Below the pieces are notes generated by a model, which was not told the DNA's origin, searched no databases, and saw nothing but the letters and a program-made list of their open reading frames with translations. The translations under genes and the position numbers were made by a program. Shown piece by piece: positions 1 to 64,000 of a stretch of DNA of 64,000 nucleotides. Source of the DNA: a bacterium UBP6_UBA1209 (GTDB taxonomy: Bacteria; UBP6; UBA1177); assembly GCA_002309575.1 (NCBI GenBank), contig DBXP01000004.1, positions 4,077 to 68,076 on the forward strand, written 5' to 3'. Numbering within the stretch: the first letter of the stretch is position 1; the number at the start of each line of letters is the position of its first letter.

Positions 1-221
1 ATGGCCTTCTTCTATTCTTCGCTCAGATGATGATGATTTCGTTTATTGTGAATTTTGCGAGGACGCATGGGGCGTATCTTTCAGTAGCGGAGGAGTGTTT
101 CATATCAACATGGAGTTATATAACTCAGTCCGCTGTGTCCGCAATGCTGATTAGCACATCACTTGCTGTTTCAGCAATTTTCCCTAAAATATCGCGTGTT
201 TTGAAAAGCGTTGGAGTTAAA

Positions 222-314
222 ATGAAGAAATTTTGTTTGATTTTCGTGCTTTGCACAGTGTTTTTCTCGGCTTTGTGCGATGATCCTTTGAAGTTATTTC
301 GGAGTAGGATTTGA
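222..314 (+). CDS. small hydrophobic ORF (30 aa), signal-peptide/TM-like; possible leader peptide or gene remnant
   Basis: ATG at 222 follows GGAG (213-216) by 5 nt. Peptide MKKFCLIFVLCTVFFSALCDDPLKLFRSRI. TGA 312-314 overlaps the TTG at 311 of the next ORF. Confidence 0.3.
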   Translation: MKKFCLIFVLCTVFFSALCDDPLKLFRSRI

Positions 315-1504
315 AGATTTATCCTTACGACATTCAGGACGGCGGTTATGCCGAGGCTGTGAAAAAAATCGGTGTCTCCGAGTGCGGTGCGGCGATAATG
401 AAGGACCGTTTTGCCATTTCGACCTTTCTTGTGACGGACATTTCGACTCCGGCGGCAAACGTCGTGAAGCAGCAGCTCCTTTCGCTTGGCGGCGAGGCGG
501 CTGTTCCGGCTCACGCGATCGACTGCAGCAAGCCTAAAAGCTCCTTCTTTTTTTCGCTTCGGCGCGATCTTTGCGGCGTTCTTGCAAAAAGGCTCAGGCT
601 TCAATACTGGAAGTTGCCTCAAGTTGCGGAATTTATTGAAAAATTCAACAGGCTTCGCGCCCCGTGGTTCTCTTTTTCGTTCGAGGGGATCGATACGACG
701 CGGCCGAATCTGATGGGTATAATCAACGTGACGCCCGATTCGTTTTCCGACGGCGGAAGCTATGCCTCAGTCGACGATGTTCTAAAGAGGGTAGCGTGGA
801 TGGCCGGAAACGGTGTCGATATCGTCGATGTCGGCGGTGAGTCGACCCGTCCGGGGGCAGCTTTTGTCGATGCAGAGACCGAGATAGGGCGGACTGTGCC
901 GGTGATCAGGGCGATCGCCGAAAACTTTCCGAAGCTTACGATCTCGATCGACACGAGAAAATCCGAGGTGGCTTCTCAGGCGGCAAAGGCGGGGGCGAAA
1001 ATCATCAACGATGTAAGCGGTCTGCGTTATGACCCGAAGATGCCCGATCTCTGCTGCGATCTCGACCTGCCGGTAATAATCGGTCATACTCCGGGCGATG
1101 CGGATGATCTCCACGGGAAGTGCGAATATCGCGACGTTGCGATGGAAGTCGCTGATTTTCTTAATGAATCCAAAGAGCTGCTTTTGTCGAAAGGATATGA
1201 CGAAAAGAAGATAATCGTTGATCCCGGCTTCGGTTTCGGCAAAAACACAGAGCACAACCTGGAGCTTCTGAACCATTTCGAGATGCTGTTCGCCTGCACG
1301 TCGCCGGTGGCGGTAGGCGTGAGCAGAAAACGTTTCATCGGTGCAGTCACCGGACGCGAAAATATTTCGGAAAGAGTTGCAGGAACGCTCGCTGTAAATA
1401 TGATTGCGCTTGAAAAGGGCGCAGCGGTGATCCGTGTCCACGATGTCGCCGAGGCGGCCGACTGTTTAAAAATTTTTAACGCTTTGAAGGAGCTGAAATG
1501 CTGA
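311..1504 (+). CDS. folP: dihydropteroate synthase (DHPS) with ~134-aa in-frame N-terminal extension of unknown function
   Basis: DHPS core from aa ~135: MGIINVTPDSFSDGG...VDIVDVGGESTRPGA...GFGFGK. TTG at 311 has GGAG (301-304) 6 nt upstream and 311-712 looks coding. An alternative core-only start is ATG 713, which has no SD. Confidence 0.6.
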   Translation: MKIYPYDIQDGGYAEAVKKIGVSECGAAIMKDRFAISTFLVTDISTPAANVVKQQLLSLGGEAAVPAHAIDCSKPKSSFFFSLRRDLCGVLAKRLRLQYWKLPQVAEFIEKFNRLRAPWFSFSFEGIDTTRPNLMGIINVTPDSFSDGGSYASVDDVLKRVAWMAGNGVDIVDVGGESTRPGAAFVDAETEIGRTVPVIRAIAENFPKLTISIDTRKSEVASQAAKAGAKIINDVSGLRYDPKMPDLCCDLDLPVIIGHTPGDADDLHGKCEYRDVAMEVADFLNESKELLLSKGYDEKKIIVDPGFGFGKNTEHNLELLNHFEMLFACTSPVAVGVSRKRFIGAVTGRENISERVAGTLAVNMIALEKGAAVIRVHDVAEAADCLKIFNALKELKC

Positions 1505-2307
1505 ACTTTCTGGATATTTCCGGCATCTCTTTTGACAGTTTGACCGCCCTTGATTTTTTGCGGGGAACGGTCGATTTTATAATCACGTTTCTCCTTTTTT
1601 ATCTCTTTTTCGTGGCGGTGAAGAGCATAAAAACGCAGAAGATCACTGCTGGTTTCGCATTCCTGGTGATCATTCTCTGGCTGTCGTACTACTTGAAGTT
1701 CAGGACCCTGGGCTTTATTTTCGGCTCGGAATTCCGCTATGCCCTTCTTGTGCTTCTGATCATCTTCCGCGAAGAGGTGCGGCGGATGTTTCTCACGATT
1801 TCGTCGATAAATCTCTTCAACAGTTTCGAGCAGGATGAAGATGTCAACGTTATCAAGGAGCTGGCTGACGCGCTCGATTACATGGCGTCGGTCCGCGAAG
1901 GCGCTCTGGTCGTGATCCTGCCGAAAAGCGGAAGGAGCAGGACAGCAGAGAACGATGCGAATATCGGAACGATCGCCGACGGAACGGTCGTCGACGGCCT
2001 GGTTACGGATCAGCTTCTCAGAACGATCTTCTTCAAGAACTCGCCTCTGCATGACGGCGCTGTAATAATTGAAAACAAGAGGATCACGAGGGCTTCGGTC
2101 TTCTTTTCTCTCAGCACGAACCCGAATATAGACCCGAACTTCGGTACGAGGCACCGTGCGGCTTACGGTATCAGCGAAAAGGTCCAGGATGCGATAGTTC
2201 TGGTCGTCAGCGAGGAGCGCGGCGAGATCTCGCTTCTTCAGGGCGGCAGGATCACCCGAGACTTGAACAAGGACGCTCTCAAAGAGCAGCTGAAGAACAG
2301 GATTTAG
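1498..2307 (+). CDS. cdaA: diadenylate cyclase CdaA (c-di-AMP synthase), N-terminal TM helices + DAC domain
   Basis: DAC motifs: GALVVI...PLHDGAVII...GTRHRAAYGISE...VVSEERGEISL. ATG overlaps folP stop (ATGCTGA). Confidence 0.9.
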   Translation: MLNFLDISGISFDSLTALDFLRGTVDFIITFLLFYLFFVAVKSIKTQKITAGFAFLVIILWLSYYLKFRTLGFIFGSEFRYALLVLLIIFREEVRRMFLTISSINLFNSFEQDEDVNVIKELADALDYMASVREGALVVILPKSGRSRTAENDANIGTIADGTVVDGLVTDQLLRTIFFKNSPLHDGAVIIENKRITRASVFFSLSTNPNIDPNFGTRHRAAYGISEKVQDAIVLVVSEERGEISLLQGGRITRDLNKDALKEQLKNRI

Positions 2308-2316
2308 GAGGTTGCC

Positions 2317-2862
2317 ATGAAGAGAAACCGCGACAGTCTGGTAAAGTTTTTTTTCACACACAACGCCCTCCAGAAGTTTATGGCGCTGCTCTGCACGCTT
2401 GTTGTCTTCCTGACAGCGCTTCACAATGAACTGAGCGAAAAGGCGGCTGCTGACGAGCGGGCGAAAAGAGAGATGGAGGCAGCGGCGCTGGCATCTCCTG
2501 CGGATGCGGTCGAAAAGGAGGTCGACGTCGCACTGGCGGTCGACGGGGCTCTCCCGGAAGGCTTCCGCATCACATCGTTCGAGACGCTTCCCGGCAGGGT
2601 GGTGATCGCCGGCTCGCCGGCAAGACTTGAGGAGATCGAGTCGATCAGCACAAAAGCGGTCGATCTCTCCGGTATAACGCAGAGCATGAAAATCAATGTC
2701 GAGCTGGAAGTGCCTGAATTTATCAGGGTCAAAGACAGTCTCAGCGTGGTCGTGGCGTCAATAAATATAGCCAAGGTAGAGTCTCTTGACGCGGAACTTC
2801 CGGAAAATCCGGAGGCTGAAGGGGATAAAGAAAAGACGAAGCCGGCGGAGCAGGGCAGATGA
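2317..2862 (+). CDS. cdaR: CdaR/YbbR-like regulator of CdaA (single YbbR domain, N-terminal TM)
   Basis: TM segment then YbbR-like region (VDLSGITQSMKINVELEVP). Lies immediately downstream of cdaA. Short (181 aa) versus multi-repeat CdaR. Confidence 0.65.
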   Translation: MKRNRDSLVKFFFTHNALQKFMALLCTLVVFLTALHNELSEKAAADERAKREMEAAALASPADAVEKEVDVALAVDGALPEGFRITSFETLPGRVVIAGSPARLEEIESISTKAVDLSGITQSMKINVELEVPEFIRVKDSLSVVVASINIAKVESLDAELPENPEAEGDKEKTKPAEQGR

Positions 2863-3389
2863 CAGGCGGAAGCGGCTGCGTCATTTGGTTTACCGGGCTT
2901 TCGGGGGCCGGCAAAAGCACGCTGGCAGAGGCTCTCGGCGGGTATATCCGTTCTCGTGGAGAGAAAGTCGAGCTGCTTGACGGGGACATTGTCCGGAAGG
3001 TCTTCCCGCAGACGGGTTTCTCGAAAAAGGAGCGCGACGAGCACATCCGGCGCATGGGTTACCTGGCTTCGATACTCGAGCGGAACGGTGTTTTCGTGAT
3101 AGCGTCGTTTATTTCGCCGTACCGTGAATCGCGGGATTTTGTCCGCGGTCTTTGCAAAAATTTTGTCGAGGTTTACGTCTCGACTTCGCTTGCTGAGTGC
3201 GAAAAACGCGATGTCAAGGGGCTTTACAGGCGTGCAAGGGCAGGTGAGATCAGCTCGTTTACCGGGATCGACGATCCTTACGAGGTCCCGCCGAGTCCTG
3301 AAATCACGATCGACACAGCCGGCGAGAGTGTTGAAGAATCATTGGAAAGTCTAGTCAACAAGTTGAAATCATTAAATATTTTGGAGTAA
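2859..3389 (+). CDS. cysC: adenylylsulfate (APS) kinase
   Basis: P-loop GLSGAGKST. Conserved LDGDIVR...GFSKKERDEHIRR...ISPYRESR...FTGIDDPYE. Start overlaps cdaR stop (ATGA). Confidence 0.9.
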   Translation: MTGGSGCVIWFTGLSGAGKSTLAEALGGYIRSRGEKVELLDGDIVRKVFPQTGFSKKERDEHIRRMGYLASILERNGVFVIASFISPYRESRDFVRGLCKNFVEVYVSTSLAECEKRDVKGLYRRARAGEISSFTGIDDPYEVPPSPEITIDTAGESVEESLESLVNKLKSLNILE

Positions 3390-3395
3390 ATTCAA

Positions 3396-4691
3396 ATGCT
3401 TTTCAAAAACATAGATATTCTTGACGAGAATTTTGAGATCCAAAAGGATGTTTTTGTCGGCGTTTCAGGCGACAGGATCAAATATATCGGCAAAACCAGG
3501 CCTTCGGAGGATTTCGGCGATGAATACGACGGCAGGAACAGGCTGCTGATGAGCGGATTCTACAACACTCACGCACACACGGCGATGACGCTTCTTCGCG
3601 GCTACGGCGAGAACATGACCCTGCAGGACTGGCTTTTCACGAGGATCTTCCCGTTCGAGGCTCATCTTACACCGGAATCCGTCTACTGGGGAACGCTTCT
3701 TTCGATGGCGGAATCGATGCGTTTCGGTATCGTTTCGAGTTCGGATATGTACTACTTCACGGATGAGATCGTCAGGGCGGTCGTTGAGTCCGGCGAAAAG
3801 ATCAATGTCACACGCGCTGTCGCTATTCCCGACAACGAGCCGTGGAAGTTCCCGGCGATCCGCGAGATGAAGGAAGCGTTCGAGCGTTACAACGGCTATG
3901 CGGACGGAGCTGTCAAGGTCGATATGTCGATCCATGCCGAATACACCTGCAGCGACGCGACGGTCCGGACTGTTACCGAATACACGAAATCGGTCAACGC
4001 GATCATGCACATCCATATTTCCGAGACGCGCTCGGAGCACGAGGGCTGCAAGGAGCGTCACGGCGGGCTCACGCCGGTGCAGTACTTCAACAAAATGGGA
4101 AGCTGGGATACTCCGTCGATCGCGGCGCACTGCATCTACATCGAGGGCGAGGATTACGATATCCTTAAGGAAAAGGGCGTAACGGTCGCTTCGAATCCGA
4201 ACTCGAACCTGAAGCTCAGCTCAGGTGTATGCAACGTTCCCGAGCTTTTAAGGCGCGGCATCAGAGTTGCGATCGGGACCGATTCCGTCGCTTCAAACAA
4301 CAGCCTCAACTTTTTCGAGGAGATGAAGGCCTTTGCGCTGACCGGCAAGATGATGTTCAGCGATCCGACTGTCGTAACGCCGAAGGAGACGCTTTATGCG
4401 GCGACACGGGCCGGGGCTCTGGCGCAGGGCAGGACCGACTGCGGTCTTCTGAAGGAGGGCTTCAAGGCGGACCTGATCGTTGTGGACACTCACAAGCCGA
4501 ATATGGTCCCCGTCCACGACATGCGCAACAACCTCGTATATTCGGCTGACGGCGGCGATATCCTGATGACGATGGTCGACGGCAAAGTTATTTACGAAAA
4601 CGGAGAATACAGGACGATCGATATTGACAAGGTGATTTTTGAGGCACAAAATTGTACCGATGAGATATTGAAAAAGCTTAAGCAGGTTTAA
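3396..4691 (+). CDS. amidohydrolase, MTA/SAH deaminase (MtaD)-like chlorohydrolase family
   Basis: Metal-binding signature YNTHAHTAMTLLRG...DWL and amidohydrolase fold length (431 aa). HIHISE and GTDS motifs present. Confidence 0.8.
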   Translation: MLFKNIDILDENFEIQKDVFVGVSGDRIKYIGKTRPSEDFGDEYDGRNRLLMSGFYNTHAHTAMTLLRGYGENMTLQDWLFTRIFPFEAHLTPESVYWGTLLSMAESMRFGIVSSSDMYYFTDEIVRAVVESGEKINVTRAVAIPDNEPWKFPAIREMKEAFERYNGYADGAVKVDMSIHAEYTCSDATVRTVTEYTKSVNAIMHIHISETRSEHEGCKERHGGLTPVQYFNKMGSWDTPSIAAHCIYIEGEDYDILKEKGVTVASNPNSNLKLSSGVCNVPELLRRGIRVAIGTDSVASNNSLNFFEEMKAFALTGKMMFSDPTVVTPKETLYAATRAGALAQGRTDCGLLKEGFKADLIVVDTHKPNMVPVHDMRNNLVYSADGGDILMTMVDGKVIYENGEYRTIDIDKVIFEAQNCTDEILKKLKQV

Positions 4692-4715
4692 AAACACTTT
4701 TTTCAGGAGGAAACA

Positions 4716-5957
4716 ATGGTAACCGTAAGACCTTTCAGAGCTATCAGACCGCGTGACGAAATCGCTTCCAAAGTCGCGGCTTATCCTTATGACGTTCTCA
4801 ATTCGGAAGAGGCAAGGGAACTTGCAAAAGACAACCCGGTCTCTTTCCTTCACATCAACAAACCCGAAATCGACCTTCCGAAAGGGACCGATCTCTATGA
4901 CGACAGCGTCTATGCAAAGGGAAAAGAGAATTTCCAGAAAATGATGAAGGAAGGCGTTCTCGTTCAGGACAAGGAACCGCACCTTTACATCTACCGCCAG
5001 GTTATGAACGGCCACGAGCAGTATGGTATCGTAGGCTGTGCAAGCGCTGACGACTACAACAACGACCTCATCAAAAAGCACGAGCTCACCCGTAAGAAAA
5101 AAGAGGACGACAGGACACGCCACGTAATCGAACTCAACATCAACGCAGGACCTGTTTTCCTTACCTACAGAGACAACAAACGCATTGATGAGCTTGTTGC
5201 AGAAGTCGTAAAAAATACTCCGGAAGTCGATTTCACGGCTGATGACGGCATCCGCCACACAGTTTGGGTGATCAAAGACAACAAGATCAACAACGAAATC
5301 ACGGGAACATTCTACAACGAAGTTCCGCTTCTTTACGTCGCTGACGGTCACCACAGAAGTGCAAGTGCTGCAAGAGCGAAGGCTGAAAGAATGAAAAACG
5401 ATCCGCACTGGAACCCGGAAAAGGAATACAACTTCTTCCTTGCTGTCTTCTTCCCGGCAACCCAGCTCAAGATCCTCGACTACAACAGAGTCCTTCTCAC
5501 GATGAACGGTCTCACCAAAGAAGAGTTCATGAAGAAAGTTCTCGAAAAGTTCGAAATCGTCCGCGAAGGCGAAGCAAGACCGAGATGCGCAAAGGAATTC
5601 GGCCTTTACATGGATAAAAAATGGATCACGATCAAAGCGAAAGACGGCACTTTCCCGGCTGACGATCCGATCGAAAGCCTTGACGTTGCTATTCTTCAGA
5701 ACAACCTTCTCGCTCCGATCCTTGGAATCGGCGACCCGAGAAGCGATGAGAAGATCGATTTTGTCGGCGGAATCAGAGGAACAGAAGAGCTCGAAAAGAG
5801 AGTCAACAGCGGCGAATGCACGATGGCTTTCAGCATGTTCCCGACCTCAATCGAACAGCTTATGAGCGTTGCTGACGCAGGCAGGATCATGCCGCCGAAA
5901 TCGACATGGTTCGAACCGAAGCTCAGAAGCGGACTTCTCGTTCACATCCTTGACTAA
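4716..5957 (+). CDS. DUF1015 domain-containing protein
   Basis: Characteristic N-terminus MVTVRPFRAIRP and length ~410 aa typical of DUF1015. Confidence 0.75.
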   Translation: MVTVRPFRAIRPRDEIASKVAAYPYDVLNSEEARELAKDNPVSFLHINKPEIDLPKGTDLYDDSVYAKGKENFQKMMKEGVLVQDKEPHLYIYRQVMNGHEQYGIVGCASADDYNNDLIKKHELTRKKKEDDRTRHVIELNINAGPVFLTYRDNKRIDELVAEVVKNTPEVDFTADDGIRHTVWVIKDNKINNEITGTFYNEVPLLYVADGHHRSASAARAKAERMKNDPHWNPEKEYNFFLAVFFPATQLKILDYNRVLLTMNGLTKEEFMKKVLEKFEIVREGEARPRCAKEFGLYMDKKWITIKAKDGTFPADDPIESLDVAILQNNLLAPILGIGDPRSDEKIDFVGGIRGTEELEKRVNSGECTMAFSMFPTSIEQLMSVADAGRIMPPKSTWFEPKLRSGLLVHILD

Positions 5958-6482
5958 ATGAAAAAATTTTTTCTCATACTTCTCTTGTCTGCCGCCTTTA
6001 TGCTTCTGTCTTGCGGCGGAAGCGAACCGGCGGCGGACGTCCCCGAGTGCGGTGAGGATCTGTCGTTCCCGTGCGCCGATCCGGCAAGCGGTCTTGTCTG
6101 GTCGGAAAAGGCACATCTCCAGAAAAACTGGGACGAAGCTTTGTTTTACTGCGAAAATCTTGAAGAAGGCGGCATAAAAGACTGGCGCCAGCCGAATATC
6201 GACGAGCTCAGGACTTTGATCCAGGAGTGCTACGGCACTGTCAGCGGCGGAGAATGCCGTGTGAGCGAAAACAGCAACTGCCTCTCCTATGATTTATGCT
6301 GGTCGACATTCTGTTACTGCGAATTCGATGATAGCGGAAAATACAACAAATTCGGGGACGCTGGCGGCTTCTGGTCCTCTTCCGCAGCAAGCTACGAAGG
6401 CGCCTGGTATGTCAATTTCCTTGAAGCAAAAGTGGTTGACGACGACAAGGGCAGTTCTTATATAGTCCGCTGCGTGAAGTGA
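5958..6482 (+). CDS. DUF1566 (Lcl C-terminal / Fib_succ_major-like) lipoprotein
   Basis: Lipoprotein signal MKKFFLILLLSAAFMLLSCGG. DUF1566 signature IKDWRQPNIDELRTLI and GGFWSSS...YIVRCVK. ATG directly abuts the TAA of the upstream gene. Confidence 0.8.
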   Translation: MKKFFLILLLSAAFMLLSCGGSEPAADVPECGEDLSFPCADPASGLVWSEKAHLQKNWDEALFYCENLEEGGIKDWRQPNIDELRTLIQECYGTVSGGECRVSENSNCLSYDLCWSTFCYCEFDDSGKYNKFGDAGGFWSSSAASYEGAWYVNFLEAKVVDDDKGSSYIVRCVK

Positions 6483-6508
6483 TCTAAGATCCGGGATCCG
6501 GAGTCTGT

Positions 6509-9490
6509 TTAATATTCCTTTTTCGTCAGTTTCTCGTACATTCTGAAAAGCTCGGCAACGATCTCAGCTTCGCTCATTTTCGGATCAAAACCGTAAGCCG
6601 CCATAACAGCCTTGTCGTTCTCTTTGTGGGCTTGAAGAAGTTCAGGAAACAAATATGCCTTGTCGCCGTATAGTTGAGCAAGAGAACAATCGGCATACTT
6701 TGCCCGTGCATCCAAAATACTTTGTGCTGTCGCTTCAATTTTTGTTTTTTGTTTTTCTGTCGGATTACACCAAGGGAAAGTGTTATAAACATTGTTTACA
6801 GTATAACTATAATCACTTTTGAGACGGCAACAGATAGCCCTCATCCAAGCGTTATGAACATTTGAAGTCAAGATTCCAAAATGATAAAGAGTTCCATTCG
6901 GTAATATTCTTACTTTATCGCTACAAATTACAGATTCATCAAGATAGCCGATTGGAATATAGACTCTGCGTTCTGATGAGACCTGCGGAATAACGATAAA
7001 TTTGCCATTCGGAAAATTTTTAACATGAAACTTTGTTGGTTTTTCGGCTAATTTTATGGTTTGCGCACTTTTGCTTGCAAGTCGATATTTGCGCACAGCC
7101 TCAACACGCTTTAAACATTCGGGCAACTTGAATAGTTCCGACGGCTTGCAGTCGCCAAGATAGAGGATATAACGAAATTTGTTGTTTATAAATTCCTCGG
7201 AACCGATATAGCAGTGAAAATATTTTTTTGCTTGAGGCTCTTTTTTCAGAAATTCGTCTTTTTCTTCCTGCGTAAAGATATAGTTTCCGCCGTCAATCGG
7301 CTTGTTTCCTATTCCAACCTCCGGTACATTGCAGAGCGGTTTTTTCACACTTTCAACAAAAATATTAGGCGCATCCAAAAGATAACCGTTTATATTTTCG
7401 ACTTCTTTGAAAGTTTTATCTGCATTGTAAATTCGTTTTGTTTTATATTCTGCTCCGTCAGAAAACCCCACAATCACACAGTGAACATGGGCTTTTTCGG
7501 TTGATTCTGAATCCCATTTAAAAGTACTCCATGCAAAATCAATATGAAAACCTTCATTGAAAAGCATTTTCCATAAAATAGCCGTTTGTTCACCCTGCGT
7601 TATTGAGTTTGTTGAAACAAATGCGCATTTTGTGTTAGTGCCTTTTATCAATTCTGACGCTCGCTTATACCACGCAGAAACATAATCAAGGTTTCCCCTT
7701 CCGCGAAGTCCATTAAAAACATATTCCATATCTAATTTTTGCTGGCTGCCAGCTTCCATCCAGCGCGCTCCCACAAACGGTGGGTTACCCATGATGTAGT
7801 CGTAATGGTTTTTAGTCTTTTTTTGTTGCGTCTTTCCGATATTTATTTCTTCAGTTATGAGGTTTATCGTTTCGTATTTTTCTTCGCGCTCATGCACCTC
7901 CGCTGGATAAATCAGATTGGTCCTTTTTGCCGTTATCGTAGGAATATTTTCTTCCTCTTGCAGATATCGCCAGTCCATTCTGAGCGCATTTCCTTCAACA
8001 ATCGTCGCGCTTGTCGAAAGCGGCAGGAAATCGAGGTCTTCGTCAACAATCTTCTCGGTTTCCTTCATCATTTGCGATTCGGCGATCCAAAGAGCTGTTT
8101 TAGCGACAGTTACCGCAAAATCATTGATTTCTATGCCGTAAAACTGCGAGATTTTCACTTTTATCGGGGATCCGCCGTGACCGACAAACGTCTGAGTCCC
8201 GTACTGTGTCTTGTAGATGTTTTTCAGGATTTCGTTTTCCAGCCGCCGGAGCGAAATATATGTTTCAGTCAGGAAATTGCCGCTTCCGCAGGCAGGGTCA
8301 AGGAACGTCAGTGATGCAATTTTATTGCGCAGCTGCTCTAGACGGGAACGTTGTTTTGATGATATTCCGTTCACTTCGATCTTGCTCAGTGACCGGTACA
8401 GGCGGTTGCCAAGCGTAGTCGAAATACCGCAGATCTCATAAAATTCTTTTATCAAACTATCCAGAAACAGCGGATCGATCACTTTATGGATATTCTCGAC
8501 ACTCGTGTAGTGCATCCCGCCTTTTCTGCGTGTCTCAGGATTCAAAGTCGATTCAAAAACAGCGCCGAAAATCGTGGGCGAAATTTCCGACCAATCGAAG
8601 GGAGCGCAGTGATTTACGATGATATTTAGAATTTCATCACTAAAATTGGGAACTTCTATGTCTTCAGCCGCGAAAAGTCCACCGTTCACGTAGGGAAATG
8701 CCTTTAATTTCAGGTCATATTTGTCGCGGTTTTCCGGTTTTGTGTCCAATGCCTTGAAAAGATTGATGATTCCAAGTCTTAGATCAGTCAGATTAAACGA
8801 TTTTATATAGTCTTCAAAGCTTGTCCGTGTCTCAAAAAGCCCGGCATCCTCGGCATAAAGGCAGAAAACGATGCGGACACACAAAATATTCAGGCTTCTA
8901 AAGCTGTTTTCATCGGGATTTATGTACTCCTTGATGAGCGCGTCATAAAGCTTTCCTACAAGTTCGCCCGCTTTCAATGATACCTGTTCTTCAGGTGAAA
9001 CAGAGGTCTTTTGGGTGTCTGTCAAAAACTGCAAGCAGTCGAATTTATTCGGTAAATCCTCAAGCAGGAGCTGAACCGGCTCGTCATGCGGCTTTTCCAT
9101 GTCGTAAATCAGGAACTCCTGAAAGTTGCAGACGACGATCCAGTTCGGACGCAGCGAATTTGGCATTTCATCGGCATAACGTTTTGCCTGCCGGTAGGGG
9201 GTGAGCATAGCTCCGTCAGATTGTTTCGCCTCTTTCCGAAGATCGACATCTGAGCTTTTCTGCTCGATCAGAACCTTGGTTTCAGGAATATATGCATCAA
9301 TAAAACTCGTGTGCCTGAGTTGGACCTTCTTCTCAAATTCAATGTGTTCCGCAGGATTTTCCATTCCGAGAATTTTTCCAAGAAGATCTATCCAGAAACG
9401 TGCGGTTTCCTGCCTCTCGTCACCTCTATTTTTCCAGAAATCTGCGAATTCCTTAGTCACTTTTTTGCGGTTTACCGATGCTTTTGCCAA
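6509..9490 (-). CDS. MmeI-family Type IIL (IIG) restriction-modification enzyme (single-chain endonuclease + N6-adenine methyltransferase + target recognition)
   Basis: MmeI-like N-terminal PD-(D/E)xK region: FWIDLLGKILGM...IDAYIPETKVLIEQKS...NWIVVCNFQEFLIYDM. MTase motif I DPACGSGNFL and motif IV MGNPPFVG. 993 aa. AT-rich relative to flanks. Confidence 0.85.
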   Translation of the reverse strand: MAKASVNRKKVTKEFADFWKNRGDERQETARFWIDLLGKILGMENPAEHIEFEKKVQLRHTSFIDAYIPETKVLIEQKSSDVDLRKEAKQSDGAMLTPYRQAKRYADEMPNSLRPNWIVVCNFQEFLIYDMEKPHDEPVQLLLEDLPNKFDCLQFLTDTQKTSVSPEEQVSLKAGELVGKLYDALIKEYINPDENSFRSLNILCVRIVFCLYAEDAGLFETRTSFEDYIKSFNLTDLRLGIINLFKALDTKPENRDKYDLKLKAFPYVNGGLFAAEDIEVPNFSDEILNIIVNHCAPFDWSEISPTIFGAVFESTLNPETRRKGGMHYTSVENIHKVIDPLFLDSLIKEFYEICGISTTLGNRLYRSLSKIEVNGISSKQRSRLEQLRNKIASLTFLDPACGSGNFLTETYISLRRLENEILKNIYKTQYGTQTFVGHGGSPIKVKISQFYGIEINDFAVTVAKTALWIAESQMMKETEKIVDEDLDFLPLSTSATIVEGNALRMDWRYLQEEENIPTITAKRTNLIYPAEVHEREEKYETINLITEEINIGKTQQKKTKNHYDYIMGNPPFVGARWMEAGSQQKLDMEYVFNGLRGRGNLDYVSAWYKRASELIKGTNTKCAFVSTNSITQGEQTAILWKMLFNEGFHIDFAWSTFKWDSESTEKAHVHCVIVGFSDGAEYKTKRIYNADKTFKEVENINGYLLDAPNIFVESVKKPLCNVPEVGIGNKPIDGGNYIFTQEEKDEFLKKEPQAKKYFHCYIGSEEFINNKFRYILYLGDCKPSELFKLPECLKRVEAVRKYRLASKSAQTIKLAEKPTKFHVKNFPNGKFIVIPQVSSERRVYIPIGYLDESVICSDKVRILPNGTLYHFGILTSNVHNAWMRAICCRLKSDYSYTVNNVYNTFPWCNPTEKQKTKIEATAQSILDARAKYADCSLAQLYGDKAYLFPELLQAHKENDKAVMAAYGFDPKMSEAEIVAELFRMYEKLTKKEY

Positions 9491-9607
9491 GTTCCACCTC
9501 GTTAATAATGATTAAAACATGGCATTGTAGTGCATAAATTAATCGAAAACAAGTTTTAGATGCTTGTTATTTTCCCTTCATCCGTCAATTTCATCAATTT
9601 ATTCATC

Positions 9608-11671
9608 TTATTCCAAATCCCTTACGCAGTGAACCATTCCGCCGTCATTCATCTTATCAGCAGACAATATTGACTCCACTGGCACTAAAAACAGCACAAA
9701 AGCTTGTTCCTGAAGATCAGAACGGACAGATGAAGACCATTTAAAATCATGGTGCAGCAGGAGTTCTTCATCCGAATAATAAGTGGATCTGCAGTTTTCA
9801 AGGCAGTTTTCTGACAGACAGCCGCCTTTTTCGCTGACTTTACACGGGCCGTTCGTTTTGACATTATCAGATAAGGATACGATGGTTCTAAGTTCGTCGA
9901 TGTCAGGAAGTCTCCAGTTTTTATAGCCTGAATAGTCAAGATCTTCGCAGTATTTTTTCGCATTTTCCCATTTCATGCGACGCTGTTCCGGTAGCGCCCA
10001 CATGAACTTTTGTGAAGAATTTATGCACGGGAACCCGTTGCGGACACTGCAGTCTCCCACAGGCAGACACTTGTTGTCGGAGTTGAAATAATCATGTTTG
10101 CAGCCGCAGGTATATTCGTAAAAACTGGTTGCCACGCATGTCCCGTCACCGCCTTCCAAACCTTCACATTTTTCGCACGGGGTCATGCATCCGCTGCTGA
10201 TGTGGAAATAACCTTCTTCACACTGGCAGTATGCTTCATTCATAAAGCTGTCGGTCTCGCATTTTCCTGTAGAAAGTTCAGCGTCGGCGCACATATCCTC
10301 AGTACACTGTTCCACGCACGCTCCGGAATCATCTTTTCCGAATCCGTCAATGCAGGTGCAGCCGTCTTCTTTTAGAAAAAGTTCCGCATAAGAAGCGCAT
10401 TTTTCGCCGGTCCAGAGATGACCATCGCCGCACGGATTGGATGCGACGCACGCGACATTCATCGTATTCTTTTTACTTTCAATCACAGAATAGACAGATT
10501 GCCCGTTTGTCCAGGCGGAAGAGGGACTTCCTTCGACAGTGGAGGAAGACCATAAACCGCTGGTGCTGTAAAGTGTTGCAACTTCATTTTTGTTCGGCAG
10601 CCTCCAGTCGGAGATCCCTGCGTAAGTCAGATGCTCGCAGTAGTAGAGCGCGTCCCCCCAGTTTTTGCCAGAAACAGGTTCTTCCTGAAGAACAAGTCCA
10701 TGCTGGACGTTGTTTCGGATTTTATAACCGTCTCCAGAGAAAACCTGCCGGTAACTGCAGTGATCGAGACGCTTTTCAGCCGTTCTGACGCACCTGAACC
10801 ATGTATTTTCTCTCGGTGTACTTTGGGAATTTCCTGCAATACCGTTCTTAAAATCGATAAAGTGATAGTAAGTCACAGATGAATGACCTGCCGGCTGACG
10901 ACTGATATAGGTGAAAAAATATTCAGGCTGAGTATCGGGGAAATAGGTCTTGTCTATCGCCGGATTTGAGTACCCGATGTCGACCAGCGACAAGAGATCG
11001 GAATCAGTCGGATTTTTCCAGTCATAGTAACCTCCGAGCGGCGTTATGGAACTGCAATGTTTTTCAGCATATTGATCCCAGTTATATTCGTGCTGTTCAA
11101 GCGAGCTTTTTCTCTGCCACTCAAGCCCGGTGTTGTTGTCAACGACCGTTTCGCCGTCGTCGTACTGTTTGATGGTGTAGCTTCTCGGAACACATTTCCC
11201 CGCTTTCGCATATTGAGCATCCTGACCGTAGAAAGTTTTGCCCTCTTTCGGACATTCTATCTCCTGCTTCATGTCGTAGCACTTCGTCTGACCGGTGCAG
11301 ACTGTGCCGTAAAAGTTCGTAACGGGGAGGCATTTCTGCTCGCTGCTGAACCAGACATAGCTGCTTTTGCACTCGCAGGCATAACCTTTTCCTGACGCAA
11401 GACATTTTCCCGTCGAATTTTCAACACCTTTGCAAGGCTCGCCTTCACACGGATCCGGCTTTGGTTCTATGTCAGGATCGTTTCCCGGCGTATCGGAATC
11501 ATCATAATGTTCTGTATCGGTTTCATCATCATCGGCAAAATCTTCATCATCCATAACATCCTCATCACTGTCAGGCAGAACCGCCGCCACATCATCGTCA
11601 ACAGGCGTTTTTGAACCGCCGCCGCACGAAATAAAAAGGAAAATCAGCAGAAAGGAAAGAAGAGTTTTCAT
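9608..11671 (-). CDS. large secreted lipoprotein with three DUF1566 domains, EGF-like Cys-rich modules and poly-acidic N-terminal linker
   Basis: Signal and lipobox LLIFLFISCGGG. D/E-rich linker. Repeated DUF1566 signatures (YYDWKNPTDSDLLSLV; GISDWRLPNKNEVATLY; YKNWRLPDIDELRTIV) each ending in a C-V-R-type motif. Many CxxC/C-x-C EGF-like spacers. Confidence 0.8.
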   Translation of the reverse strand: MKTLLSFLLIFLFISCGGGSKTPVDDDVAAVLPDSDEDVMDDEDFADDDETDTEHYDDSDTPGNDPDIEPKPDPCEGEPCKGVENSTGKCLASGKGYACECKSSYVWFSSEQKCLPVTNFYGTVCTGQTKCYDMKQEIECPKEGKTFYGQDAQYAKAGKCVPRSYTIKQYDDGETVVDNNTGLEWQRKSSLEQHEYNWDQYAEKHCSSITPLGGYYDWKNPTDSDLLSLVDIGYSNPAIDKTYFPDTQPEYFFTYISRQPAGHSSVTYYHFIDFKNGIAGNSQSTPRENTWFRCVRTAEKRLDHCSYRQVFSGDGYKIRNNVQHGLVLQEEPVSGKNWGDALYYCEHLTYAGISDWRLPNKNEVATLYSTSGLWSSSTVEGSPSSAWTNGQSVYSVIESKKNTMNVACVASNPCGDGHLWTGEKCASYAELFLKEDGCTCIDGFGKDDSGACVEQCTEDMCADAELSTGKCETDSFMNEAYCQCEEGYFHISSGCMTPCEKCEGLEGGDGTCVATSFYEYTCGCKHDYFNSDNKCLPVGDCSVRNGFPCINSSQKFMWALPEQRRMKWENAKKYCEDLDYSGYKNWRLPDIDELRTIVSLSDNVKTNGPCKVSEKGGCLSENCLENCRSTYYSDEELLLHHDFKWSSSVRSDLQEQAFVLFLVPVESILSADKMNDGGMVHCVRDLE

Positions 11672-11780
11672 GACGGGACCTCACGAAAATTAAACAAAAA
11701 CGAGAAATATTATAGTGATATCAAAGTGGAAAAAAAGGAGATGTCTGCAACTACCTGACAGAAATTGCCCCGGCCTTTGT

Positions 11781-13118
11781 TTAAAGGCACATTGCCATGT
11801 AAAGCGGAAGATGCAGAATTCCGTCTTTTTCGGCGACATCTTTCGGGTAAAGAATGTAAGGAGTGCCGGTTTTTGCAGAAAATTTCCTCAAGAATTTGTC
11901 AAGCGATGCGTGGGAGCGGTAAGAAGCTGATTTTACTTCTATCGGTGAGATTTTTTTGCCGTTTGCGATAAGGAAGTCGATTTCTATGTGATTTTCCCGA
12001 TGAAGGTTGTCGCTTCGCGAGTAAAAATAGAGTTTATGACCGTTTGTGCGAAGCATCTGCGCCACGATGTTTTCCATGATCATCCCTTCGTTGATATCGA
12101 TTTTATCGAAGAGAACCGCCTTGTAGAGCTCGTTTGCGGTGTAGGATTTATCCATAAAAGTTAGCGTTACAAGAAGTCCTGTATCAGCCATGTAGTATTT
12201 CTGCGTCGAGTGTTCAGATGTCAGGGCAAGCCCGATGTTGGGATCTGTCGAATTGTAGCAGGAATTCGTGACCATAGCCTCGTTGAGCCAGATGAAAGAA
12301 TCCTCGTAACTTCTGAAACGGGCATTTTTGTCGATTGCGGAAAAAGTGTATTTTTTTTCCTTTTTTGAGAGCTGTCCGGGAATTTCGTCAAAAACTGCGT
12401 AAACTTTTTCCTCATACCCTGCCGCAAATTTGGAAATATCGTCGCGGTAAAGGCGTAAAATCTTTCTTTTTGCTTCGTCAGCTGCGGCAAAATCCTTTTC
12501 TTTGAGATATGCAAGGACTGACTGCGGCATTCCCCCTACAAGGGCATACTGCCTGAAATCATTCATTATTTTTCTGTGAAGCGCCTGACCTAACGGTTTC
12601 TTTTCTTCAAAACACTGCCGTATTAAAGGAAGTGTCGCCTCATCGCCCATGGCCCAGAGAAATTCCTCAAAATCAAGCGGAAACATCTCGACATGCTCTT
12701 CTTCCGACGGAATTATAATGTTTTCGGTGTTCTTTTTCAGCCTGATCAGCGAACCTGTTTCCATATAGTCATAACGCCCGTCAGCAACCAGATATTTTAT
12801 CAGCTGGCGTGCTCTCGGAAACTGCTGGACCTCGTCAAAAACGATCAGAGAGTCTCTTTCATAAAGTTTTGTAGAATAAAAAGATGAAAGTTTTGCTAAA
12901 AAAAAGTCGAGATTCGAACTTTCGTTTTCAAAAAGAGCAGTTATTTCCGGCGACACATTGCCGAAATCTATAATGATATGGCTTTTATACTCATGCTTTG
13001 CAAACAGACTTGCGATATAACTTTTTCCAACACGCCGTGCACCGTCAATAAGGAGAGCCGAAGAACCGCCGGACTTCGTTTTCCACTCAAGCATTTTCTG
13101 ATAAATTTTTCTTTTCAT
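11781..13118 (-). CDS. AAA+ ATPase, DUF4143-containing (COG1373-type ATP-binding protein)
   Basis: Walker A GARRVGKS in N-terminal AAA_14-like region. C-terminal DUF4143-like region. 445 aa. Confidence 0.8.
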   Translation of the reverse strand: MKRKIYQKMLEWKTKSGGSSALLIDGARRVGKSYIASLFAKHEYKSHIIIDFGNVSPEITALFENESSNLDFFLAKLSSFYSTKLYERDSLIVFDEVQQFPRARQLIKYLVADGRYDYMETGSLIRLKKNTENIIIPSEEEHVEMFPLDFEEFLWAMGDEATLPLIRQCFEEKKPLGQALHRKIMNDFRQYALVGGMPQSVLAYLKEKDFAAADEAKRKILRLYRDDISKFAAGYEEKVYAVFDEIPGQLSKKEKKYTFSAIDKNARFRSYEDSFIWLNEAMVTNSCYNSTDPNIGLALTSEHSTQKYYMADTGLLVTLTFMDKSYTANELYKAVLFDKIDINEGMIMENIVAQMLRTNGHKLYFYSRSDNLHRENHIEIDFLIANGKKISPIEVKSASYRSHASLDKFLRKFSAKTGTPYILYPKDVAEKDGILHLPLYMAMCL

Positions 13119-13168
13119 AATAAGCCTCGCAAGAACTTAATAAAATCAGCATCATAATAGTTAAGAAT

Positions 13169-13270
13169 CACGAAAAAGCAAGTTGTCTAACGCCGATTTT
13201 GCACGAAAAAGCAAGTTCGGAAACGCTGATTTTGCACGAAAAAGCAAGTTAAAAAGTGCAAATTTTCACA
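13169..13270. repeat. 3.5 tandem copies of a 33-bp direct repeat (core GATTTTGCACGAAAAAGCAAGTT) in promoter region of the AAA+ ATPase gene
   Basis: Core copies at 13169-13184, 13195-13217 and 13228-13250 with exact 33-bp periodicity, plus a degenerate copy at ~13258-13270. Confidence 0.75.
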
Positions 13271-13345
13271 ATTACACCATGTTTTTAAGGCTCATTTTTC
13301 ACGATTTCGCTGGTGATTGTGGAACAAAAATAAATGGGACAGATC

Positions 13346-13804
13346 TTATCCTTTGACCGTTCTGAGGACCTCGGCTGCGTGACCTGCTGCCTTAACTTTG
13401 TTGAAAATATGAGAGATTTTGCCGTCGTTTTCGATGACATAGGTTGTCCGGACGACGCCCATGTGTTCCTTCCCGCACATTTTTTTGAGCTGCCATACAC
13501 CGAACTGGTTCAGTACCTCCTTGTCCTGATCGGAGAGCAGGATGATCTTGAGCCCTTGTTTTTCTTCAAATTTGAGGTGCGAAGCAGGGGAGTCAGGGCT
13601 TACTCCGAGGACAACGGTGTTCTCTTTTTTGAACTCCGGAAGAAGTTCTGTGAATTCCTTTGCCTCAAGCGTGCAGCCGGATGTGTTGTCTTTCGGATAA
13701 AAATAGAGAACAATTCTGTAGCCCGAAAAATCCGAGAGCTTTATCTCGGTACCGTGAGAATCCGTAAGCCTGAAATCAGGCGCCTTGTCACCGATGTTAA
13801 GCAT
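13346..13804 (-). CDS. bcp: thioredoxin-dependent peroxiredoxin Bcp
   Basis: GDKAPDF...YFYPKDNTSGCT peroxidatic Cys motif. 152 aa. Confidence 0.9.
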   Translation of the reverse strand: MLNIGDKAPDFRLTDSHGTEIKLSDFSGYRIVLYFYPKDNTSGCTLEAKEFTELLPEFKKENTVVLGVSPDSPASHLKFEEKQGLKIILLSDQDKEVLNQFGVWQLKKMCGKEHMGVVRTTYVIENDGKISHIFNKVKAAGHAAEVLRTVKG

Positions 13805-13805
13805 G

Positions 13806-14576
13806 TTAGTGAATCTCCTTTACGTTGAAAAGCGCGACTGCTACCGAGAGGATTATAGCGACCCAGAGCAGCGCGTAAAATGTTGCAAAACCTATGCTCA
13901 GCTGATCGATCCCGACTGAGTAGACGAGGTTGTCCTTGATATTGAAGTGCGAAAAGTCAGGCAGGATGTAGCGGAGCGCGTTCACAACCTTTATCGTGAA
14001 CTCCGAAGATCTTTTGGTGATCGCATAGACCAGGTTGTAAGAGGTCGCGCCGATGATGTAAAACGAAATCGTAAGCATTGCTGCAACTGCCTGTTCTGTC
14101 AGCGTCGAGCAGAGAACTGCCGCAGCAATGACGGTCGTCGTCTGCAAAAAGATGGTGTAAAATGCCGGGATGAAGGTGATGAAACGGCCTGCTCCGCCGT
14201 AGATGAAGAGCAGGATCGCAAAAATCACCGCCATGAGCGCGATCTCCACAATGATCATGAGCGACATACCGCAGAATTTGCCGATTATGTACTCCGCCCT
14301 GGATATTGGACGTGCCAAAAGCGGGTGGAGAGTCTTTTCCTTAAGCTCTTTGCGAACGAGCGAAATACCCATGAAAATTGATAAAACAGTCGAGAAGATC
14401 TCTATTGTTCCAAGACCGATATCGCTGATGATGTCGAGCTCGCTTCCGATTGTCATCTGTGTGATGCCGATGCCGATAGCTATGATGAAAATCGCAAAAA
14501 AGAGCAACAGATACAGCACCTTGTCTCGAATCATCTCAAGAAATGTGTAGTATGCGACAGCTAATATTCTGCTCAT
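13806..14576 (-). CDS. ABC-2 type transporter permease
   Basis: Six predicted TM helices. Immediately downstream of the ABC ATPase (2-nt gap). Confidence 0.75.
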   Translation of the reverse strand: MSRILAVAYYTFLEMIRDKVLYLLLFFAIFIIAIGIGITQMTIGSELDIISDIGLGTIEIFSTVLSIFMGISLVRKELKEKTLHPLLARPISRAEYIIGKFCGMSLMIIVEIALMAVIFAILLFIYGGAGRFITFIPAFYTIFLQTTTVIAAAVLCSTLTEQAVAAMLTISFYIIGATSYNLVYAITKRSSEFTIKVVNALRYILPDFSHFNIKDNLVYSVGIDQLSIGFATFYALLWVAIILSVAVALFNVKEIH

Positions 14577-14578
14577 TT

Positions 14579-15499
14579 TTATTCTCCGGAAGTATTAAAA
14601 ACGATCTCTTCGAGCGAAGGATAATCCGCCTTCGCGCTGTAAATCTTGAATCCGCGCTTGACGATGTCCGTAATCTTATCGTTGAAGTCATTGATGTCGC
14701 TGCACTCCAGCAGATACCTGTCGGAAACGATCCTTACACCTGCGAAAAGCGAGAAAATCGTTTCTGTCATCGGTTCCGGGGTTGCAAACTCGATTGTGTA
14801 TTTGACATGCGACGGTCTGACGAAATCGGCAATTTTTCCGAAATATTTGAGGTGACCGTGGTCAATGATCAGAACCCTGTCCGAGAGATTTTCGATGTCG
14901 TTAAGGATATGGCTTGAAAAGAGAACGCTCTTGCCTTCGTGCTTGAGTGAGCGGATTATCTCCATGACTTCATGACGGCCGAGCGGGTCAAGTCCGCTCA
15001 TCGGTTCGTCCATGATGACAAGTTCAGGGTCGTGGATCAGCGCCTGAGCAAGGCCGATCCTCTGCAGCATACCCTTAGAATAGCTTGAAAGGCGGCGATC
15101 CTTTGCATCGAAAAGCCCGACCTTTTTCAGAACGCTCTCGGCTCTGCTGCGGATAAGGCTGCTCTTCATTCCTGAAAGAGCGCCGAAATATTTCAGAAGT
15201 TCCATAGAAGTAAGCTGCGAATAGAAATAGGGCCTCTCCGGCAGGAATCCGATCTTATGTTTGATAATGCGGTCTCCCGGGTTTTGACCGAAAACCGAGA
15301 TCGTTCCGCTTGTCTGCGATATAAAGCCCATGATCATCTTGATCGTGGTAGTCTTTCCGGCGCCGTTATGACCTACAAAACCTATGATTTCGCCCTGTTC
15401 CATGGAAAAAGAGAGGTTCTTTACCGACTCGATTTTTTGCCAGACCTTCATCGGGTGGTTAAAAACCTTTGTTACGTTGTTGAGTTCTATTGGCCTCAT
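14579..15499 (-). CDS. ABC transporter ATP-binding protein
   Basis: Walker A GHNGAGKTT, signature LSSYSKGMLQR and Walker B LVIMDEP. Start at MRPIELN with GGAGGAG SD upstream; the listed ORF extends upstream in frame. Confidence 0.9.
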   Translation of the reverse strand: MRPIELNNVTKVFNHPMKVWQKIESVKNLSFSMEQGEIIGFVGHNGAGKTTTIKMIMGFISQTSGTISVFGQNPGDRIIKHKIGFLPERPYFYSQLTSMELLKYFGALSGMKSSLIRSRAESVLKKVGLFDAKDRRLSSYSKGMLQRIGLAQALIHDPELVIMDEPMSGLDPLGRHEVMEIIRSLKHEGKSVLFSSHILNDIENLSDRVLIIDHGHLKYFGKIADFVRPSHVKYTIEFATPEPMTETIFSLFAGVRIVSDRYLLECSDINDFNDKITDIVKRGFKIYSAKADYPSLEEIVFNTSGE

Positions 15500-15826
15500 A
15501 AATAACTCCTCCAAAATTTCCGCATAAATTAAGGTATAAGGTGAAAAAGTCAAACAGGTTTTTATGGGGTTGAAGAGTTGAGATAAGCGCTTTTCAATTT
15601 AAGGACTCAGACATTCTTTGGTAAAGACCAATATCAGGATTATTGCCTGTTTTCTACAAGCAGATCCGGAAAGAGGCTATATCGACATTTAAGACCACGC
15701 TGATGAAGAAAAAAAACGAAACTTACAATAACTAAAAAAAAACGGCACTTTGTGCAATTAAGCTATTGTGTTTTTGTTTAATTTGCCGAAAATAGAATGT
15801 TTATGGTCATTTTTTAGGAGGATATC

Positions 15827-18781
15827 ATGTCAAAATTTTTGAAGACTTTAATAATTTTAGCCGGCTTTGCTCTGTTTTTTGTCGCTTGCGGCAGTTCTGG
15901 AAGCAATGAATCAGGCACAGATATCACAGATGCAGATAATGAGCAGGTGGTTTTTGACGGAGACGGAAACGAAGAATTCATTACCGTCGGTGCTTCTTCG
16001 GGTGATGCCAACAAAGGCGGCGAGGACTATGCCGAAGACGAAGCTACGTCGGATGCCGGTGATACGGAAGCGCCTGCAGGTGATGACGGCGGAAACGCGG
16101 AGCGTGAAATCGTCGAATCGGATATCTACAAATTCGACGGAAACGTTCTCTGGCTCGCGAACCAGCACAAAGGCCTTATCGCTGTCGATATAAAAGATCC
16201 GGAACACTTGAAGATCCTCGGAACTCTCAAATTCCAGGGATATGTCGGCGAGATGTACCTTCAGGAAGGACGCGCTTACGTTCTTGTAAGCTATACGAAT
16301 TCGAGCTATGAATACGGCGAGATCTACTATTCCAACAAGACTTATTCAAAACTTATGGTCGTAAATACCGAAGATCCTGAAGATCCGGAACTTCTGGGTG
16401 AATTCGAGATCGAGGGCTGGATCACCGATTCGAGACAGGTCGGAGACGTAATTTATGTCGCTTCTACGGAATACACCTATTATTGGTACGGATGCGACGG
16501 CGACGAAGGCTATTCGGGAAAAGACCAGATCTCGATCATGTCGATCAACATCAAAGATCCGAAAAAGATAAAGATGGTCGACAAAGTCGCTCTTGACGGG
16601 TACAGCTACACGCTTTACGTCTCGCAGAAGTCGATCTATGTCGCGGAAGCCGATTCTTACTATTGGTACGAGGATTACACAGACGGCTATCCGATAACGA
16701 TGTTCGATATCAGCGACCCTGAAGGAAAAATCGTCAAAAAAGCCGAGTTCAAGACTGACGGTTTTATGAGTGACCGCTGGAAAATGCACGAAGCAGGTGG
16801 CAAATTCTTCGCTGTCAGTTCTTCTTCGCAGTGGGGCAACGGCGATTCCTTTATTGAAAGTTTCGATGTCAGCGATCCGGCGGATGTCAGAAGACTCGAC
16901 AAGCTCGTTTTCATGACAGACCAGCAGCTTTATGGCACGAAATTCGAGGGCGACAGAATGTATGCCGTCACTTATTTCCAGCAAGATCCGCTTCATGTCA
17001 TCGACATTTCCGATCCTTCGAACCTCAAGCAGCTCGGCGAGCTTGAAGTCCCCGGCTGGTCAGATTTCATCGAAGTGAGAGGAACGAAGATCCTTGCGGT
17101 CGGACGTGACAACTCAAGATCCAAAATCAGTATGTACGATGTGTCAGACCCAGTAAACCCGAAGGAAATCAACACGGTCGAAGTAGGTTCAGACTACAGC
17201 TATAGCGAGGCGAACTACGACTGGAAAGCATTCAAAATCTTCGACGAACTCGGTCTCATCCTGCTTCCGATCACCGATTACGACTACGATTCGTGGGATT
17301 ATACTTACAAACTTTATCTTGTTGATTTCGACCTTGAAAAAGGTCTGAAAACACGCGGATTCATCGCTTCCGACAGCTATATAAGACGCGGTGTGGCGAT
17401 TCAGGACCTCATTTTCAGCATTGGCGAAAACCACCTTGTAACAGCTGACGCGAGCGACAGAGACAAACCGAAAGTCTTGTCGGAGCTCACGCTTGCATCC
17501 AATGTTTCCAACGTCGCAAAATGCGGGAAATCGCTCTGCAGCCTCTATGGATCGCAACTTTCCGTTTATGACAGGAACAACCTTGACAAACTGTGGGAAA
17601 GCAAACCTCTGGAGAACAAAAAATATTACTACAACATAAGAATGATCAAGAACAGCAGGTATGCCTATATCTATAATGATAGCTACCGCTGGTGGAACGA
17701 ATATGAATATACCGAACAGACACCGTCGGTCAAAGTCATAAAGTTTGCCGATAACGGCAAATTCGAAGAATCAGGTGACTTCCCGTTCGACGCAAGGATC
17801 GATAATTATTACTACGATGATAATAGGGTCGTTTCGGAAAATAACGTAATTGCAGCGGTTTCGTGGCAGGAAACAGTTGATGAGGAAGACACATTCGAAC
17901 TGAAAAGAAAAATCATGTTCTTTGACATGAACGATCCCGCAGATATAAAAGAGACTGATATCGATTTTGACTACGAAAACCTCAGTTACAAAACCAGTAT
18001 TTTCACTAACGGAAACACCTTCTGGACAAGCGGCTGCAAACTCAAAAAAGAGGATGAAAACGGCAATCAGTATCTTTGCTATGCGCTTTCATTCGATGCA
18101 GGCGATCCGAAGAATCCGAAAGCCGACAAAAAGGTCAATATCCCCGGCGAGCTTGTCGGAATAAGCGAAGACGGCAAATATCTTTACACAAAAACACCGG
18201 AATTTTACAGCTATGACGTTGACGAAGATTCTGAATCCAATGAATACTACTGGTCAAATTCAAGGGATTCCGACTTCTATATCCTGGAACTGAACGACAG
18301 CAAAACCGCTGTAAAGGTCATCAGAAAAGAGACTCTTTCCTATTCATACAGATACAACAGCAACGTGTATGAATCTGTTTATGACAGCGCCTATGCAAAA
18401 AATGATAAAGTTTTCTTCGTAAAAGCTTCTGCCGGCGAAGAATGGAACACCTGCTCCTACAGAACGGAACAACACTACGATGTCAGGATCGTTTCGGCAT
18501 CCGACGGCAATGAGACCTTCAGCAAATCGTTTGAAAATGCGAACTCAGCCTATGATGTCAATGACGGAGGTATCCTTCTTTCAACTCATGACGGCTGGAG
18601 ATACATAGCTCCGGACGGCAAGGAAAAATCTGGTGATGACAACCTTTCGTCGATTTCCTACTATGGCTACGACTACTACGATTCCTACCGTTATTACTAC
18701 GACACAAAGCCTCAGCTGATCGACGGAACGGTTTATGTCGCAGCCGATTGGGACGGCATCTATTCGCTCAAAGTCAAATAA
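15827..18781 (+). CDS. LVIVD-repeat beta-propeller lipoprotein (COG5276/Beta_propel-like), acidic N-terminal linker
   Basis: Lipobox LFFVACGSSG. Repeated LVIVD-type motifs: LIAVDIKDPEHL, ITMFDISDPEG, IESFDVSDPADV, LHVIDISDPSNL, ISMYDVSDPVNP. 984 aa. Confidence 0.8.
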   Translation: MSKFLKTLIILAGFALFFVACGSSGSNESGTDITDADNEQVVFDGDGNEEFITVGASSGDANKGGEDYAEDEATSDAGDTEAPAGDDGGNAEREIVESDIYKFDGNVLWLANQHKGLIAVDIKDPEHLKILGTLKFQGYVGEMYLQEGRAYVLVSYTNSSYEYGEIYYSNKTYSKLMVVNTEDPEDPELLGEFEIEGWITDSRQVGDVIYVASTEYTYYWYGCDGDEGYSGKDQISIMSINIKDPKKIKMVDKVALDGYSYTLYVSQKSIYVAEADSYYWYEDYTDGYPITMFDISDPEGKIVKKAEFKTDGFMSDRWKMHEAGGKFFAVSSSSQWGNGDSFIESFDVSDPADVRRLDKLVFMTDQQLYGTKFEGDRMYAVTYFQQDPLHVIDISDPSNLKQLGELEVPGWSDFIEVRGTKILAVGRDNSRSKISMYDVSDPVNPKEINTVEVGSDYSYSEANYDWKAFKIFDELGLILLPITDYDYDSWDYTYKLYLVDFDLEKGLKTRGFIASDSYIRRGVAIQDLIFSIGENHLVTADASDRDKPKVLSELTLASNVSNVAKCGKSLCSLYGSQLSVYDRNNLDKLWESKPLENKKYYYNIRMIKNSRYAYIYNDSYRWWNEYEYTEQTPSVKVIKFADNGKFEESGDFPFDARIDNYYYDDNRVVSENNVIAAVSWQETVDEEDTFELKRKIMFFDMNDPADIKETDIDFDYENLSYKTSIFTNGNTFWTSGCKLKKEDENGNQYLCYALSFDAGDPKNPKADKKVNIPGELVGISEDGKYLYTKTPEFYSYDVDEDSESNEYYWSNSRDSDFYILELNDSKTAVKVIRKETLSYSYRYNSNVYESVYDSAYAKNDKVFFVKASAGEEWNTCSYRTEQHYDVRIVSASDGNETFSKSFENANSAYDVNDGGILLSTHDGWRYIAPDGKEKSGDDNLSSISYYGYDYYDSYRYYYDTKPQLIDGTVYVAADWDGIYSLKVK

Positions 18782-18969
18782 ATCAAAAAAATAATGCCTC
18801 AGGATCGAGGCTGACCTCAACACTGTTTTTCATAAACCGGCTCTCCGGAAACTCCTCCATCTCTGTGTAAAATAGAAATCGAACTCTAAAACTGTCACTT
18901 TCCCCATCCTTTTCTGAATATCTCCGGGCAGACGAAAAATATTTCACCGAAACAGCAAAAAAAATTTGC

Positions 18970-19000
18970 CATGGGTCTTTCCGTGTGGTAAAAAATGGGT
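18970..19000 (+). promoter_or_regulatory. candidate MraZ operator: TGGG/GTGG direct repeats with 12-bp periodicity upstream of mraZ
   Basis: TGGG at 18972, TGTGG at 18984 and TGGG at 18996 (and TGG at 19017), 30-55 bp upstream of the mraZ ATG. Resembles the E. coli GTGGG repeat operator but with a longer period. Confidence 0.25.
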
Positions 19001-19025
19001 GTTTAGTTTGTAAAAATGGTGATAA

Positions 19026-19520
19026 ATGTCAAACATACAATCGTTTTTCGGCAGAAAAGAGTACAGGATCGATTCGAAAGGCAGGATTTCACTCTCGTCT
19101 GACTACTTCTCTCTGCTGGAACTACAGGACAAAAACACCGTTGTGGTTGCTCAGAACAGTAACGAATCTCACAGATTTCTTGAGGTCTTCTCCCAAAATC
19201 AGTGGAACGAGCAGCTGAAAGTCATCGATTGTATGGAAGATGATGAAGATAAAGAGTGGCTTATGTATAATTATGTCGGAACGGCTATTTCTGTCGAGCT
19301 CGACACGCAGAACCGTATCCGTCTTCCGAAGTCGCTGATCGACTACGCCAAGATCGGCCAGGATGTCGTTTTTATCGGCGCGATCAAGACGCTTCGCATC
19401 TGGTCGAAATCCGAGCTTGCCGATTTCGAATCATCTCAGAAACACGACAGAGAGAGTATAAGAACCAAGATGAATGCGGCTAGAAAGCTCTATTCATCCG
19501 AGAAGAGCGGGGAAAAATGA
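19026..19520 (+). CDS. mraZ: transcriptional regulator MraZ
   Basis: Two SpoVT/AbrB-like halves: FGRKEYRIDSKGRISL and QNRIRLPKSL. First gene of the dcw cluster. Confidence 0.9.
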   Translation: MSNIQSFFGRKEYRIDSKGRISLSSDYFSLLELQDKNTVVVAQNSNESHRFLEVFSQNQWNEQLKVIDCMEDDEDKEWLMYNYVGTAISVELDTQNRIRLPKSLIDYAKIGQDVVFIGAIKTLRIWSKSELADFESSQKHDRESIRTKMNAARKLYSSEKSGEK

Positions 19521-20428
19521 TAACCTTCCAGCACACGCCGGTGCTTGCCGAAGAGGTTTTGAGCACGATCGACAACAATCCGTCGGTCTACCTTGATCTG
19601 ACCTCAGGCGGCGGAAATCACGCTGCGAGGATCATTGACAGGTATCCGGAGATCACTGCGGTCCTGATCGACAGGGATGACGACGCTATCGCTCATCTGA
19701 AGGAAAAATTCGCCGGCTACTCAAATGTAAAGGTTGTTAAATCCGCATTCAGTAATTTGGATAAGGTTCTGTTCTTATTGCAGATTTCCAAGGTCGATCT
19801 CATTCTTGCTGATCTCGGTGTCAGCAGCTTCCAGTTCGATACGGCGGAGCGCGGTTTCTCCTTCAGGCTGGACGGCCCGATGGATATGAGAATGGATCAG
19901 AGCGCCGGACTTTCGGCTCTCGACTACATCCGCTCAACCGGCGAGGGCGAGCTTCGTTCGGTCCTTAGCGAATACGGCGGCGAGCGCGAGGCAGGCAGGA
20001 TGGCGCGTCTGCTCAAAAAATGCGTCGAAGAGGGGATGACAACGACCACTCAGTTTGCGGAGGCGATCTCCAAGGCGAAAAGATTCTCCAAAAAGGGGAT
20101 CGATCCGGCGACTCAGATTTTCATGTCTCTCAGAATGGCGGTGAACAACGAGCTCGGAGAGCTTGAAAGCGGCCTTAAAAAGGGGTTTTCGGTGCTTTCG
20201 GAGCACGGCATTATGAGTGTGATCTCTTTCCATTCCACAGAGGATCGCATCGTTAAGAATTTTTTCAGGAACAGGAAGAACGGTCTTCCGTTTTATGTCG
20301 AGGACGGAGACGAGATGCCGTTCGAGAGCGGTAGGGTCATGTCGGTCGAACTTCATTTGCCGTCAGAGGGTGAAATCGCCGGAAATCCGCGTTCCAGAAG
20401 TGCAAAGTTAAGGGTTTTGAAGAAATAG
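19517..20428 (+). CDS. rsmH: 16S rRNA (cytosine1402-N4)-methyltransferase RsmH
   Basis: HTPVLAEEVL...DLTSGGGNHA and SFHSTEDRIVK motifs. Overlaps mraZ stop by 4 nt. Confidence 0.95.
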   Translation: MITFQHTPVLAEEVLSTIDNNPSVYLDLTSGGGNHAARIIDRYPEITAVLIDRDDDAIAHLKEKFAGYSNVKVVKSAFSNLDKVLFLLQISKVDLILADLGVSSFQFDTAERGFSFRLDGPMDMRMDQSAGLSALDYIRSTGEGELRSVLSEYGGEREAGRMARLLKKCVEEGMTTTTQFAEAISKAKRFSKKGIDPATQIFMSLRMAVNNELGELESGLKKGFSVLSEHGIMSVISFHSTEDRIVKNFFRNRKNGLPFYVEDGDEMPFESGRVMSVELHLPSEGEIAGNPRSRSAKLRVLKK

Positions 20429-20439
20429 CGGGGGTTGAA

Positions 20440-20811
20440 ATGAACGGTTATGTCGGTCAGGCAGAAGGCAGAAAGGTAAAGGCGAAACAAAACATTGTAG
20501 CAGCATGGCTTTCAAGATGGTTCGCCGGTAACAGGCTCGGGGTTCTTTTTACGTCAGGGATCGTGACATCCTGCCTGGTGTGTCTCTTTTTTCTCGGGGC
20601 GTTTGTCGCAAATTCATACTTCAAGGCAAAGACGACGAATATGAACTCCGAAATCGCCAAAAAGCTTGAGGCGACAAAGGATCTGGAGTGGCAGCTCTCG
20701 GTAAACAACAAGGATTATATTCATGTGACATCATCTTCTGAGCTTATAAAAAAGGCCCAGGAACTTAAAATGTCGGTTATTACAAGTGATAAGATCATCT
20801 CAGAAAACTAA
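20440..20811 (+). CDS. ftsL: cell division protein FtsL-like (single TM + coiled coil)
   Basis: 123 aa with one TM helix and a coiled-coil region. Canonical position between rsmH and ftsI. Confidence 0.6.
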   Translation: MNGYVGQAEGRKVKAKQNIVAAWLSRWFAGNRLGVLFTSGIVTSCLVCLFFLGAFVANSYFKAKTTNMNSEIAKKLEATKDLEWQLSVNNKDYIHVTSSSELIKKAQELKMSVITSDKIISEN

Positions 20812-20831
20812 ATTTTCGGAGATCAGGCCGA

Positions 20832-22970
20832 ATGAACCCGAACGAGTACAAAAAACTATATATTTTTGCTGCGCTCATATTTCTAGGTTTTGTCGGCATT
20901 GTAGGACGGATATACTTTATCATTCGTGATCATCCCAATCACGTCGAATACGAGGGGTCTGCCCCCAGGATCGTAAAAATACAGGGAAAACGCGGAACTA
21001 TCTACGACAGGAACGGTACGCCTCTCGCTATGAGCGAACCTAAAAGCAACATTGCGATCGATCCCAGAGGAGTCACCTACAAAAAGGAGATGACGGCGTT
21101 TCTTATCGCGAATATGCCGCAGCTCGATCCGCAGGTGATAGAAAAGGCCTTGAAGCGCGACAGCAACTTCCAGTATCTCCAGAGGGATGCGAAGTATGAG
21201 GATGTCAGCAGGCTCAAGCAGGCGGTAAAGACCAAAATAAAGGATGTAAATTCTCAGATAAAAAGCATAAGAAGCAGAAAAGAGGGTATCGGAGGCGAAA
21301 AAGACACCCAAAAAAACCAGGAAGCAGATTATTTCAGAAAAATAAGGGATGACTTCGCATCTATCATATACGAAAACGGCTACAAACGTGTCTATCCGCA
21401 GGGAAAGCTTCTGGCCAATGTTTTGGGGCATACAAACAAGTATAAAATTGTGGGTGACAAGCAGAATGACGGAATCGAAGGTATCGAGTGGAAGTATGAC
21501 GAATTTCTTTCGGGCGAGTTGAAGGAGATAAATAAAAATCCCAACGTGCATATCCCGCTGAGCGAAGATGACTTGTCTGTTTATGACGGCGCGGATGTCT
21601 ATCTGACGATCGATGCAGACATCCAGTTTATTGCCGAAGAAGAGCTCGCCAAAGTGATGGAGAAGAGCAAGGCCAAGTGGGGGAGCGTTGTGATCATGGA
21701 ACCCTCGTCAGGCAAGATCCTGGCGATGGCCAACAATCCCAGCTTCGACCCGGAAAACTACGGATCACCAGAAAACAGCGACCCTGCGAAGCACAGGAAC
21801 TTTGCTGTAGCGGATCTTTTTGAGCCCGGTTCGACATTCAAAGTTTTTTCGATCCTTGCTGTCCTGAACGAAAACCTGAGCAAGCCCGGCGAGACGGTCT
21901 TCGGCGAAAACGGCAGGTTTTTTTTCGGCAAGAATCTTGTCAGGGATTCTCACCCTAACCAGTATATGACAATCCGTGACGTGATCGTGACTTCAAGCAA
22001 TATCGGTACGATAAAATTTGCGGACCGGCTTTCGAACAAGCAGCTTTACGAATATTTCACGATGTTCGGGTTCGGTCAGAAAAGCGGTATCAATATCGCA
22101 GGAGAGGCCTCCAGAGCGATCCGTAAATATGATAAATGGGTCCCGATTGATAAGGGCAACCTCTCTTTCGGTCAGGGACTTTCGGTAAATATGGTCCAGA
22201 TGGTCAGAGCATATTCCGCTCTCTACAACGGCGGAGTTCTGTGGCAGCCGGTCATTGTCGACCGCATCAAGGGTTTCAAGGACGGGAAAAAGATCGATAA
22301 GATAATCGCTCCGGAACCGAAGCGGCTTACATTCAAATACAACTCGGACCGTCAGATCGTTTCGATGATGGAGGGTGTCGTCACCGAGGGGACAGCGCGG
22401 CGGGCACAGCTGAACGGTGTCGAGGTCGGCGGAAAGACCGGAACGGCTCAGATCTACGATGTCAAGGCGAAGAAATATTCGTGGAACAGGGTCGTCTGCT
22501 CCTTTATCGGCGGTGTTCCCAACAACAATCCGGCTTTCGTCATGATGGTCGCGATCAACGAACCTCAGGGCAAAGAGTACGGAGGAACGATCGCCGCTCC
22601 GGTGTTCAAGGCGATTTCCGAAAGGATACTGCCTAAATTCGGAGTCTTCCTCAACAAGAAAGAAAAGGATAAAGCAAAGATCCCGGATATGATAGACGAG
22701 GATAAAACAGGTACCGCAATTGCCGAGGAGTCGGGCGAAGAGTCTGACCTTGTCGCTGAAGGCGATTATGTCAGAGTCCCCAATTTTGTCGGCAAAGATG
22801 TCTCTGAGGCCATAAAGCTGGCAGGACTGAACTCGCTGGAGGTCGTCATTTCCGGCTCTCAGCTTAAAAACAAGATCGCCGGGCAATATCCGAAGGTCGG
22901 GAGCACTGTCTCTGCCGGTACGGTCGTAACTCTGGAGACCCTTAAAGAGGAAAAAGATGAAAATATCTGA
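20832..22970 (+). CDS. ftsI: class B penicillin-binding protein FtsI/PBP with C-terminal PASTA domain
   Basis: Transpeptidase motifs STFK, SSN and KTGTA. C-terminal PASTA-like VRVPNFVGKDVSEAIKLAGL. Lys-rich insertion around aa 130-180. Confidence 0.9.
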   Translation: MNPNEYKKLYIFAALIFLGFVGIVGRIYFIIRDHPNHVEYEGSAPRIVKIQGKRGTIYDRNGTPLAMSEPKSNIAIDPRGVTYKKEMTAFLIANMPQLDPQVIEKALKRDSNFQYLQRDAKYEDVSRLKQAVKTKIKDVNSQIKSIRSRKEGIGGEKDTQKNQEADYFRKIRDDFASIIYENGYKRVYPQGKLLANVLGHTNKYKIVGDKQNDGIEGIEWKYDEFLSGELKEINKNPNVHIPLSEDDLSVYDGADVYLTIDADIQFIAEEELAKVMEKSKAKWGSVVIMEPSSGKILAMANNPSFDPENYGSPENSDPAKHRNFAVADLFEPGSTFKVFSILAVLNENLSKPGETVFGENGRFFFGKNLVRDSHPNQYMTIRDVIVTSSNIGTIKFADRLSNKQLYEYFTMFGFGQKSGINIAGEASRAIRKYDKWVPIDKGNLSFGQGLSVNMVQMVRAYSALYNGGVLWQPVIVDRIKGFKDGKKIDKIIAPEPKRLTFKYNSDRQIVSMMEGVVTEGTARRAQLNGVEVGGKTGTAQIYDVKAKKYSWNRVVCSFIGGVPNNNPAFVMMVAINEPQGKEYGGTIAAPVFKAISERILPKFGVFLNKKEKDKAKIPDMIDEDKTGTAIAEESGEESDLVAEGDYVRVPNFVGKDVSEAIKLAGLNSLEVVISGSQLKNKIAGQYPKVGSTVSAGTVVTLETLKEEKDENI

Positions 22971-24414
22971 TTTTATTAGACTGATAGAGTGCTTCGATCC
23001 TCGTCTCCAATCTGTTGACGAGGCTGAGATCGTGAAGATAACAGCCGATTCCAGAGAGGCTTCTGAAGGGTATGCCTTTTTTTGCGTCAAGGGATTCAAG
23101 AGCGACGGACACGATTTTATAGACTCCGCTTTTGCAAACGGTGCATCTCTTGTGGTCGGCGAAAAGCCGCTTGATAAAAAAAACTATATTCAGATCTCAT
23201 CGGTGCGTGACGCGCTCAACGAGATCCTGCCCGCTTTTTACGGCTATCCGGACAGAAAAGGGGCTGCAATCGGCGTGACCGGGACCAACGGAAAGACTTC
23301 TACGACCTTTATTGTTGAACATATCCTCGAAAAGAGCATGAGCTGCGGAGTGATCGGAACGCTTCACTACAAATATGCGGACAGGCTGATCCCGGCAGAG
23401 AACACGACTCCCGTGAACTGGAGATGGTATTCTCTTCTTGACGATATGAGAAGATGCGGTGTCGGGGCGGTGATTTCTGAAGTAAGCAGCCACGCGCTTG
23501 CCGAGAACAGGATCGGCGCCACGCTCTTCGATGTGGCGGTCTTTACGAATCTGACCCGCGACCACATGGATTTCCACAAAACCGTGGAAAACTACTATGA
23601 GGCGAAAAAGAGGCTTTTCACCAGGCATCTGGCTAAAGGAGGAACGGCTGTCATCAACATTGACGACGAGTTCGGCCGCAGGCTCAGTACGGAACTTCCT
23701 GATGATGTAAAGCTTATACGGTTTTCAACCTCAGACCGTTCCGCAGAGCTTTTTGTCGAAGTCCTCGAGCTTACGACTGCAGGAAGCAGAGTCCGGTTCA
23801 ACATGGGTGATTTCAGCGGGGAACTGACGATCCCTCTGGTAGGAAGATTCAACATATACAACGCTGCCGGCTCATTTGCGGCTGCACAGGTCTTTGTCGG
23901 CAGAGAGGCTGCTGCAAAGCGGCTTGCCGAGGGTGTCTCCGTGCCCGGAAGGCTTGAAAGGATAGGCAGAAGTTCAGTTTTTGTCGATTATGCACATACG
24001 CCGGATGCCCTCGAAAACGTTTTGAATACGCTGAACGATCTTGGGGTCTACTCAAAAATAATAACTGTCGTAGGTGCCGGCGGAGACCGTGACAAGGGCA
24101 AAAGACCGCTTATGGGTGCTATTTCATGTAAACTCAGCGACATTGTTATTTTGACGGACGACAACCCGCGGAGTGAAGACCCTGACGCGATCGTTTCGGA
24201 GATCTATTCCGGCTGCGACACATCCGAGTGCCGTGTCGAAATAGTCCGCGACAGGGCTATGGCGATCCGCCGGGCAATAGAGCTGGCGGATGAGAAAACG
24301 GCTGTTCTGATTGCCGGTAAGGGCGCCGAAGATTACCAGATAACGAAGAGCGGAAAGCACCATTTTTCGGACAGGGAAGAGGTCTTGAAGGTTCTTGAAG
24401 AGGAGAGACGCTAA
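22957..24414 (+). CDS. murE: UDP-N-acetylmuramoyl-L-alanyl-D-glutamate--2,6-diaminopimelate ligase
   Basis: Mur ligase motifs GVTGTNGKTST. DNPR motif (DDNPRSEDP) indicates meso-DAP specificity. Confidence 0.95.
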   Translation: MKISDFIRLIECFDPRLQSVDEAEIVKITADSREASEGYAFFCVKGFKSDGHDFIDSAFANGASLVVGEKPLDKKNYIQISSVRDALNEILPAFYGYPDRKGAAIGVTGTNGKTSTTFIVEHILEKSMSCGVIGTLHYKYADRLIPAENTTPVNWRWYSLLDDMRRCGVGAVISEVSSHALAENRIGATLFDVAVFTNLTRDHMDFHKTVENYYEAKKRLFTRHLAKGGTAVINIDDEFGRRLSTELPDDVKLIRFSTSDRSAELFVEVLELTTAGSRVRFNMGDFSGELTIPLVGRFNIYNAAGSFAAAQVFVGREAAAKRLAEGVSVPGRLERIGRSSVFVDYAHTPDALENVLNTLNDLGVYSKIITVVGAGGDRDKGKRPLMGAISCKLSDIVILTDDNPRSEDPDAIVSEIYSGCDTSECRVEIVRDRAMAIRRAIELADEKTAVLIAGKGAEDYQITKSGKHHFSDREEVLKVLEEERR

Positions 24415-25685
24415 TGTTTTCATCACTTTTGATTGAGAGGGCAGCTGAAAGGCTCGGATTGAAAATTAAATTGGAACCGTCAATTATTTCAGGGTGTTAT
24501 ATCGATTCAAGAGCCTGCGGCAGCAATTCGCTGTTCTTCGCCTTCAAAGGAGAGAGGGTCGACGGCCACAGCTTCGTTCCTGAGTTGTTGAAACGCAGCG
24601 TCATCTGTGTCGGAACAGAGGATTTCAAAGACAGAAAATATATAAAAGTTCCCGATACAGCGGAATTTATGGCTGCACTTGCCAGGGAAAGACGCAATAA
24701 ATTTAATGGTTTGGTCCTCTGCGTGACTGGCTCCAGCGGAAAAACCTCGACACGTCAGCTTGTCGTTTCGATGCTGAAAGAGCTTAAGCTCCGTGTCCAT
24801 GCCACGAGCGGGAATCTCAACAACCATCTCGGAATGCCGCTTGTGATCCTCAATATGCCGCTTTACTGCGAAGCGCTGGTGCTTGAGATCGGAATGAACC
24901 ACGCCGGCGAACTGAAACACCTTGTTGAGATCGCGCAGCCCGGTTTCGGAGTGATCACGAACATCGGTACAGCCCATATCGGAAATTTCGGATCCCAGGC
25001 TGAACTGGCGCAGGCAAAGCTCGAAATCTTCAACTTTTCAGACGCTGTCGCTGTTGCAGACGTTTCCGACCCGTATATCTCGAAGTGGGTTTCCGAGAAT
25101 GAGGGAAAGAGGGAAATAGTTAAGTATTCAAAGGCTGAGCTTGAAGAATTGGCTAAAGAATACAGCGAGTTGCCTGATTTTATGGTTGAAAACCTCCTGA
25201 CTGCCAAAAGTATCGTTTCAGCGGCAGCCGGACGCCTGCCTGATCTTCAGAAAAGTATCGACGGCTGCGAGCTTCCGGCGATGAGAGGCGAGGTAAGGAT
25301 CGTCGGAAAGAGGCTTTTTGTCGTTGACTGCTACAATGCAAATCCTGCTTCGATGCAGAAATCGATCGACAACTTTTTGCGCCGCTATACGTCTGACAAT
25401 GTCTTTATTCTCGGCAGTATGTTCGAGCTGGGTGAATTTTCCGGCGAGATGCACCGCAGGATCCTGGATAATCTTATCAGTGCCGGAGTAAAATCGCCTG
25501 TTTTCCTTATCGGATCTGAGTTCGAGAAGGTCAAGGCTGATTATGCGAACCAGAAAAATATTAGTTTTTTCAACGATATATCGGAAGCCGCCAGACATCT
25601 GCCTTCAGAGGGAAACTTTTTGCTGAAGGGTTCAAGAGGCAACAGGCTCGAAACGATTTTTTCACTTCCGGAGGTTAAGGAATGA
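24414..25685 (+). CDS. murF: UDP-N-acetylmuramoyl-tripeptide--D-alanyl-D-alanine ligase
   Basis: IDSRACGSNSLFFAFKGERVDGH and VTGSSGKTST. Start overlaps murE stop. Confidence 0.9.
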   Translation: MFSSLLIERAAERLGLKIKLEPSIISGCYIDSRACGSNSLFFAFKGERVDGHSFVPELLKRSVICVGTEDFKDRKYIKVPDTAEFMAALARERRNKFNGLVLCVTGSSGKTSTRQLVVSMLKELKLRVHATSGNLNNHLGMPLVILNMPLYCEALVLEIGMNHAGELKHLVEIAQPGFGVITNIGTAHIGNFGSQAELAQAKLEIFNFSDAVAVADVSDPYISKWVSENEGKREIVKYSKAELEELAKEYSELPDFMVENLLTAKSIVSAAAGRLPDLQKSIDGCELPAMRGEVRIVGKRLFVVDCYNANPASMQKSIDNFLRRYTSDNVFILGSMFELGEFSGEMHRRILDNLISAGVKSPVFLIGSEFEKVKADYANQKNISFFNDISEAARHLPSEGNFLLKGSRGNRLETIFSLPEVKE

Positions 25686-26965
25686 GAGCTTTAATACTTG
25701 GCTTGGGCATTTCAGGTCTCTCCTCTGCCCGTTTCCTGAAGGGAAGGGGTTACGAGGTCTATATTTTTGATGACAACAAGGAGACTTTGGAAAAAAATTC
25801 AAAGGATTACGAAGTTTACGACCAGAGCCTTAAATACGACCTGGCGATAATCAGCCCCGGAGTTCCCGCGACTCATCCGGTCGTCCGCAAAATTTCAGAG
25901 CAGGGTACCGAGGTTATCGGAGAGATGGAGCTTGCCGGAAGGTATATCACCGGCGAGAAGGTCATCGCAGTGACCGGTACAAACGGAAAGTCGACAACAG
26001 TCTCTCTGGTCCATTCGTTTCTGAGTGATGCCGGCTTCAAGTCGTTCCTCTGCGGCAACATCGGCGAACCAGTGATCAACGGCGTCGGGAAGGGCTGCGA
26101 CTTTCTGGTCATCGAAATCAGCTCGTTCCAGCTTGAGACTCTGAAAAGCCTGCATCCGGATGTCGCGATGGTCCTGAATGTGACTCCGGACCATCTGGAC
26201 CGCTACAACGGTTTTGAGGATTACCGCAATACGAAGCTCAATCTGCTCAGATTGTTGAAAAAGGATGGTTTCGGTGTTGTTGGAAAGGGTGTCGTCGAAG
26301 AGTCTGACGGCATCTGCTGCGATCTTAAAACCTTTGCCGTCGAGGGGACCGAAGATATATCATACGACGGAAAATACGTTTCAAAAGGTGATCTCAGGCT
26401 CGATATAAGCGGAATAAAGCTTACCGGCCACCACAATGTCGAAAATATCATGGCTGCTCTTCTGGGCGTCGGGAAGTGGGTCAGGGATCCCCTGAAAATG
26501 AGGAAAACTTTAGAGGATTTCAAGCCTCTGGCTCACAGGACGGCGCTGGTCGACAGCTTCCATGGTGTCGATTTTATTGATGATTCCAAAGGTACCAACG
26601 TCGGTGCCGTTGAAAAGTCGCTTGCCGGACTGCCGGACGGAAAGGTCGTCCTGATACTCGGAGGAGTCGATAAAGGCGGAAGTTACGAGCCGATCCGTCT
26701 CCTTGCCGAGACAAAGTGCAAGGGGATAGTGCTCATCGGGGCAGCGCGTGAGGTCATCCGCCCCTTCTTTGCAGGTTTCCCGAATACGGTCGATGCCGAG
26801 TCGATGAGCGATGCCGTCGAGAAGGCGTTCGAACTTGCAAAAAATGACGGGGTGGTGCTTTTTTCTCCTGCCTGCTCAAGTTTCGACTGGTACAGGAACT
26901 ACAAGGAAAGAGGCGTCGATTTCGTTAATAAAGTTGCTGATCTGAAGGCAAAAATCAGAGGCTGA
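25682..26965 (+). CDS. murD: UDP-N-acetylmuramoylalanine--D-glutamate ligase
   Basis: N-terminal Rossmann GLGISG and VTGTNGKSTT. Overlaps murF stop (ATGA); no mraY in between. Confidence 0.9.
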   Translation: MRALILGLGISGLSSARFLKGRGYEVYIFDDNKETLEKNSKDYEVYDQSLKYDLAIISPGVPATHPVVRKISEQGTEVIGEMELAGRYITGEKVIAVTGTNGKSTTVSLVHSFLSDAGFKSFLCGNIGEPVINGVGKGCDFLVIEISSFQLETLKSLHPDVAMVLNVTPDHLDRYNGFEDYRNTKLNLLRLLKKDGFGVVGKGVVEESDGICCDLKTFAVEGTEDISYDGKYVSKGDLRLDISGIKLTGHHNVENIMAALLGVGKWVRDPLKMRKTLEDFKPLAHRTALVDSFHGVDFIDDSKGTNVGAVEKSLAGLPDGKVVLILGGVDKGGSYEPIRLLAETKCKGIVLIGAAREVIRPFFAGFPNTVDAESMSDAVEKAFELAKNDGVVLFSPACSSFDWYRNYKERGVDFVNKVADLKAKIRG

Positions 26966-26969
26966 GAAG

Positions 26970-28064
26970 ATGGACAGAGCTGCAAAAACATACTTTATGA
27001 TCGCCTTTTTGCTGACAGTCATCGGTATGATCATGGTTTTCAATGTCAAGGTCTTCAACAGTGTCTCTGCCGATGAGATCGCTTTAGTGCAGCTTCGTTC
27101 TTTACTTCTCAACATGCTTATCGCGGCTGCAGTCTTTACTGTGACCTGCACGGTAAAGCTGGAGATGCTCAGAAACAACATTATCTGGATACTTCTGCTG
27201 GGTTTCGTCCTGCTTGTGCTGACCTTTCTGATAGGAACGACCGTAAACGGTTCGAAGCGCTGGATCGACCTTCGTGTCATGATGCTTCAGCCGTCGGAGC
27301 TGATCAAGCTTATCGGTGTTTTTTATCTCAGCTCGATCATCGAAAGCAAAATCAAAAACGGCGAAAAGCTTAAGGAGCTCTTTTTCCCGCTGGTCATTAT
27401 GGGGCTTTATGCAGGGCTCATTGCGATTGAAGACCTGGGAACCGCGACCCTGATAGGCTTGATCACTCTTTTGATGCTTTTCATCGCTGGTTACGACAAG
27501 AGATCGATGTGTATTATTGCTATTTTGGGGATAATCGCCTTTACCGGTTATGTCTTTATGGACGGAAAGTCTTACCGTGTAATGCGTATGCAGAGCTTCA
27601 TAAATCCCTGGGCTGTCGCCAAGAGCTGGGGTTACCAGAATGTCCAGTCGCTTGCCGCGATAGGGATGGGAGGTCTTTACGGAAAGGGTTTCGGCAACTC
27701 GACAAAGAAGATCACGGTCCTGCCGGAGGCCCATACTGATTTCATTTTTGCAGTGTTCTGCGAGGAGTTCGGACTTGTCGGCAGCATCGTTTTGATCCTG
27801 CTGTTTGTCGGTTTGCTCGTATTGGGTGTCTATTTTGCCCGAAAGATGCGAAATAGATTTAACTTTTATTTGATTTCAGGGTACACTCTGCTGATCGGTA
27901 TTCAGACGCTGGTCAACCTCGGTGTCGTTACATCGAGCTTGCCGAACAAAGGTGTCCCGCTGCCGTTTATAAGCTACGGCGGAACATCACTTGTCGTGAA
28001 TTGGGCGATTATTGGATTTGTACTGAATGCTGTAATGTCTGACAAGAAAGAGCAAATCAGTTAG
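26970..28064 (+). CDS. ftsW: SEDS-family peptidoglycan glycosyltransferase FtsW
   Basis: 10-TM SEDS protein with conserved GVPLPFISYGGTSL and PEAHTDFIF. Confidence 0.9.
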   Translation: MDRAAKTYFMIAFLLTVIGMIMVFNVKVFNSVSADEIALVQLRSLLLNMLIAAAVFTVTCTVKLEMLRNNIIWILLLGFVLLVLTFLIGTTVNGSKRWIDLRVMMLQPSELIKLIGVFYLSSIIESKIKNGEKLKELFFPLVIMGLYAGLIAIEDLGTATLIGLITLLMLFIAGYDKRSMCIIAILGIIAFTGYVFMDGKSYRVMRMQSFINPWAVAKSWGYQNVQSLAAIGMGGLYGKGFGNSTKKITVLPEAHTDFIFAVFCEEFGLVGSIVLILLFVGLLVLGVYFARKMRNRFNFYLISGYTLLIGIQTLVNLGVVTSSLPNKGVPLPFISYGGTSLVVNWAIIGFVLNAVMSDKKEQIS

Positions 28065-28076
28065 CAGAGGGAGGTT

Positions 28077-29189
28077 TTGATGGAAAATCAGATAACGACA
28101 AAGGCGATCGTGCTTTTGACAGGTGTGAACAGCAGGGAGCGTTACAAGGCGGCTATTTCCGTTGCCGGAGATCTGCGCTTCCGCGGGATTACCCCGATAA
28201 TTGCCCTCCCGAAGAATTCGATCTACGAGCGCTTCTTTACCGAAAGAGGGTACGAGGTGGTCCCGACGCCGGTCTTCCCTGAGAGCAAGGGGCTTCTGCT
28301 GAAAATTGCCAAGGCTCTTAAGATGGGGCAGAGCATTCAGGATTTTTTCAAACTTTTTGAGATCAAGTCTATAAGCGGCGTTTTCAGTTTCGGCGGGAAT
28401 ATATCTCTTCCGGCGCTCGAGGCGGCTGTGCGCCTTCCGAAGAAGGTCAAGGTCTTCCTTGTCGAGCAGAATGCCGACATTGCAAAGGTCCACGAGGAGT
28501 TCGTTTCAAAGGCGACGAGGATCTACCTGCCGTTCCAGGAGATGGAGGCGAAGCTGAATCTTCCGAATTCTTTTGTCTCCGGTATTCCGGTCGAGCGCGA
28601 GGTCCTGAGATCCGAGCCGATGGAATTTACCACAACCAAGAAAAAACTGCTGGTCCTGGGGTGCCGGAAGGATACCAAAGAGTTCAACGACATGGTCTTC
28701 TACCTTCTGGACAACTACTCTGAGATCAAGAGGGATTTCTACATAATCCAGGAGACTGGAGAGAGGGATGTCGCGTCTATCAGCCGTTACTACGAAAAGC
28801 AGAAGATCGACGCTACATGCGAGATGTTCTACGACAACCGCGGTCCCTGTCTGAAGGCAGCCGATATAGTTATTTCGCGTCCGAACAGCGATGTCATTGC
28901 CGAGATAACGGCGCTCAAGAAGCAGGCGATATACATCCCGCTTCCGCAGTCGAAGGATTACTTCCAGAAGCTGAACGCGCTGCAGCTGGCCAAGAGCGGC
29001 GCAGCATATTTGATCGAGGACAGGACAACGGGAACTCCGGCGAAGAGGTATAAAAAGCTGATGCAGATCCTCAGCTCCTATACACGCCAGGAGGATGTAA
29101 TGAAGGATAAGCTCGCCGAGATGGATTTTGAAAATTCATCGAAACGTATTGCCGGCGATATTGAATTTCTGCTGCAGGGAAAGCACTGA
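28077..29189 (+). CDS. murG: MurG-like glycosyltransferase (divergent; both glycine-rich loops degenerate)
   Basis: Canonical position. C-terminal half aligns to MurG (FGGNISLPALEAA...EQN; RPNSDVIAEITALKKQAIYIPLPQSKDYFQKLNALQLAKSGAA). But GGTGGH is replaced by TGVNSRE and GGSQG by GCRKDTKE. Confidence 0.75.
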   Translation: MMENQITTKAIVLLTGVNSRERYKAAISVAGDLRFRGITPIIALPKNSIYERFFTERGYEVVPTPVFPESKGLLLKIAKALKMGQSIQDFFKLFEIKSISGVFSFGGNISLPALEAAVRLPKKVKVFLVEQNADIAKVHEEFVSKATRIYLPFQEMEAKLNLPNSFVSGIPVEREVLRSEPMEFTTTKKKLLVLGCRKDTKEFNDMVFYLLDNYSEIKRDFYIIQETGERDVASISRYYEKQKIDATCEMFYDNRGPCLKAADIVISRPNSDVIAEITALKKQAIYIPLPQSKDYFQKLNALQLAKSGAAYLIEDRTTGTPAKRYKKLMQILSSYTRQEDVMKDKLAEMDFENSSKRIAGDIEFLLQGKH

Positions 29190-30547
29190 TGCACATTCAT
29201 TTTATGGGAATAGGCGGGAGCGGGGTCAGCGGTCTTGCGGTTTTTGCCGCATCTCTCGGGTATAAAGTCTCCGGCTGCGATTCCTGTGAAAGCGACTATT
29301 TCAAGATGGTGAAGGGAAAGGGGATCCCATGCATGAAGGGGCATTCCGCCTCCCATCTCGACGGGGTAGATCTGCTGGTCCGCTCCAGCGCTGTCCGCCT
29401 TGACAACGAAGAGGTCGTCGAGGCAGAAAAACGCGGCATCGAGGTCAAAAGACGCGGTGAGTTCCTCGCATACCTTCTCAATGACCGCTATACGATAGGT
29501 GTCGGCGGAAGTCACGGAAAGACCACAACGACCTGGATGATCTTCAGACTTCTGAGAGAGGCCGGAGTCAGCGCATCGATCTATGCCGGCGGCAAAAGCG
29601 GCGGATTTTCGAGCATCTGCGATTCCGAGCCGTTTGTCGTCGAGCTTGACGAAAGCGACGGCTCCATCTTTCTGGCGAAGCCTGACTCTTTGGTTCTTAC
29701 CAACCTCGAATACGAGCACGCCGACTACTATAAATCGCCGCTTGAGATGCTGAAGCGTTTTGAGGATTACCTGCACTCCTACAGGCAGAAAAGCCTTGTG
29801 GTAGGCCGCGGATTCGACCTGAGCGACAGGATCTACGACGATTTTTCACCCCTTTCGTTCCCAAGCAGGGGTGAGGTCGAGAACGGCGAGCCATTCCAGA
29901 ACAGCGACGGCAGCGGCTTTACTTTTTCGAACGGAAAGCTCTGGTTCGAGCCGCACGGCAGGAAGGTCTGCGTCGGGCGTCTGAATGAGCCTCTGCACAT
30001 CCTGCAAAACAGGTCGGCGGCGCTGCTTGCAGCAAACAACTATCTTGGATCACAAGGAAGATCCATGCCGGATATCGATTATGAATCGTTTTGGAACAAT
30101 CTTCCGAAGGTCGACCGCCGTTTTCAGGTTGTCGGCAGCTACCACGGACTTTCGCTTGTTGACGACTACGCCCACCACCCGAGCGAGATCCGTGCAACGA
30201 TCGAGCAGGCAAGAGGGGCTTACCGCAGTTTTTACCTGATTTTCCAGCCGCACCGCTACAGCCGTTTTTCAGCCTTTTATGACAGGTTCGTAGAGACTCT
30301 GAAGGGTGTCGAAAACCTTTTTGTGCTGCCGGTCTACTCGGCCGGAGAGGAGAACCTGGATGTCGATTCAGAGAGCCTGGTTAAAGAGCTCAACGGTCTC
30401 GGCAATAATGCAAAATATTTTGAAAGTGTAGATCAAGTTGTTGATTTTATTAAGTTAAATGTTGATTCGTTCAAGGCTTCCGCGATCGTTTCAGTCGGCG
30501 CTGGAGACTTGAACCGTGTATTCAGAGAGCTTTTGGGGGCAAGGTGA
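29189..30547 (+). CDS. murC: UDP-N-acetylmuramate--L-alanine ligase
   Basis: MHIHFMGIGGSGVSGLA and GSHGKTTTT. ATG overlaps murG TGA by 1 nt. Confidence 0.95.
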   Translation: MHIHFMGIGGSGVSGLAVFAASLGYKVSGCDSCESDYFKMVKGKGIPCMKGHSASHLDGVDLLVRSSAVRLDNEEVVEAEKRGIEVKRRGEFLAYLLNDRYTIGVGGSHGKTTTTWMIFRLLREAGVSASIYAGGKSGGFSSICDSEPFVVELDESDGSIFLAKPDSLVLTNLEYEHADYYKSPLEMLKRFEDYLHSYRQKSLVVGRGFDLSDRIYDDFSPLSFPSRGEVENGEPFQNSDGSGFTFSNGKLWFEPHGRKVCVGRLNEPLHILQNRSAALLAANNYLGSQGRSMPDIDYESFWNNLPKVDRRFQVVGSYHGLSLVDDYAHHPSEIRATIEQARGAYRSFYLIFQPHRYSRFSAFYDRFVETLKGVENLFVLPVYSAGEENLDVDSESLVKELNGLGNNAKYFESVDQVVDFIKLNVDSFKASAIVSVGAGDLNRVFRELLGAR

Positions 30548-31383
30548 AGCTTAAAAAGGCAGCGAATATTTCAAGCCTGCTGACGATCAGGGTTGCGGAC
30601 GCAGAGTGCGATCTCTATTTCCCCGACGTCGTTGACGACATCCTGCTCTTTACGGATCAGTATGATGATTACTACGTCCTTTCGGGCGGAAGCAACATCA
30701 TCGCCGGAAAAATTGAAAAACCGGTCCTCTACATGGGAAATGTCATTTCCGGCAGCGATACGGATGACCTCGGCGAATTTTCGGTGAAGGTCTTTATGCC
30801 GTCGTGGGTCTCGATAGCCTCGCTTTTGAACTATTCGATAGCGAACGGGCTTTCCGGTGTCGAGTTTATGGCAGGGATCCCCGGGACGGTTGGCGGCGCT
30901 CTGGTCGGAAACGCTGCTCCGGCGGGCGATTCGTGGGATGACATCGTTGCGGTGATTTACATCGTTCAGGACGGCGAGATCTACCCGCTTGTCCCCGAGT
31001 ACGGCTACAGAACGCTGAAAAACAGGCCGGAAAGGCCGTTTGTGGTCTACGGCTGCGAGCTGATTCTGGTCAAGGACACTCCGGAGGGGGTGCGTTCGCG
31101 CATCCTGCACTACCTCTCGAAGCGTCCGAGGATAAAAGGTCACAGCGCCGGTTCGCTCTTTAAAAACCCGGAAGGCGAGAAGGCCGGAAGGCTGCTCGAG
31201 GCAGTCGGGATGAAGGGGTTTTCGGTTGGCGGAGCCAAGCTCAGCGACAACCACGCGAATATTGTTGTGAACAGCGGCGAAGGCTGTTTCGATGACTTTT
31301 GCCGCCTCAGAGATACGGCGATCGAAAGGGTACGCGAGCGTTTCGGTATAACGCTTGAACCCGAGGTGAAATTTTGGAGTTAG
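30544..31383 (+). CDS. murB: UDP-N-acetylenolpyruvoylglucosamine reductase
   Basis: GGSNII FAD-binding motif and GGAKLSDNHANIVVN. GTG start overlaps murC stop. Confidence 0.85.
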   Translation: MKLKKAANISSLLTIRVADAECDLYFPDVVDDILLFTDQYDDYYVLSGGSNIIAGKIEKPVLYMGNVISGSDTDDLGEFSVKVFMPSWVSIASLLNYSIANGLSGVEFMAGIPGTVGGALVGNAAPAGDSWDDIVAVIYIVQDGEIYPLVPEYGYRTLKNRPERPFVVYGCELILVKDTPEGVRSRILHYLSKRPRIKGHSAGSLFKNPEGEKAGRLLEAVGMKGFSVGGAKLSDNHANIVVNSGEGCFDDFCRLRDTAIERVRERFGITLEPEVKFWS

Positions 31384-31400
31384 ACTTTTCGGAGGTCGGG

Positions 31401-32306
31401 ATGAGTAAGCTGGACAAAAATTTAAAGATTGCGGTCATAGCGGGCGGAATGTCCGACGAGCGTGAGGTGAGCCTTCAGACAGGCAGAATGATGTACGAAG
31501 CCCTGGTCAAAGAGGGTTACGCAAACGTCAGCTTTGTCGATGTCGATTTCACTCTTGACCAGAAGCTGAGAGAGATCAAGCCTGATGTCGTTGTCAACGG
31601 CCTGCACGGAAAGTACGGAGAGGACGGTACGGTTCAGGGCCTTCTCGAGATGATGAAGATCCCTTACACGAATTCAGGCGTCGCGGCAAGCGCAGTCGGA
31701 ATGAACAAGATCCTCTGCAGGGCTGTCATGGAGGAGTGCGGGATCAGGACTGCACCCGGCAAGACGGTGGTTTTCACAGAGGATCTGCCGGCTCCGTTCG
31801 ACTATCCGTTTGTCATAAAGGATCCGGTAAACGGTTCCAGCTGCGGAGTCTACATCGTCAAGAGCGACGAGGAGTGGAGCAGTGTCAAGCCTGAGCTCAA
31901 GGTCGGCAAAGTCTATCTCTGCGAGAAGTTTTTCAAGGGCAGGGATATCGACGTCGCGGTGCTCGACAACAAACATCTTGGCAACGTGGCTATCCTTCCG
32001 ACCAACGAATTTTACGATTATGACGCGAAATACAACAGCGATTCGACGGTTTACATCGTCGATCCCGAGCTTGAACCGGATGTCAGGGCCGAGATCGAGT
32101 CTGCTGCCGTGAAGCTTCACAATGCTATCGGCTGCAAGGGTGTGACGAGAAGCGATTTCCTTGTCGACGGCAAGGATTACGTGATGCTCGAGATCAATAC
32201 TCTTCCCGGAATGACCGGCCACTCGCTTGTTCCGATGATCGCGAAGAAGAGTGGCATAAGCTATATCGAACTGCTTGAAATGTTAATTGCCGAAGCTTTG
32301 GGATAA
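31401..32306 (+). CDS. ddl: D-alanine--D-alanine ligase
   Basis: KIAVIAGGMSDEREVSL and ATP-grasp motifs. GGAGG SD precedes ATG 31401; the listed ORF starts earlier in frame. Confidence 0.9.
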   Translation: MSKLDKNLKIAVIAGGMSDEREVSLQTGRMMYEALVKEGYANVSFVDVDFTLDQKLREIKPDVVVNGLHGKYGEDGTVQGLLEMMKIPYTNSGVAASAVGMNKILCRAVMEECGIRTAPGKTVVFTEDLPAPFDYPFVIKDPVNGSSCGVYIVKSDEEWSSVKPELKVGKVYLCEKFFKGRDIDVAVLDNKHLGNVAILPTNEFYDYDAKYNSDSTVYIVDPELEPDVRAEIESAAVKLHNAIGCKGVTRSDFLVDGKDYVMLEINTLPGMTGHSLVPMIAKKSGISYIELLEMLIAEALG

Positions 32307-32307
32307 A

Positions 32308-33180
32308 ATGAAGTCAATACTTAACATTTTGAAAATGCTGGGATATTTCCTCGGCGTCCTGCTGCTGACGATCCTGCTCAACGAGAGCTACTATGCAGCG
32401 GACAATATGATCGCCTACATAAAAGGCAGAGATGTTTTTGTCGTTTACCCCGAGAAAATCGATATTTACGGCAACCACAGGCTTTCAAACCAGAAGGTTC
32501 TGCAGCTTGCGGGGATAGAAAAGCCGGTGAATTTCCACGACATAGATACCTCAAAGCTTGAAAACAACCTGAAAAAGAACAGCGGCTGGGTCAAGGGCGC
32601 GTGGGTCCAGAAGAGCTATCCGGACTACGTAAAAATCACCGTGGAAGAGCATGTGCCGCAGATAATCGTCAACAGCAGAAAGTCCCGTGAGGGCAGGGAG
32701 TACAACTCTTTGTGGCTTGCCGACGGTACAGGCAGGCTCTTCATGCGGGCCGAGGCTTCGACCTACACCGAGAATCTGCCGGTTTTGTTTTTTGACTATG
32801 TTTCAGTGGACGAGGAGCATCAGAAAGAGAATATGATCGCACGCGAAAAAAACATCAAGGATGCGCTGATGATAGTTTCGATCTGGAAGGAGTTCTCGCC
32901 GGAATGTGATCTTGAAACGATGAGTTTCGAGGCGCTTCAGGGCTACTCCGTAAGATGCCGCAAAGGTGAAAAGCTTACGACCGAGGTCATACTCAGGGAC
33001 GACCGCACCGTCGACGACTGGAGGCGGATGATCAAAAAGTTCAAGGAGACCTCAGGTCTGCTCTACGGCCAGAACAAATGGGCCGGCGAGTTCATTTTTG
33101 ACGATGCGGACAATACCGACGGATTCCGCGCATACCTGGGCAAGGTCGTGCAGAATGTCAGTAAAAAGGGAGAAATTTGA
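32308..33180 (+). CDS. ftsQ: cell division protein FtsQ/DivIB-like (TM + POTRA)
   Basis: Single N-terminal TM, ~290 aa, canonical slot between ddl and ftsA. ATG 1 nt after ddl TAA. An alternative TTG start lies at 32287. Confidence 0.7.
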   Translation: MKSILNILKMLGYFLGVLLLTILLNESYYAADNMIAYIKGRDVFVVYPEKIDIYGNHRLSNQKVLQLAGIEKPVNFHDIDTSKLENNLKKNSGWVKGAWVQKSYPDYVKITVEEHVPQIIVNSRKSREGREYNSLWLADGTGRLFMRAEASTYTENLPVLFFDYVSVDEEHQKENMIAREKNIKDALMIVSIWKEFSPECDLETMSFEALQGYSVRCRKGEKLTTEVILRDDRTVDDWRRMIKKFKETSGLLYGQNKWAGEFIFDDADNTDGFRAYLGKVVQNVSKKGEI

Positions 33181-34406
33181 TGCCAAGAGAGAATCTTATT
33201 GTCGCGCTTGATGTGGGCACGGATAAGGTCGCAACTCTCGTTGCGGTTCAGGACGAGACCGGCTTGAAATATGTCGGCAAGGGTGTGGCGGACAACGAAA
33301 GCGGCATGATCGCCGGCAACGTTGTCAATCTCGAAGCAACGAGCAGCGCCATCAGGAATTCGGTCGCGCAGGCGGAAAAGGTCTCTTCAAAGATAATCAA
33401 ATCGGTCTACGTAAGCATCTCCGGTGAGCAGATCCGCTCGACATCCGGCAGAGGTGTCGTCACGATCCGCGGCAGCGAGGTCGCGCAGGTCGACATCGAC
33501 AACGTGATCAGCCAGGCGATGACTCTCAACATCTCTGGTGACCGCGAAATCGTCAATGTCGAGATCGGCGAGTTTGTCGTCGACGGCAGGACCGGGATCC
33601 GCAATCCCAAAGGCATGGCGTGCAAAAAACTTGAAGTCGAGGTGCTGATCCTCACCGCGTCGATGACGATGCTCAGAAACCTCGTGAAGGCGGTCGAGGA
33701 TGCGAAACTTCAGGTCGCCGGACTGCTCGTGAGCGGCATTGCAAGCAGCTGGGCAGTGCTCGAGGAGGATGAAAAAAAGCTCGGCGTCGCACTCGTGGAT
33801 ATCGGCGGCGGTTCGGCAGACATCGCGATCTACAGCAAGGGCGATCCGATATTTACGGCATCGGTCCCGCTCGGCGGCCGCAACATAACCAACGACATCA
33901 GCAGGGTCTTGAAGATCCCGCCGCAGGAGGCGGAAAAAATCAAGTGCGACAAGGGCGATGTCAACAGCGAAAATATCCCCGAGACCGAAGAGGTCGATGT
34001 TATTGAGATCGGGACCAACAAAAGCTGTAAAAAGAAGGTCAGGCAGCTTTCGGCGGTTCTCACCCCCAGAGTCGAGGAGATCCTCATCGAGGTCAAAAAG
34101 CGTCTTCAGGAGAGCCGCAAGGAGAATATGATCCAGACAAACGTCGTCATTACCGGCGGCACTGCGAATCTGAAGAATATCGAGCAGCTGGCGAGTGAAA
34201 TTTTTGAACAACCTGTCAGGATCGGAAGGCCTAATGTGGACGAAAAGGGAACGGGATTCCAGGATGTTCTCTGCTCCACGTCGTTTTCGACGGCAGTCGG
34301 CATGGTAAACTACTTCGCGAGCCGCGACAGGGTGGTCTTCGCAAAGGAGAGTGAGAGCATTATATCCAAAATTATCAACTACTTAAAACAACTTTTTATA
34401 CTATAG
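33177..34406 (+). CDS. ftsA: cell division protein FtsA
   Basis: Actin-fold motifs LIVALDVGTDKV and VDIGGGSADIAIY. Confidence 0.95.
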   Translation: MMPRENLIVALDVGTDKVATLVAVQDETGLKYVGKGVADNESGMIAGNVVNLEATSSAIRNSVAQAEKVSSKIIKSVYVSISGEQIRSTSGRGVVTIRGSEVAQVDIDNVISQAMTLNISGDREIVNVEIGEFVVDGRTGIRNPKGMACKKLEVEVLILTASMTMLRNLVKAVEDAKLQVAGLLVSGIASSWAVLEEDEKKLGVALVDIGGGSADIAIYSKGDPIFTASVPLGGRNITNDISRVLKIPPQEAEKIKCDKGDVNSENIPETEEVDVIEIGTNKSCKKKVRQLSAVLTPRVEEILIEVKKRLQESRKENMIQTNVVITGGTANLKNIEQLASEIFEQPVRIGRPNVDEKGTGFQDVLCSTSFSTAVGMVNYFASRDRVVFAKESESIISKIINYLKQLFIL

Positions 34407-34416
34407 CGGGGCGGAA

Positions 34417-35637
34417 ATGGGCATTCAGGCGGAAAAGAGAGATGTGGTCAGGCAGGCTGAGATCGGTGTTATCGGTGTAGGCGGCTGCGGCGGGAACGCA
34501 GTCGGAATGATGAGCAAAAAACGCAAGGAAGACGGGGACGAATCTGTATTGAGGACAACGCGGATCATAGCCGCGAATACGGATCTGCAGGCGCTTGACG
34601 ACGATGAGATCAAGCTCTGCGACAGCATTATCCAGCTCGGGCCGAATTTGACTCACGGCCAAGGTTCAGGCGGTCGTCCCGACACAGGAAAGGGTGCTGC
34701 CGAGGAGAGTCTTGTCAGCATCGCCGAAAAGATCAAGGGGCTCGACATGCTCTTTATCACAGCCGGAATGGGCGGCGGGACAGGTACCGGAGCATCGCCG
34801 ATCATCGCCAAAAACGCCAAAGAAAACGGCTGTTTGACAGTTGCTGTCGTTACCACTCCCTCCAAATACGAAGGCAAGAGGAAGATGCGTCTTGCAAACG
34901 AAGGCATCGAAAACCTCAAAAAATATGTGGATTCTCTGATCATTATCTCGAACGATACGCTTTTTGACTACGCCGGCGACGAGGAGTCTTCCGACATGTT
35001 CAAAAGAAGCAACGAGGTCCTTATCGATTCCGTTGAAAATATAACGACGCTCATAGCGAAACGCGGTGTTATGAATATCGACTTCGCCGATGTCAAAAAC
35101 ATCATGTCAGGCATAGGCTTGACCCTGATTGTGAGCGGACACGCCGAAGGCTCTGCCCGTCAGGCGGTCGAGGACGCCCTCAATTCCCAGCTTCTGGAGG
35201 GCTACACGATCAAGGGCTCGTCGCGTGCGATCATCTACTTCTCCGGAAACATCCCGGGCAGGGATCTCAAGGATGCGTGCGAATATTTCCTGCAGGAGAT
35301 AGGCAACGACGACCTTGAATATAAGCAGGGGCTTTGTCCTACTTCCGACAGTATGATCACGGTTTTCATCATTGCCGCGGCGACCAGAGTCGACAATGAG
35401 CTCAAAAGCTTTCTTCCCGAAGTAAACGAAAAGGTGCAGAGCGACATAACATCGTTTGCCGATGTTCCGCCGATACCGATGATCGGTCCCGAGGTAAAAC
35501 ATCTCTCTCAGCCGATTGCAAATATTCAGGCGACAAGTGTTCCGATATCCAAAAATTCACGTAAAGTCAGCATCGAAGAGTTCGATATCTTTGATATTGT
35601 CGAATCTACGGCAGAAAAGGTCGAGATCAAGAAGTAA
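34417..35637 (+). CDS. ftsZ: cell division protein FtsZ
   Basis: Tubulin signature GVGGCGGNAV and GGGTGTGASPIIA. Confidence 0.95.
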   Translation: MGIQAEKRDVVRQAEIGVIGVGGCGGNAVGMMSKKRKEDGDESVLRTTRIIAANTDLQALDDDEIKLCDSIIQLGPNLTHGQGSGGRPDTGKGAAEESLVSIAEKIKGLDMLFITAGMGGGTGTGASPIIAKNAKENGCLTVAVVTTPSKYEGKRKMRLANEGIENLKKYVDSLIIISNDTLFDYAGDEESSDMFKRSNEVLIDSVENITTLIAKRGVMNIDFADVKNIMSGIGLTLIVSGHAEGSARQAVEDALNSQLLEGYTIKGSSRAIIYFSGNIPGRDLKDACEYFLQEIGNDDLEYKQGLCPTSDSMITVFIIAAATRVDNELKSFLPEVNEKVQSDITSFADVPPIPMIGPEVKHLSQPIANIQATSVPISKNSRKVSIEEFDIFDIVESTAEKVEIKK

Positions 35638-35648
35638 CCTTCATTTTT

Positions 35649-35678
35649 CCTCAAAATTTCGGATATCTCCTTTTGAGG
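35649..35678 (+). terminator. hairpin 12 nt after ftsZ stop (8-bp stem CCTCAAAA/TTTTGAGG, 14-nt loop); weak terminator candidate
   Basis: Perfect inverted repeat 35649-35656 / 35671-35678 followed by an A/T-rich tract. No strong U-run. Confidence 0.3.
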
Positions 35679-35707
35679 AATAATCTTAAAATATTGGTTT
35701 AAACATG

Positions 35708-35741
35708 CCTTGTTTTCAAGCGTTTTTCTGCTATAATTCTC
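35708..35741 (+). promoter_or_regulatory. sigma70-like promoter copy 1 (TTGTTT-16nt-TATAAT), 34/34 nt identical to copy at 37429
   Basis: -35 TTGTTT at 35710-35715 and -10 TATAAT at 35732-35737. Exact 34-nt duplicate of 37429-37462. About 40 nt upstream of the MNT gene. Confidence 0.5.
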
Positions 35742-35777
35742 AGGTTTTTGCGTTTTATGACTTAAAAAGAGGTCGTC

Positions 35778-36080
35778 ATGGCAAAAGAAATAATGAGTGT
35801 TCAGGAAATAATGTCAAAAGTAAAACCTTTGGCTGACAGATACAAAATCAAGGAAGTTTATCTTTTCGGCTCTTATGCCAGGGACGAAGCCGATTCCGAG
35901 AGTGACATCGACCTGTTAGTATACGGCGGGGAAGGGTTCAAACTGACGAGAGTTTTCGCGTTCGCCGAAGAGTTACGCGAACTTCTTGACAAAAAAGTCG
36001 ATGTCTTTGAAATTCACGAGATCAATGAAGGCAGCGATTTTTACAAAAACATTATGAAGGACAGGATTCTTGTGGCATGA
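35778..36080 (+). CDS. nucleotidyltransferase (MNT/MntA-type) antitoxin
   Basis: Minimal NTase motif LFGSYARDEADSESDIDLLV. 100 aa. Confidence 0.85.
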   Translation: MAKEIMSVQEIMSKVKPLADRYKIKEVYLFGSYARDEADSESDIDLLVYGGEGFKLTRVFAFAEELRELLDKKVDVFEIHEINEGSDFYKNIMKDRILVA

Positions 36081-36412
36081 AGTATTCTGACAAACAACGC
36101 CTGCAGAAAATATATGAGTATGCAACCAGACTCTGCGACTGCATAAAAGAGAAAAACATCACGAAAGAAAGCCTTTTGAATGACTATTCGTTGCAATGGC
36201 TCGTAACCACGCCGCTTTACAACATCGGCGAGCATGTCTACTATCTCTCGTCAGAATTCAAAAAACAGCATTCGGATATCGAGTGGAATCTGATCGCTGG
36301 ACTCAGGCACAGACTTGTGCATGATTACGACGGTACGAACTGGAGTCTAATCAGTGATGTCGTGTTTGAGGAAATTCCCGCGTTGATCGAAAAATTGAAA
36401 AATCTGGTTTAG
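36077..36412 (+). CDS. HEPN/DUF86 (HepT-type) toxin
   Basis: R-x4-HxY HEPN motif RHRLVHDY. 111 aa. Overlaps the MNT stop (ATGA). Confidence 0.85.
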   Translation: MKYSDKQRLQKIYEYATRLCDCIKEKNITKESLLNDYSLQWLVTTPLYNIGEHVYYLSSEFKKQHSDIEWNLIAGLRHRLVHDYDGTNWSLISDVVFEEIPALIEKLKNLV

Positions 36413-36445
36413 ATTTAAGAAACAATAAGGAAACCAGACACATTC

Positions 36446-36470
36446 GTTCATTCCAACGGGGGACAAAATG
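36446..36470 (+). promoter_or_regulatory. conserved translation-initiation leader copy 1 (GTTCATTCCAACGGGGGACAAAATG)
   Basis: 23/25 nt identical to 37829-37853. Includes the SD (GGGGGA) and the ATG of the Sel1-repeat gene. Confidence 0.4.
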
Positions 36471-37343
36471 AAAAAAATTGTGATTTTTGTTGTTGTTTTG
36501 CTTGCGATGACATCGGTTTTCGCTCAGATGCCTGAAACAGACCAAGAGGCTTGCGAATATGCCAGAAACAACGACAATGCCAAGAACTGGCTTGAATATA
36601 TAGGCAAATTTCCAAAAGGAACGTGCCTTGCCGAAGCTCAATACAGTCTCGGTCTTATTTATCAACAAGGAAACGGAGTTCCTCAAGACTCTGCGGAAGC
36701 CTTTAAATGGTATAAGAAATCAGCAGAACTCGGCAACATTCATGCCCAGAACAATTTGGGACGTATGTATTTCAACGGAGAAAGTGTCCCACAAAACTCT
36801 GAAGAAGCCTTCAAGTGGTACAAGAAAGCAGCCGAACAAGGAAACACTCAATCCCAATATAATCTCGGAGTTATGTATGTTAATGGTCAGGGAATTCCCA
36901 AGAACTTTGATGAAGCAATAAAATGTTTTTTTAACGCAGCGGAAAGTGGTTTAGCTGCGGCACAAAACGAGATAGGAATCATGTACTACTTCGGTGAAGG
37001 TGTTAAACAGGACTATCAAACAGCTGTGAAATGGCTTAAACTGGCAGCAGAACAAGGTTATGCTCCGGCTCAATTCAATTTTGGACGTATGACTTTTAGC
37101 GGGGAAGGAATCCAGCAAAACTACGCAGAAGGTATAAAATGGATAACTAAATCGGCTGAACAAGGTTATATGAAAGCTCAAATCACTTTAGGAGCTATAT
37201 ATACTGACGGAAAAGTAGTCCGGCAGAATCTTGCGGAGGCAAAAAAGTGGTTCAAATATGCTGCTGACCAGGGTTCAGACAAGGCAAAATCCTATCTTAT
37301 GAAAATTGAAGCTGCGGAAAAAGCGGCAGAGAAAAATAAATAA
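36468..37343 (+). CDS. Sel1-like repeat (SLR/TPR-like) secreted protein
   Basis: Signal peptide MKKIVIFVVVLLAMTSVFAQ. At least 7 Sel1 repeats (AQYSLGLIYQQGNGVPQD.AEAFKWYKKSAEQG...). Confidence 0.85.
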   Translation: MKKIVIFVVVLLAMTSVFAQMPETDQEACEYARNNDNAKNWLEYIGKFPKGTCLAEAQYSLGLIYQQGNGVPQDSAEAFKWYKKSAELGNIHAQNNLGRMYFNGESVPQNSEEAFKWYKKAAEQGNTQSQYNLGVMYVNGQGIPKNFDEAIKCFFNAAESGLAAAQNEIGIMYYFGEGVKQDYQTAVKWLKLAAEQGYAPAQFNFGRMTFSGEGIQQNYAEGIKWITKSAEQGYMKAQITLGAIYTDGKVVRQNLAEAKKWFKYAADQGSDKAKSYLMKIEAAEKAAEKNK

Positions 37344-37428
37344 AAACTAGTTGAAAATATTCAAGGACAAGAATACGCAAAATTTAAGTAAGAGTAGGAA
37401 TTTTGCTCCGAAGCAAGATTTGTTTCAC

Positions 37429-37462
37429 CCTTGTTTTCAAGCGTTTTTCTGCTATAATTCTC
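37429..37462 (+). promoter_or_regulatory. sigma70-like promoter copy 2 (identical 34-nt duplicate of 35708-35741)
   Basis: -35 TTGTTT at 37431-37436 and -10 TATAAT at 37453-37458. Followed by GGGAGG SD and the small ORF. Confidence 0.5.
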
Positions 37463-37490
37463 GGGTTTTTTGATGGGAGGAGATATTAGC

Positions 37491-37721
37491 ATGATGCGAA
37501 AAGAATTCTGTGAAAAAGACGGGATATTGATTACTTATACCGATAACGATGTCTGCTTCGAGGAATGCAGCACGGCAAAAGCTGTATTGCTGGGAAACGA
37601 CGGAACAGTAATTCATTCAAATTTTGATCCCGAAAAGAACGATTTTTTCAAGGAATATCTCAAAAAGATTTATCCGGCAATCACGACATTCCGCTCGCTT
37701 GATTCTCTGGAGAGTGCATAA
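37491..37721 (+). CDS. hypothetical small protein (76 aa; no recognisable domain)
   Basis: ATG 37491 lies 10 nt after GGGAGG (37475-37480). Cys-containing (CEKDG...CFEEC). Stop TAA overlaps the next ATG (TAATG). The listed ORF begins at TTG 37470. Confidence 0.45.
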   Translation: MMRKEFCEKDGILITYTDNDVCFEECSTAKAVLLGNDGTVIHSNFDPEKNDFFKEYLKKIYPAITTFRSLDSLESA

Positions 37722-37798
37722 TGCCTGAATTCGAATTTGTGAATTTCTGGAAAGATTTCCACGGCGGTGAAGTCCGCTTCAAGGATAAGGAAAACTGA
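37721..37798 (+). CDS. hypothetical micro-protein (25 aa) translationally coupled to upstream small ORF
   Basis: TAATG overlap with the preceding ORF. Peptide MPEFEFVNFWKDFHGGEVRFKDKEN. Confidence 0.35.
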   Translation: MPEFEFVNFWKDFHGGEVRFKDKEN

Positions 37799-37828
37799 TT
37801 CCAAAACCTGACAATGTGTCGGGATAAT

Positions 37829-37853
37829 GTTCATTTCAACGGAGGACAAAATG
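37829..37853 (+). promoter_or_regulatory. conserved translation-initiation leader copy 2 (GTTCATTTCAACGGAGGACAAAATG)
   Basis: 23/25 nt identical to 36446-36470. Includes the SD and the ATG of the lipoprotein gene. Confidence 0.4.
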
Positions 37854-39419
37854 CAGAGAAATTCAATAATTATGCTGTTTCTTGCATTGTTTTTCCTTGT
37901 CTCCTGTTCCTCCTCGCATTCTTCCTCAGATTCCGATGCGGTGCCAGACTCAGATTCGGACAATTCTGGAACTGCTGATGCCGATGTTTCGGAAGACTCG
38001 GATCCTGTTGATGATTCCGACAAAACACCGGATGCAGATTCTGATGCGGACAACGATTCCGATACGCCGGAAACTGTTGAATGTCTTGATCTGCGCTACA
38101 ACGAAAACACGATCAAAACACCTTTCCCGTTCAAAGATGCCAACGGCAAACCGACTTTCTGCCGCCCAGGCTGCGACACGCCGACAGAAAACGATCCGCA
38201 GTGTGTCCGCAACATCTGGGATTGGGAGAACTGGGAAGTGTATCAGCGTTACCTCGAAGCACAGGATAAAGACCAAAACCAGACAACGGAACGTGCCTGT
38301 TATCCGTGGCCCTGTGTTTTGCCGGATATGCACGCACAAACAAAAGCTGAACTCAGCACATTTGTCAGCAGTTGCGATCGCTTACTTACTGTGAATGGTT
38401 TTTCTGTCACAATGGGAACAGTGTGGTCAAATGGTATGTATGACGGAGTTGTCGGAATTCAATTTCAGCACCATGGCAGCATGATAGTTGAATATGATCC
38501 CGAAAGAGATGAATACATGACTTTGGGTCAAAACAGAGCTTTATCATTCAACGAAGGTCGTTATGTTGTGGAGGTTTATGACAGGATTCCCGGAGATTAT
38601 CCAAACGACTACAAAGTTTTTACAGTTTCTGTGTTGCGGACAGAAAAAGGTTATTTCTATGAACTGATTCGTAATAATTATGAACACAGAGATAAATTTT
38701 CCGATCCGCCGTTTGCTGGAAAGAACTGGGCTTTGCTGCGTCTGACCGGAGGAAAAACGGTTTATGCTTCTTCCAAAGATTGGGAATGGCATGAGATCGG
38801 CGGGATCAACAACTACGCCGGAGAAGGCAACATTGTCGGAGACCACCTGACATTCATCACGAACAACCGCGAGCTTTATTACTGCGACCTGCGTAAATAC
38901 CCGAAGCATATTGATGAATGTTTCAAACTCAACCGCAAGTATGAAGACGGCTATGAAGAGCTTGGTCACAGCCCCAGGATCGACTTGGAAAACGAATACC
39001 GCGTTGTTTACAATGTTTACGGAACACCGACATTTGTTGAGGTTGACTTGAAGGATTTGAGTGACCCCCAATACACAGAATACAAAGTTGAAAAAAGCAG
39101 ACCGCAAGCCGCTTTATTCGGACCCAGCATGTTGATTGGAAACAGGGTGGTTTATATCGAATCTGATCCAAACGACGACATCGGCTGTTTTTACCGTTTT
39201 GACAAGCAGAAAACATACTGCCAAAAAGAAAAAACTTTTTCGACAGATCCGTCTGATCTGATGGGCTACAATGTTTTCTGGGGAAAGTGGCATCTTTGGA
39301 AACGCATAACTCGGCCGACAGCCATAATCAGAGATTTAGAGTGTTACTGCAATGAAACCGGAATTTGTCCTTTGGAACCTGCGACGGAAGAGGAGCTCAA
39401 TCGCAATACGACGAAATGA
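37851..39419 (+). CDS. hypothetical lipoprotein with D/S-rich acidic linker and Cys-rich globular C-terminal region
   Basis: Start MQRNSIIMLFLALFFLVSC (lipobox LVSC). SDSD-rich low-complexity region. No recognisable domain. Shares a 5-prime leader with the Sel1 gene. Confidence 0.75.
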   Translation: MQRNSIIMLFLALFFLVSCSSSHSSSDSDAVPDSDSDNSGTADADVSEDSDPVDDSDKTPDADSDADNDSDTPETVECLDLRYNENTIKTPFPFKDANGKPTFCRPGCDTPTENDPQCVRNIWDWENWEVYQRYLEAQDKDQNQTTERACYPWPCVLPDMHAQTKAELSTFVSSCDRLLTVNGFSVTMGTVWSNGMYDGVVGIQFQHHGSMIVEYDPERDEYMTLGQNRALSFNEGRYVVEVYDRIPGDYPNDYKVFTVSVLRTEKGYFYELIRNNYEHRDKFSDPPFAGKNWALLRLTGGKTVYASSKDWEWHEIGGINNYAGEGNIVGDHLTFITNNRELYYCDLRKYPKHIDECFKLNRKYEDGYEELGHSPRIDLENEYRVVYNVYGTPTFVEVDLKDLSDPQYTEYKVEKSRPQAALFGPSMLIGNRVVYIESDPNDDIGCFYRFDKQKTYCQKEKTFSTDPSDLMGYNVFWGKWHLWKRITRPTAIIRDLECYCNETGICPLEPATEEELNRNTTK

Positions 39420-39446
39420 CTTCGACCTTTGACAGGGGAGTCCCTC

Positions 39447-40214
39447 TTATTTCTTCGATTTTTTGTTGTACTTTTTGAGGAACTCCTCGGCGAGTTCCAT
39501 ATATTTTTTTGAGCCGATGGAGGAGATGTCGTAAAGAGAAATCGGTTGCCCGAAGCTCGGTGATTCGCTGAGCTTGACGTTTCTCGGAATTACGGTTTTG
39601 AAGACCAGGTCGCCGAAGTGCTCGCGGACGTCGTTTTCGACTTCAAATGTGAGTTTCAGGCGCTTGTCGTACATCGTGAGCAGAATCCCGTAAATCTTTA
39701 TGTTTTCGTTAAATTCCTGAATGGCTTCAAGTGTTTCCAGGATTCTTGAAAGTCCTTCGAGAGCGAAGTATTCGCACTGGATCGGAATCAGGACGCCGTC
39801 ACAGGCAACCATGTTGTTGACTGTCAGAATGTTGAGCGAAGGCGGTGAATCGATGATTATGTAGTCGAATTTGTCCTTGACTTTTGCGAGCGTCTCCTTC
39901 AGCACGAATTCGCGGTTTTCGACATCAAGAAGCTCGATTTCGGCTCCGGTGAGGTCGGAATTGCAGGGGATCACCTTCAAAAACGGCAGTTCGGTGTTGT
40001 AAATCGCCGTTACGTCGGATGACGCCATCATGTCGTAAATGGTTTTGAAGGATTTCTCCTTGATCGAGCTCATCGAGGTCGCGTTTCCCTGCGGATCCAT
40101 GTCGATAAGCAGGGTCTTTTTCTCGAAAATGCTGAGCGAAGCAGCAAAATTTACGGCGGTCGTTGTCTTGCCTACACCGCCCTTCTGGTTTATGACCGAA
40201 ATGATTTTTCCCAT
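39447..40214 (-). CDS. parA: ParA/Soj-family ATPase (no adjacent parB)
   Basis: Deviant Walker A KGGVGKTT. 255 aa. Last gene of the purD-engB operon; the next gene is convergent. Confidence 0.9.
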   Translation of the reverse strand: MGKIISVINQKGGVGKTTTAVNFAASLSIFEKKTLLIDMDPQGNATSMSSIKEKSFKTIYDMMASSDVTAIYNTELPFLKVIPCNSDLTGAEIELLDVENREFVLKETLAKVKDKFDYIIIDSPPSLNILTVNNMVACDGVLIPIQCEYFALEGLSRILETLEAIQEFNENIKIYGILLTMYDKRLKLTFEVENDVREHFGDLVFKTVIPRNVKLSESPSFGQPISLYDISSIGSKKYMELAEEFLKKYNKKSKK

Positions 40215-40223
40215 GTTCTCTCC

Positions 40224-40736
40224 TTAGGGGATCGGATATTCCAGCAGTTTCTGACGTTTGAAAAGGTTCTCCTGCCAGTCTTCGATCGCCTTTTTTTTCT
40301 CAGCCGCAGAAGGATCCTTTTCTTTGAAGCGCTTCTCTAAAAAGAGCTCAGTCATCTTGTCGGCTGTCAGTCTCATTTTTATTATTGTTTTAAACTCCAG
40401 ATCGGAAATATCGTATTTTGCCAGGAAATTCTTCATATAGATGTTTTTCCGGTAAGTCTCGACCTTCTGGTTTATCAGCTTTTCATCGATCGTTACCTCC
40501 TGTGACCGGGCCTCTTCAAAGGTGATTATCCTGAAAATGAGAAGCTTGAGCACCTGTTTTTTGAGGTCGGCGGAAAGCGGAGTCTCGGGCGGGACATTGT
40601 TTTCGATGTTTAGAAGCTCGCCCTCCTGCAGAAGCTCGGAGTAGGTGATCGCACGGTTGTTGAGGCTTGCTACCACCGATTCCACCGGCATTTGCGAAAA
40701 GAGAAGCGCCATTATTAAAATCGAAAACGAATTCAA
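40224..40736 (-). CDS. secreted SurA N-terminal domain-like protein (periplasmic chaperone-like)
   Basis: Signal peptide then VVASLNNRAITYSELLQE, a SurA_N-like start. 170 aa. No PPIase domain. Confidence 0.55.
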   Translation of the reverse strand: MNSFSILIMALLFSQMPVESVVASLNNRAITYSELLQEGELLNIENNVPPETPLSADLKKQVLKLLIFRIITFEEARSQEVTIDEKLINQKVETYRKNIYMKNFLAKYDISDLEFKTIIKMRLTADKMTELFLEKRFKEKDPSAAEKKKAIEDWQENLFKRQKLLEYPIP

Positions 40737-40740
40737 GGTG

Positions 40741-41310
40741 TTACTCCGAAAAACTCAGCCTGTTTTCAATATGCTGCAGGAGCTCGTCGCGTCCGGCACC
40801 GGTCACAGCACTCACTGTCAATACACCCGGGTTTTTCTGCTTCAAAACGGCAAGTTCGTTTCTGCTGAGCTTGTCGGTTTTCGTGAAGACCGGCGTATAG
40901 CGGATCTTGTGGAAATCGAGAAATTCCATCATCTGCGTGTCGTTTGCCTGTCTCGGAAGCCTCGAATCAAGCAGCAGAAAGATGTCGGCAAGCTCTTTTC
41001 TTGTGGTCAGGTAGCGCTCGATAAGACGCTGCCAGAGCTGCTGTTCTGCCGCCGAACGCTGCGCGAAGCCGTACCCGGGGAGGTCGACGCAGTAAAAGCT
41101 GCCGTTTACCGAAAAGTAGTTGAGAAGCACCGTCTTTCCAGGCTTTTTCGAGGTTTTTACGAAATTTCTGCGATTAAAGAGCATGTTCATCAGGCTAGAC
41201 TTTCCGACATTGGAACGGCCGATAAATGCAAATTCGGCAAGTCCGTCCGCGGGAAGCGCATCCGCCGAGGCTACGCTTTTTATAAACTCTACATTTTTAA
41301 CGGTTAGCAT
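40741..41310 (-). CDS. engB: ribosome biogenesis GTP-binding protein YihA/EngB
   Basis: G1 GRSNVGKSSL, G3 DLPGYG and G4 TKTDK. Start taken at MLTVKN; the listed ORF is longer and overlaps purD. Confidence 0.85.
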   Translation of the reverse strand: MLTVKNVEFIKSVASADALPADGLAEFAFIGRSNVGKSSLMNMLFNRRNFVKTSKKPGKTVLLNYFSVNGSFYCVDLPGYGFAQRSAAEQQLWQRLIERYLTTRKELADIFLLLDSRLPRQANDTQMMEFLDFHKIRYTPVFTKTDKLSRNELAVLKQKNPGVLTVSAVTGAGRDELLQHIENRLSFSE

Positions 41311-42619
41311 CAGACTCTCTTTTAAGCTCCTTAAAGGCAATGTCGTGCCTGAATTGAATGCCGTCAAATTTTATTCTGTCAACATTTTTGTAGACGTTGT
41401 CGATCGCCTCTCTGATCGTTTTTCCGGAGGTCGTAACCATCAGGACTCTGCCGCCGTCAGTTACGGTCCTGCCGTCGTCGGAAAGTTTTGTCCCTGCGTG
41501 GAACACAGTAAAATCATTTGATTTTTCGCCCAGACCGGTAATGACCTTACCCTTTTCGTAGCTGTCAGGATAGCCTTTGCTTGCAAGGACGACCGAGATC
41601 CCGTAGCCTTGATGCCACAGGAAGTCAGGCAGCATCTCGAGCTGCATCACAGGCGGGTTCTGGTGTTTGAAAAATCTCGTGTTCTCTGCCGCTGAGAGGA
41701 AGTAGGGGACGATGTCGCTTACAAGCATGAACATGAGCGGTTCAGTCTCTGGATCGCCGAAACGTACATTGAATTCAAGGACATAAGGCTCTCCTTCGAC
41801 CAGCATGAGGCCGATGTAGAGGATGCCGCGGTAGACGATTTTACGTCTTTTGAGCTCTGCGAGTAACGGCTGGGTTATGGTTTTGTCGATCTTCTGATAG
41901 AGCTCGTCTGTTCCGAGTGAAACGGGCGTGTAGGCTCCCATCCCGCCGGTGTTTTTTCCCGTGTCGCCGTCTGAAACAGCCTTGTGATCCTGCGAAAAGA
42001 GGAAATTCTTGACCGAATCGCCGTCCGTTATCAGCAGGAGCGAAAGCTCTTCACCCTTCAGAAATTCTTCGATCACGACAGTTTCGCCGGCGCTTTTGAA
42101 CTTTCCGCCGAGCATCTCGGCAAGCTCTTTTTCAGCCTCCTCCAGGGTTTCGCAGATGACAACGCCCTTTCCGGCAGCAAGTCCGTCAGCCTTGAGTACG
42201 ACCGGAAACTTCGATTTTTTCAGGACGGCCTCGCCCTCTTTCATGGTCGTAACGACTGAATACGCTGCAGTCGGGATGTCAGCCGATTTCATGACCTCTT
42301 TGGCAAAAGCCTTGCTCGACTCAAGCTGAGCCGCCTCCTGGCTGACTCCGAAGATCGGGAGCCCGCGGCGTGAAAATTCGTTGACGATCCCCTTTGCGAG
42401 GTAATCTTCCGGACCTACGACTGTGAGGTCGATCGCTGCTGAAGCAGCGAAATCCGCGATCGCCTGAACCGAATCTTCTTTTATCTGCGGGATCTCCGCA
42501 ATCTCCGCGATACCTGCGTTCCCGGGGTAGCAGTAGACCTTGTCTACATAAAAACTTTGAGCGATTTTCCACACGAGAGCGTGCTCACGCGCCCCTTTAC
42601 CGACGACTAAAACTTTCAT
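41297..42619 (-). CDS. purD: phosphoribosylamine--glycine ligase
   Basis: MKVLVVGKGAREHALVWK and ATP-grasp motifs. 440 aa. Confidence 0.95.
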   Translation of the reverse strand: MKVLVVGKGAREHALVWKIAQSFYVDKVYCYPGNAGIAEIAEIPQIKEDSVQAIADFAASAAIDLTVVGPEDYLAKGIVNEFSRRGLPIFGVSQEAAQLESSKAFAKEVMKSADIPTAAYSVVTTMKEGEAVLKKSKFPVVLKADGLAAGKGVVICETLEEAEKELAEMLGGKFKSAGETVVIEEFLKGEELSLLLITDGDSVKNFLFSQDHKAVSDGDTGKNTGGMGAYTPVSLGTDELYQKIDKTITQPLLAELKRRKIVYRGILYIGLMLVEGEPYVLEFNVRFGDPETEPLMFMLVSDIVPYFLSAAENTRFFKHQNPPVMQLEMLPDFLWHQGYGISVVLASKGYPDSYEKGKVITGLGEKSNDFTVFHAGTKLSDDGRTVTDGGRVLMVTTSGKTIREAIDNVYKNVDRIKFDGIQFRHDIAFKELKRESDANR

Positions 42620-42783
42620 TTAAGACCTCACTGAAAAATGCTAGCCACGTCAAAATGAGAAGTATAAAAAAAATTTTTTATTAGGAAAGCAATATTTTTT
42701 GCCAAAACCGGCCTGCAACATATACTCTACCCTCAAAATGGCATTTGCCGAATTTGAATAACTTTTTTTTAATGGAGATGAGC

Positions 42784-43779
42784 ATGAATTTTATCGAATC
42801 ACTTCGCGCTAAGGCAGTTAAGGCACAAAAAACAATAATTCTTCCTGAAGGCTGCGAGCCGAGAACACTCAAGGCTACAGAGATCATCGTCAAGGAAAAT
42901 ATCGCCAAGGTTATTCTCGTCGGCAACGAGGAGAAGATCAAGGCAGCTGCAAAGGAGCTTGGAGTCTGCGTATGCGGTGCTCAGATCGTCGATCCTGTCA
43001 AGAGCGAGCATTTTGAAGAACTTGTCAATGCTTTTTACGAGCTCAGAAAGGCTAAAGGCGTAGACATGGAAAAGGCACGCGCAATGGTCTCCGACGAGGT
43101 CTACTTCGCAACGATGATGGTCAAAATGGGCTATGCGGACGGTCTTGTCAGCGGCGCGATCCACACGACCGGCGACACGATCAAGCCTGCGCTCCAGATC
43201 ATAAAAACGAAACCCGGGATCAAATCGGTCTCCAGCACATTCGTTATGATTGTTCCGAACTGCGACATGGGCAGCAACGGAATGTTCCTCTTCGGCGACT
43301 GCGCAGTCAACCCGAACCCGACATCGGAAGAGCTTGCCGAGAACGCGATCCTCACTGCGCAGACCGCAAAATCCTTCTGCGATATGGATCCGAAGGTCGC
43401 GATGCTCAGCTTCTCGACCTACGGCAGCGCTAAGCACGAATTCGTCGATAAAGTTGCAAACGCAGTCAAAATCGTCAGAGAGACGGCTCCCGATCTCGCT
43501 GTCGACGGCGAAATCCAGGCAGATGCAGCTATGGTTGCAAGCGTCGGCAAGACAAAATGTCCGACAAGCCCGATCGCAGGACAGGCAAACGTCCTTATTT
43601 TCCCCGACCTTCAGAGTGGAAACATCGGCTACAAACTCGTTCAGAGACTTGCAAAGGCTGAAGCTGTCGGTCCTTTCCTTCAGGGTATCGCAAAGCCGGT
43701 CAACGACCTTTCGAGAGGCTGTTCGGTCGACGATATCGTAAATGTAGTCGCAGCTACAGCGGTCCAGGCTGCAAACTGA
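42784..43779 (+). CDS. pta: phosphate acetyltransferase
   Basis: Pta family: MNFIESLRAKA...IILPEG and C-terminal GDCAVNPNP...SRGCS. The listed ORF starts earlier at 42745. Confidence 0.85.
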   Translation: MNFIESLRAKAVKAQKTIILPEGCEPRTLKATEIIVKENIAKVILVGNEEKIKAAAKELGVCVCGAQIVDPVKSEHFEELVNAFYELRKAKGVDMEKARAMVSDEVYFATMMVKMGYADGLVSGAIHTTGDTIKPALQIIKTKPGIKSVSSTFVMIVPNCDMGSNGMFLFGDCAVNPNPTSEELAENAILTAQTAKSFCDMDPKVAMLSFSTYGSAKHEFVDKVANAVKIVRETAPDLAVDGEIQADAAMVASVGKTKCPTSPIAGQANVLIFPDLQSGNIGYKLVQRLAKAEAVGPFLQGIAKPVNDLSRGCSVDDIVNVVAATAVQAAN

Positions 43780-43798
43780 TTTTTCCACGAGGCTTACT

Positions 43799-45364
43799 TT
43801 GAGCACGAAATCGATGCTTAAGGCAAGCTCCGTTCTTGCTGTTTTTACGCTTCTTTCGCGGGTCCTCGGACTTGTCCGCGAATCCGTGAGAGCGGCGCTT
43901 CTCGGTACCACCGCGCTCGGCGACGCTTTTACAGTCGCCTTCATGCTGCCTGACTTTTTCCGAAGGCTTGCCGCGGACGGCATTCTGACCTCATCGTTTG
44001 TACCGGCCTTCAAAAGTTTGATCGCAAAAGGCGACAGGGAGGAGACCAGAGCCTTTTTGAGCGGTATCTTTTCGGTCGCCTGCTCTGTTTTTTTCGCCCT
44101 GACCGTTATCGGAATGCTGGCGTCAGGTGCGCTTTCATCGCTGTTTGCTCCGTCGCTTGAGCCGGAGACGGCAGCCGAATCGTCGAGACTCATAAAAATC
44201 ATGCTGCCGTACCTTGCCTTCATCACGGCTGGCACGCTGATCCAGGGTGTTTTGAACTGCGTCGGGGTTTTCAAGCCGAGCGGTTTCGCGCCGGTCGTCT
44301 TCAACATAACCGTTATCGCCGCCGCTTTTTTGCTCAAGCCTTTTACCGCCAATCCGGCACGCGCTCTGGCAGTCGGCGTCCTCTGCGGCGGTCTCTTCCA
44401 GCTTCTTTTCCAGCTGCCGTTTTTTTTGAAAACACCCTTCAGATTTTCGGCAACCGGGCTTCTGAAATCTCTTTCGAATCCGGCAGTGAAACGGCTTTGC
44501 GTACTTTTTCTGCCGACGGCTGTCGGAGTCGGAGCTTATCAAATCAACATCCTGGTTTCGACCAGAATTGCCAACAGCGCAGGAGTCGGAGTCGTCAGCA
44601 GCCTCCAGTTTTCAACGCGGATCGAAGATCTGATCCTCGGTATTTTCGTGGTTTCGCTCAGCACGGTCATTCTGCCGGAACTTGTCCTGGAGGCAAAAAG
44701 CGGCAACACGGAGGCATTTGAAAAATGTGCCCGGACGGCGATGAAACTTGTCTCTTTCGTTACGATCCCGGCTATTTTGTTCACGCTCTTCTTTGCAACC
44801 GAAATGGTCGGGCTTCTTTTCGGGTTCGGCAGCTTCGGCAGTGAATCCGTCTCGATGACAGCCTTCGCGTTGAGATTCCACATCGTCGGACTTTTTTTTG
44901 TTGCCGCTGCAAAGATCCTTAACCCTGTTTTTTTCGCTAAGGAGAGGCTTCTCTTTCCAGTAACGGCGGGCTGTACTTCAATTGCGGTGAACCTGATTTT
45001 TTCGCTTCTCCTCGTCGAGAGAATGAAGGGCGGAGGCATCGCCCTCGCCTCGACGATCGCTGCTGCTGCGGCGGCCCTGGTTCTGCTGGCAGGTCTCGGA
45101 CGTCACCTCAAAGCTACAGGCCCGTGGCTGGTCTATTCTTTGAAAATAACAATAATTTCAGCAATATGTGTCCTGCCTGCCGTCCTTTTGCGATCTCCGC
45201 TTCAGCAGTTTTTGTCAGCTTATCCTGATTCAAAGACGGCTCAGCTTCTTCTCTTCGGAATTCCGGCTGCAGTTTTTGTCGTGCTGTTTGCCGCAATCTC
45301 CTTTGCCGTGAATGACGAGACGCTGAAGGCGATCCGGCGGCTTGGAAAAAGTGATGATCGATAA
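43799..45364 (+). CDS. murJ: lipid II flippase MurJ (MviN)
   Basis: MurJ N-terminus LSRVLGLVRESVRAALLGTTALGDAFTVAF. 14 TM helices. 521 aa. Confidence 0.9.
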   Translation: MSTKSMLKASSVLAVFTLLSRVLGLVRESVRAALLGTTALGDAFTVAFMLPDFFRRLAADGILTSSFVPAFKSLIAKGDREETRAFLSGIFSVACSVFFALTVIGMLASGALSSLFAPSLEPETAAESSRLIKIMLPYLAFITAGTLIQGVLNCVGVFKPSGFAPVVFNITVIAAAFLLKPFTANPARALAVGVLCGGLFQLLFQLPFFLKTPFRFSATGLLKSLSNPAVKRLCVLFLPTAVGVGAYQINILVSTRIANSAGVGVVSSLQFSTRIEDLILGIFVVSLSTVILPELVLEAKSGNTEAFEKCARTAMKLVSFVTIPAILFTLFFATEMVGLLFGFGSFGSESVSMTAFALRFHIVGLFFVAAAKILNPVFFAKERLLFPVTAGCTSIAVNLIFSLLLVERMKGGGIALASTIAAAAAALVLLAGLGRHLKATGPWLVYSLKITIISAICVLPAVLLRSPLQQFLSAYPDSKTAQLLLFGIPAAVFVVLFAAISFAVNDETLKAIRRLGKSDDR

Positions 45365-45378
45365 TAGAGGTGTAAGCG

Positions 45379-47787
45379 ATGTACATAGCCTTTTTTCTTG
45401 TTTCAGCGGCTCTCGGGGCGCTTCAGATCCTGGAAATGAGGATCCTCTCATTCTCTGCGTGGCACTATTTCGCCTACGTCATAATCGCTTTGGCGATCAC
45501 GGGGTCTGCCGCTGCCGGAGCCTTTTTTTCTGTAAAAAATTTCAAAAGCGGTGATTTGAGACGGTTTCCTTCGATATTTTCTCTTGTTTTCGGAACGGCG
45601 GTATTTTTGTCGGTCTATCTGATTTCAAAGATCAGGCTTGATGCTCTGATGTCGGATATAATCGCGCAGACAGCTGCCCTGGCGGCAGGTTCGGCTGCTC
45701 TTTCGGTCCCTTCGTTCTGTCTTGGAGCAGTTTCGGTCTGCATCTATTCTGCTTTCAAAGATAAAATCCACCGTTTTTACGCTGTTTCGCTTACCGGCGG
45801 AGCCATCGGGTCTCTTGCGGCACTTCCGCTCATCGATTTTTGCGGAGCTGAAGCTGCAACCTTCGTTATTGCGTTCATGCCGTTCGCCGCAGCCTTTCTT
45901 TTTGCTGACAATAAATCAAAATCATTAAGATTTTTGTCTGCGGGTGCTTCGGTGCTGTTTATACTTTGCGCGGTTTTCATTTCCGGGGAGATCCTTGAGT
46001 TCAGACCGGCCGGGTCAAAGATTTTGGCCGGACTCCTGAGGGACCATATGGCGAAAATTGAATCCTCACGTTGGGACAGAAACGGCAGGGTCGATGTGAC
46101 TGTCAGTGACAAGCCGTTTAATTTATTCAACTATTTCCCCGGCATCAAGAGCAGCGTCGTGACAATTGACGGCGATGCATTCTCTTTTGTTTATGATTTC
46201 GGAGAAAAAAACCAGGCACTTGGGGGCTCGCTCCCCTCTGTAAGCTACTACGGTCTGGAATCTCCCGATGTCCTCTGCATCGGAATGTCGTCAACCGAGA
46301 TCGGACTTGCCTCGTTAGCCGGGGCGAAGCATCTCGATATTGTTGAGGTCAACCGTTCTATGGTCGATCTGGTGGAGGCAAAGTATTCTGAATTCAAGGA
46401 AAACCTGCTAAAAAAAAGCGGAGTTTCCGTTTATAACGATGAGGCGCGACGTTATCTGGCAAACAGCGAAAAAAAGTACGATCTGATAAAGATACCCGGC
46501 GACGAAACCTGGGCCGGAATGAACGGCGGCGCCTATATTTTCAATGAGAGCTATCTCTATACGGTCGAGGCGATCGAGAGCTATCTGGATCATCTGACCG
46601 GTGAAGGGACGCTCAGCTTTATGACCAGGATCTTCTGGCCTCCGCGTGAGACGATGCGCCTTGTAACTGAAATTTCAGCCGTACTCCGTTCGATGGGGAT
46701 AACCAATCCGGGCAGGCACATCATGATCGCAAGCGACGGTGTTCTGGCATCTGTTTCAGTCAAAAAACGCCCCTTTACCTGGACAGAGCTCGATACTTTT
46801 TATGAGCTGACGCTTGGGACGGATAACGTGCGGATCGTCTATGCACCGGGTTTTTCGGCAAACGAAGCATACTTCGCTCCGGTCTTTCAGGGGGTCAATT
46901 TTTCGGCCGAAGCGGGGCGCCTGCTTCTTTCGCAGAGTTTCGACCTTTTCTTTGAAATGGCGGCTCAAGGCCGGGCCGGGCAGTTTGTTGATAATTACAA
47001 GTACGATATTTCTCCGGCAACAGACGACCGTCCCTATTTTTCGATTTTTTTCCGTGTCGGCGAAACCCCTGTGGACAACGGTCTGATGGAATCGCGCCAT
47101 AACGACTACAGCTTTTTTGCGATCGTGCTGATCGTTGTCTCTGTTATCCTGCTTTTTGTGCTCGGGATATCGCTGATCGTCTCTTCCAGCCTGCTTTCGG
47201 AGCTAAAAAACCTAAAAAAGGATTCTGCCGCTGCTTTTGCTCTCTTTTCGATGCTGGGGGCAGGCTTTGTATTTCTTGAAATACCACTGATCCAGCAGTT
47301 TGCCCTTATCTGGGGAGACATTCCCGGAGCGGTTGCGGCAACGACGGCTGTCCTTCTGCCGATGTGCGGGGCGGGATCGTTGTTGAGCGGCAGATCCCTT
47401 GACTTGATGAGACGAAAACCTGCATCTGCGGCGCTTCTGCTTTTTGTGCCGCTGCTTGTTTTCAGCTATGCCTTTGCGATTCCGTGCGCTGCATCGTATT
47501 TCATTGCGTTGTCGTTCGTCCCGAAGCTTCTTCTCACGGCTCTTTTCCTTCTTCCTGTCGGTCTGGTCGCAGGTCAGCTTTTCCCGATTTCTCTTAAAAT
47601 CTACGGGAAAAAGAGTGAAAAGTTTATTCCATGGTGTTACTGCGCGGACGGAGTTGCTTCGATACTTGCGACATTTTTTTCGTTGATTATTTCAATGATC
47701 TGCGGATTTCAGGGGGTCGTGATCATTTCGGCCCTCTGCTATTTTGCGGCAGCTCTGATTATCTGGAAAGCGGCTTTAAAGAGTTGA
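45379..47787 (+). CDS. membrane-fused spermidine synthase-like (polyamine aminopropyltransferase family) protein
   Basis: About 7 N-terminal TM helices, then a spermine/spermidine synthase-like class I MTase fold (VLCIGMSSTEIG...DIVEVNRSMVDLV...VYNDEARRYL...YDLI), then further TM helices. 802 aa. Confidence 0.75.
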   Translation: MYIAFFLVSAALGALQILEMRILSFSAWHYFAYVIIALAITGSAAAGAFFSVKNFKSGDLRRFPSIFSLVFGTAVFLSVYLISKIRLDALMSDIIAQTAALAAGSAALSVPSFCLGAVSVCIYSAFKDKIHRFYAVSLTGGAIGSLAALPLIDFCGAEAATFVIAFMPFAAAFLFADNKSKSLRFLSAGASVLFILCAVFISGEILEFRPAGSKILAGLLRDHMAKIESSRWDRNGRVDVTVSDKPFNLFNYFPGIKSSVVTIDGDAFSFVYDFGEKNQALGGSLPSVSYYGLESPDVLCIGMSSTEIGLASLAGAKHLDIVEVNRSMVDLVEAKYSEFKENLLKKSGVSVYNDEARRYLANSEKKYDLIKIPGDETWAGMNGGAYIFNESYLYTVEAIESYLDHLTGEGTLSFMTRIFWPPRETMRLVTEISAVLRSMGITNPGRHIMIASDGVLASVSVKKRPFTWTELDTFYELTLGTDNVRIVYAPGFSANEAYFAPVFQGVNFSAEAGRLLLSQSFDLFFEMAAQGRAGQFVDNYKYDISPATDDRPYFSIFFRVGETPVDNGLMESRHNDYSFFAIVLIVVSVILLFVLGISLIVSSSLLSELKNLKKDSAAAFALFSMLGAGFVFLEIPLIQQFALIWGDIPGAVAATTAVLLPMCGAGSLLSGRSLDLMRRKPASAALLLFVPLLVFSYAFAIPCAASYFIALSFVPKLLLTALFLLPVGLVAGQLFPISLKIYGKKSEKFIPWCYCADGVASILATFFSLIISMICGFQGVVIISALCYFAAALIIWKAALKS

Positions 47788-47788
47788 T

Positions 47789-48274
47789 CTACTTTACTTT
47801 GCTGTCCCACAGAACGACTGCTGCAAAGGCTGTTGCGATATTCTTTACCTTGTGCTCGATTCCGGTGCTGTGGATGGTAAAATCGGTGATCCCGCGCATC
47901 TGCATCGCGTTTTCAGCCATTTGGCGGACCTTTTTTTCGACATACTCGAGCGGAGCGTGGTTTTCATGCTCCATGATGACGCCGTTGATCGAGCGGTCTT
48001 TCGGGATAGCGATCGCGACAGCAGCCGAAATAGTCTCTCCGGGTTCGTTGCTCGTGAGTGCCGCGTAAGCCAGCGGGACAAAGCTTCCTGGGGCGATCCT
48101 GAACGGCTTGACCTCCTGAGAGTTCGGGGGGAGGATGCTGGACATCTTTATGAGGTTCGTATCGCCGATTCCGGCTGCGAGAAGGGCTCCGTCAAATGAG
48201 TTGAGTTCGGTTTCGCCCTCGCTTGCACCGGCGCAGAAAAAGTGAATGTCGGGAATGTTTTTAAGGTCTATCAT
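47789..48274 (-). CDS. pdaD: pyruvoyl-dependent arginine decarboxylase
   Basis: Near-collinear with archaeal PdaD: AGASEGETELNSFDGALLAAGIGDTNLIKMSSILPP (Ser-Ser self-cleavage site) ...PGETISAAVAIAIPKD. Confidence 0.9.
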   Translation of the reverse strand: MIDLKNIPDIHFFCAGASEGETELNSFDGALLAAGIGDTNLIKMSSILPPNSQEVKPFRIAPGSFVPLAYAALTSNEPGETISAAVAIAIPKDRSINGVIMEHENHAPLEYVEKKVRQMAENAMQMRGITDFTIHSTGIEHKVKNIATAFAAVVLWDSKVK

Positions 48275-48376
48275 TTTTTTCTCCCAAAATGGTGAAAGGT
48301 GGTTAAAGTGCCAACCGGCATGTGATTTGTATTTGAATAATGTTCTACGTCAAGTTTCATTTGAACCGGAGGCAAA

Positions 48377-48847
48377 ATGGAAGCTGCGGAGAGATTGGTC
48401 AAAGTGCTGAAAAGCAGAAATTACAAGATAAGCGGAGCTGAATCCTGCACAGGCGGAAAGGTCGCTGCTGCCTTGACCTCGGTGAGCGGCGTTTCGGCTT
48501 TTTTTGAGGAGAGTTTCGTTGTCTATTCGGAACGCACGAAGATAAAAAATATCGGGGTACGCAGTGAAATAATAGAAAAATTTGGTGTCGTAAGTCAGGA
48601 ATGTGCAGCGGAGATGGCTGAAAAAACAGCTGAAAAGACAGGAGCCGATGTCGCTTTCGGAGTTACGGGGATCGCAGGTCCGACAGGGGCGACGCCGGGG
48701 AAACCCGTCGGAATGGTTTGCTTCGGGGTCTCTTTTCACGGGAAGACCGAATCTACCTTCAGATATTTTTCAGGCAGCCGCGAATCTGTGCGGGAACAGG
48801 CCGTAGAGTTTCTCCTTAACTGGATGGCAGGGCTTTTGGAAGCCTGA
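48377..48847 (+). CDS. cinA: CinA C-terminal domain protein / nicotinamide-nucleotide amidohydrolase PncC-like
   Basis: GAESCTGGKVAAALTSVSG...GVTGIAGPTG...KPVGMV motifs. 156 aa. Confidence 0.85.
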   Translation: MEAAERLVKVLKSRNYKISGAESCTGGKVAAALTSVSGVSAFFEESFVVYSERTKIKNIGVRSEIIEKFGVVSQECAAEMAEKTAEKTGADVAFGVTGIAGPTGATPGKPVGMVCFGVSFHGKTESTFRYFSGSRESVREQAVEFLLNWMAGLLEA

Positions 48848-48942
48848 GACCACGTAAAAATCTCTTTAAAACATTAATTCAGGCTTGAAAAAATAAATCA
48901 CAATACTAGTATTGTTGTATTGTATTTTGTAATTTAGGAATA

Positions 48943-49788
48943 ATGATGAAAAAGATTTTTATCGCTATGGCGATTTTGTTGATCGCAAAATCAAACCTGT
49001 TTGCTCAGCTGGTCGTTGAAACTCCCTCTCTGGATGCGATCGTCAGCTCGTTTTTGAGTACCAGTATCCAGCAGTACGGAGAGGAGAAGGCCTTTCGTAT
49101 CGAGCAGCTTGTACGTTTTCTTTCGGAGATAGGCAATGTCGTCAAAGCTATTGACAACACGGCTAAGGTCACGGCTGACATCGTGCGTGTCGGTTCTGCG
49201 CTCAAACAGGATCCCGGCGAATGGGTGGAGCAGGTGAGGAGCGGGCTCGACGGTGTTTTCCCAGATATCGGACAGATTTCAGATTCGGTAAAGGATGCCG
49301 GAGATTTTGCCATGGCGCTTTCCGGCGGGAAGTATGCCGACTATATCTCAGGCTGGAGCAGCACCTTGAAGGATTATCACGAAAAGCTGTTTCAAAGCTA
49401 CGAAATGCACAACGCTTTTCCGGACCTTTTTTCATCAAAAAGAGCCGGTGAAAGTACCAGAAAGATCGTTCACAAGGCGTGGCTGGAATCAGGATTGGAG
49501 CATGAAATGGAGAACGGTGCAGCGCGGAAAAGGCTTTTCGGAAAGTACTACGGCGAATATCAGAGGCAGGCGAAGGCAAATGAAAATATCGAGGCGATCG
49601 GTCTGGCAAACATCATGCAGCTGCAGTATTTATCCTCTGAGACACTTGAAGAGATAAGGAGAAACCTTGACCTGAACGTTATTGAACGGGAGTATCAAGG
49701 CGATTTCGAAAAAAATTTCATCAAGGTCATAGAAGAGAGGCGGAAAGAGGGGGCAAAATCCGGGAAAAAGAGTATCTTCTCCTTTTAG
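48943..49788 (+). CDS. hypothetical secreted protein
   Basis: Signal peptide MMKKIFIAMAILLIAKSNLFAQ. No recognisable domain. 281 aa. Confidence 0.6.
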   Translation: MMKKIFIAMAILLIAKSNLFAQLVVETPSLDAIVSSFLSTSIQQYGEEKAFRIEQLVRFLSEIGNVVKAIDNTAKVTADIVRVGSALKQDPGEWVEQVRSGLDGVFPDIGQISDSVKDAGDFAMALSGGKYADYISGWSSTLKDYHEKLFQSYEMHNAFPDLFSSKRAGESTRKIVHKAWLESGLEHEMENGAARKRLFGKYYGEYQRQAKANENIEAIGLANIMQLQYLSSETLEEIRRNLDLNVIEREYQGDFEKNFIKVIEERRKEGAKSGKKSIFSF

Positions 49789-49802
49789 AATGAGGCTTAG
49801 CG

Positions 49803-50357
49803 ATGGTTACGGCGCTGGTTTTTAATCTTTTTTTTGCCGCTATCGATCCGGATATCGCCGAAAAGATCGAAAAGAGCTACGCAGCGCTGATAGAGAGGGC
49901 TGTAGACAACTATCCGTACTTTAATTCCGAAGGTTCAAAAAAAAAGATCAATCCTGCTCTGGTGATGGCTGTTATTTATCAGGAATCGGGCGGAAGCCCT
50001 GAAGCCAGGAGCACAGCAGGTGCATACGGGCTGATGCAGATCATGCCGAAAACAGCGGGGCTTCTAGGATGTGACTACAATTCTCTCGGTGTTCCTGAAC
50101 ATTCGATAAACTGCGGCGTGAAGTTTCTTGCCGCGCTTCTCAGCTACAACAGGGGAGACCTCGTCAAATCCTTGTCAGGCTACAACGGAGGAACCTATTC
50201 GACAGAGGCTTCTCCGACTACAGATTCGGGGTTGCTTGCCGGGCGGATTTACGACAATCCCGAGACAAAAAAATATGTTGTTTCGGTGCTTAAACTGTAC
50301 GAACTATTTGAAAAAAGAGGCAGTTCCCGCAAAAAAAGAGCAAAATCACGCGTTTAG
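49803..50357 (+). CDS. SLT-domain lytic transglycosylase
   Basis: Catalytic-Glu motif AVIYQESGGSPEARS...AYGLMQIMPKTA. Confidence 0.8.
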   Translation: MVTALVFNLFFAAIDPDIAEKIEKSYAALIERAVDNYPYFNSEGSKKKINPALVMAVIYQESGGSPEARSTAGAYGLMQIMPKTAGLLGCDYNSLGVPEHSINCGVKFLAALLSYNRGDLVKSLSGYNGGTYSTEASPTTDSGLLAGRIYDNPETKKYVVSVLKLYELFEKRGSSRKKRAKSRV

Positions 50358-50379
50358 ACAAGAATTTTTAAAAAAAAGA

Positions 50380-50408
50380 TTGACATTCGTTTTCTTATCG
50401 CTATAAAC
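50380..50408 (+). promoter_or_regulatory. sigma70 promoter for tRNA-Val/thrS (TTGACA-17nt-TATAAA)
   Basis: -35 TTGACA at 50380-50385, -10 TATAAA at 50403-50408 with a 17-nt spacer, ~25 nt upstream of the tRNA. Confidence 0.55.
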
Positions 50409-50432
50409 CCATTCGCTTTTTTTGAAAAAGGT

Positions 50433-50507
50433 GGGCTCGTAGCTCAGAGGGAGAGCACTGCTTTGACGTAGCAGGGGTCAGTGGTTCAATCCCACTCGGG
50501 CCTACCA
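50433..50507 (+). tRNA. tRNA-Val (anticodon GAC)
   Basis: Manual fold: acceptor GGGCTCG/CGGGCCT, D-arm GCTC-AGAGGGA-GAGC, anticodon arm CTGCT-TTGACGT-AGCAG, T-arm AGTGG-TTCAATC-CCACT, encoded CCA. Confidence 0.9.
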
Positions 50508-50529
50508 TTTTTTTTATCAAGGGGTCACG

Positions 50530-52443
50530 ATGTTTGAGATAGTTCTTCCGGATGGAAAAAAAGTTCAATCAGATATTTCCGAGAGCTGGATCTCTTTCAT
50601 CAAAAGAGAGATCGGCGAAGGTTTGGCAAAGGCGGCGATAGCTGTCTCCGTAAACGGCAAACTCGTTGATGTGACTGCTGAGGTCGAATCCTGCGATATG
50701 TCTGTCATCACCGCAAAGAATGAAGAGGGACTTGCTATTATCCGTCACTCTGCTTCGCACATCATGGCTGACGCAGTCCAGCAGCTTTTCCCCGGTACAA
50801 AAGTCACGATCGGACCGTCGATTGAAAATGGATTTTACTACGATTTCGATTCTCCGCACCGCTTCTCGATCGATGACTTCGAGGCGATCGAAAAGAAGAT
50901 GGCTGAGATCATAAAGGCAAAGCATCCGTTTATAAGAAAGGTCGTTTCCAAGGATGAAGCAGTAAAACTTTTCACCGACAAAGGCGAGAATTTCAAGGTC
51001 GAGATCATTGAAGACCTCGGCGAGCCTGTTGTTTCACTCTATTACGATGGTGATTTTGTCGATCTCTGCAGAGGTCCCCACGTTCCGAATACCGGTTTCA
51101 TAAAGGCTTACAAGCTCATGTCTGTTGCCGGAGCATACTGGCGCGGCGATGAAAACAGAGAGATGCTTCAGAGGATTTACGCTACGGCATTCAGAACCAA
51201 AGACGAGCTTGACGAATATCTCAAAATGCTTGAAGAGGCAAAAGAGAGAGATCACAGAAAAATCGGTGCTGATCTCGATCTCTTCACATTCTCCGAAAAT
51301 GTCGGCGGCGGACTTGTTCTCTGGACTCCTAACGGCGGCATAGTCAGAACGGTCATCGAGAATTTCTGGAGAAAGCAGCACGTAAGAAACGGGTACAATC
51401 TGGTCTTCACTCCCCACATCGGAAGAAGCCTTCTCTGGGAGACCAGCGGTCACCTCGGTTTCTACAAGGACGGAATGTACAATCCGATGGACATAGACGG
51501 TGAAGATTATTACGTAAAACCGATGAACTGTCCGTTCCATGTCATGCTTTATAAGAGAAAAAAATGGAGTTACCGCGAATTTCCGTTCAGATGGGCGGAA
51601 CTCGGCACGGTCTACAGATATGAAAAATCGGGAACTCTCAACGGCTTGAAGCGCGTCCGCGGCTTCACTCAGGACGATGCGCACCTTTTCTGCAGACTCG
51701 ATCAGCTTGAAGACGAGATCAAACGCGTTCTCGATTTCTCGCTTTTCATGCTGAAGAGTTTTGAGTTTGAGAGTTTCAAACTTTTCCTCAGCACGCGTCC
51801 GAAGGAGTATGTCGGCGAGATCGAAGTCTGGAACAGAGCGGAAGGAGCTTTGAAGGAAGTTCTTGAAGCATCTGGTCTTCCGTGGGAGATCCAGGAAGGC
51901 GACGGTGCTTTCTACGGTCCGAAGATCGACATCAACATTACGGATTCAATCGGCAGACTTTGGCAGCTTTCCACGGTTCAGGTCGACTTCAACCTGCCGG
52001 AAAGATTTGATATTTCCTATGTCGGCGAAGACGGTCAGGACCATAGACCGATCATGCTTCACCGCGCACTTTTGGGCTCGATCGAAAGATTTTTCGGCGT
52101 ACTGATCGAGCACTTCAAAGGTGCTTTCCCGATGTGGCTTGCTCCTGTTCAGGTCGCAGTTCTTCCTGTTTCGGAAAAACATGTTGAAACCGCTGACAAG
52201 CTGATGCAGAAACTTGTTGCGACCGGAATCAGGGTAAAACTTGACGACAGAAACGAAAAAGTCGGCTATAAAATTCGCGAATGGTCTGTCCAGAAGGTTC
52301 CTTACATCGTCGTTGTCGGCGATAATGAAGCTGACCTTAAGACAATCACCGTTCGTAAGCGTGGCGGAGAGCAGGAGACATTTGCTGTTGAAGATTTTGT
52401 AGCTAAGGTTAATTCCGAAAACTACAACGGAGTATACTATTGA
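50530..52443 (+). CDS. thrS: threonine--tRNA ligase
   Basis: TGS, editing and class II core domains. HSASHIMA zinc motif. 637 aa. Confidence 0.95.
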   Translation: MFEIVLPDGKKVQSDISESWISFIKREIGEGLAKAAIAVSVNGKLVDVTAEVESCDMSVITAKNEEGLAIIRHSASHIMADAVQQLFPGTKVTIGPSIENGFYYDFDSPHRFSIDDFEAIEKKMAEIIKAKHPFIRKVVSKDEAVKLFTDKGENFKVEIIEDLGEPVVSLYYDGDFVDLCRGPHVPNTGFIKAYKLMSVAGAYWRGDENREMLQRIYATAFRTKDELDEYLKMLEEAKERDHRKIGADLDLFTFSENVGGGLVLWTPNGGIVRTVIENFWRKQHVRNGYNLVFTPHIGRSLLWETSGHLGFYKDGMYNPMDIDGEDYYVKPMNCPFHVMLYKRKKWSYREFPFRWAELGTVYRYEKSGTLNGLKRVRGFTQDDAHLFCRLDQLEDEIKRVLDFSLFMLKSFEFESFKLFLSTRPKEYVGEIEVWNRAEGALKEVLEASGLPWEIQEGDGAFYGPKIDINITDSIGRLWQLSTVQVDFNLPERFDISYVGEDGQDHRPIMLHRALLGSIERFFGVLIEHFKGAFPMWLAPVQVAVLPVSEKHVETADKLMQKLVATGIRVKLDDRNEKVGYKIREWSVQKVPYIVVVGDNEADLKTITVRKRGGEQETFAVEDFVAKVNSENYNGVYY

Positions 52444-52991
52444 TTAAGCCTACTAAACCCGAACCGGCTGCTGCTCAACCGGGAGCAGGTGTAATCAACG
52501 AGACGATCAAAGCTTCGTCGATGAGGGTCATCTCTCCGACTGGCGAGGTCCTCGGTGTTCTTTCAAAACGTGATGCATTGGAAAAGGCCCGCGAGTTCGG
52601 GCTGGATTTGGTTTGTGTTTCGCCTAATACCGATCCTGTTGTCTGCAAGATAATGGATTTCGGCAAGCATCTTTACAAACTTAAAAAGAAGGCTAAAAAG
52701 GCGAAGGCGAATCAGGTAACGATTGAGATCAAGGAGCTTAAAATCCGTCCGAATACGGATACCCACGATCTCATGACGAAGATAAACCACGCAAAGAAGT
52801 TCCTTGAAGACGGCAACAAGGTAAAGTTTACGGTCTTCTTCAGAGGGCGTGAGATTATGTTTGCCGAGAAGGCGCTTGAAAACCTCAACATAATCGTAAA
52901 GGAGCTCGGCGGTGAGGAAGAGTTGAACATTGAATTAGACAATGTCGTAAAAAATAAAAAGATGACAATGGTTGTTTCGCAAAAGAATTAA
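52440..52991 (+). CDS. infC: translation initiation factor IF-3
   Basis: [40 protein letters not shown]. Non-ATG start (TTG 52440 or ATT 52443) overlapping the thrS stop. Confidence 0.9.
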
Positions 52992-53002
52992 GGAGAAGAA
53001 TT

Positions 53003-53200
53003 ATGCCGAAAATGAAAACCAATAGAGCTGCGGCGAAGAGAGTCAAATCAAACGGCGGCGGCAAATTGAAAAGATGGCACGCTTTCAAGAGTCATATCCT
53101 TACCAAGAAGGCTCGCAAAAGAAAAAGAGACCTTAGAAAGGGTGCTTTTATTGTTACAAGTGATATGCCTCAGATGAAGAAGCTTCTTCCTTATCTGTAA
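53003..53200 (+). CDS. rpmI: 50S ribosomal protein L35
   Basis: [15 protein letters not shown]. 65 aa. Confidence 0.95.
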
Positions 53201-53216
53201 TTTATAGGAGTCGAAA

Positions 53217-53564
53217 ATGAGAGTAAAAAGAGGATTCAAGGCTAAAAGAAGAAGAGCCACTATTATGCAGGCCGCAAAAGGCAACTATATGTCCAGATCA
53301 AGGAGATATAGAGTTGCCAGAGAAACTGTAGAGAGAGGCTGGGCTTATGCTTTTGCGCACAGAAAAAATAAAAAGAGAGATTTCAGAAGACTTTGGATCA
53401 CCAGGATCAACGCCGCTGTCAGAGAGCGCGGACTGTCGTATTCAAAGTTTATGGATATGATTCATAAGGCTAATATCGACCTTGACAGAAAGGTTCTTGC
53501 TTACCTTGCTGTTGAAGATCCGATGGCATTTGACAGAATCATTGAAGCGGCTAAGGCTAACTAG
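53217..53564 (+). CDS. rplT: 50S ribosomal protein L20
   Basis: MRVKRGFKAKRRR...RDFRRLWITRINAA. Confidence 0.95.
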   Translation: MRVKRGFKAKRRRATIMQAAKGNYMSRSRRYRVARETVERGWAYAFAHRKNKKRDFRRLWITRINAAVRERGLSYSKFMDMIHKANIDLDRKVLAYLAVEDPMAFDRIIEAAKAN

Positions 53565-53582
53565 TTTATTGCGGGGGTAATA

Positions 53583-53879
53583 ATGAGCATAACAAAAGTC
53601 GAACTTACGGATCTTGTTTACGAGGCAATGGGAAACAGCAAAACCGGTTTTGACAAGAAATTTGCCGGAAAGCTTGTTGACATGTTCTTTGAAGAGATGA
53701 AGAACGGGCTTGTAAACGATGGTTCCATCCAGTTGAGTGGTTTCGGAAAGTTTACCGTTAAGGAGAAACAGGAGCGTAAAGGTCGTAACCCCCAGACAAG
53801 GGAATCTTTGACGATCAGCAAGAGAAGGGTTGTTACTTTCCATCACAGTCAAGTTCTCAAAGAAAAACTCAATAAGTAG
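53583..53879 (+). CDS. HU/IHF-family DNA-binding protein (IHF-alpha-like by synteny)
   Basis: GFGKFTVKEKQERKGRNPQTRESLTI arm motif. Sits in the position of ihfA in the E. coli thrS-infC-rpmI-rplT-pheST-ihfA cluster. Confidence 0.85.
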   Translation: MSITKVELTDLVYEAMGNSKTGFDKKFAGKLVDMFFEEMKNGLVNDGSIQLSGFGKFTVKEKQERKGRNPQTRESLTISKRRVVTFHHSQVLKEKLNK

Positions 53880-53894
53880 TTTTTACACTCGGGT

Positions 53895-53972
53895 CGGGAT
53901 GTAGCGCAGTTTGGGTAGCGTACTTGAATGGGGTTCAAGTGGCCGCTGGTTCGAGTCCAGTCATCCCGACCA
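53895..53972 (+). tRNA. tRNA-Pro (anticodon GGG)
   Basis: Manual fold: perfect acceptor CGGGATG/CATCCCG, anticodon arm CTTGA-ATGGGGT-TCAAG, T-loop TTCGAGT, encoded CCA. Confidence 0.9.
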
Positions 53973-53983
53973 TTTTTCAACCT

Positions 53984-54772
53984 ATGAGGAAAATTTTCAT
54001 AACAAATGATGACGGTATAAATGCACCGGGGCTCTCTGCCTTGGAACAGGCCGTCTCAAAACGAGCTCTTTCCTTTTTTACATCGGCTCCGCTGAACGAA
54101 CAGAGCGGATGCGGTCATGCGATCACGCTTTTGCGACCGCTCAGGGTCAAAAAATTTGCAGATAACAGATTCGCTGTCGACGGGACACCGACAGACTCGG
54201 TCTTTCTTGGTCTTCATGAACTTTTTAAAGATGAAAAGCCGCTTTTTGCTCTCTCCGGGATAAACCGGGGAGGCAATCTCGGAAACGATTTTACCTATTC
54301 AGGTACGGTCGGAGCAGCAATGGAGACCTATTCCAACGGTATAACTTCGTTTGCTCTTTCACTCTTTGTCACAGATTTTGCTGCACTTAAAGAGGAGTCT
54401 TTTACATACGTCGCAGAGCTTTTTTTTGATAAAATCCTCCCTGAAATCGAGAAAAAAACAGGAACGGATGCTCTTTATGAGACACCGCATTTCTTCAATA
54501 TAAATGTTCCGGACACTATTATCGGAATGCAAAATCCGGAGATCCGCTGGACTTTTCTGGGAGAGCGCAGATACGGGGGCGGAGTGATAAAACGTGTCGA
54601 TCCGCGCCGCAATGATTACTACTGGATCGGCGGAGACCAGCACTCTTTTCTTGATATCGAGGGAAGCGACTGCAACGCGGTAAAGTCTGGTTTTGTAAGT
54701 GTCACTCCGATAGCTGTTTCGTTTACTGACAGGCAACTGCTTGAAAAAATTGAGGACAATCATGGAAAATAA
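53984..54772 (+). CDS. surE: 5-prime/3-prime-nucleotidase SurE
   Basis: MRKIFITNDDGINAPGL. ATG 53984; the listed ORF start overlaps the tRNA. Confidence 0.9.
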   Translation: MRKIFITNDDGINAPGLSALEQAVSKRALSFFTSAPLNEQSGCGHAITLLRPLRVKKFADNRFAVDGTPTDSVFLGLHELFKDEKPLFALSGINRGGNLGNDFTYSGTVGAAMETYSNGITSFALSLFVTDFAALKEESFTYVAELFFDKILPEIEKKTGTDALYETPHFFNINVPDTIIGMQNPEIRWTFLGERRYGGGVIKRVDPRRNDYYWIGGDQHSFLDIEGSDCNAVKSGFVSVTPIAVSFTDRQLLEKIEDNHGK

Positions 54773-55742
54773 TAGTTTCAAAAAGGCTTTTATGGCTTCT
54801 CCAGGTCCAGATTCCTTCAAAGAGGCGCTGATTTTGGCGCTCAAGGGCTTCTGTATGGGCGGAGCAGATGTGATTCCCGGCGTTTCCGGCGGAACAATTG
54901 CGCTGATTGCCGGAATTTATGAAAAACTTCTTGCCGCGATCAAATCCTTTGACGCTCTCTTTGTCAAAAAGCTTCTCTCTTTCAAGCTCTGTGAGGCGCT
55001 GAGCCATGTTCACCTCCGTTTCCTGATTTCGCTTTTCTTTGGAATTGCTACCGCGATTTTATCTCTTGCGCGGCTGATGAACTATCTTCTCAAGTCTCAT
55101 CCGGAACCGACATACAGCCTTTTCTACGGACTTATCGGTGCGTCGGTTTATGTTATAGGAAAGAGCTTCAAGTGGCGCGCTCCAGAGGTCGTTTCGATAG
55201 TTTGCGGACTTGTCGCGGCCTATTTCCTGGTCGGTCTTATACCGGTCAGTACACCGAACGAGCTTTGGTTTATCTTTCTTAGCGGGGTAATTGGAATCTG
55301 TGCCATGATCCTTCCTGGTATCAGCGGAGCCTTTATCCTGCTGATCCTCGGCAAGTACGAATTTATTACAGGAACCTTGAAGGCGCCTTTTTCTGCCAAC
55401 GAAGTCACCGGCGTCAACAATATAGTGATAATTGCTGTTTTCTGCCTTGGCTGCGTTATAGGTCTGGCAGGATTTTCCCGTTTTTTAAACTGGCTGCTTT
55501 CAAAGTGGCGTACGGTAACACTTGCATTTCTGACCGGACTTATGGCCGGCTCGATGCGTAAAATATGGCCATGGAAAGGCGAGGCTGTAACTCAGATGAT
55601 CCGCGGAAAGGAGCATGTCATTTCTCAGGCGAATGTCTTTCCGTCAAATTATGACGGCTACTTTGCTCTTTGTATTGCAATGGTAATTGTCGGAGCGGTT
55701 TTTGTCGTTGTTTTGGATAAAGTTTCCGAAAGGTACTCATAA
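54762..55742 (+). CDS. DUF368 family membrane protein
   Basis: GFCMGGADVIPGVSGGTIALIAGIY signature, repeated in the second half (LPGISGAFILLILG). Confidence 0.8.
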   Translation: MENNSFKKAFMASPGPDSFKEALILALKGFCMGGADVIPGVSGGTIALIAGIYEKLLAAIKSFDALFVKKLLSFKLCEALSHVHLRFLISLFFGIATAILSLARLMNYLLKSHPEPTYSLFYGLIGASVYVIGKSFKWRAPEVVSIVCGLVAAYFLVGLIPVSTPNELWFIFLSGVIGICAMILPGISGAFILLILGKYEFITGTLKAPFSANEVTGVNNIVIIAVFCLGCVIGLAGFSRFLNWLLSKWRTVTLAFLTGLMAGSMRKIWPWKGEAVTQMIRGKEHVISQANVFPSNYDGYFALCIAMVIVGAVFVVVLDKVSERYS

Positions 55743-55754
55743 ACGGAGGCTGAC

Positions 55755-56432
55755 TTGCGGGATTATTCGTTTGATGTCGATTTTTTGGTCCATCCTCTCT
55801 CATCTGTTTTGACCAGAGCCGGAAATACCCGTGTCATATCCTCTGTTTCATTATCAGATACAGTACCTTCGCATGTGGTTTCCGGAGGCTGGCTGACGGC
55901 TGAATATTCTCTTTTGCCGGCATCGACGTCTACGCGTTTTAAGCGTGAACGCAGCGGCGTTTCAGGCAGAACAGCGGAAATTCAGCGGATAATCGGCAGG
56001 TCTCTCAGGATGTCAGTTGACATGCAGGCTTTTTCGGGCTACACAATGACTGTTGACTGTGATGTCCTTGATGCCGACGGCGGGACCAGGACGACTTCCG
56101 TCAACGGAGGAATGCTGGCGGTCGCGATTGCCTGCAAGCGTATGCAGGAACGCGGAATCGTTGAGAAAAGCCCTCTGAAAAGCTGGATCGGAGCAGTAAG
56201 CGGCGGCATCATTGACGGAGAGATAGTGATCGATCTCGACTATGAACACGATTCGCGTGCGGAATCCGATTTTAACTTTGTTTTTGCTGAAAACGGACGG
56301 ATAATAGAGATTCAGGGAACCGCCGAGCGCGAGCCGCTTGATGAAAAGGTTTTTCTTGAATTGCTTGCGGAGTCCAGGAGTTGTGCTTTGCAGCTCATTA
56401 AAAAAATGAAAACAGTGGCAGGCTTGGAATGA
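55755..56432 (+). CDS. rph: ribonuclease PH
   Basis: RTAEIQRIIGRSLR and VDCDVLDADGGTRT. TTG start with a GGAGG SD. Confidence 0.9.
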   Translation: MRDYSFDVDFLVHPLSSVLTRAGNTRVISSVSLSDTVPSHVVSGGWLTAEYSLLPASTSTRFKRERSGVSGRTAEIQRIIGRSLRMSVDMQAFSGYTMTVDCDVLDADGGTRTTSVNGGMLAVAIACKRMQERGIVEKSPLKSWIGAVSGGIIDGEIVIDLDYEHDSRAESDFNFVFAENGRIIEIQGTAEREPLDEKVFLELLAESRSCALQLIKKMKTVAGLE

Positions 56433-57445
56433 TTATTGTCGTCAAAAAAGATATTAACGAAGAGTTTATTGAAAATATAAAGTCGACGCTCAGTGCAAAC
56501 GGAATGTCCTTTGATGTCTTGAACGGCGAAAGGTACATCCTGATCCCTGTTGCTGGTGATTTGACAACTTCAGATATCGGCAGATTCAAGGCGATGCCTG
56601 GTGTCGACCGTGTTGTCAAAATCTCTACGCCGTATGTGATGGCTTCAAAATCGTACCGCCTGAAAACGGTTGTTGATTTAGGCGACGGGATCAAGATAGG
56701 CGAAGGGTTTACGATGATTTCCGGTCCGTGCAGTGTCGACAGCGAGGCTTCGCTTGATAAGATAGCTGCCTTCCTGTCCGGCCGGGGAATCAGGATCCTG
56801 CGCGGCGGGACATTCAAAATGAGGACTTCTCCGTATTCGTTCCAGGGTCTGGGTGAAGAGGGGGTGAAGATCCTTCACGATACGGCCAAGCGCTACAATA
56901 TGCGGTCTGTTTCCGAAATTACCGATGTCCGCCATATCGATTTGTTTGAAAAATATATTGATATCTTTCAGGTCGGTGCGAGAAATATGACCAATTTCGC
57001 GCTTTTGAAGGAACTCGGCAGATGCAAAAAGCCGGTACTGCTTAAACGTTCTGTCAGCGCTTCGATTGAAGATTTTATGCTGAGTGCAGAATATTTGATG
57101 AATGAAGGCAACGAGAATGTAATTCTGTGCGAGCGCGGTATTCAGACTTTCGACGATTCAACGCGGAGTACGGTCAATATTGCGTCGATCCCGATAATCA
57201 AGAGCCTGACGCACCTGCCGCTTCTGCTTGATCCTTCGCACAGTGTCGGCAACTTCCACTATATTCCGCAGGTCGCGAATGCGGCAGTTGTTCTGGGAGC
57301 GGACGGTGTTATGGTCGAAACTCACTACAATCCGGCTTATGCGCTTTCGGACGGCTTCCAGTCGCTCAATTTTAACTCGTTTGAGCGTATGCACGAAAAT
57401 ATCAAAAAGCTTTACGAATTTATGAGAGAATCCTTTACCTACTGA
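56429..57445 (+). CDS. aroF: 3-deoxy-7-phosphoheptulonate (DAHP) synthase, type I-beta with N-terminal regulatory (ferredoxin-like) extension
   Basis: DAHPS/KDO8PS core (GPCSVDS...LRGGTFKMRTSPYSFQGLG...LLDPSH) preceded by a ~70-aa domain, as in Thermotoga-type enzymes. Confidence 0.9.
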   Translation: MIIVVKKDINEEFIENIKSTLSANGMSFDVLNGERYILIPVAGDLTTSDIGRFKAMPGVDRVVKISTPYVMASKSYRLKTVVDLGDGIKIGEGFTMISGPCSVDSEASLDKIAAFLSGRGIRILRGGTFKMRTSPYSFQGLGEEGVKILHDTAKRYNMRSVSEITDVRHIDLFEKYIDIFQVGARNMTNFALLKELGRCKKPVLLKRSVSASIEDFMLSAEYLMNEGNENVILCERGIQTFDDSTRSTVNIASIPIIKSLTHLPLLLDPSHSVGNFHYIPQVANAAVVLGADGVMVETHYNPAYALSDGFQSLNFNSFERMHENIKKLYEFMRESFTY

Positions 57446-57468
57446 CCGGGTCGGCGGAGAAGGGTAAA

Positions 57469-58329
57469 ATGCTAAAAAAAATCATTGTTTTATTGGTTTT
57501 GGCGACCCTTTTTCCTGCCTGCTCGCAAAAAGAGGCAGAGGCAGATAGATCAAACAATGTCTGCAAAAAAATCGTCAGCACTGCTCCAAGTATCACAGAG
57601 ACACTCTTCGCGCTTGGTCTTGGCAAAAATATAATCGGTGTTACTGAAAACTGTCTTTACCCGGAGGAGACGAAGAGCATAGCAAAGGTCGGGAAGCATC
57701 TGGATGTCGGCAGTGAAGCTGTTCTGGCGTTGAATCCGGACACGGTTTTTGTCCTTTCGATCAACGCGCCGCTTGAGCAGAAACTGAAGACTTTGGGTGT
57801 AAATTCCGTTACTCTCAAGCAGTCTACGCTTGATGATTTCTTTAATTCGGTTACACAGATCGGAGAGGCGTGCGGAGTGCAAAAAGAGGCAGAAGAGCTC
57901 AACAGGAGAATTGCCGGCAGGCTTTCTGATTTTTCTAAAAAGAGCAGCCTGACTGATCGAAAAAAACGTGTTATGGTTGTTATCGGGCGCGACTATTACG
58001 ATTTCAGGATCAAAGATGTTTATATCGCCGGAAATGACGGTTTCCTGAGTGAAGTTATGAAGCGGACGGGCTTTGAGAATGTCTACAGCGGCTCGATAGC
58101 CTACCCGAAGATCCAAGTCGAAGGGATCATTGCGCTCAACCCTGATGTGATAATCGACGTAATTCTTGTGCCTATGCAGCCATATCAGTTGGAAAACGCG
58201 AAAAAACTCTGGTCAAAGCTTCCGGTCAATGCCGCAAAAAATGACGAGATTTATATAAAGACAGAGGAATTTTGGACAATTCCCGGACCTCGGATCGTTG
58301 AAATTGCCGAGGAGATGAAAAATTTGTAG
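57469..58329 (+). CDS. ABC transporter substrate-binding lipoprotein, TroA/BtuF-like (cluster A/Peripla_BP_2)
   Basis: Lipobox LFPACS. KKIVSTAPSITETLFALG start typical of the Fe3+-siderophore/cobalamin SBP fold. 286 aa. Confidence 0.75.
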   Translation: MLKKIIVLLVLATLFPACSQKEAEADRSNNVCKKIVSTAPSITETLFALGLGKNIIGVTENCLYPEETKSIAKVGKHLDVGSEAVLALNPDTVFVLSINAPLEQKLKTLGVNSVTLKQSTLDDFFNSVTQIGEACGVQKEAEELNRRIAGRLSDFSKKSSLTDRKKRVMVVIGRDYYDFRIKDVYIAGNDGFLSEVMKRTGFENVYSGSIAYPKIQVEGIIALNPDVIIDVILVPMQPYQLENAKKLWSKLPVNAAKNDEIYIKTEEFWTIPGPRIVEIAEEMKNL

Positions 58330-58383
58330 AAACCAATTTAAAAACCGTTATTTTATACTGTTTTTAGTTCAGAAAGGTGCAAA

Positions 58384-59262
58384 ATGGGCAATTTGATTGA
58401 ACTTATGAAGAAAGAAAAGGCAACTATTGAAAAATATTTGGATCTCTATCTTGAGTCGCTCCATATCCAGGGTGTTTTGCATGATGCGATGAAGTATAGC
58501 CTGAGTGCCGGAGGAAAGCGCATCCGTCCCTTTCTGGCGATCGCCGTATCCCAGCTTCTGGGTAAATCCCGCGAACTTGTGATGCCTTATGCCTGCGCAC
58601 TTGAGTTTATCCACACTTTTTCGCTTATTCACGACGATCTTCCGGCTTTGGACAACGATGATTTGAGGCGCGGAAAACCTAGCAACCACAAGGTTTTCGG
58701 TGAGGATATAGCTATTTTGGCCGGTGATGCGCTGAACAGCGACGCCTTTTCTGTACTTTTTGAGTTCGGTGAGGGAAATTTTCAAAAAGGCGGACGCTTT
58801 TTTGCCAGAGCTGTCGGCGGGCGCGGCATCGGGATCGGTCAGACAAAGGACTGCACTATTCCTGAGAGCGAACGGACCGTCGAGGTCCTTGACGACATAA
58901 ACTACTATAAAACGGCAATGCTTTTGATTGCCGCAACGGCCGGAGCTGCGGCATGGCTCGATGCCTCGGATGAAAAGATCGCTGCTCTTGATGAGTACGG
59001 CAGGCATATCGGACTGGCATTCCAGATAACGGACGACATTCTGGACGTAACCTCGACTCCTGAAGAGCTTGGCAAGGGTGTCGGTGTCGATGCCATGCTT
59101 CACAAGGCGACCTATCCGGCTCTGATAGGTATTGAAAAATCGCGTGAAGTGGCGGCACGGCATGTCGATTTGGCTGTAAAGTCTCTTGAAGTGTTTGAAA
59201 AAAACGACTGGCGTGATGCACTGGGCGATGTGGCTACATATATTTTGAACAGGTCAAATTGA
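58384..59262 (+). CDS. ispA: polyprenyl diphosphate synthase (FPP/GGPP synthase)
   Basis: First DDxxD (LIHDDLPALDNDDLRRG) and second DDxxD (ITDDILD). Confidence 0.9.
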   Translation: MGNLIELMKKEKATIEKYLDLYLESLHIQGVLHDAMKYSLSAGGKRIRPFLAIAVSQLLGKSRELVMPYACALEFIHTFSLIHDDLPALDNDDLRRGKPSNHKVFGEDIAILAGDALNSDAFSVLFEFGEGNFQKGGRFFARAVGGRGIGIGQTKDCTIPESERTVEVLDDINYYKTAMLLIAATAGAAAWLDASDEKIAALDEYGRHIGLAFQITDDILDVTSTPEELGKGVGVDAMLHKATYPALIGIEKSREVAARHVDLAVKSLEVFEKNDWRDALGDVATYILNRSN

Positions 59263-60314
59263 TGGAAAAACTGGTAATTCCGGATTCAGTAACGATAGAA
59301 ACCGGTGAAGAGGTTTTCGGAAACCTTGCCGCCGAGATGAAAAAGGGCGGGGAGTTCGAGCTCGAAACCGAAAATCTCAAGCTTAATTCCATTACCAAAG
59401 CGATAATCCGCCGCCTCTTTGATGAATTTCCGGAAAAACTGGTCGTTCCAGAAAAACTAAAGAACGAGATTTTTTATCCGAAAGTCGAGCTCGCTCAGGA
59501 AACAGTTGAAAATACTGGACAAAACGAAAAACAGACACTTTCTGAGGGCTTGGGCGGGGCACTTCTGAAGCTCTGGGATATCATTCTTTACTTCTGCGTG
59601 ATCATGGTTGACATGATCTTTTATTCGATCCAGTCGATATTCAACAGAAAGTTTATACTTAAAGATGATACAACTAAAAATGCCTATTATATCGGATATC
59701 TGGCTATCCCGATCGTCTTTTTGCTCGCCTTTCTGATCGGATTTACGATAGCTCTCCAGGCGGCGATCCAGCTTGCCAAAATGGGCGGTCAGAGCATGAT
59801 CGCGCTGATGAGCACGATGATCATGACAAAAGAGCTCGGTCCTTTGATAACTGCAATTATTATTGCCGGCAGAACCGGAAGCTCCATTGCCGCAGAAATC
59901 GGTACGATGGTAGTAATGGAGGAGGTCGACGCGCTCAAAACGATGGGGGTCAAGCCGCTTAAATTTTTGCTTGTTCCGAAGTTCTGGGCATTTACGTTTG
60001 TTATGCCTGTCCTTACGCTGATTGCCGATATAGCGGGTATTTTCGGCGGTTTTGTTATATCTTCCGCCTATAGTATTCCGGCCTCGGCATTTCTGACAGA
60101 TCTTGTTGACTCGCTTCAAATGAAGGATATCTGGTGGGGAACTGTCAAGAGTATCTCTTTTGCCTGGGTAATTCTTGCAGTCGGCAGCTTCAAAGGGCTC
60201 AATGTCCGCGGCGGAGCCGATGCTGTAGGACGAGCCACCACAGAATCCGTTGTTGTTTCGATATTTATGGTTGTTGCTATAGACGCGGTATTTTCTCTCT
60301 TCCTTTATACGTAG
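59259..60314 (+). CDS. mlaE: MlaE-family ABC permease with ~100-aa N-terminal cytoplasmic extension
   Basis: MlaE signature GPLITAIIIAGRTGSSIAAEIGTMVVMEEVDALKTMGVKP. No mlaF or mlaD adjacent. Overlaps the ispA stop. Confidence 0.75.
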   Translation: MMEKLVIPDSVTIETGEEVFGNLAAEMKKGGEFELETENLKLNSITKAIIRRLFDEFPEKLVVPEKLKNEIFYPKVELAQETVENTGQNEKQTLSEGLGGALLKLWDIILYFCVIMVDMIFYSIQSIFNRKFILKDDTTKNAYYIGYLAIPIVFLLAFLIGFTIALQAAIQLAKMGGQSMIALMSTMIMTKELGPLITAIIIAGRTGSSIAAEIGTMVVMEEVDALKTMGVKPLKFLLVPKFWAFTFVMPVLTLIADIAGIFGGFVISSAYSIPASAFLTDLVDSLQMKDIWWGTVKSISFAWVILAVGSFKGLNVRGGADAVGRATTESVVVSIFMVVAIDAVFSLFLYT

Positions 60315-60355
60315 CGGAAGCTACCCGCCGGCAACTTGTCGATTTTCATGGGTAT

Positions 60356-63031
60356 TTATTTTATGACTTTCCACTTTGAAGGGTCTTTTATATCGGAGAA
60401 CTTTTCAATCCGGTAGTGTTCGATAGTCTTGTGCTTAAACTTTCCCTGCTTTTCGAGCCGCCATTCTATGTCATAAAGGTTAAACGGGAATATGTTGTCC
60501 GGATCCTTCAGCGGTTTGCCGGAGTAGGGGTTGACGCCGTCGATTATTCCTTTCATGGCAATACTCGGTACACTGGCTTGAGTCATGAACTTGTTGTCTG
60601 TTTTGATCTTCCCCTGAGCGTTGAAGTCCTTGACTAGAATGACGTTGTTAAAATACGCTGGATGAGATGCTTTGCGAGAATTCGGGATTCTCTTCTTTTT
60701 GAAAAACGGGTCGTATACATTTCTGCCGTGGTCTGAGACGATTATGATCCTTGTGTTATCGTAAACGCCGTTTTCCTTCATCCACTTCAGCCACTTGGCG
60801 ACAAGCCTCATTGCCGTTGCATCCGTGTAAAGATGCTGGACTGCGCTGAGCTGGTTCCCGACTTTTTTCATAACTTTTCTAGGATATTTCAGGTTCCCTG
60901 TCGGATTCAGTTCAAAGTTGCTGTCAATCGAATATGGCTCATGAGGCAGCATGTTGGTTATATAATAAAATTTGTTTTTCTGCTCGCTTGTTGTCGCGGA
61001 CATCTCCGGATAGAGATCAAGCGATGCGTATGTCTGCAGGGACGTCTTCAGCTTATTGGGATGCCGGAGGTTGTAGTAGTAAAAATCAGGATCTTTTTCA
61101 AGATTTGTATCTCCCTCTTCAAGTATTGTGTGCCATTTTCCGTCATCGTAGATTGCGGGTCTGAGCCACTCTGGAGCTGTTCTGAATATTCCGAATGCTA
61201 TCAGCAGCTTTCGTGTGCTTGCAAAAGTGTCGATAAGCGTGCGCTGGTGTCTCTTAAGCCAAAAATCAGTCGTAAGATCATAATCAAGGTCAGTTACGAC
61301 AGTATTTCCGAGGAATTCTTTGTTCTCTTTGTCGAAGTAGTTTGCATTAGTATAAAGAGTTGTATCAAAACCTGCCTTGTTAAAGTTGTATGGTGTTACC
61401 CTTAAGCTCTCATCAAGCTTGTTTGCCAGAGGTTTTTTATCTTTCCGCTTGTTGATTGCGTAAACTGTGTAATCCCAGCCCCCTAGAATCGGCGGTACGC
61501 CTCCTACGGTGTAGCTTGCCTGGGAGAGAGTGTTACTGTACCAGGTAAAGCCCTGAAGCTCTGACTTTAGTTCCGGCATGAATTCAAGTATTTGAGGCAT
61601 ATATCCGCCGATAAAACGGTCAAGCATCAAAACGATTACATTTTGACCTGTCCGGGTTAGAGTGAAATATTTCGGAAGCTCGTTTGGCGCAGAACTTTTT
61701 ATTGTATTGTCTTTATCTGAGCTGCGGACGGAATGGTAGATCCTGGCTTCGTTTATCGAGAAGAGAGCCAGTGCGATCATTATCACGGTTAGAACCGGTT
61801 TCAGTACTTTTTTGCCGATTTTTTCTGCAAAGAGAACAAGCAGAACAAAAAAAACAGCAAATAAAAGCGTAGAGATCCAGGATTTGAAGCTCAGGTAAAA
61901 CTCAGAGTTTTCAAAGACAAAGTGGCTCATGTCGCCGTAGTCGCCTGTAAAGAGAAAGACGTTCAGGAGCGTGCAAAAGAGAGCAGAAACCGCAGCGACT
62001 GAGAGATAACGCCTTGCTTTTATTGATGTCTCCTTGTATACGAAATAGATGGTAAAGGAAAAAACAGTCGCGAAAACAGTCAAAAACGGCAGAAGTTCAC
62101 TGATGTTTTCCGTAAAGTCTCCCTTTGCGCCTGAAGCCATCAGGGCAAGCGGTACAGCGATGAATGCAAGGAGCGAAAAGTTGAGCGCGGACAGCAAAAA
62201 GAGAGAATCGAAGATCCGTGTTTTTTCGGAAGATCCTCCGTTATTCGTTGAACCGATTCTCGTTTCTCCTGAAATTACACCGTTTTTATAAATTTTAGAG
62301 TAAACGATGTTTTTCAGAAGACTGAAAATATTGTTGCAAGTCCAGTAAAACAGTAGTGCGCTTGGGGATTTGTAGAGTAAAACCAAAAAGAGGAAGGCGA
62401 TCCCGTAGAGCTGGATCTTCTCCTTGAAAGATGTTTTTTTTGAATAAATCGTTGTTGAAACAAGATTTATCGCGGTCATGACGAAAGGCATGATGTTGAC
62501 TGAGAATCTGCCTATTTTAAGAAGTCCGTCCGGTTGGCTGAGATCCTTGAAGATGAAGGCGGAGGTGCCGTTGAAGCCTGAAAAGTGCGACAGCAGATGA
62601 TACGCCGCAAAGAAAAACGGGATTTGGATCAGTAGTCCGACAGAGTTTCTGACGGCCATGACCGGATGGTAGTGGTTTTGCCGGTAAAGTGTTCTTATGT
62701 AGCTGTTAAGTGTCGCTCCTTTGTAGACAGCTTTAAAATCGGCGATTTTAGGAGCAAGTTTTTTTTGGATAGCCCGCTCCCTGTCCTGCCAGGTCTCAGC
62801 CATGTGGTAAAACGGCAGCGAGCCGAAGCCTACGCATAGCGAGACGGATATGAGTGCTGCGATGTAATTGCCAAAAATTTCGATCGATTGCGCGAGGACG
62901 AAGTCCATCACGAATTCGATTGGGAATATGAAGATATCGTAAATAAATCTCAACATTGCCGGTACCTGATTCTTTAACCTCATAAAATAAAAAGAGGAGC
63001 GGTAGCTTATAAAAAAGAAAATATTAGGCAA
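60356..63031 (-). CDS. fusion protein: YidC/Oxa1-like insertase core (N-term) + polytopic membrane region + LtaS/sulfatase-like (alkaline phosphatase superfamily) ectodomain
   Basis: N-terminal ~250 aa aligns to the YidC C-terminal core (GLLIQIPFFFAAYHLL; IFKDLSQPD; PSALLFYWTCNNIFSLLKNIVY). C-terminal ~410 aa is sulfatase-like (VIVLMLDRFIGG...IIIVSDHG). Single 891-aa ORF, AT-rich. Confidence 0.75.
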   Translation of the reverse strand: MPNIFFFISYRSSFYFMRLKNQVPAMLRFIYDIFIFPIEFVMDFVLAQSIEIFGNYIAALISVSLCVGFGSLPFYHMAETWQDRERAIQKKLAPKIADFKAVYKGATLNSYIRTLYRQNHYHPVMAVRNSVGLLIQIPFFFAAYHLLSHFSGFNGTSAFIFKDLSQPDGLLKIGRFSVNIMPFVMTAINLVSTTIYSKKTSFKEKIQLYGIAFLFLVLLYKSPSALLFYWTCNNIFSLLKNIVYSKIYKNGVISGETRIGSTNNGGSSEKTRIFDSLFLLSALNFSLLAFIAVPLALMASGAKGDFTENISELLPFLTVFATVFSFTIYFVYKETSIKARRYLSVAAVSALFCTLLNVFLFTGDYGDMSHFVFENSEFYLSFKSWISTLLFAVFFVLLVLFAEKIGKKVLKPVLTVIMIALALFSINEARIYHSVRSSDKDNTIKSSAPNELPKYFTLTRTGQNVIVLMLDRFIGGYMPQILEFMPELKSELQGFTWYSNTLSQASYTVGGVPPILGGWDYTVYAINKRKDKKPLANKLDESLRVTPYNFNKAGFDTTLYTNANYFDKENKEFLGNTVVTDLDYDLTTDFWLKRHQRTLIDTFASTRKLLIAFGIFRTAPEWLRPAIYDDGKWHTILEEGDTNLEKDPDFYYYNLRHPNKLKTSLQTYASLDLYPEMSATTSEQKNKFYYITNMLPHEPYSIDSNFELNPTGNLKYPRKVMKKVGNQLSAVQHLYTDATAMRLVAKWLKWMKENGVYDNTRIIIVSDHGRNVYDPFFKKKRIPNSRKASHPAYFNNVILVKDFNAQGKIKTDNKFMTQASVPSIAMKGIIDGVNPYSGKPLKDPDNIFPFNLYDIEWRLEKQGKFKHKTIEHYRIEKFSDIKDPSKWKVIK

Positions 63032-63136
63032 AAAAAGCCCGGAAAGTTTTTTGCCTGCATTACTTAATTGACTGAAAGGAATAAATTTTTATACTTATCC
63101 GCTGATTCTTTTGTGATCTGATTTTTGGAGGTTGAA

Positions 63137-64000
63137 TTGAATAATAGGCAGTTGACCGGAATGTTGGTTAAACGGGGGATAATTTCGCTTCCGGAGCTAA
63201 AATCTTTGGAGGAGCTCTCCTTCGAATCAGGCGAAAGTATTAAGGATATTCTCTTTAAAGAGAACCGTCTCAACGAAAACCAGCTGGTCGATATTCTCAG
63301 TGAGCAGTACAATGTTCCCAGGATCGATCTCTCCGAAATAGAGATCCAGCCTGAGGTTATTGCGCTGCTGAACGCTCAGATAGCTTTGCGATACAATGTC
63401 ATTCCGATTTCGAGAATAGGCAATGTCCTGACTGTTGCGATGTCGGATCCGTCCAATATGAACGCGCAGGACGATATCAAGTTCCTGACCGACTACAGCA
63501 TTGAAATAGTCGTTGCATCGTCAAGCGATATCGATGCCGCAATTGAAAAATATTACGGCGCGAAGGCTTTGCAGGAGCAGGAGTCAAAGAAACACGCGGA
63601 TCTTACCCTCGATATGGAGGCTCTTATCAAAGAGATGGACAATGTCGAAATCCGCGAGGTAAATCCTGATTTTGATGAAGGCTCCAGCTCTCTTGAGGAG
63701 ACTTTGAAGGATTCCGAGGAGGCGCCGGTCGTAAGGCTTGTTCACATGATCCTGCTCGATGCAATCAAAAAGAAGGCATCGGATATCCACGTTGAGCCCT
63801 ACGAGGTCGGTTTCCGTGTCCGTTTCAGAATGGATGGTGTCCTTTACGATGTCCTCCATCCGCCTCGCAAAATGATGGATGCTATCATCGCCAGATTCAA
63901 AGTCATGGCGAACCTTGATATCGCAGAAAAGAGAGTCCCGCAGGACGGACGTATCAAGATCAAGCTCGGTAAAAACGAGGATATGGACTTCCGAGTCTCG
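63137..64000 (+). CDS. GspE/PilB-family secretion ATPase (type II secretion / type IV pilus), 5-prime partial within window
   Basis: MshEN/T2SS_N-like N-domain (MLVKRGIISLPELKSLEEL) then VVRLVHMILLDAIKKKASDIHVEPYE...RVPQDGRIKIK. TTG start with GGAGG SD. Runs off the window end. Confidence 0.85.
   Translation, partial: MNNRQLTGMLVKRGIISLPELKSLEELSFESGESIKDILFKENRLNENQLVDILSEQYNVPRIDLSEIEIQPEVIALLNAQIALRYNVIPISRIGNVLTVAMSDPSNMNAQDDIKFLTDYSIEIVVASSSDIDAAIEKYYGAKALQEQESKKHADLTLDMEALIKEMDNVEIREVNPDFDEGSSSLEETLKDSEEAPVVRLVHMILLDAIKKKASDIHVEPYEVGFRVRFRMDGVLYDVLHPPRKMMDAIIARFKVMANLDIAEKRVPQDGRIKIKLGKNEDMDFRVS

Follow-up and report, generated by a model that had tools for sequence, protein, structure and literature searches.

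A resident MmeI-family Type IIL restriction-modification gene with a putatively exchanged recognition half in an uncultured rumen bacterium

MmeI of Methylophilus methylotrophus (TCCRAC 20/18; PDB 5HR4) is the prototype of the Type IIL restriction-modification enzymes. Dozens of members of its family have been characterized, one crystal structure is known, and more than 8,000 homologues were scored in this analysis. Members cleave ~18 to 21 nt downstream of an asymmetric site and need two sites for cleavage; the host is protected by methylation of one top-strand adenine (PMC2731913). In Microcystis aeruginosa PCC7806, the paralogues IPF4888 and IPF5080 are 98.5% identical except for a target recognition domain (TRD) that is 55% identical, a pattern interpreted as recombinational TRD exchange (Morgan & Luyten 2009). 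A further gene of the family is routine by itself, and TRD exchange within the family was already proposed in 2009. The window analyzed here, a contig stretch of 64,000 nucleotides, contains such a gene. Read from its sequence and that of its relatives, it very probably encodes a Type IIL enzyme that works alone in its uncultured rumen host, from a resident locus and with an exchanged recognition half.

Chromosomal setting and mosaic structure of the gene

The open reading frame encodes 993 aa (Table 1) and lies in the interval 6483 to 9607, which is exactly the space separating the two flanking genes. TTG at 9490 is the sole start codon past the upstream stop, and the N-terminus that it gives aligns with that of MmeI; a start at TTG, not ATG, was counted against the preferred reading. 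The short hairpin at the other end of the gene is placed between two convergent stop codons, and a promoter scan returned no more matches than shuffled sequence. Several elements of the original prediction were borne out: the gene is flanked by two DUF1566 lipoprotein genes (Pfam Lcl_C plus lipoboxes, with signal peptides LLSC/GG and FISC/GG), it is convergent with the upstream plus-strand operon, of which the 174-aa Lcl_C gene is the last member, and no integrase or transposase was found within ~10 kb of it. The nearest tRNA is at 50433.

Table 1. Features of the MmeI-family locus, in window positions
Feature	Position	Strand	Evidence
Lcl_C/DUF1566 lipoprotein gene, 174 aa	5958..6482	+	Pfam Lcl_C, lipobox, synteny
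Short GC-rich hairpin, possible shared terminator	6490..6502	+	Terminator-like scan; weak consensus match only
MmeI-family Type IIL restriction-modification gene	6509..9490	-	Open reading frame, five Pfam MmeI domains, PADLOC, 5HR4, Foldseek
MmeI_C, C-terminal helical domain, aa 912-990	6521..6757	-	Pfam, 1.8e-18
Putatively exchanged cassette, aa 577-955: C-terminal methylase lobe, TRD, part of C domain	6626..7762	-	BLASTP, DNA identity, GC
MmeI_TRD, target recognition domain, aa 706-908	6767..7375	-	Pfam, 7.4e-70
MmeI_Mtase, gamma-class N6-adenine methyltransferase, aa 379-688	7427..8356	-	Pfam, 5.6e-86
Clade-specific insertion, ~47 aa (aa 512-557), between GNAL and motif IV	7820..7957	-	HMMER break
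MmeI_hel, helical spacer ("arm"), aa 199-273	8672..8896	-	Pfam, 7e-19
MmeI_N, PD-ExK nuclease domain, aa 13-187	8930..9454	-	Pfam, 1.6e-38
Shine-Dalgarno-like GAGGTGG	9494..9500	-	3 nt 5' of TTG start, read from sequence
Lcl_C/DUF1566 + EGF-like lipoprotein gene, 687 aa	9608..11671	-	Pfam, lipobox
AAA_14/DUF4143 ATPase gene, PADLOC candidate PDC-S01, GC 0.425	11781..13118	-	Pfam, PADLOC

Four contigs of sister strains (L001, L082, L083 and L084) have the gene at the corresponding site, next to the 174-aa Lcl_C gene in each; the related genomes are metagenome-assembled genomes (MAGs) labeled "UBP6" or "Spirochaetales". Flanks of the sister contigs are 91 to 96% identical in DNA and the N-terminal 576 residues of the enzyme are equally conserved, which argues that the gene has been there for a long time. 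Judged by this synteny, it has long resided in a small variable stretch that runs from the DUF1015/Lcl_C operon to an AhpC/ABC-transporter block. The presence/absence polymorphism concerns its neighbors, not the MmeI gene. Positions 9672 to 11753 of the window, with the 687-aa Lcl_C gene, are missing in L001, L082 and L083, where only a 64-bp 3' remnant of the gene is left; in L001 this remnant points to deletion. The deletion junction in L001 has no clear direct repeat. In L084 the same gene is rearranged into genes of 513 and 192 aa. The AAA_14 gene directly adjoins the MmeI gene in L001, L082 and L083 and is mostly deleted in L084. The window probably shows the fuller, older arrangement. 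A contig scan seeded with the DUF1015 neighbor returned only more distant rumen MAGs and no empty-site allele. In the more distant relatives (L002 to L012), synteny ends just after the small Lcl_C gene and no MmeI homologue lies within 10 kb of DUF1015.

The main alternative is that the whole gene is a recent foreign arrival inserted between two paralogous lipoprotein genes, as originally predicted. The situation in L002 to L012 is in keeping with this, as are the frequency of the family on plasmids (478 PLSDB records), its occurrence in some phages, and a composition toward the low end among genes of the window (GC of 0.421 against 0.489 ± 0.036 in the 49 other genes; GC3 of 0.438 against 0.579 ± 0.078, third lowest of 50). 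However, all plasmid and phage matches are below 60% identity, the gene has no flanking repeats, integrase, transposase or tRNA, and its codon-usage likelihood (-1.106) is inside the range of the other genes. Occupancy of one site in four sister contigs, an N-terminal part conserved like the flanks, and variable presence of the large Lcl_C gene make a recent insertion improbable, and this part of the original prediction found no support. An ancient acquisition by an ancestor of the sister strains is possible and compatible with long residence.

The prediction that the gene is richer in AT than its neighbors holds for the average, but the low GC is moderate, and it is confined mainly to an internal segment, not spread over the whole gene: GC is 0.385 over 6620 to 7789 and 0.444 in the remainder. 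The proposed test of composition found GC and GC3 low and codon usage unexceptional. The same segment stands out in comparison with the sister strains, with DNA identity of 0.43 to 0.77 over 6620 to 7789 and 0.90 to 1.00 on either side. By BLASTP against sister allele P0003, identity is ~97% over aa 1 to 576, ~50% over aa 577 to 955 and ~95% over aa 956 to 993, and the edges of the divergent cassette coincide with the conserved motifs NPPFVGAR and AHKEND. Alleles P0003 and P0004 have the cassette ends in common and differ in the core TRD (aa ~678 to 860). Best matches to the separate domains come from different homologues, one of which (P0070) reaches 80% identity in the TRD but 52% in the N-terminus. 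This mosaic indicates that the recognition half has been replaced by recombination at NPPFVGAR (motif IV) and AHKEND within a species-level group. A search with the cassette by itself returned no near-identical donor; the best whole-cassette match was 68%, and many matches were short. A search of the window for silent TRD copies, flanking repeats and homopolymer tracts able to support a shufflon or phase variation found none apart from two T7 runs. Low GC within a gene can thus signal an exchanged module and not the recent arrival of a whole gene.

Domain architecture and proposed mode of action

Pfam recognizes all five MmeI domains, in canonical order and each above its gathering score (E values from 1e-18 to 6e-86), and Eco57I and N6_Mtase also match in the methylase region. 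PADLOC assigned residues 7 to 991 to REase_MTase_IIG (1122 bits). The family is defined by E < 1e-20 and full-length similarity to MmeI (PMC2731913); such similarity was found for the 993-aa protein with Pfam and in a phmmer search of the PDB, where MmeI (5HR4) was the sole match (E = 3.6e-173; query residues 8 to 353, 381 to 512 and 565 to 990). An AlphaFold model (pTM 0.65) had 5hr4 as its top Foldseek match (E = 3.4e-63), with pLDDT of 85 to 95 in the TRD and C domains and low confidence in the helical arm (162 to 303). The PD-ExK triad D65/E76/K78 is intact, aligns with the documented catalytic residues D70/E80/K82 of MmeI and is invariant in 61 homologues, as are the two methylase motifs that were examined individually (FxDPACGSG for motif I and NPPF for motif IV expected, in the order X, I to VIII): DPACGSGNFL begins at residue 398 as motif I, and residue 569 marks NPPF, motif IV. 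Residues matching the conserved E25 and E51 of MmeI are also intact. The TRD directly follows the methylase and ends at an FPFP-like motif (NTFPW at 903 to 907, aligned with NTFPW of MmeI), after which comes the helical C-terminal region. The gene has the makings of a single-gene system: its neighbors are lipoproteins, the AAA_14 ATPase, AhpC and an ABC transporter, and neighborhood searches found no separate methylase, S subunit or BREX/DISARM partner nearby. By these sequence features the gene clearly belongs to the well-known MmeI family and is intact, with nuclease and methylase in one polypeptide. The original identification is accordingly upheld by Pfam, PADLOC, 5HR4 and Foldseek: a single Type IIL/IIG polypeptide in which the motifs of the nuclease and of a gamma-class N6-adenine methylase are undegraded and followed by a C-terminal TRD.

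It is conceivable that the protein acts in effect as an orphan or epigenetic methyltransferase, its nuclease disabled or unused, so that cassette exchange would alter the methylome and not restriction. Homologues annotated only as "methylase" or "class I SAM-dependent DNA methyltransferase" fit this idea, as do the TTG start, the several natural MmeI-family genes known to be disrupted, and the many homologues of 410 to 660 aa without a nuclease part returned by the cassette search, although many of the short homologues are on contigs of a few kilobases and may be truncated gene calls. Yet the open reading frame is full length, the catalytic residues and the equivalents of E25 and E51 are in place, and comparison with the sister allele shows purifying selection throughout the nuclease, arm and methylase parts (dN/dS of 0.04 to 0.06; 0.057 in the nuclease domain), and we regard a disused nuclease as slightly less probable even than recent insertion of the whole gene. 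Least probable of all is a role as one component of a multi-gene defense system, whether BREX/DISARM-like or paired with the AAA_14/DUF4143 ATPase (PDC-S01): partial PADLOC and NCBIfam matches to DrmMI and PglX exist, and the similarly GC-poor ATPase gene immediately precedes the MmeI gene on its strand in L001, L082 and L083, but PglX scores reach at most 39.9 bits (BREX_1_MTaseX of NCBIfam, cut-off 500; others lower) against curated cut-offs of 400 to 900, DrmMI matches cover only the shared methylase/TRD part (~559 to 969; ≤139.7 bits versus 1122 for REase_MTase_IIG), no PglZ, BrxC or DrmA/B/C and no other BREX or Drm gene is nearby, the ATPase is deleted in L084, separated by a lipoprotein gene in the window and not adjoining the 70%-identical homologue P0005, and enzymes of the MmeI family function on their own (PMC2731913).

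The analysis shows architecture, motifs, synteny, mosaic identity and purifying selection directly, whereas we infer that the protein is active, how far away it cuts, that it methylates a single strand and which sequence it recognizes. By analogy with characterized members of the family, the stand-alone enzyme would bind an asymmetric 6-bp site via its TRD, and the adenine at site position 5 would be flipped out and methylated on the top strand only (PMC2731913), a mark that would identify host DNA as self. The N-terminal PD-ExK domain, held on the helical arm (a role taken from PMC2731913), would cut ~20/18 nt downstream in unmodified DNA with at least two sites. Across strains, one nuclease/methylase chassis is therefore combined with recognition modules that differ in predicted specificity.

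A separate feature is the insertion of ~47 aa that directly precedes catalytic motif IV, a position counted against the preferred reading. MmeI lacks it, and HMMER breaks its alignment with 5HR4 at this point (query 512 to 565 versus MmeI 471 to 477). Among homologues its length falls into classes of 43/44, 67 to 71 and 80 to 89, and AlphaFold predicts it to be disordered (pLDDT ~27, without secondary structure). On a more tentative reading, the insert might serve in regulation or in binding a partner, a role undescribed for the MmeI family.

Predicted recognition sequences

Specificity was read with the published MmeI-family residue code (MmeI numbering in parentheses). At position 1, S808/H822/V823 (723/737/738) match exactly the Ser/His/Val combination found in EsaSSI and MchCM4I, for which the expected motif is given as GCCRAC with G at position 1 (S1 Table, PMC4833311). 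At position 2, I727/K730 (642/645) form an Ile/Lys pair, which reads A in EsaSSI (recognition sequence GACCAC), MchCM4I and AquIII and C in one characterized enzyme, RmuAI; the latter was counted against the assignment. Position 4 has the pair K859/S895 (774/810), and Lys774 with Ser810 specifies C. At position 6 the pair K891/D893 (806/808) is of the K-D type that "exclusively specifies G:C", and the conserved L890 (805) fits a target A at position 5. Position 3, with Q836/D858, falls outside the published pairs, so its base is uncertain and written as (G?); Asp at 773 correlates with G, its usual partner being Lys or Arg. The predicted site of the window enzyme is GA(G?)CAG, and the code assigns four of the five variable positions with confidence, so that the original view that specificity cannot be read from sequence was too pessimistic. 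Sister alleles have Ala/Ala/Gln at position 1, the combination of ApyPI and RlaII (expected motif ACCRAC, with A at position 1; S1 Table, PMC4833311). Their E-R pair reads as C at position 6 and their Arg810 as a purine at position 4, and their predicted sites are AA?GAC and A?GRAC. It is also worth noting that position-1 transplants into MmeI were all inactive (PMC4833311), meaning that residues beyond the contact set also matter.

Three motifs are thus predicted among five sampled contigs, a natural allelic series at one locus with the same chassis and three recognition modules. More tentatively, and with a probability that we put a little short of even, the locus might serve as a population-level specificity switchboard, in which one conserved chassis stays at a fixed chromosomal site, the recognition half (motif IV to AHKEND) is replaced again and again by homologous recombination, a core-TRD block is nested within it, and the insert is possibly regulatory. 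If so, co-existing strains of one species would differ in their Type IIL specificities and methylomes. The predicted specificities may be usable for strain-resolved methylome binning of rumen metagenomes, and the natural breakpoints at motif IV and AHKEND could guide the engineering of chimeras.

Comparison with described systems

The enzyme shares the five-domain order of MmeI and aligns with it over residues 8 to 990, with the triad, motifs I and IV, Leu805 and NTFPW conserved; its TRD aligns to MmeI 680 to 884 without gaps, as expected for a six-base recognizer. In contrast, overall identity is just ~37 to 50%, only Lys645 and Leu805 of the base-contact residues match, the disordered insert is an addition, and residues 575 to 577 are A-R-W where MmeI has the minor-groove contacts K487/S488/K489 (KSK). 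EsaSSI (GACCAC 20/18) and MchCM4I have, in the published tables, position-1 and position-2 residues identical to those of the window enzyme, on which the prediction of GA as the first two bases is based. Conversely, the window enzyme has K-D (G) at position 6 where EsaSSI reads C, and its Q/D at position 3 is unlike any published pair.

TRD swaps on a conserved catalytic chassis are likewise known from the Type ISP enzymes LlaGI and LlaBIII and from "domain movement" of methyltransferase TRDs in Helicobacter pylori. These belong to other enzyme families (Type I, III and IIG in H. pylori), and LlaGI and LlaBIII are ATP-dependent translocases, whereas the window enzyme is without a helicase domain. 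Another parallel is the IPF4888/IPF5080 pair, in which, as at the window locus, the chassis is near-identical and the TRD region replaced. IPF4888 and IPF5080 are two paralogues in one genome, while the window locus presents alleles at one orthologous chromosomal site across strains, with at least three variants, nested breakpoints and a replaced block that starts from motif IV and so includes the C-terminal methylase lobe. As read here, the series documents in the wild the route of TRD exchange that Morgan & Luyten (2009) proposed.

Family assignment and setting of the gene

The interval 6483-9607, exactly the space separating two flanking genes, holds a single long open reading frame (ORF). 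TTG at 9490 is the sole start codon following the upstream in-frame stop, and the N-terminus from this start (MAKASVNRKKVTKEF...) aligns with MmeI residue 10 and with the N-termini of close homologues. All five MmeI-specific Pfam domains occur in canonical order, the PADLOC Type IIG REase-MTase model scored 1122 bits across residues 7-991, and MmeI (5HR4) was the only solved structure matching by sequence (E = 3.6e-173). An AlphaFold model built on an alignment of 61 homologues (pTM 0.65; pLDDT 85-95 in the target recognition domain [TRD] and C domain) also had 5hr4 as its best Foldseek match (E = 3.4e-63). Residues D65/E76/K78 align with the MmeI catalytic residues D70/E80/K82 and, together with motifs I and IV, are intact and invariant in the 61-sequence alignment; the objection that these motifs might be degenerate therefore fails, and the family named in the original prediction stands. 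The enzyme adds a new member to a family that is already well characterised. It departs from MmeI in a stretch of ∼47 residues between GNAL (residue 500) and NPPF, where MmeI has only ∼5. This segment is predicted to be disordered (pLDDT ∼27 without secondary structure in the AlphaFold model), is unchanged across sister alleles and falls into three length classes among homologues (43/44, 67-71 and 80-89). Published work on the family indicates that short insertions between conserved elements are tolerated.

Features around and within the MmeI-type gene, with residues assigned to each base of the predicted recognition site
Feature	Position	Strand	Remark
DUF1015 gene	4716-5957	+	conserved stretch 4701-5957
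Lcl_C/DUF1566 lipoprotein gene, 174 aa	5958-6482	+	downstream of, convergent with MmeI-type gene
MmeI-family gene	6509..9490	minus	993-aa ORF
GAGGTGG	9500-9494	minus	precedes TTG start
Lcl_C + EGF-like lipoprotein gene, 687 aa	9608-11671	minus	upstream of MmeI-type gene
AAA_14/DUF4143 ATPase gene	11781-13118	minus	beyond 687-aa gene; matches PADLOC candidate PDC-S01
MmeI_N	aa 13-187		Pfam
MmeI_hel	aa 199-273		Pfam
MmeI_Mtase	aa 379-688		Pfam
MmeI_TRD	aa 706-908		Pfam
MmeI_C	aa 912-990		Pfam
Motif I, DPACGSGNFL	residue 398
Insert before methylase motif IV	7820-7957 (aa 512-557)		clade-specific
Motif IV, NPPF	residue 569
Site position 1	S808/H822/V823 (MmeI 723/737/738)		predicted G
Site position 2	I727/K730 (MmeI 642/645)		predicted A
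Site position 3	Q836/D858 (MmeI 751/773)		G, uncertain; pair without published precedent
Site position 4	K859/S895 (MmeI 774/810)		predicted C
Site position 5	L890 (MmeI 805), conserved		target adenine, A
Site position 6	K891/D893 (MmeI 806/808)		predicted G

The 174-aa Lcl_C gene ends a plus-strand operon (Pterin_bind, DAC, YbbR, APS kinase, amidohydrolase, DUF1015), and beyond the ATPase gene lie AhpC, an ABC transporter, a beta-propeller protein and the mraZ/dcw cluster. Both Lcl_C proteins carry lipoboxes, and domain and tRNA scans around the MmeI-type gene found no integrase, transposase or nearby tRNA, confirming the flanking DUF1566 lipoprotein genes, the orientation against the upstream operon and the lack of mobility genes that had been noted earlier. 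No second methylase, S subunit or BREX/DISARM partner was found nearby; membership in BREX or DISARM was rejected on model scores and missing partners. The described AT-richness held for base composition (GC 0.421 against 0.489 ± 0.036 in 49 other genes; GC3 0.438 against 0.579 ± 0.078, third lowest of 50) but not for codon usage, the synonymous-codon likelihood (-1.106) being unremarkable, and GC was uneven within the gene (0.385 at 6620-7789, 0.444 elsewhere). The ATPase gene, whose match to the defence candidate PDC-S01 has E = 3e-110, is comparably low in GC (0.425), and a gene at 36468-37343 (+) lies below the MmeI-type gene in GC3, with the window's minimum of 0.360 (GC 0.410). Two long ORFs on opposite strands overlap almost fully (13334-13828, +; 13346-13804, minus); the minus-strand ORF matches the AhpC/Redoxin gene called in sister contigs, and so the other is probably spurious.

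The same locus in sister strains

Among more than 8000 scored homologues, the nearest were 79%, 79% and 76% identical, setting aside an identical NCBI copy. Synteny with the window and flank DNA identity of 91-96% mark the four contigs bearing these nearest homologues (L001, L082, L083 and L084) as sister strains or a sister species, and all four carry an MmeI-type gene at the same site, adjoining the small Lcl_C gene. The presence/absence differences among these contigs lie in the neighbours, and the proposal that a restriction gene was dropped between two lipoprotein genes in this genome was not upheld. L001, L082 and L083 lack window 9672-11753, which spans the promoter and the 687-aa gene except for its final 64 bp, and there the ATPase gene directly adjoins the MmeI-type gene. 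Retention of the 3′ remnant points to loss by deletion. Besides the 64-bp remnant, the junction has a TT filler, and it shows no clear direct repeat; the 687-aa Lcl_C/EGF-like gene is a strain polymorphism. In L084, the ATPase gene is mostly missing (a 91-aa ORF occupies its position), and rearrangement has left two genes, of 513 and 192 aa, in place of the big lipoprotein gene. Of the versions of this small variable region, the window's thus seems the most complete; the ATPase and restriction-modification genes give the region a defence flavor. Functional coupling of these two neighbours is unsupported, as L084 has lost the ATPase gene and none lies beside another homologue, P0005.

In eleven more distantly related rumen MAGs (labelled UBP6 or Spirochaetales), synteny ends just past the small Lcl_C gene, with no MmeI homologue within 10 kb. 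A separate observation concerns DUF1015, compared across loci L001-L012. In eleven rumen MAGs of other species-level groups its protein is 98-100% identical and its DNA 92-96% identical, spanning exactly the gene and 15 nt upstream, against just 54-75% protein and 65-77% DNA identity in neighbouring housekeeping genes. Differences at four-fold-degenerate sites were 0.19-0.30, versus a saturated 0.52-0.63 in neighbours; relative to same-species L001 its divergence (0.227) exceeded that of the flanks (0.07-0.12). The pattern reflects either cross-species flow of a single gene or extraordinary constraint. Of the window's genes, DUF1015 also fits the codon usage best, and it shows a strong A>T skew.

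A mosaic gene and its predicted recognition sites

Relative to sister allele P0003, the window enzyme is ∼97% identical over aa 1-576, ∼50% over 577-955 and ∼95% over 956-993. DNA identity falls to 0.43-0.77 over 6620-7789, with 0.90-1.00 either side and 100% in the 90 bp immediately upstream of the NPPF codons. These shifts in both protein and DNA place the breakpoints at NPPFVGAR (motif IV) and AHKEND, both strongly conserved, which bound an exchanged cassette. Sister alleles P0003 and P0004 agree in the outer parts of the cassette but not in its core TRD (about 678-860). P0004 (L084 8001-11012) also carries a divergent helical-arm patch (aa ∼232-300; dS 1.07, compared with 0.04-0.09 for the nuclease and methylase regions next to it), a second recombined patch. 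The top TRD match among 120 homologues, P0070, is 80% identical with an N-terminus at just 52%; a database search with the cassette found no near-identical donor (best match 68%). Many cassette homologues (P0121-P0240) are just 410-660 aa, comprising methylase C-lobe, TRD and C domain without nuclease, some on long contigs (up to 355 kb); they may be gene calls cut short or true derivatives that lack the nuclease.

Outside the cassette, the remaining chassis has a dN/dS of 0.04-0.06, nuclease domain included; this purifying selection argues for a working rather than a decaying enzyme. A methylase-only role is unlikely, given an intact, selectively constrained nuclease domain. The MmeI family is common on plasmids, with 478 records, and occurs now and then in phages; no plasmid or phage homologue was >60% identical to the window enzyme; recent insertion of the whole gene is contradicted by synteny in the sister contigs and by a chassis conserved to the same degree as the flanks.

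Which residues read each base has been defined by the structure of MmeI bound to DNA and by covariation studies that preceded it. The window TRD aligns with MmeI 680-884 with zero gaps, making residue mapping straightforward. The position-1 set is exactly the Ser/His/Val of EsaSSI and MchCM4I, which S1 Table of PMC4833311 places under the expected motif GCCRAC, with G at position 1. At position 2, Ile/Lys reads A in EsaSSI, MchCM4I and AquIII (single exception: RmuAI, C), Asp773 goes with G (usual partner Lys or Arg), the Lys774+Ser810 combination specifies C, and the K-D pair specifies G exclusively. The original prediction held that specificity cannot be read from sequence; the comparison with characterised homologues that it proposed instead yields a predicted site, GA(G?)CAG, methylated at the A. 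From family cleavage distances (Table 1 of PMC2731913), cutting should occur ∼20-21/18-19 nt downstream. Sister alleles P0002 and P0003 have Ala/Ala/Gln at the position-1 residues (predicted A, as in ApyPI and RlaII), Met645 (predicted A), Gln774/Arg810 (a purine, probably G) and an E-R pair (predicted C), for a predicted AA?GAC; P0004 would read A?GRAC. By the published code, then, window and sister alleles are predicted to recognize different sites. Position-1 residue transplants into MmeI were inactive, and context therefore matters.

Recombinational TRD exchange in the MmeI family was proposed earlier from two Microcystis paralogues (PMC2731914). The locus described here is a natural allelic example of that known process, and a tidy case of recognition-module exchange.

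Follow-up and report, generated by a model that had tools for sequence, protein, structure and literature searches.

A putative recombining family of promoter, toxin-antitoxin slot, leader, and secreted-protein modules at an ftsZ-parA island of a ruminant-gut bacterium

Putative mobile promoters (PMPs; Matus-Garcia, Nijveen & van Passel 2012) occur in families that are mostly small, with two members, and the genes downstream of them are mainly hypothetical or accessory (PMC3488235; PMC3575422). The erp loci of Borrelia burgdorferi combine a conserved promoter/operator with a conserved leader or N-terminal coding sequence; the genes are co-expressed, and variants arise by recombination between paralogs (PMC10016077 and references therein). 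On the cp32 prophage plasmids these loci occupy a single allelic position; BpaB, BpuR, and EbfC are their known regulators (PMC10016077). Among toxin-antitoxin systems, DhiTA is a DUF4160/DUF2442 pair, the DUF4160 toxin having been validated as toxic in Dickeya (PMC8198452). The island described here, which lies between ftsZ and parA, resembles PMPs in that a near-identical short promoter sequence precedes non-homologous genes, with non-homologous upstream neighbours, both within and between genomes. It resembles the erp, or "upstream homology box", loci in that a divergent lipoprotein family carries a conserved promoter and leader (PMC10016077).

Two modules between ftsZ and parA

The island is ∼3.7 kb long and AT-rich, with ftsZ on one side and parA on the other, in a window (the whole stretch of DNA analysed) of 64 kb. 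Its G+C content is 0.38 to 0.48 (mostly 0.39 to 0.44), against mostly 0.49 to 0.57 in the flanks, in agreement with an earlier note that called the cassette AT-richer than the dcw genes. The same note had reported two identical promoter copies, and the identity of 34/34 nt (35708–35741 versus 37429–37462) was confirmed and found to extend over 42 nt (35708–35749 versus 37429–37470), with 41/42 positions identical and sharp edges on both sides. Even with three mismatches allowed, the repeat matches twice in the 64 kb and never in 100 shuffles. Copy A (35708–35749, + strand, as are all island features below) has a −35 hexamer TTGTTT (35710–35715), a 16-nt spacer, and TGc followed by a −10 TATAAT (35729–35737); copy B, together with a payload-type UTR holding the Shine-Dalgarno sequence GGGAGGAG, spans 37429–37485. 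TATAAT is preceded by TGc, an extended −10, in both copies, and a perfect TGnTATAAT, TGNTATAAT, is found only twice in the whole window, both times in a core copy. By sequence the 42-nt core looks like a promoter of the sigma-70 type with extended −10; the −35 hexamer agrees with TTGACA at just 3/6 positions, and a generic promoter scan did not flag the site. Judged by eye, the core lacks dyad symmetry of the attC or dif kind, and terminal inverted repeats were not seen.

The two leader copies (36446–36470 versus 37829–37853) are identical at 23/25 positions, Shine-Dalgarno sequence and ATG included, as had been claimed; the 25-nt element has two matches in the window and none in shuffles. Leader A (36418–36470) is a conserved stretch that ends in GGGGGA (Shine-Dalgarno) and ATG, and leader B (37802–37853) holds a small hairpin, CCTGACA/TGTCGGG, a GGAGGA Shine-Dalgarno sequence, and ATG. 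Neither the UTRs nor the leaders are structured RNAs: they gave no Rfam hit, and their fold z-scores are about zero, except for the MNT-specific UTR (z of −2.1, with 11/200 shuffles equally stable).

Slot A contains an mntA-like nucleotidyltransferase gene (35778–36080; Pfam Polbeta/NTP_transf_2, E of 2.5e-16), encoding the antitoxin of a HEPN/MNT pair, with a PADLOC PDC-S09 match and a GSX10DXD motif read from the translation. It overlaps by ATGA a gene for a hepT-like HEPN RNase toxin (36077–36412; Pfam HepT-like, E of 3.5e-15) with an RX4H motif (RHRLVH). Beyond leader A, 36468–37343 encodes a secreted protein with a signal peptide and six Sel1 repeats (Pfam Sel1, E of 1.7e-61), 97.6% identical to its ortholog at L031, a locus from a sister species. 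Spacer U2 (37344–37428), in which no intrinsic terminator is predicted, separates this gene from promoter B; a stretch related to U2 precedes a promoter copy in L021.

In module B, where two small ORFs had been noted, the first stands as a gene and the second does not. The first, s76 (37491–37721), encodes a 76-aa cytoplasmic protein and is the partner gene of DUF4160. It is conserved, with C7, C22, C26, and H42 invariant in the homolog alignment; none of its 277 homologs has a precomputed Pfam domain, nor has s76 of the window a Pfam hit, and its structure model (pLDDT of 86) has no PDB match. The second, TAATG-coupled to s76, is a 25-codon in-frame deletion remnant (37721–37798; Pfam DUF4160, E of 4.9e-11) of a 94-aa DUF4160 (DhiT-type toxin) gene; the intact gene is L031 12036–12320, and the remnant matches its first 4 and last 21 to 22 residues. 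The lipoprotein gene (37851–39419) encodes a lipobox (LVSC), a ∼60-aa acidic D/S linker, a Cys-rich region, and a stretch of ∼330 aa that is predicted to be a β-propeller from its AlphaFold model and Foldseek propeller hits. The protein has no Pfam hit, all 279 of its homologs are named hypothetical, and the 3′ third of the gene is hypervariable between strains: compared with a conspecific strain, there are 129 mismatches per 500 nt.

On the right the island ends in a terminator-like hairpin and T-rich tail (39434–39447), followed by the convergent gene for ParA (39447–40214; Pfam). The left edge, after ftsZ, is marked by 35663–35707, a 3′-end remnant of a lipoprotein-family gene (...CP(L/F)EE-stop codons) with its downstream spacer, U1; 35663–35720 aligns at 88 to 90% (BLASTN) with the end of a lipoprotein paralog, spacer, and promoter start in L018, L021, and L026. 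An imperfect direct repeat of ∼15 nt, from lipoprotein tail codons, flanks the island. No transposase, integrase, or Xer-like gene lies within 10 kb of the window locus, there is no plasmid match, and phages gave a single hit, of 150 nt at 71%, which falls inside hepT.

Recurrence in other ruminant-gut genomes

The core is present in at least 10 other ruminant-gut contigs, at non-orthologous sites and each time just upstream of genes. Five GTDB species representatives carry an exact 28-mer of it, the loci being unrelated, and eight of the nine metagenome stretches found carry the core, the ninth having just a 29-nt shared stretch. All of these come from ruminant guts, and only L030 (the window's own locus) and L031 have the core next to ftsZ. 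In 20/20 distinct contexts it faces the downstream genes and ends ∼20 to 40 nt before the start codon, with a Shine-Dalgarno sequence between. A generic dispersed repeat not specially tied to these genes, for instance an outward promoter of REP, MITE, or IS origin, would likewise be a short element with sharp bounds and copies in several genomes. Such an origin is very improbable in view of this constant orientation and distance, and of the copy number: where the earlier note had envisaged dozens of unrelated copies as the mark of a generic repeat, there are two in 64 kb and one or two per fetched locus elsewhere, counts that cover the 64-kb window and pieces of up to 22 kb, the collection scans being of exact matches only. 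A dispersed repeat is also at odds with the lack of terminal inverted repeats (by eye), of an Rfam family, and of a plasmid match, the phage hit lying only inside hepT, and with the company of the element, which in all finds consists of toxin-antitoxin, defence, or lipoprotein genes.

Behind the core stand MntA/HepT (this window), s76/DUF4160 (this window, L031, L020, and L022), DinJ-like/YafQ (L024, L028, and L021), DUF3791/DUF3990 (L024, L026, L021, and L031), or a GmrSD gene (L027). The simplest form, in L018, L019, and L023, has the core joined straight to leader and lipoprotein gene, and one and the same lipoprotein type accompanies any payload or none. Tandem modules of promoter, small genes, leader, and lipoprotein gene recur in L021, L024, and L031, which upholds the modular scaffold proposed earlier; their order differs between L021 and L024. 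Most lipoprotein homologs elsewhere (L036–L038) lack both promoter core and leader, as do the s76 genes in contexts fetched via Treponema-labelled homologs (L039–L042), so neither element is a built-in part of the lipoprotein or the s76 family at large.

The suggestion of a toxin-effector-type system was not supported. In a polymorphic-toxin-like arrangement the secreted proteins would be effectors and the small genes immunity or accessory partners; every module does couple small cytoplasmic proteins to an exported protein, and the hypervariability of the lipoprotein among strains would fit as well. The small genes, however, belong to the intracellular toxin-antitoxin families HepT/MntA, YafQ, DUF4160, and DUF3990, form toxin-antitoxin-type pairs of which several are decayed, and lie upstream, not downstream, of the exported-protein gene. 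The exported proteins have only Sel1 repeats or a generic β-propeller, with no toxin domain, and the same lipoprotein type goes with any payload or none. We consider this the least probable of the explanations.

Swaps, mosaic identity, and scars

At L031, slot A holds DUF3791/DUF3990 where the window has MNT/HepT, a swapped payload of the kind the note had proposed, and the swap is bounded at 35749 and 36418, exactly promoter to leader. Copy A is identical at 42/42 positions in L031, where the core genome is 84.5% identical. The high-identity block common to both begins at 36418, in leader A, and from there to 37731 identity is 97.5%, while the dcw core genome reaches 84.5% and the lipoprotein gene 85%. 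In the copy B region, 56 to 57 nt are 96 to 98% identical to copies heading DUF3791 genes in L021, L024, and L026, and 37802–37915 aligns to L021 at 88% (both BLASTN). Upstream flanks fall into three classes, and on the two sides of the 42-nt core flank class and payload class combine independently; the short UTR 3′ of the core co-varies with the payload. A derived T common to both core copies in L001-type strains points to gene conversion.

Selection for co-regulation might conserve the copies if one regulator or sigma factor recognised all 42 nt, the mosaic then being incidental. This would suit the 16-nt spacer, which is invariant across species to the same degree as the hexamers, and the 42/42 identity of copy A between species, whose chance is ∼0.845^42, or ∼1e-3, at 84.5% core identity; in the Borrelia erp loci a shared promoter and operator can co-regulate lipoprotein paralogs (PMC10016077). 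Co-regulation of the two modules is plausible. As the explanation of the island a regulon is nevertheless unlikely: selection for binding does not explain how the same core came to head unrelated genes at various unrelated loci, why a block of 97.5% identity stands out from an 84.5% background, or how the scars arose, and it fits a recombination model as an extra layer rather than a true alternative.

The scars are truncated promoters and lipoprotein-tail remnants, found in L018, L021, L024, and L027 and at 35663–35707 of the window; an empty ftsZ-parA site was searched for and not found. The truncation falls at the same point, directly after CCTTGTTTTCAAG, in three species (L018, L021, and L024), which could reflect a site-specific mechanism or one old scar that travelled with the module as it was copied. 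In all three it is followed by the same gene-X tail, so the truncation resembles one inherited scar, not repeated cleavage. If the 42-nt core or an inner site were the target of a dedicated recombinase, integron-like or of the Xer-dependent dif-module kind, the very sharp repeat edges, the common truncation point, the differing module order of L021 and L024, and the ∼15-nt imperfect direct repeat around the island would follow readily. The cargo would fit as well, toxin-antitoxin cassettes being typical of chromosomal integrons. We judge such cassettes distinctly unlikely, given the single inherited scar indicated by the gene-X tail, the absence of genes for an integrase, a transposase, or an Xer-like protein from the 10 kb around the window locus, and a core without attC- or dif-like dyad symmetry (by eye).

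We favour, with a probability of about 0.6, the reading that the island belongs to a family of recombining modules, each built of promoter, toxin-antitoxin slot, leader, and secreted-protein gene. On this reading the island consists of two head-to-tail copies of a module type common to several uncultured ruminant-gut bacteria, made up of a 42-nt sigma-70-type promoter core with extended −10, a slot with a toxin-antitoxin-type gene pair, a conserved, unstructured leader whose Shine-Dalgarno sequence is strong, and an exported-protein gene for a β-propeller lipoprotein paralog or a Sel1-repeat protein. Since the promoter is joined directly to leader and lipoprotein gene in L018, L019, and L023, both would be the lipoprotein family's own expression signals. 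Toxin-antitoxin pairs would have been captured into the 5′ untranslated region of lipoprotein-family genes and be co-transcribed with the exported protein; we infer that the core fires as a promoter and that each module is one transcript. A promoter role is favoured by the perfect TGnTATAAT, by the constant placement of the core ahead of genes, and by the unstructured UTRs and leaders. Being near-identical within and between genomes, promoter and leader would double as homology arms, if short ones. By homologous recombination or gene conversion at such joints, one payload would replace another, modules would change their order, and whole modules would pass from locus to locus and from species to species, all without a dedicated recombinase. 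Recombination at the joints is supported by the bounds of the slot A swap, the free combination of flank and payload classes, the co-variation of UTR and payload, the 97.5% block, the derived T, and the scars. Exchange would probably be of the RecA type; arms of 42 to 57 nt and 25 to 53 nt are short for RecA-dependent exchange, which counts against the model. As for the possible mobility raised earlier, exchange between genomes is supported by 97.5% versus 84.5% identity and by the core in five species; with no transposase or integrase within 10 kb, "mobile" can mean exchange by recombination only.

Comparison with described systems

Unlike a PMP, the promoter here forms, together with the leader, a two-part bracket that encloses a replaceable slot; toxin-antitoxin or defence genes are the consistent cargo, and the unit is tied to an exported-protein gene. 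The PMP catalogue was made without such a promoter-slot-leader architecture, and the intragenomic pair aligns over 42 nt only, whereas the PMP definition requires 50 nt. The modules differ from erp loci in being chromosomal, at different loci, with no known regulator, and in having toxin-antitoxin pairs inserted between promoter and leader; the comparison is an analogy only, with no sequence relationship. Chromosomal integron arrays share with the modules small accessory units, many of them toxin-antitoxin, with conserved short non-coding repeats between and content that varies among close relatives. Unlike integrons, the locus has no intI nearby (10 kb) and no recognised attC-like imperfect palindrome, and, unlike Pc-dependent cassettes, each unit has its own promoter, the conserved repeat being that promoter.

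The slot A payload is like HepT/MntA in gene order, ATGA overlap, Pfam domains, and catalytic motifs. The remnant in slot B is of the DUF4160 toxin family, as is the DhiTA toxin; unlike in DhiTA, the partner is s76, encoded upstream of the toxin gene, and s76 gave no Pfam match to DUF2442 at an E-value limit of 0.01. In contrast to pairs with specific, autoregulated promoters, the pairs here would use a promoter shared with unrelated pairs.

Organization of the ftsZ-parA island

The earlier note had described the AT-rich cassette between ftsZ and a convergent parA as two parallel modules sharing a 34-nt promoter and a 25-nt leader. This layout, both repeats, the gene content and the AT-richness were borne out in every detail by repeat search, Pfam and G+C content, which drops from mostly 0.49 to 0.57 in the flanks to 0.38 to 0.48 (mostly 0.39 to 0.44) inside the cassette. 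Module A encodes an MNT nucleotidyltransferase and a HepT/HEPN protein, matching Pfam NTP_transf_2/Polbeta and HepT-like, respectively, above the curated cut-offs; the two genes overlap by 4 nt (ATGA, 36077-36080) and are followed by a Sel1-repeat protein (Pfam) with a signal peptide. Module B encodes two small ORFs and a 522-aa lipobox protein, all devoid of Pfam matches, and Pfam identified the convergent neighbor as ParA.

The promoter-like core is a direct repeat of 42 nt (35708-35749 and 37429-37470), identical at 41 of 42 positions, including the first 34. In pairwise alignment, similarity of the copies starts abruptly at CCTTG and ends abruptly past GGTTTTT, with unrelated flanks on both sides. 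The leader repeat lies at 36446-36477 and 37829-37860. The self-comparison that the earlier note had proposed, carried out as a pattern search tolerating three mismatches, found each element exactly twice across the 64 kb and not at all after shuffling. With two copies per 64 kb and one or two per fetched comparison locus, the core is, in the sequences covered, no high-copy dispersed repeat, and that it is a generic repeat of some other sort is very improbable. Short contigs of the de Bruijn graph start or stop within the 42-nt repeat, as expected if a repeat exceeds k, and are therefore an independent sign that it is real.

The core contains TTGTTT, a 16-nt spacer, TGc and TATAAT, and its extended -10 string, TGNTATAAT, has no further occurrence in the window beyond the core copies. 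Because of this consensus, its position and its orientation, we infer that it acts as a strong promoter relying on the extended -10. A generic promoter and terminator scan left the core unflagged because only 3 of its 6 -35 positions match; it predicted a terminator past the lipoprotein gene, and none separating genes within a module. A signal peptide follows the leader in every case examined. Rfam searches of the region (E ≤ 1) and of the whole window (gathering score) yielded no relevant match, only two tRNAs elsewhere in the window and one chance snoRNA. Fold z-scores of the shared untranslated region (UTR) and the leaders ranged from -0.5 to +0.5 against shuffles. Only the UTR specific to MNT (z = -2.1) and a short hairpin of 7 bp in leaders of the Lipo type stood out, Lipo being the lipoprotein family of module B. 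A structured cis-regulatory RNA (riboswitch or attenuator) was dropped as a candidate, since UTRs and leaders fold no more stably than shuffles, with these two exceptions, and have no Rfam match. Elsewhere in the window, a weak leader-like match (48356-48379; 6 mismatches in 24) precedes an ORF starting MEAAERLV; it is probably due to chance, since no signal peptide follows.

The island is flanked by dcw genes upstream and by parA, a SurA-N-like gene, engB, purD, pta and murJ downstream. Exact-protein look-ups also located it on ruminant-gut metagenome contigs and in the metagenome-assembled genomes (MAGs) GCA_017539605.1 and GCA_016288405.1, and the same cassette is present in all conspecific contigs. 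That a dedicated site-specific recombinase acts on the core seems improbable to us: no integrase or transposase was called within 10 kb on either side of the island, and all genes called there belong to housekeeping Pfam families (mur, fts, parA, engB, purD, pta and murJ). Plasmid collections gave no match to the island, and phage collections gave a single one (150 nt, 71%), inside hepT, to an unannotated phage contig; as far as these collections show, a plasmid or prophage origin is unsupported. No empty ftsZ-parA junction was recovered among FtsZ relatives because the identity of FtsZ homologs falls from 84% to 45%; the nearest outgroups carry a different gene after ftsZ. Among 5.8 billion proteins, the product of ftsZ (34417-35637) has two close clusters (100% and 84%), the next matches being at most 45% identical, and its precomputed Pfam annotation is Tubulin, without FtsZ_C; the organism may represent a deep or fast-evolving lineage. 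A 14-nt hairpin 3' of ftsZ (35643-35684; ATTTTTCCTCAAAA / TTTTGAGGAATAAT), whose 3' arm belongs to an imported lipoprotein-tail remnant, is not followed by a T-run, so that transcription of ftsZ may continue into module A.

Proteins encoded by the modules

RX4-6H and GSX10DXD are the catalytic motifs of HepT and MntA. The translation of the 111-aa protein contains RHRLVH (RX4H), and that of the 100-aa protein contains GSYARDEADSESDID; by domains, gene overlap and motifs, slot A, the gene space between core and leader of module A, corresponds to a predicted HepT/MntA (HEPN/MNT) pair, with putative toxicity and neutralization. PADLOC places the MNT protein, together with a DUF3791/DUF3990 pair present at other loci, among candidate phage-defence families.

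Both small ORFs of module B are present and lack Pfam matches, as had been described, and the second (37721-37798, 25 codons) proved to be something other than an ordinary small gene. All that it retains of a DUF4160 gene is 4 codons from the start and 21 from the end, the intact domain being absent from it; the intact 94-aa homolog in the sister species (L031) matches PF13711 with an E value of 4.9e-11. By this match to both gene ends, the ORF is evidently an in-frame deletion remnant of a DhiT-type (DUF4160) toxin gene. DUF4160/DUF2442 is a toxin-antitoxin pair validated in Dickeya (PMC8198452). In-frame deletions have decayed several toxin or antitoxin genes: YafQ and DUF3990 at locus L021, an antitoxin at L027 and DUF4160 in the window. 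YafQ is reduced to 35 aa (3718-3825) and DUF3990 is truncated (1274-1519) in L021 (promoter-oriented, reverse-strand coordinates), and the DinJ-like gene of L027 is reduced to 39 aa (4152-4271). A decayed DUF4160 gene also follows s76 in L039 (~4229-4340), a contig retrieved through an s76 homolog that is labelled Treponema.

The first small ORF encodes s76, a highly conserved protein of 75 to 76 aa with 277 homologs, Treponema-labelled MAGs included. In alignment A4, homologs are 70 to 100% identical across many ruminant-gut bacteria, and C7, C22, C26 and H42 are invariant; these residues could form a metal site. The s76 model, a confident one (five strands and a helix, pLDDT 86), had no significant PDB match, the protein has no Pfam or PADLOC match, and no likeness to DUF2442 emerged.

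The lipoprotein has 279 homologs, every one named hypothetical and without Pfam domains. Its AlphaFold model, built from 51 sequences (mean pLDDT 70; mostly 80 to 95 over the C-terminal 330 residues), shows a predicted beta-propeller behind a disordered acidic linker, for which Foldseek returned only generic propellers (amine dehydrogenase heavy chains, BamB, BtuG2 and TolB). Across the whole 20 kb compared between conspecific strains, polymorphism peaks in the 3' third of the gene (38500-39420), with 129 mismatches to the conspecific strain in 39000-39499, compared with 0 to 13 per 500 nt in housekeeping genes outside the island. In its last propeller blades, the window allele is nearer to a paralog from another species (L024) than to the conspecific L001 allele. 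Such variation agrees with mosaic recombination affecting a protein on which diversifying pressure acts.

The earlier note had suggested that the two parallel modules form a toxin-effector-type system, a reading to which we give hardly any credence: the exported proteins show Sel1 repeats or a generic beta-propeller and lack toxin domains, and the small genes, which are of intracellular toxin-antitoxin types, lie upstream of the exported-protein gene. The modules likewise do not fit a polymorphic toxin/effector-immunity module, in which the exported protein would end in a toxin domain and its gene would precede that of the matching immunity protein. For annotation, the 25-codon ORF is thus better labelled a toxin-gene remnant, and the cassette should not be called a toxin-effector locus.

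Recurrence of the promoter core and probable exchange at its borders

Two sequence collections were scanned for exact matches only. In GTDB, with one genome per species, an exact 28-mer of the core (-35 through -10) was found in five other species representatives, all ruminant-gut MAGs and one labelled Spirochaetales; none of the five matches adjoins ftsZ. A 23-mer scan of JGI metagenomes added nine stretches, eight with the full core and one (L025) with a shared stretch of only 29 nt. After duplicate removal, 20 distinct contexts were obtained, in all of which the core points toward the downstream genes and ends ~20 to 40 nt ahead of the start codon, from which a Shine-Dalgarno sequence separates it. 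The fetched loci of core carriers share no housekeeping genes with the window.

The genes behind the core differ from locus to locus. MntA/HepT follows it in the window species; s76, with or without DUF4160, in the window species, the sister species, L020, L022 and L029; a DinJ-like gene plus YafQ toxin in L024, L028 and L021; DUF3791 plus DUF3990 in L024, L026, L021 and the sister species; and a truncated antitoxin, then a GmrSD-type restriction gene, in L027. In L018, L019 and L023, the core leads directly through a leader variant into the lipoprotein gene. Two tandem modules each, of the same architecture as in the window (promoter, toxin-antitoxin pair, leader, lipoprotein paralog), are present in L021 and L024, at a different chromosomal site and in reversed order.

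The elements are not a property of the Lipo or s76 families as such: Lipo genes in L036 to L038 and s76 genes in L039 to L042, the latter fetched via Treponema-labelled homologs, have other upstream sequences. L018 and L027 share a syntenic position (after an xerD-like gene, ispD and a membrane-protein gene) at which the promoter heads two Lipo paralogs in the former and a GmrSD gene, a RhuM-like gene and a 307-aa lipoprotein in the latter; L019 has the same downstream 307-aa lipoprotein and ribBA genes as L027, with the promoter heading a short lipoprotein gene. An island in L036 (3812-17767) encodes a SIR2_2 protein of 1080 aa, a Lipo homolog and a TSP_3/Kelch protein of 1815 aa. It is bordered by full valS on one side and by a second copy of the valS C terminus (254 aa) on the other, as though its insertion had duplicated the 3' end of valS. 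Giant proteins (1445 to 1815 aa) with thrombospondin type 3 repeats are encoded downstream of the Lipo homolog in L036 (11569-17016), L037 (11528-16966) and L038 (13799-18136), directly after it in the first two and after a 562-aa gene in L038, all three loci lacking promoter and leader; their placement hints at a surface complex.

The sister species, with FtsA and FtsZ 93% and 84% identical to those of the window, carries the island in the same place. In its slot A, DUF3791, a DUF3990 truncated at the N terminus and a gene of 68 aa take the place of MntA/HepT, and its slot B holds s76 and the intact 94-aa DUF4160 gene. In BLASTN comparison, the segment from the dcw core to promoter A (26001-35749) is 84.5% identical, the slot A payload (35750-36417) has no similarity, the segment with leader A, Sel1, spacer, promoter B and s76 (36418-37731) is 97.5% identical, and the lipoprotein gene (37730-38865) is 85% identical. 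The slot A swap thus reaches from where the promoter core ends to where the leader begins, and the block 36418-37731 was, by its identity, exchanged long after the two species had separated. Core copy A is identical at 42 of 42 positions between the two species; by our own calculation, the chance of this is roughly 1e-3 at the 84.5% background.

Three classes of sequence precede the core: U1, the final codons (...CPLEE-stop) of a lipoprotein paralog and its spacer; U2, the spacer found after Sel1; and U3, the tail of gene X, which encodes a Cys-rich secreted protein. U1 occurs with MNT/HepT or DUF3791, U2 with s76 or DinJ, and U3 with DinJ, DUF3791 or the lipoprotein directly. This free assortment of upstream and payload classes is evidence that the pieces may serve as joints. 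That pure regulon conservation explains the core we consider unlikely. The 10 to 15 nt after the core, Shine-Dalgarno sequence included, covary with the payload, so that what all copies have in common is the promoter proper. Scars, in the form of truncated promoter fragments and lipoprotein-tail remnants, are found in L018, L021, L024 and L027, and the left edge of the island (35663-35707) is a U1 remnant of a lipoprotein tail fused to the 3' flank of ftsZ. L001-type strains carry the same derived T in both core copies (TATAATTTTC), the window and the sister species having TATAATTCTC in both, which suggests gene conversion between copies 1.7 kb apart.

A single junction, in which the first 13 nt of the promoter (CCTTGTTTTCAAG) are fused to TAATCCGACGGCTG..., the tail of gene X, recurs in three species (L024, 6348-6431; L018, ~700-750, minus strand; L021, ~2500-2553, minus strand), and marks either a scar of some old rearrangement that travelled with the module when it was copied, or a site at which breaks tend to occur. 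The window lipoprotein ends in ...CPLEPATEEELNRNTTK, the family consensus being ...CPLEE-stop, and the island is flanked by an imperfect ~15-nt direct repeat of I-C-P-L/F-E codons (39380-39419 and 35663-35684). This repeat could stem from deletion of an upstream paralog or from integration of a circular module at lipoprotein tail codons.

As the most likely mechanism, we propose with moderate confidence that the modules recombine at promoter and leader. In the simplest arrangement, the core would drive the lipoprotein gene via the leader; genes captured between the two would thereby be cotranscribed with the exported protein. Functional selection and gene conversion would hold promoter and leader nearly identical, and so make homology available for recombination (42 to 57 nt in the promoter and 25 to 53 nt in the leader), by which slots could change their contents, modules could trade places, and modules of foreign genomes could be brought in.

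A further-reaching reading, to which we assign a probability of only about 0.15, is that core and leader form a dedicated, integrase-free gene-capture platform. They would define a slot in the 5' UTR of surface-lipoprotein genes, into which toxin-antitoxin and defence genes would be recruited and expressed with a hypervariable surface protein, the modules circulating among distantly related rumen bacteria via both joints. In that case, abortive infection-type genes would be functionally coupled to variation of a surface protein that is a possible phage receptor. The main mechanism, should it hold, would provide a sequence-defined case of promoter spread and reuse in nature, in which a 42-nt promoter and a ~50-nt leader are expression signals and recombination joints at once, and unrelated toxin-antitoxin and defence genes plug in before variable surface proteins and cross species without a mobile-element enzyme. 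The modules have named partners in uncultured ruminant-gut bacteria, a lineage-restricted beta-propeller lipoprotein family and the widespread s76, and their clear swap points and mosaic blocks could be traced in population metagenomes.

Relation to known systems

Integron arrays resemble the modules in combining toxin-antitoxin cargo with repeated linkers; however, the defining intI is absent near the modules, as is any integrase within 10 kb. A general inverted-repeat search found only the 14-nt hairpin at 35643-35684 as a palindrome at module boundaries within 35000-40000. In the erp or "upstream homology box" loci of Borrelia, a common promoter/operator and leader precede divergent lipoproteins (PMC10016077); the likeness to the modules is one of functional analogy only.

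The closest known concept to the core is the putative mobile promoter (PMP) of Matus-Garcia et al. (2012), defined by upstream regions with an alignment longer than 50 nt, ≥80% identical and within ~150 nt of the start codon, with nonhomologous downstream and nonhomologous upstream coding sequences (PMC3488235). The intragenomic pair of core copies aligns over 42 nt at 98%, under the 50 nt of a PMP, and intergenomic pairs reach PMP length (window copy B with L021, L024 and L026; 56 to 57 nt at 96 to 98%). As in a PMP, the genes flanking the core are nonhomologous, with MNT, s76, DUF3791, DinJ-like or lipoprotein genes downstream and ftsZ, Sel1, Lipo, gene X or a membrane-protein gene upstream. 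What distinguishes the modules from these systems is the bracket of two joints, promoter and leader, around a replaceable toxin-antitoxin slot that is tied to exported-protein genes in uncultured rumen bacteria.

Follow-up and report, generated by a model that had tools for sequence, protein, structure and literature searches.

The two overlapping reading frames at positions 37470 to 37798 of the window, by which we mean the whole 64,000-nt stretch of DNA analysed here, are best explained as a decayed copy of a two-gene module in which a small protein, A, precedes a DUF4160 protein, B, with B acting as a toxin and A as its neutralising partner. To this reading, taken as a whole, we assign a probability of about 65%. 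It builds on the origin of the 25-aa ORF, on the conservation of A, on the strict linkage of A to B and on the asymmetric decay of the pair. The derivation of the 25-aa ORF from a DUF4160 gene by deletion is nearly certain, and the division of roles, with B as the toxin and A as the antitoxin, appears reasonably probable from the patterns of linkage and loss among the sequences compared. The ancestral module would have consisted of A (75-76 aa) and B (91-94 aa, DUF4160/PF13711) joined by a TAATG overlap, and its intact form is the one carried by many Treponema, UBP6-like and Selenomonas-like genomes. In the window, B has lost codons 5-73 by an in-frame deletion, leaving a putative toxin pseudogene and an orphan A; A would have served as the neutralising partner (an antitoxin or an immunity-like protein) of toxin B, and lineages would repeatedly lose the toxin and retain A as an orphan.

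The original prediction described an ORF of 76 or 83 aa and an ORF of 25 aa that overlap by one nucleotide, and both were recovered, on the forward strand, exactly where it had placed them. Gene A extends over 37491..37721 (76 aa from an ATG; 83 aa, 37470..37721, if translation starts at a TTG), and the 25-aa ORF, here called B' (MPEFEFVNFWKDFHGGEVRFKDKEN), over 37721..37798, the TAA stop of A (37719-37721) and the ATG of B' (37721-37723) having one base in common (TAATG). A Shine-Dalgarno sequence of gene A, GGGAGGAG, read from the sequence at 37475..37482, precedes the ATG at 37491 by 8 nt and is itself preceded by the TTG at 37470. From its position, and from the length of the homologues (75-76 aa), we conclude that the ATG of the 76-aa form is the real start. 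The ribosome-binding site of the second gene, GGAG within CTGGAGAGTGCATAATG (window 37706-37723), is located 8 nt upstream of the B' ATG and is encoded by the last codons of gene A itself (..LESA), and translational coupling may account for part of the extreme conservation of LDSLE(S/T)A at the C-terminus of A. The same C-terminus is also kept in loci from which B is gone.

The ancestry of the 25-aa ORF is evident from the relatives of the window, in which A is followed by a full-length B gene of 91-94 aa that overlaps the A stop with the same TAATG. Full-length B stands at this position in many loci, L010 and L013-L016 among them; it measures 94 aa in L010 (for example MPEFLRAAGFKIYFWSNEKNEPIHFHITQGNPTENDTKIWVLSSGSFQLAHNKGRISEKDLSRIFSAMQIYYFEFVNFWKDFHGGEVRFKDKEN) and in L013-L015, and an 88-aa version is present in L009. 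Full-length B proteins match PF13711 (DUF4160) with 44.6, 39.8 and 47.2 bits (cut-off 23; E 1.7e-11 to 5e-10), and NCBI names the homologues of B 'DUF4160 domain-containing protein'. Aligned with the 94-aa B, the B' of the window reads as MPEF followed by EFVNFWKDFHGGEVRFKDKEN, that is, residues 1-4 joined to the last 21, with codons 1-4 and 74-94 retained and codons 5-73 deleted in frame. The DNA alignment shows one clean gap, of 207 nt relative to L010 and L013 and of 189 nt relative to L009, with the deletion junction between 37732 and 37733. The AF2 model of B (pLDDT 89) comprises five strands in residues 3-51 and two helices in residues 58-83; the deleted segment holds all five strands and the HFH motif, the residues of the invariant core (Y13, W15, E21 and H24-F25-H26) are all missing from B', and what is retained is just the tail of the last helix. 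Judged from this model, B' cannot adopt the DUF4160 fold, and the remnant of a pseudogene is its most fitting description. The 25-aa ORF of the window has no Pfam match, PF13711 included, and by its alignment it is a fragment of a DUF4160 member and no member itself.

Gene A is intact in the window and under strong purifying selection. A search with A fused to the 25-aa ORF returned homologues of A in 275 clusters at 90% identity, with E values down to 1e-43; among the 120 A-homologue clusters listed, nearly all are 75-76 aa long and 71-100% identical, and all homologues listed share the C-terminus ...LDSLE(S/T)A. That the 76- and 25-aa ORFs are halves of one protein split by a frameshift, a possibility raised with the original prediction, was rejected, as the fused query never matched beyond 75% coverage and the homologues listed end with this same C-terminus. 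Overall, the dN/dS of A is about 0.12; it is 0.03 for the window compared with L009 and 0.01-0.04 within the UBP6-like group of loci, in which the B genes broke independently, a constraint that is not datable to the time after the loss of B because the loss events are themselves undatable. An exhaustive profile search with A gave 69 representatives at 50% clustering, a small and compact family, and no link to any known superfamily. No match to A was obtained in Pfam, either with the single sequence or with 57 members at E values up to 10, nor in PADLOC, NCBIfam, PDB sequence profiles or Foldseek-PDB. The AF2 model of A (pLDDT 91) shows five strands followed by a long C-terminal helix; the protein is folded compactly, and neither a recognisable DNA-binding domain nor a disordered tail for toxin binding is present. 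Residues C7, C22 and H42 are invariant. A CCCH metal site was also considered and is weakened by C26, at which several lineages have S, I, T, V or Q instead.

Carriers of A include many rumen, gut and oral Treponema among the species-representative genomes, for example the cultured T. parvum ATCC 700773 (L043) and Treponema sp. OMZ 840, HNW and C6A8. The gene also occurs in MAGs labelled "bacterium" or UBP6, to which the closest relative of the window, L009 (UBA1196; 99% protein identity), belongs, and, at about 50% identity, in Selenomonas and Veillonellaceae MAGs. The proteins of the UBP6-like clade and of Treponema are 84% identical. A few further matches lie on contigs binned as Paratractidigestivibacter, Bacteroidaceae and Lachnospiraceae. 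The spread across phyla, noted for L009-L016, L046, L047, L069-L073 and L077, points to horizontal transfer of A, to mis-binning or to both, as far as sequence comparison can tell. A was absent from the viral contigs, phage records and plasmids of IMG/VR, INPHARED and PLSDB.

The linkage of A and B was followed in 69 species-representative loci, which were chosen for the presence of A, a bias that a B-anchored scan of metagenome contigs corrects in part. Both genes are intact in 37 of the 69 loci, A is intact with B inactivated or absent in 23, both are damaged in four (L062, L068, L074 and L077), and five are cut by a contig end and not assessable. Those four are the only loci in which A is damaged, and B is dead in every one of them. 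The lesions of B are many and independent, and they take several forms: (i) in-frame deletions, leaving 25 aa in the window, 26 aa in L028 and 10 aa in L032; (ii) a local frameshift in L009, whose 88-aa product has the second strand replaced; (iii) out-of-frame deletions in L011, L012, L017, L019, L020, L037, L042, L048, L061 and L063; (iv) nonsense mutations or truncations in L021, L058 and L065; and (v) complete absence in L026, L030, L051, L054 and L073. Within the clade of the window, B is broken in a different way in each of four genomes (the window itself, L009, L011 and L012) and intact in L010 and L013-L015. The strong conservation of A extends to loci that have no trace of B left (L005-L008, L026 and L030). 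The B-anchored scan, which took loci with a B at least 58% identical and with enough upstream DNA, found A directly upstream of B in 55 of 55 loci, and A comes before B in every locus. The cluster counts, 275 for A and 106 for B, are in line with the asymmetric decay. The pair stands alone amid unrelated housekeeping genes, its context differs from lineage to lineage, and identical A proteins occur in different neighbourhoods. One Treponema MAG, SRR11784291_bin.56, carries both an orphan A (L030) and an A with an intact 91-aa B (L031), a coexistence that would fit an orphan A acting in trans.

The strict dependence of B on A, together with the decay of B alone and with the part that DUF4160 plays as the toxin of the DhiTA system described below, makes a toxin B and a neutralising A the most likely reading. 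The order A-B is the canonical, antitoxin-first one, and the module presents the generic features of toxin-antitoxin (TA) systems of type II, namely two small co-directional genes with a stop/start overlap and a promoter-like element upstream, in the window and its relatives, strict co-occurrence of toxin and antitoxin (55/55) and decay that strikes the toxin first (23 species). Several points speak against it. A is compact and well folded, unlike classical type II antitoxins, it stays conserved where B has vanished, and the losses of B are undatable, all of which counts against a simple antitoxin role; against the TA reading itself stands the sole validated DUF4160 system, with its other gene order and other partner family. 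A pure antitoxin is expected to turn neutral once its toxin is lost. Since A is conserved where no trace of B remains, it may have a function of its own, be it a role independent of B or one as an anti-addiction or immunity gene.

Carried further, this line of thought makes A a protein with its own cellular role, for instance as a regulator or as a redox or metal factor acting via C7, C22 and H42, and B an accessory or selfish DUF4160 nuclease-like rider, which we consider unlikely. Such a role would account for the retention of A whenever B is lost, and it would agree with the intact and highly conserved A of the 23 loci without a functional B, some of them without any trace of it, with the larger number of clusters at 90% identity (275, versus 106 for B), with a compact fold that has an invariant Cys, Cys and His and no antitoxin-like domain, and with the strong-looking promoter that A has to itself. 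However, B was never met without A in the 55 loci, which argues for a dependence of B on A as opposed to hitch-hiking; the patchy distribution, variable context and cross-phylum occurrence (84% identity between UBP6-like clade and Treponema) give A the look of a mobile accessory gene and not of a housekeeping one; the family is small, with its 69 representatives at 50% clustering; and the lack of conservation of C26 makes a metal site less plausible.

Orphan antitoxins and toxin pseudogenes occur in degenerating chromosomal type II TA loci, and a module of toxin B and neutralising A resembles these loci in that its putative toxin has been inactivated repeatedly and independently with the upstream partner left intact, and in that damage to this partner is confined to loci whose toxin is dead already. 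It differs in that we infer the roles of A and B, and in that A is unusually constrained and devoid of the DNA-binding domain of type II antitoxins.

The closest characterised system is DhiTA of Dickeya dadantii 3937, a validated type II TA system composed of the DUF4160 toxin DhiT and the DUF2442 antitoxin DhiA, with the toxin gene first and the antitoxin gene second (PMC8198452); DUF4160 is also reported as an effector domain of Menshen NsnC proteins, where it is usually followed by DUF2442 (PMC12065111). Full-length B belongs to the same Pfam family as DhiT (PF13711), and both systems are stand-alone modules of two small, co-directional, overlapping genes. In contrast to DhiTA, the order is reversed, with the partner A first and DUF4160 second, and the DUF4160 gene of the window is cut down to a 25-aa remnant. 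DUF2442 was not matched by the A family (57 members, E up to 10), in the intact loci examined nothing resembling a DUF2442 ORF lay downstream of B, and against the DhiT equivalog NF048015 B reached 15.3 bits (cut-off 100), over residues 1-31 only. A would represent a new, non-DUF2442 partner of DUF4160.

A different protein of 91 aa, A', lies directly upstream of more distant DUF4160 genes, which are at most 53% identical; these pairs were found on Clostridia-type metagenome contigs and on four viral contigs (L130-L137, L140-L149, L151-L153, L155-L159 and L161). The consensus of A' is MxYEFAKYPDxT...FERP...GFD...ELPSY...GGLKxA, and its family comprises 2709 clusters at 90% identity and is unannotated. 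No Pfam domain scored above threshold in A', and sub-threshold matches to PF13711 in two of six A' proteins (E 0.03-0.07) are a lead only. The A'-DUF4160 pairs resemble A-B in having a small upstream protein with a beta-rich N-terminus and a helical C-terminus ending in ...GG(L/I)xxA, but A' is longer, far commoner and present on viral contigs, where A is not found. The models of A and B display the same order of elements, five strands and then a C-terminal helical region, and the motifs VCFED of A and VHFER of A' sit at the position of IHFH in B, so that A and A' may, on these models, share the architecture of the toxin, five strands and a C-terminal helix. Homology of A, A' and B obtained no significant hhalign support: for A and A' the probability was 33% when the profile was shallow and 1% when it was deeper, and for A or A' compared with B it was 0.2% or less. 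It is a tentative and rather improbable idea that A, possibly along with A', forms an unannotated class of upstream neutralising partners of DUF4160, derived as dead toxin paralogues and acting through mixed complexes, with orphan A genes selected as anti-addiction or immunity genes. If true, orphan A would be kept as a defence against incoming DUF4160 modules and would be no decaying leftover.

A genuine micropeptide, encoded by the 25-aa ORF and selected to work with the 76-aa protein, would correspond to the peptide gene of the original prediction. The ATG, the GGAG 8 nt upstream of it and the TAATG overlap are all retained, so the remnant may still be translated, its Shine-Dalgarno sequence lying inside the 3' end of A and its coupling to A being preserved; the deletion is in frame, and short in-frame remnants occur in two more lineages (26 aa in L028 and 10 aa in L032). 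Against this, the 25-aa form is found in the window only: the version of L009, where A is 99% identical, runs to 88 aa, and those of L010 and L013-L015 run to 94 aa. The L028 remnant consists of residues 1-21 plus the last 5 and that of L032 of residues 1-5 plus the last 5, parts other than those kept in B', and no common piece survives; as the short in-frame remnants retain different segments, no mini-peptide is being preserved. Random deletions leave the frame intact in about a third of cases, which is matched by the roughly 4 in-frame lesions among about 16 recognisable ones. The piece retained in the window is moreover just the end of the DUF4160 C-terminal helix. Taken together, these points make a selected micropeptide very improbable, and the claim of a 25-aa peptide gene gives way to a remnant left by a deletion of 207 or 189 nt (relative to L010/L013 and L009, respectively), no 25-aa peptide being conserved. 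That both ORFs are chance or annotation noise in the intergenic region that separates the Sel1 and lipoprotein genes, a caveat of the original prediction suggested by their shortness and their lack of Pfam matches, can be dismissed, since A has its 275 clusters with E values down to 1e-43, purifying selection and a confident AF2 fold, and since the 25-aa ORF, which in isolation would not exceed chance expectation and is made non-random by its ancestry, matches the two ends of a PF13711 gene codon by codon.

The decayed A-B module shares its setting with a neighbouring TA pair on the same strand, which was correctly named MNT/HEPN in the original prediction and is here called MNT/HepT: the MNT gene (35778-36080) matches PF18765/PF01909 and the HepT gene (36077-36412) PF01934. 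Both are two-gene modules of toxin-antitoxin type, and A-B' occupies the same slot, behind a near-identical promoter-like element and ahead of a similar ribosome-binding junction; a Pfam search of A and B' found neither a nucleotidyltransferase (PF01909/PF18765) nor a HEPN/HepT (PF01934) match. What stands of the proposed TA-like module is a coupled gene pair unrelated to MNT/HepT, with a conserved and unannotated 76-aa first protein; its second partner proved to be the remnant of a 91-94-aa DUF4160 protein. The description of the module as new holds for its A half, which is without annotation, and fails for its toxin half, which belongs to the known DUF4160/DhiT family.

The common promoter and common downstream organisation claimed for the two pairs were both borne out. 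The promoter-like element of the A-B module (37429..37470, forward strand) is identical at 41 of 42 positions to a second copy, outside the module, before MNT/HepT (35708..35749, forward strand). It contains a perfect extended -10 consensus, TGCTATAAT, at 37450-37458 and a weak -35-like TTGTTT at 37431-37436 that matches the consensus at 3 of 6 positions, and its 29-nt core is present in exactly 2 copies in the 64 kb, versus 0 expected. As the same core precedes gene A in L009-L015, the element is native to the A-B module. A simple sigma-70 scan did not call the 42-nt repeat as a promoter, because its -35 matches at just those 3 of 6 positions, and its promoter function is put forward from the perfect extended -10 and the consensus only. 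A search of the region in Rfam (E up to 0.1) returned no RNA element.

Downstream, the junction and ribosome-binding region at 37829..37860 (forward strand) is 84% identical over 32 nt to 36446-36477, each of the two immediately preceding the ATG of a secreted-protein or lipoprotein gene, and the 37829-37860 sequence is also found in L009. The gene that follows B' (37851..39419, forward strand) encodes an Asp-rich lipoprotein with the lipobox LVSC, its ORF and N-terminal signal being read off the DNA, and it gave no match in a Pfam search. A terminator-like site is located downstream of this gene (39434-39447), with none between the gene and B', and the lipoprotein gene is probably co-transcribed with A-B'. 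It is outside the module in most relatives, and follows A-B in L009 only, where nucleotide identity to the window falls from 96% across the promoter and gene A to 75.6% across the adjoining lipoprotein gene (window 37851-39419 versus L009 4526-6079); this gene would either evolve fast or be exchanged by recombination.

Several further observations concern the neighbourhood. A segment just upstream of the MNT/HepT promoter copy (window 35673-35720) is 92% identical over 49 nt to L009 6069-6117, which consists of the 3' end of the lipoprotein gene, the spacer downstream of it and the initial 13 nt of the promoter element, broken off in L009 after CCTTGTTTTCAAG. This arrangement suggests that units of promoter, TA pair and lipoprotein gene may be duplicated or recombined as cassettes. 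In the window, both TA-type modules, together with the secreted-protein genes that belong to them, are situated between what we take, from reading the translations only, to be ftsZ, at the end of a cell-division cluster (34417-35637, forward strand), and presumably, on the same grounds, a ParA-like ATPase gene (39447-40214, reverse strand). The A-B-lipoprotein unit of L009 is not beside ftsZ; its flanks hold a tyrosine recombinase (Phage_integrase) and two ORF6N-domain genes (339-1271, 2910-3920 and 6264-6584), which suggests a mobile or prophage-like neighbourhood.

To conclude, the annotation of the locus should be corrected, the 25-aa "peptide" becoming a DUF4160 pseudogene remnant and the 76-aa gene an orphan partner. 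The unannotated partner family and the reversed gene order are new, the toxin family is known, and no new principle is involved. Annotators gain two new candidate antitoxin families, A and A', and the cultured T. parvum ATCC 700773, which carries an intact A-B pair, offers a tractable test case. Toxins or effectors with a DUF4160 domain are widespread, and a single partner family, DUF2442, has been validated for them; among spirochaetes of the rumen, gut and mouth, and in other anaerobes, one whole branch of DUF4160 genes pairs with an unannotated 75-aa protein in the opposite order, and more distant branches pair with another unannotated partner, of 91 aa.
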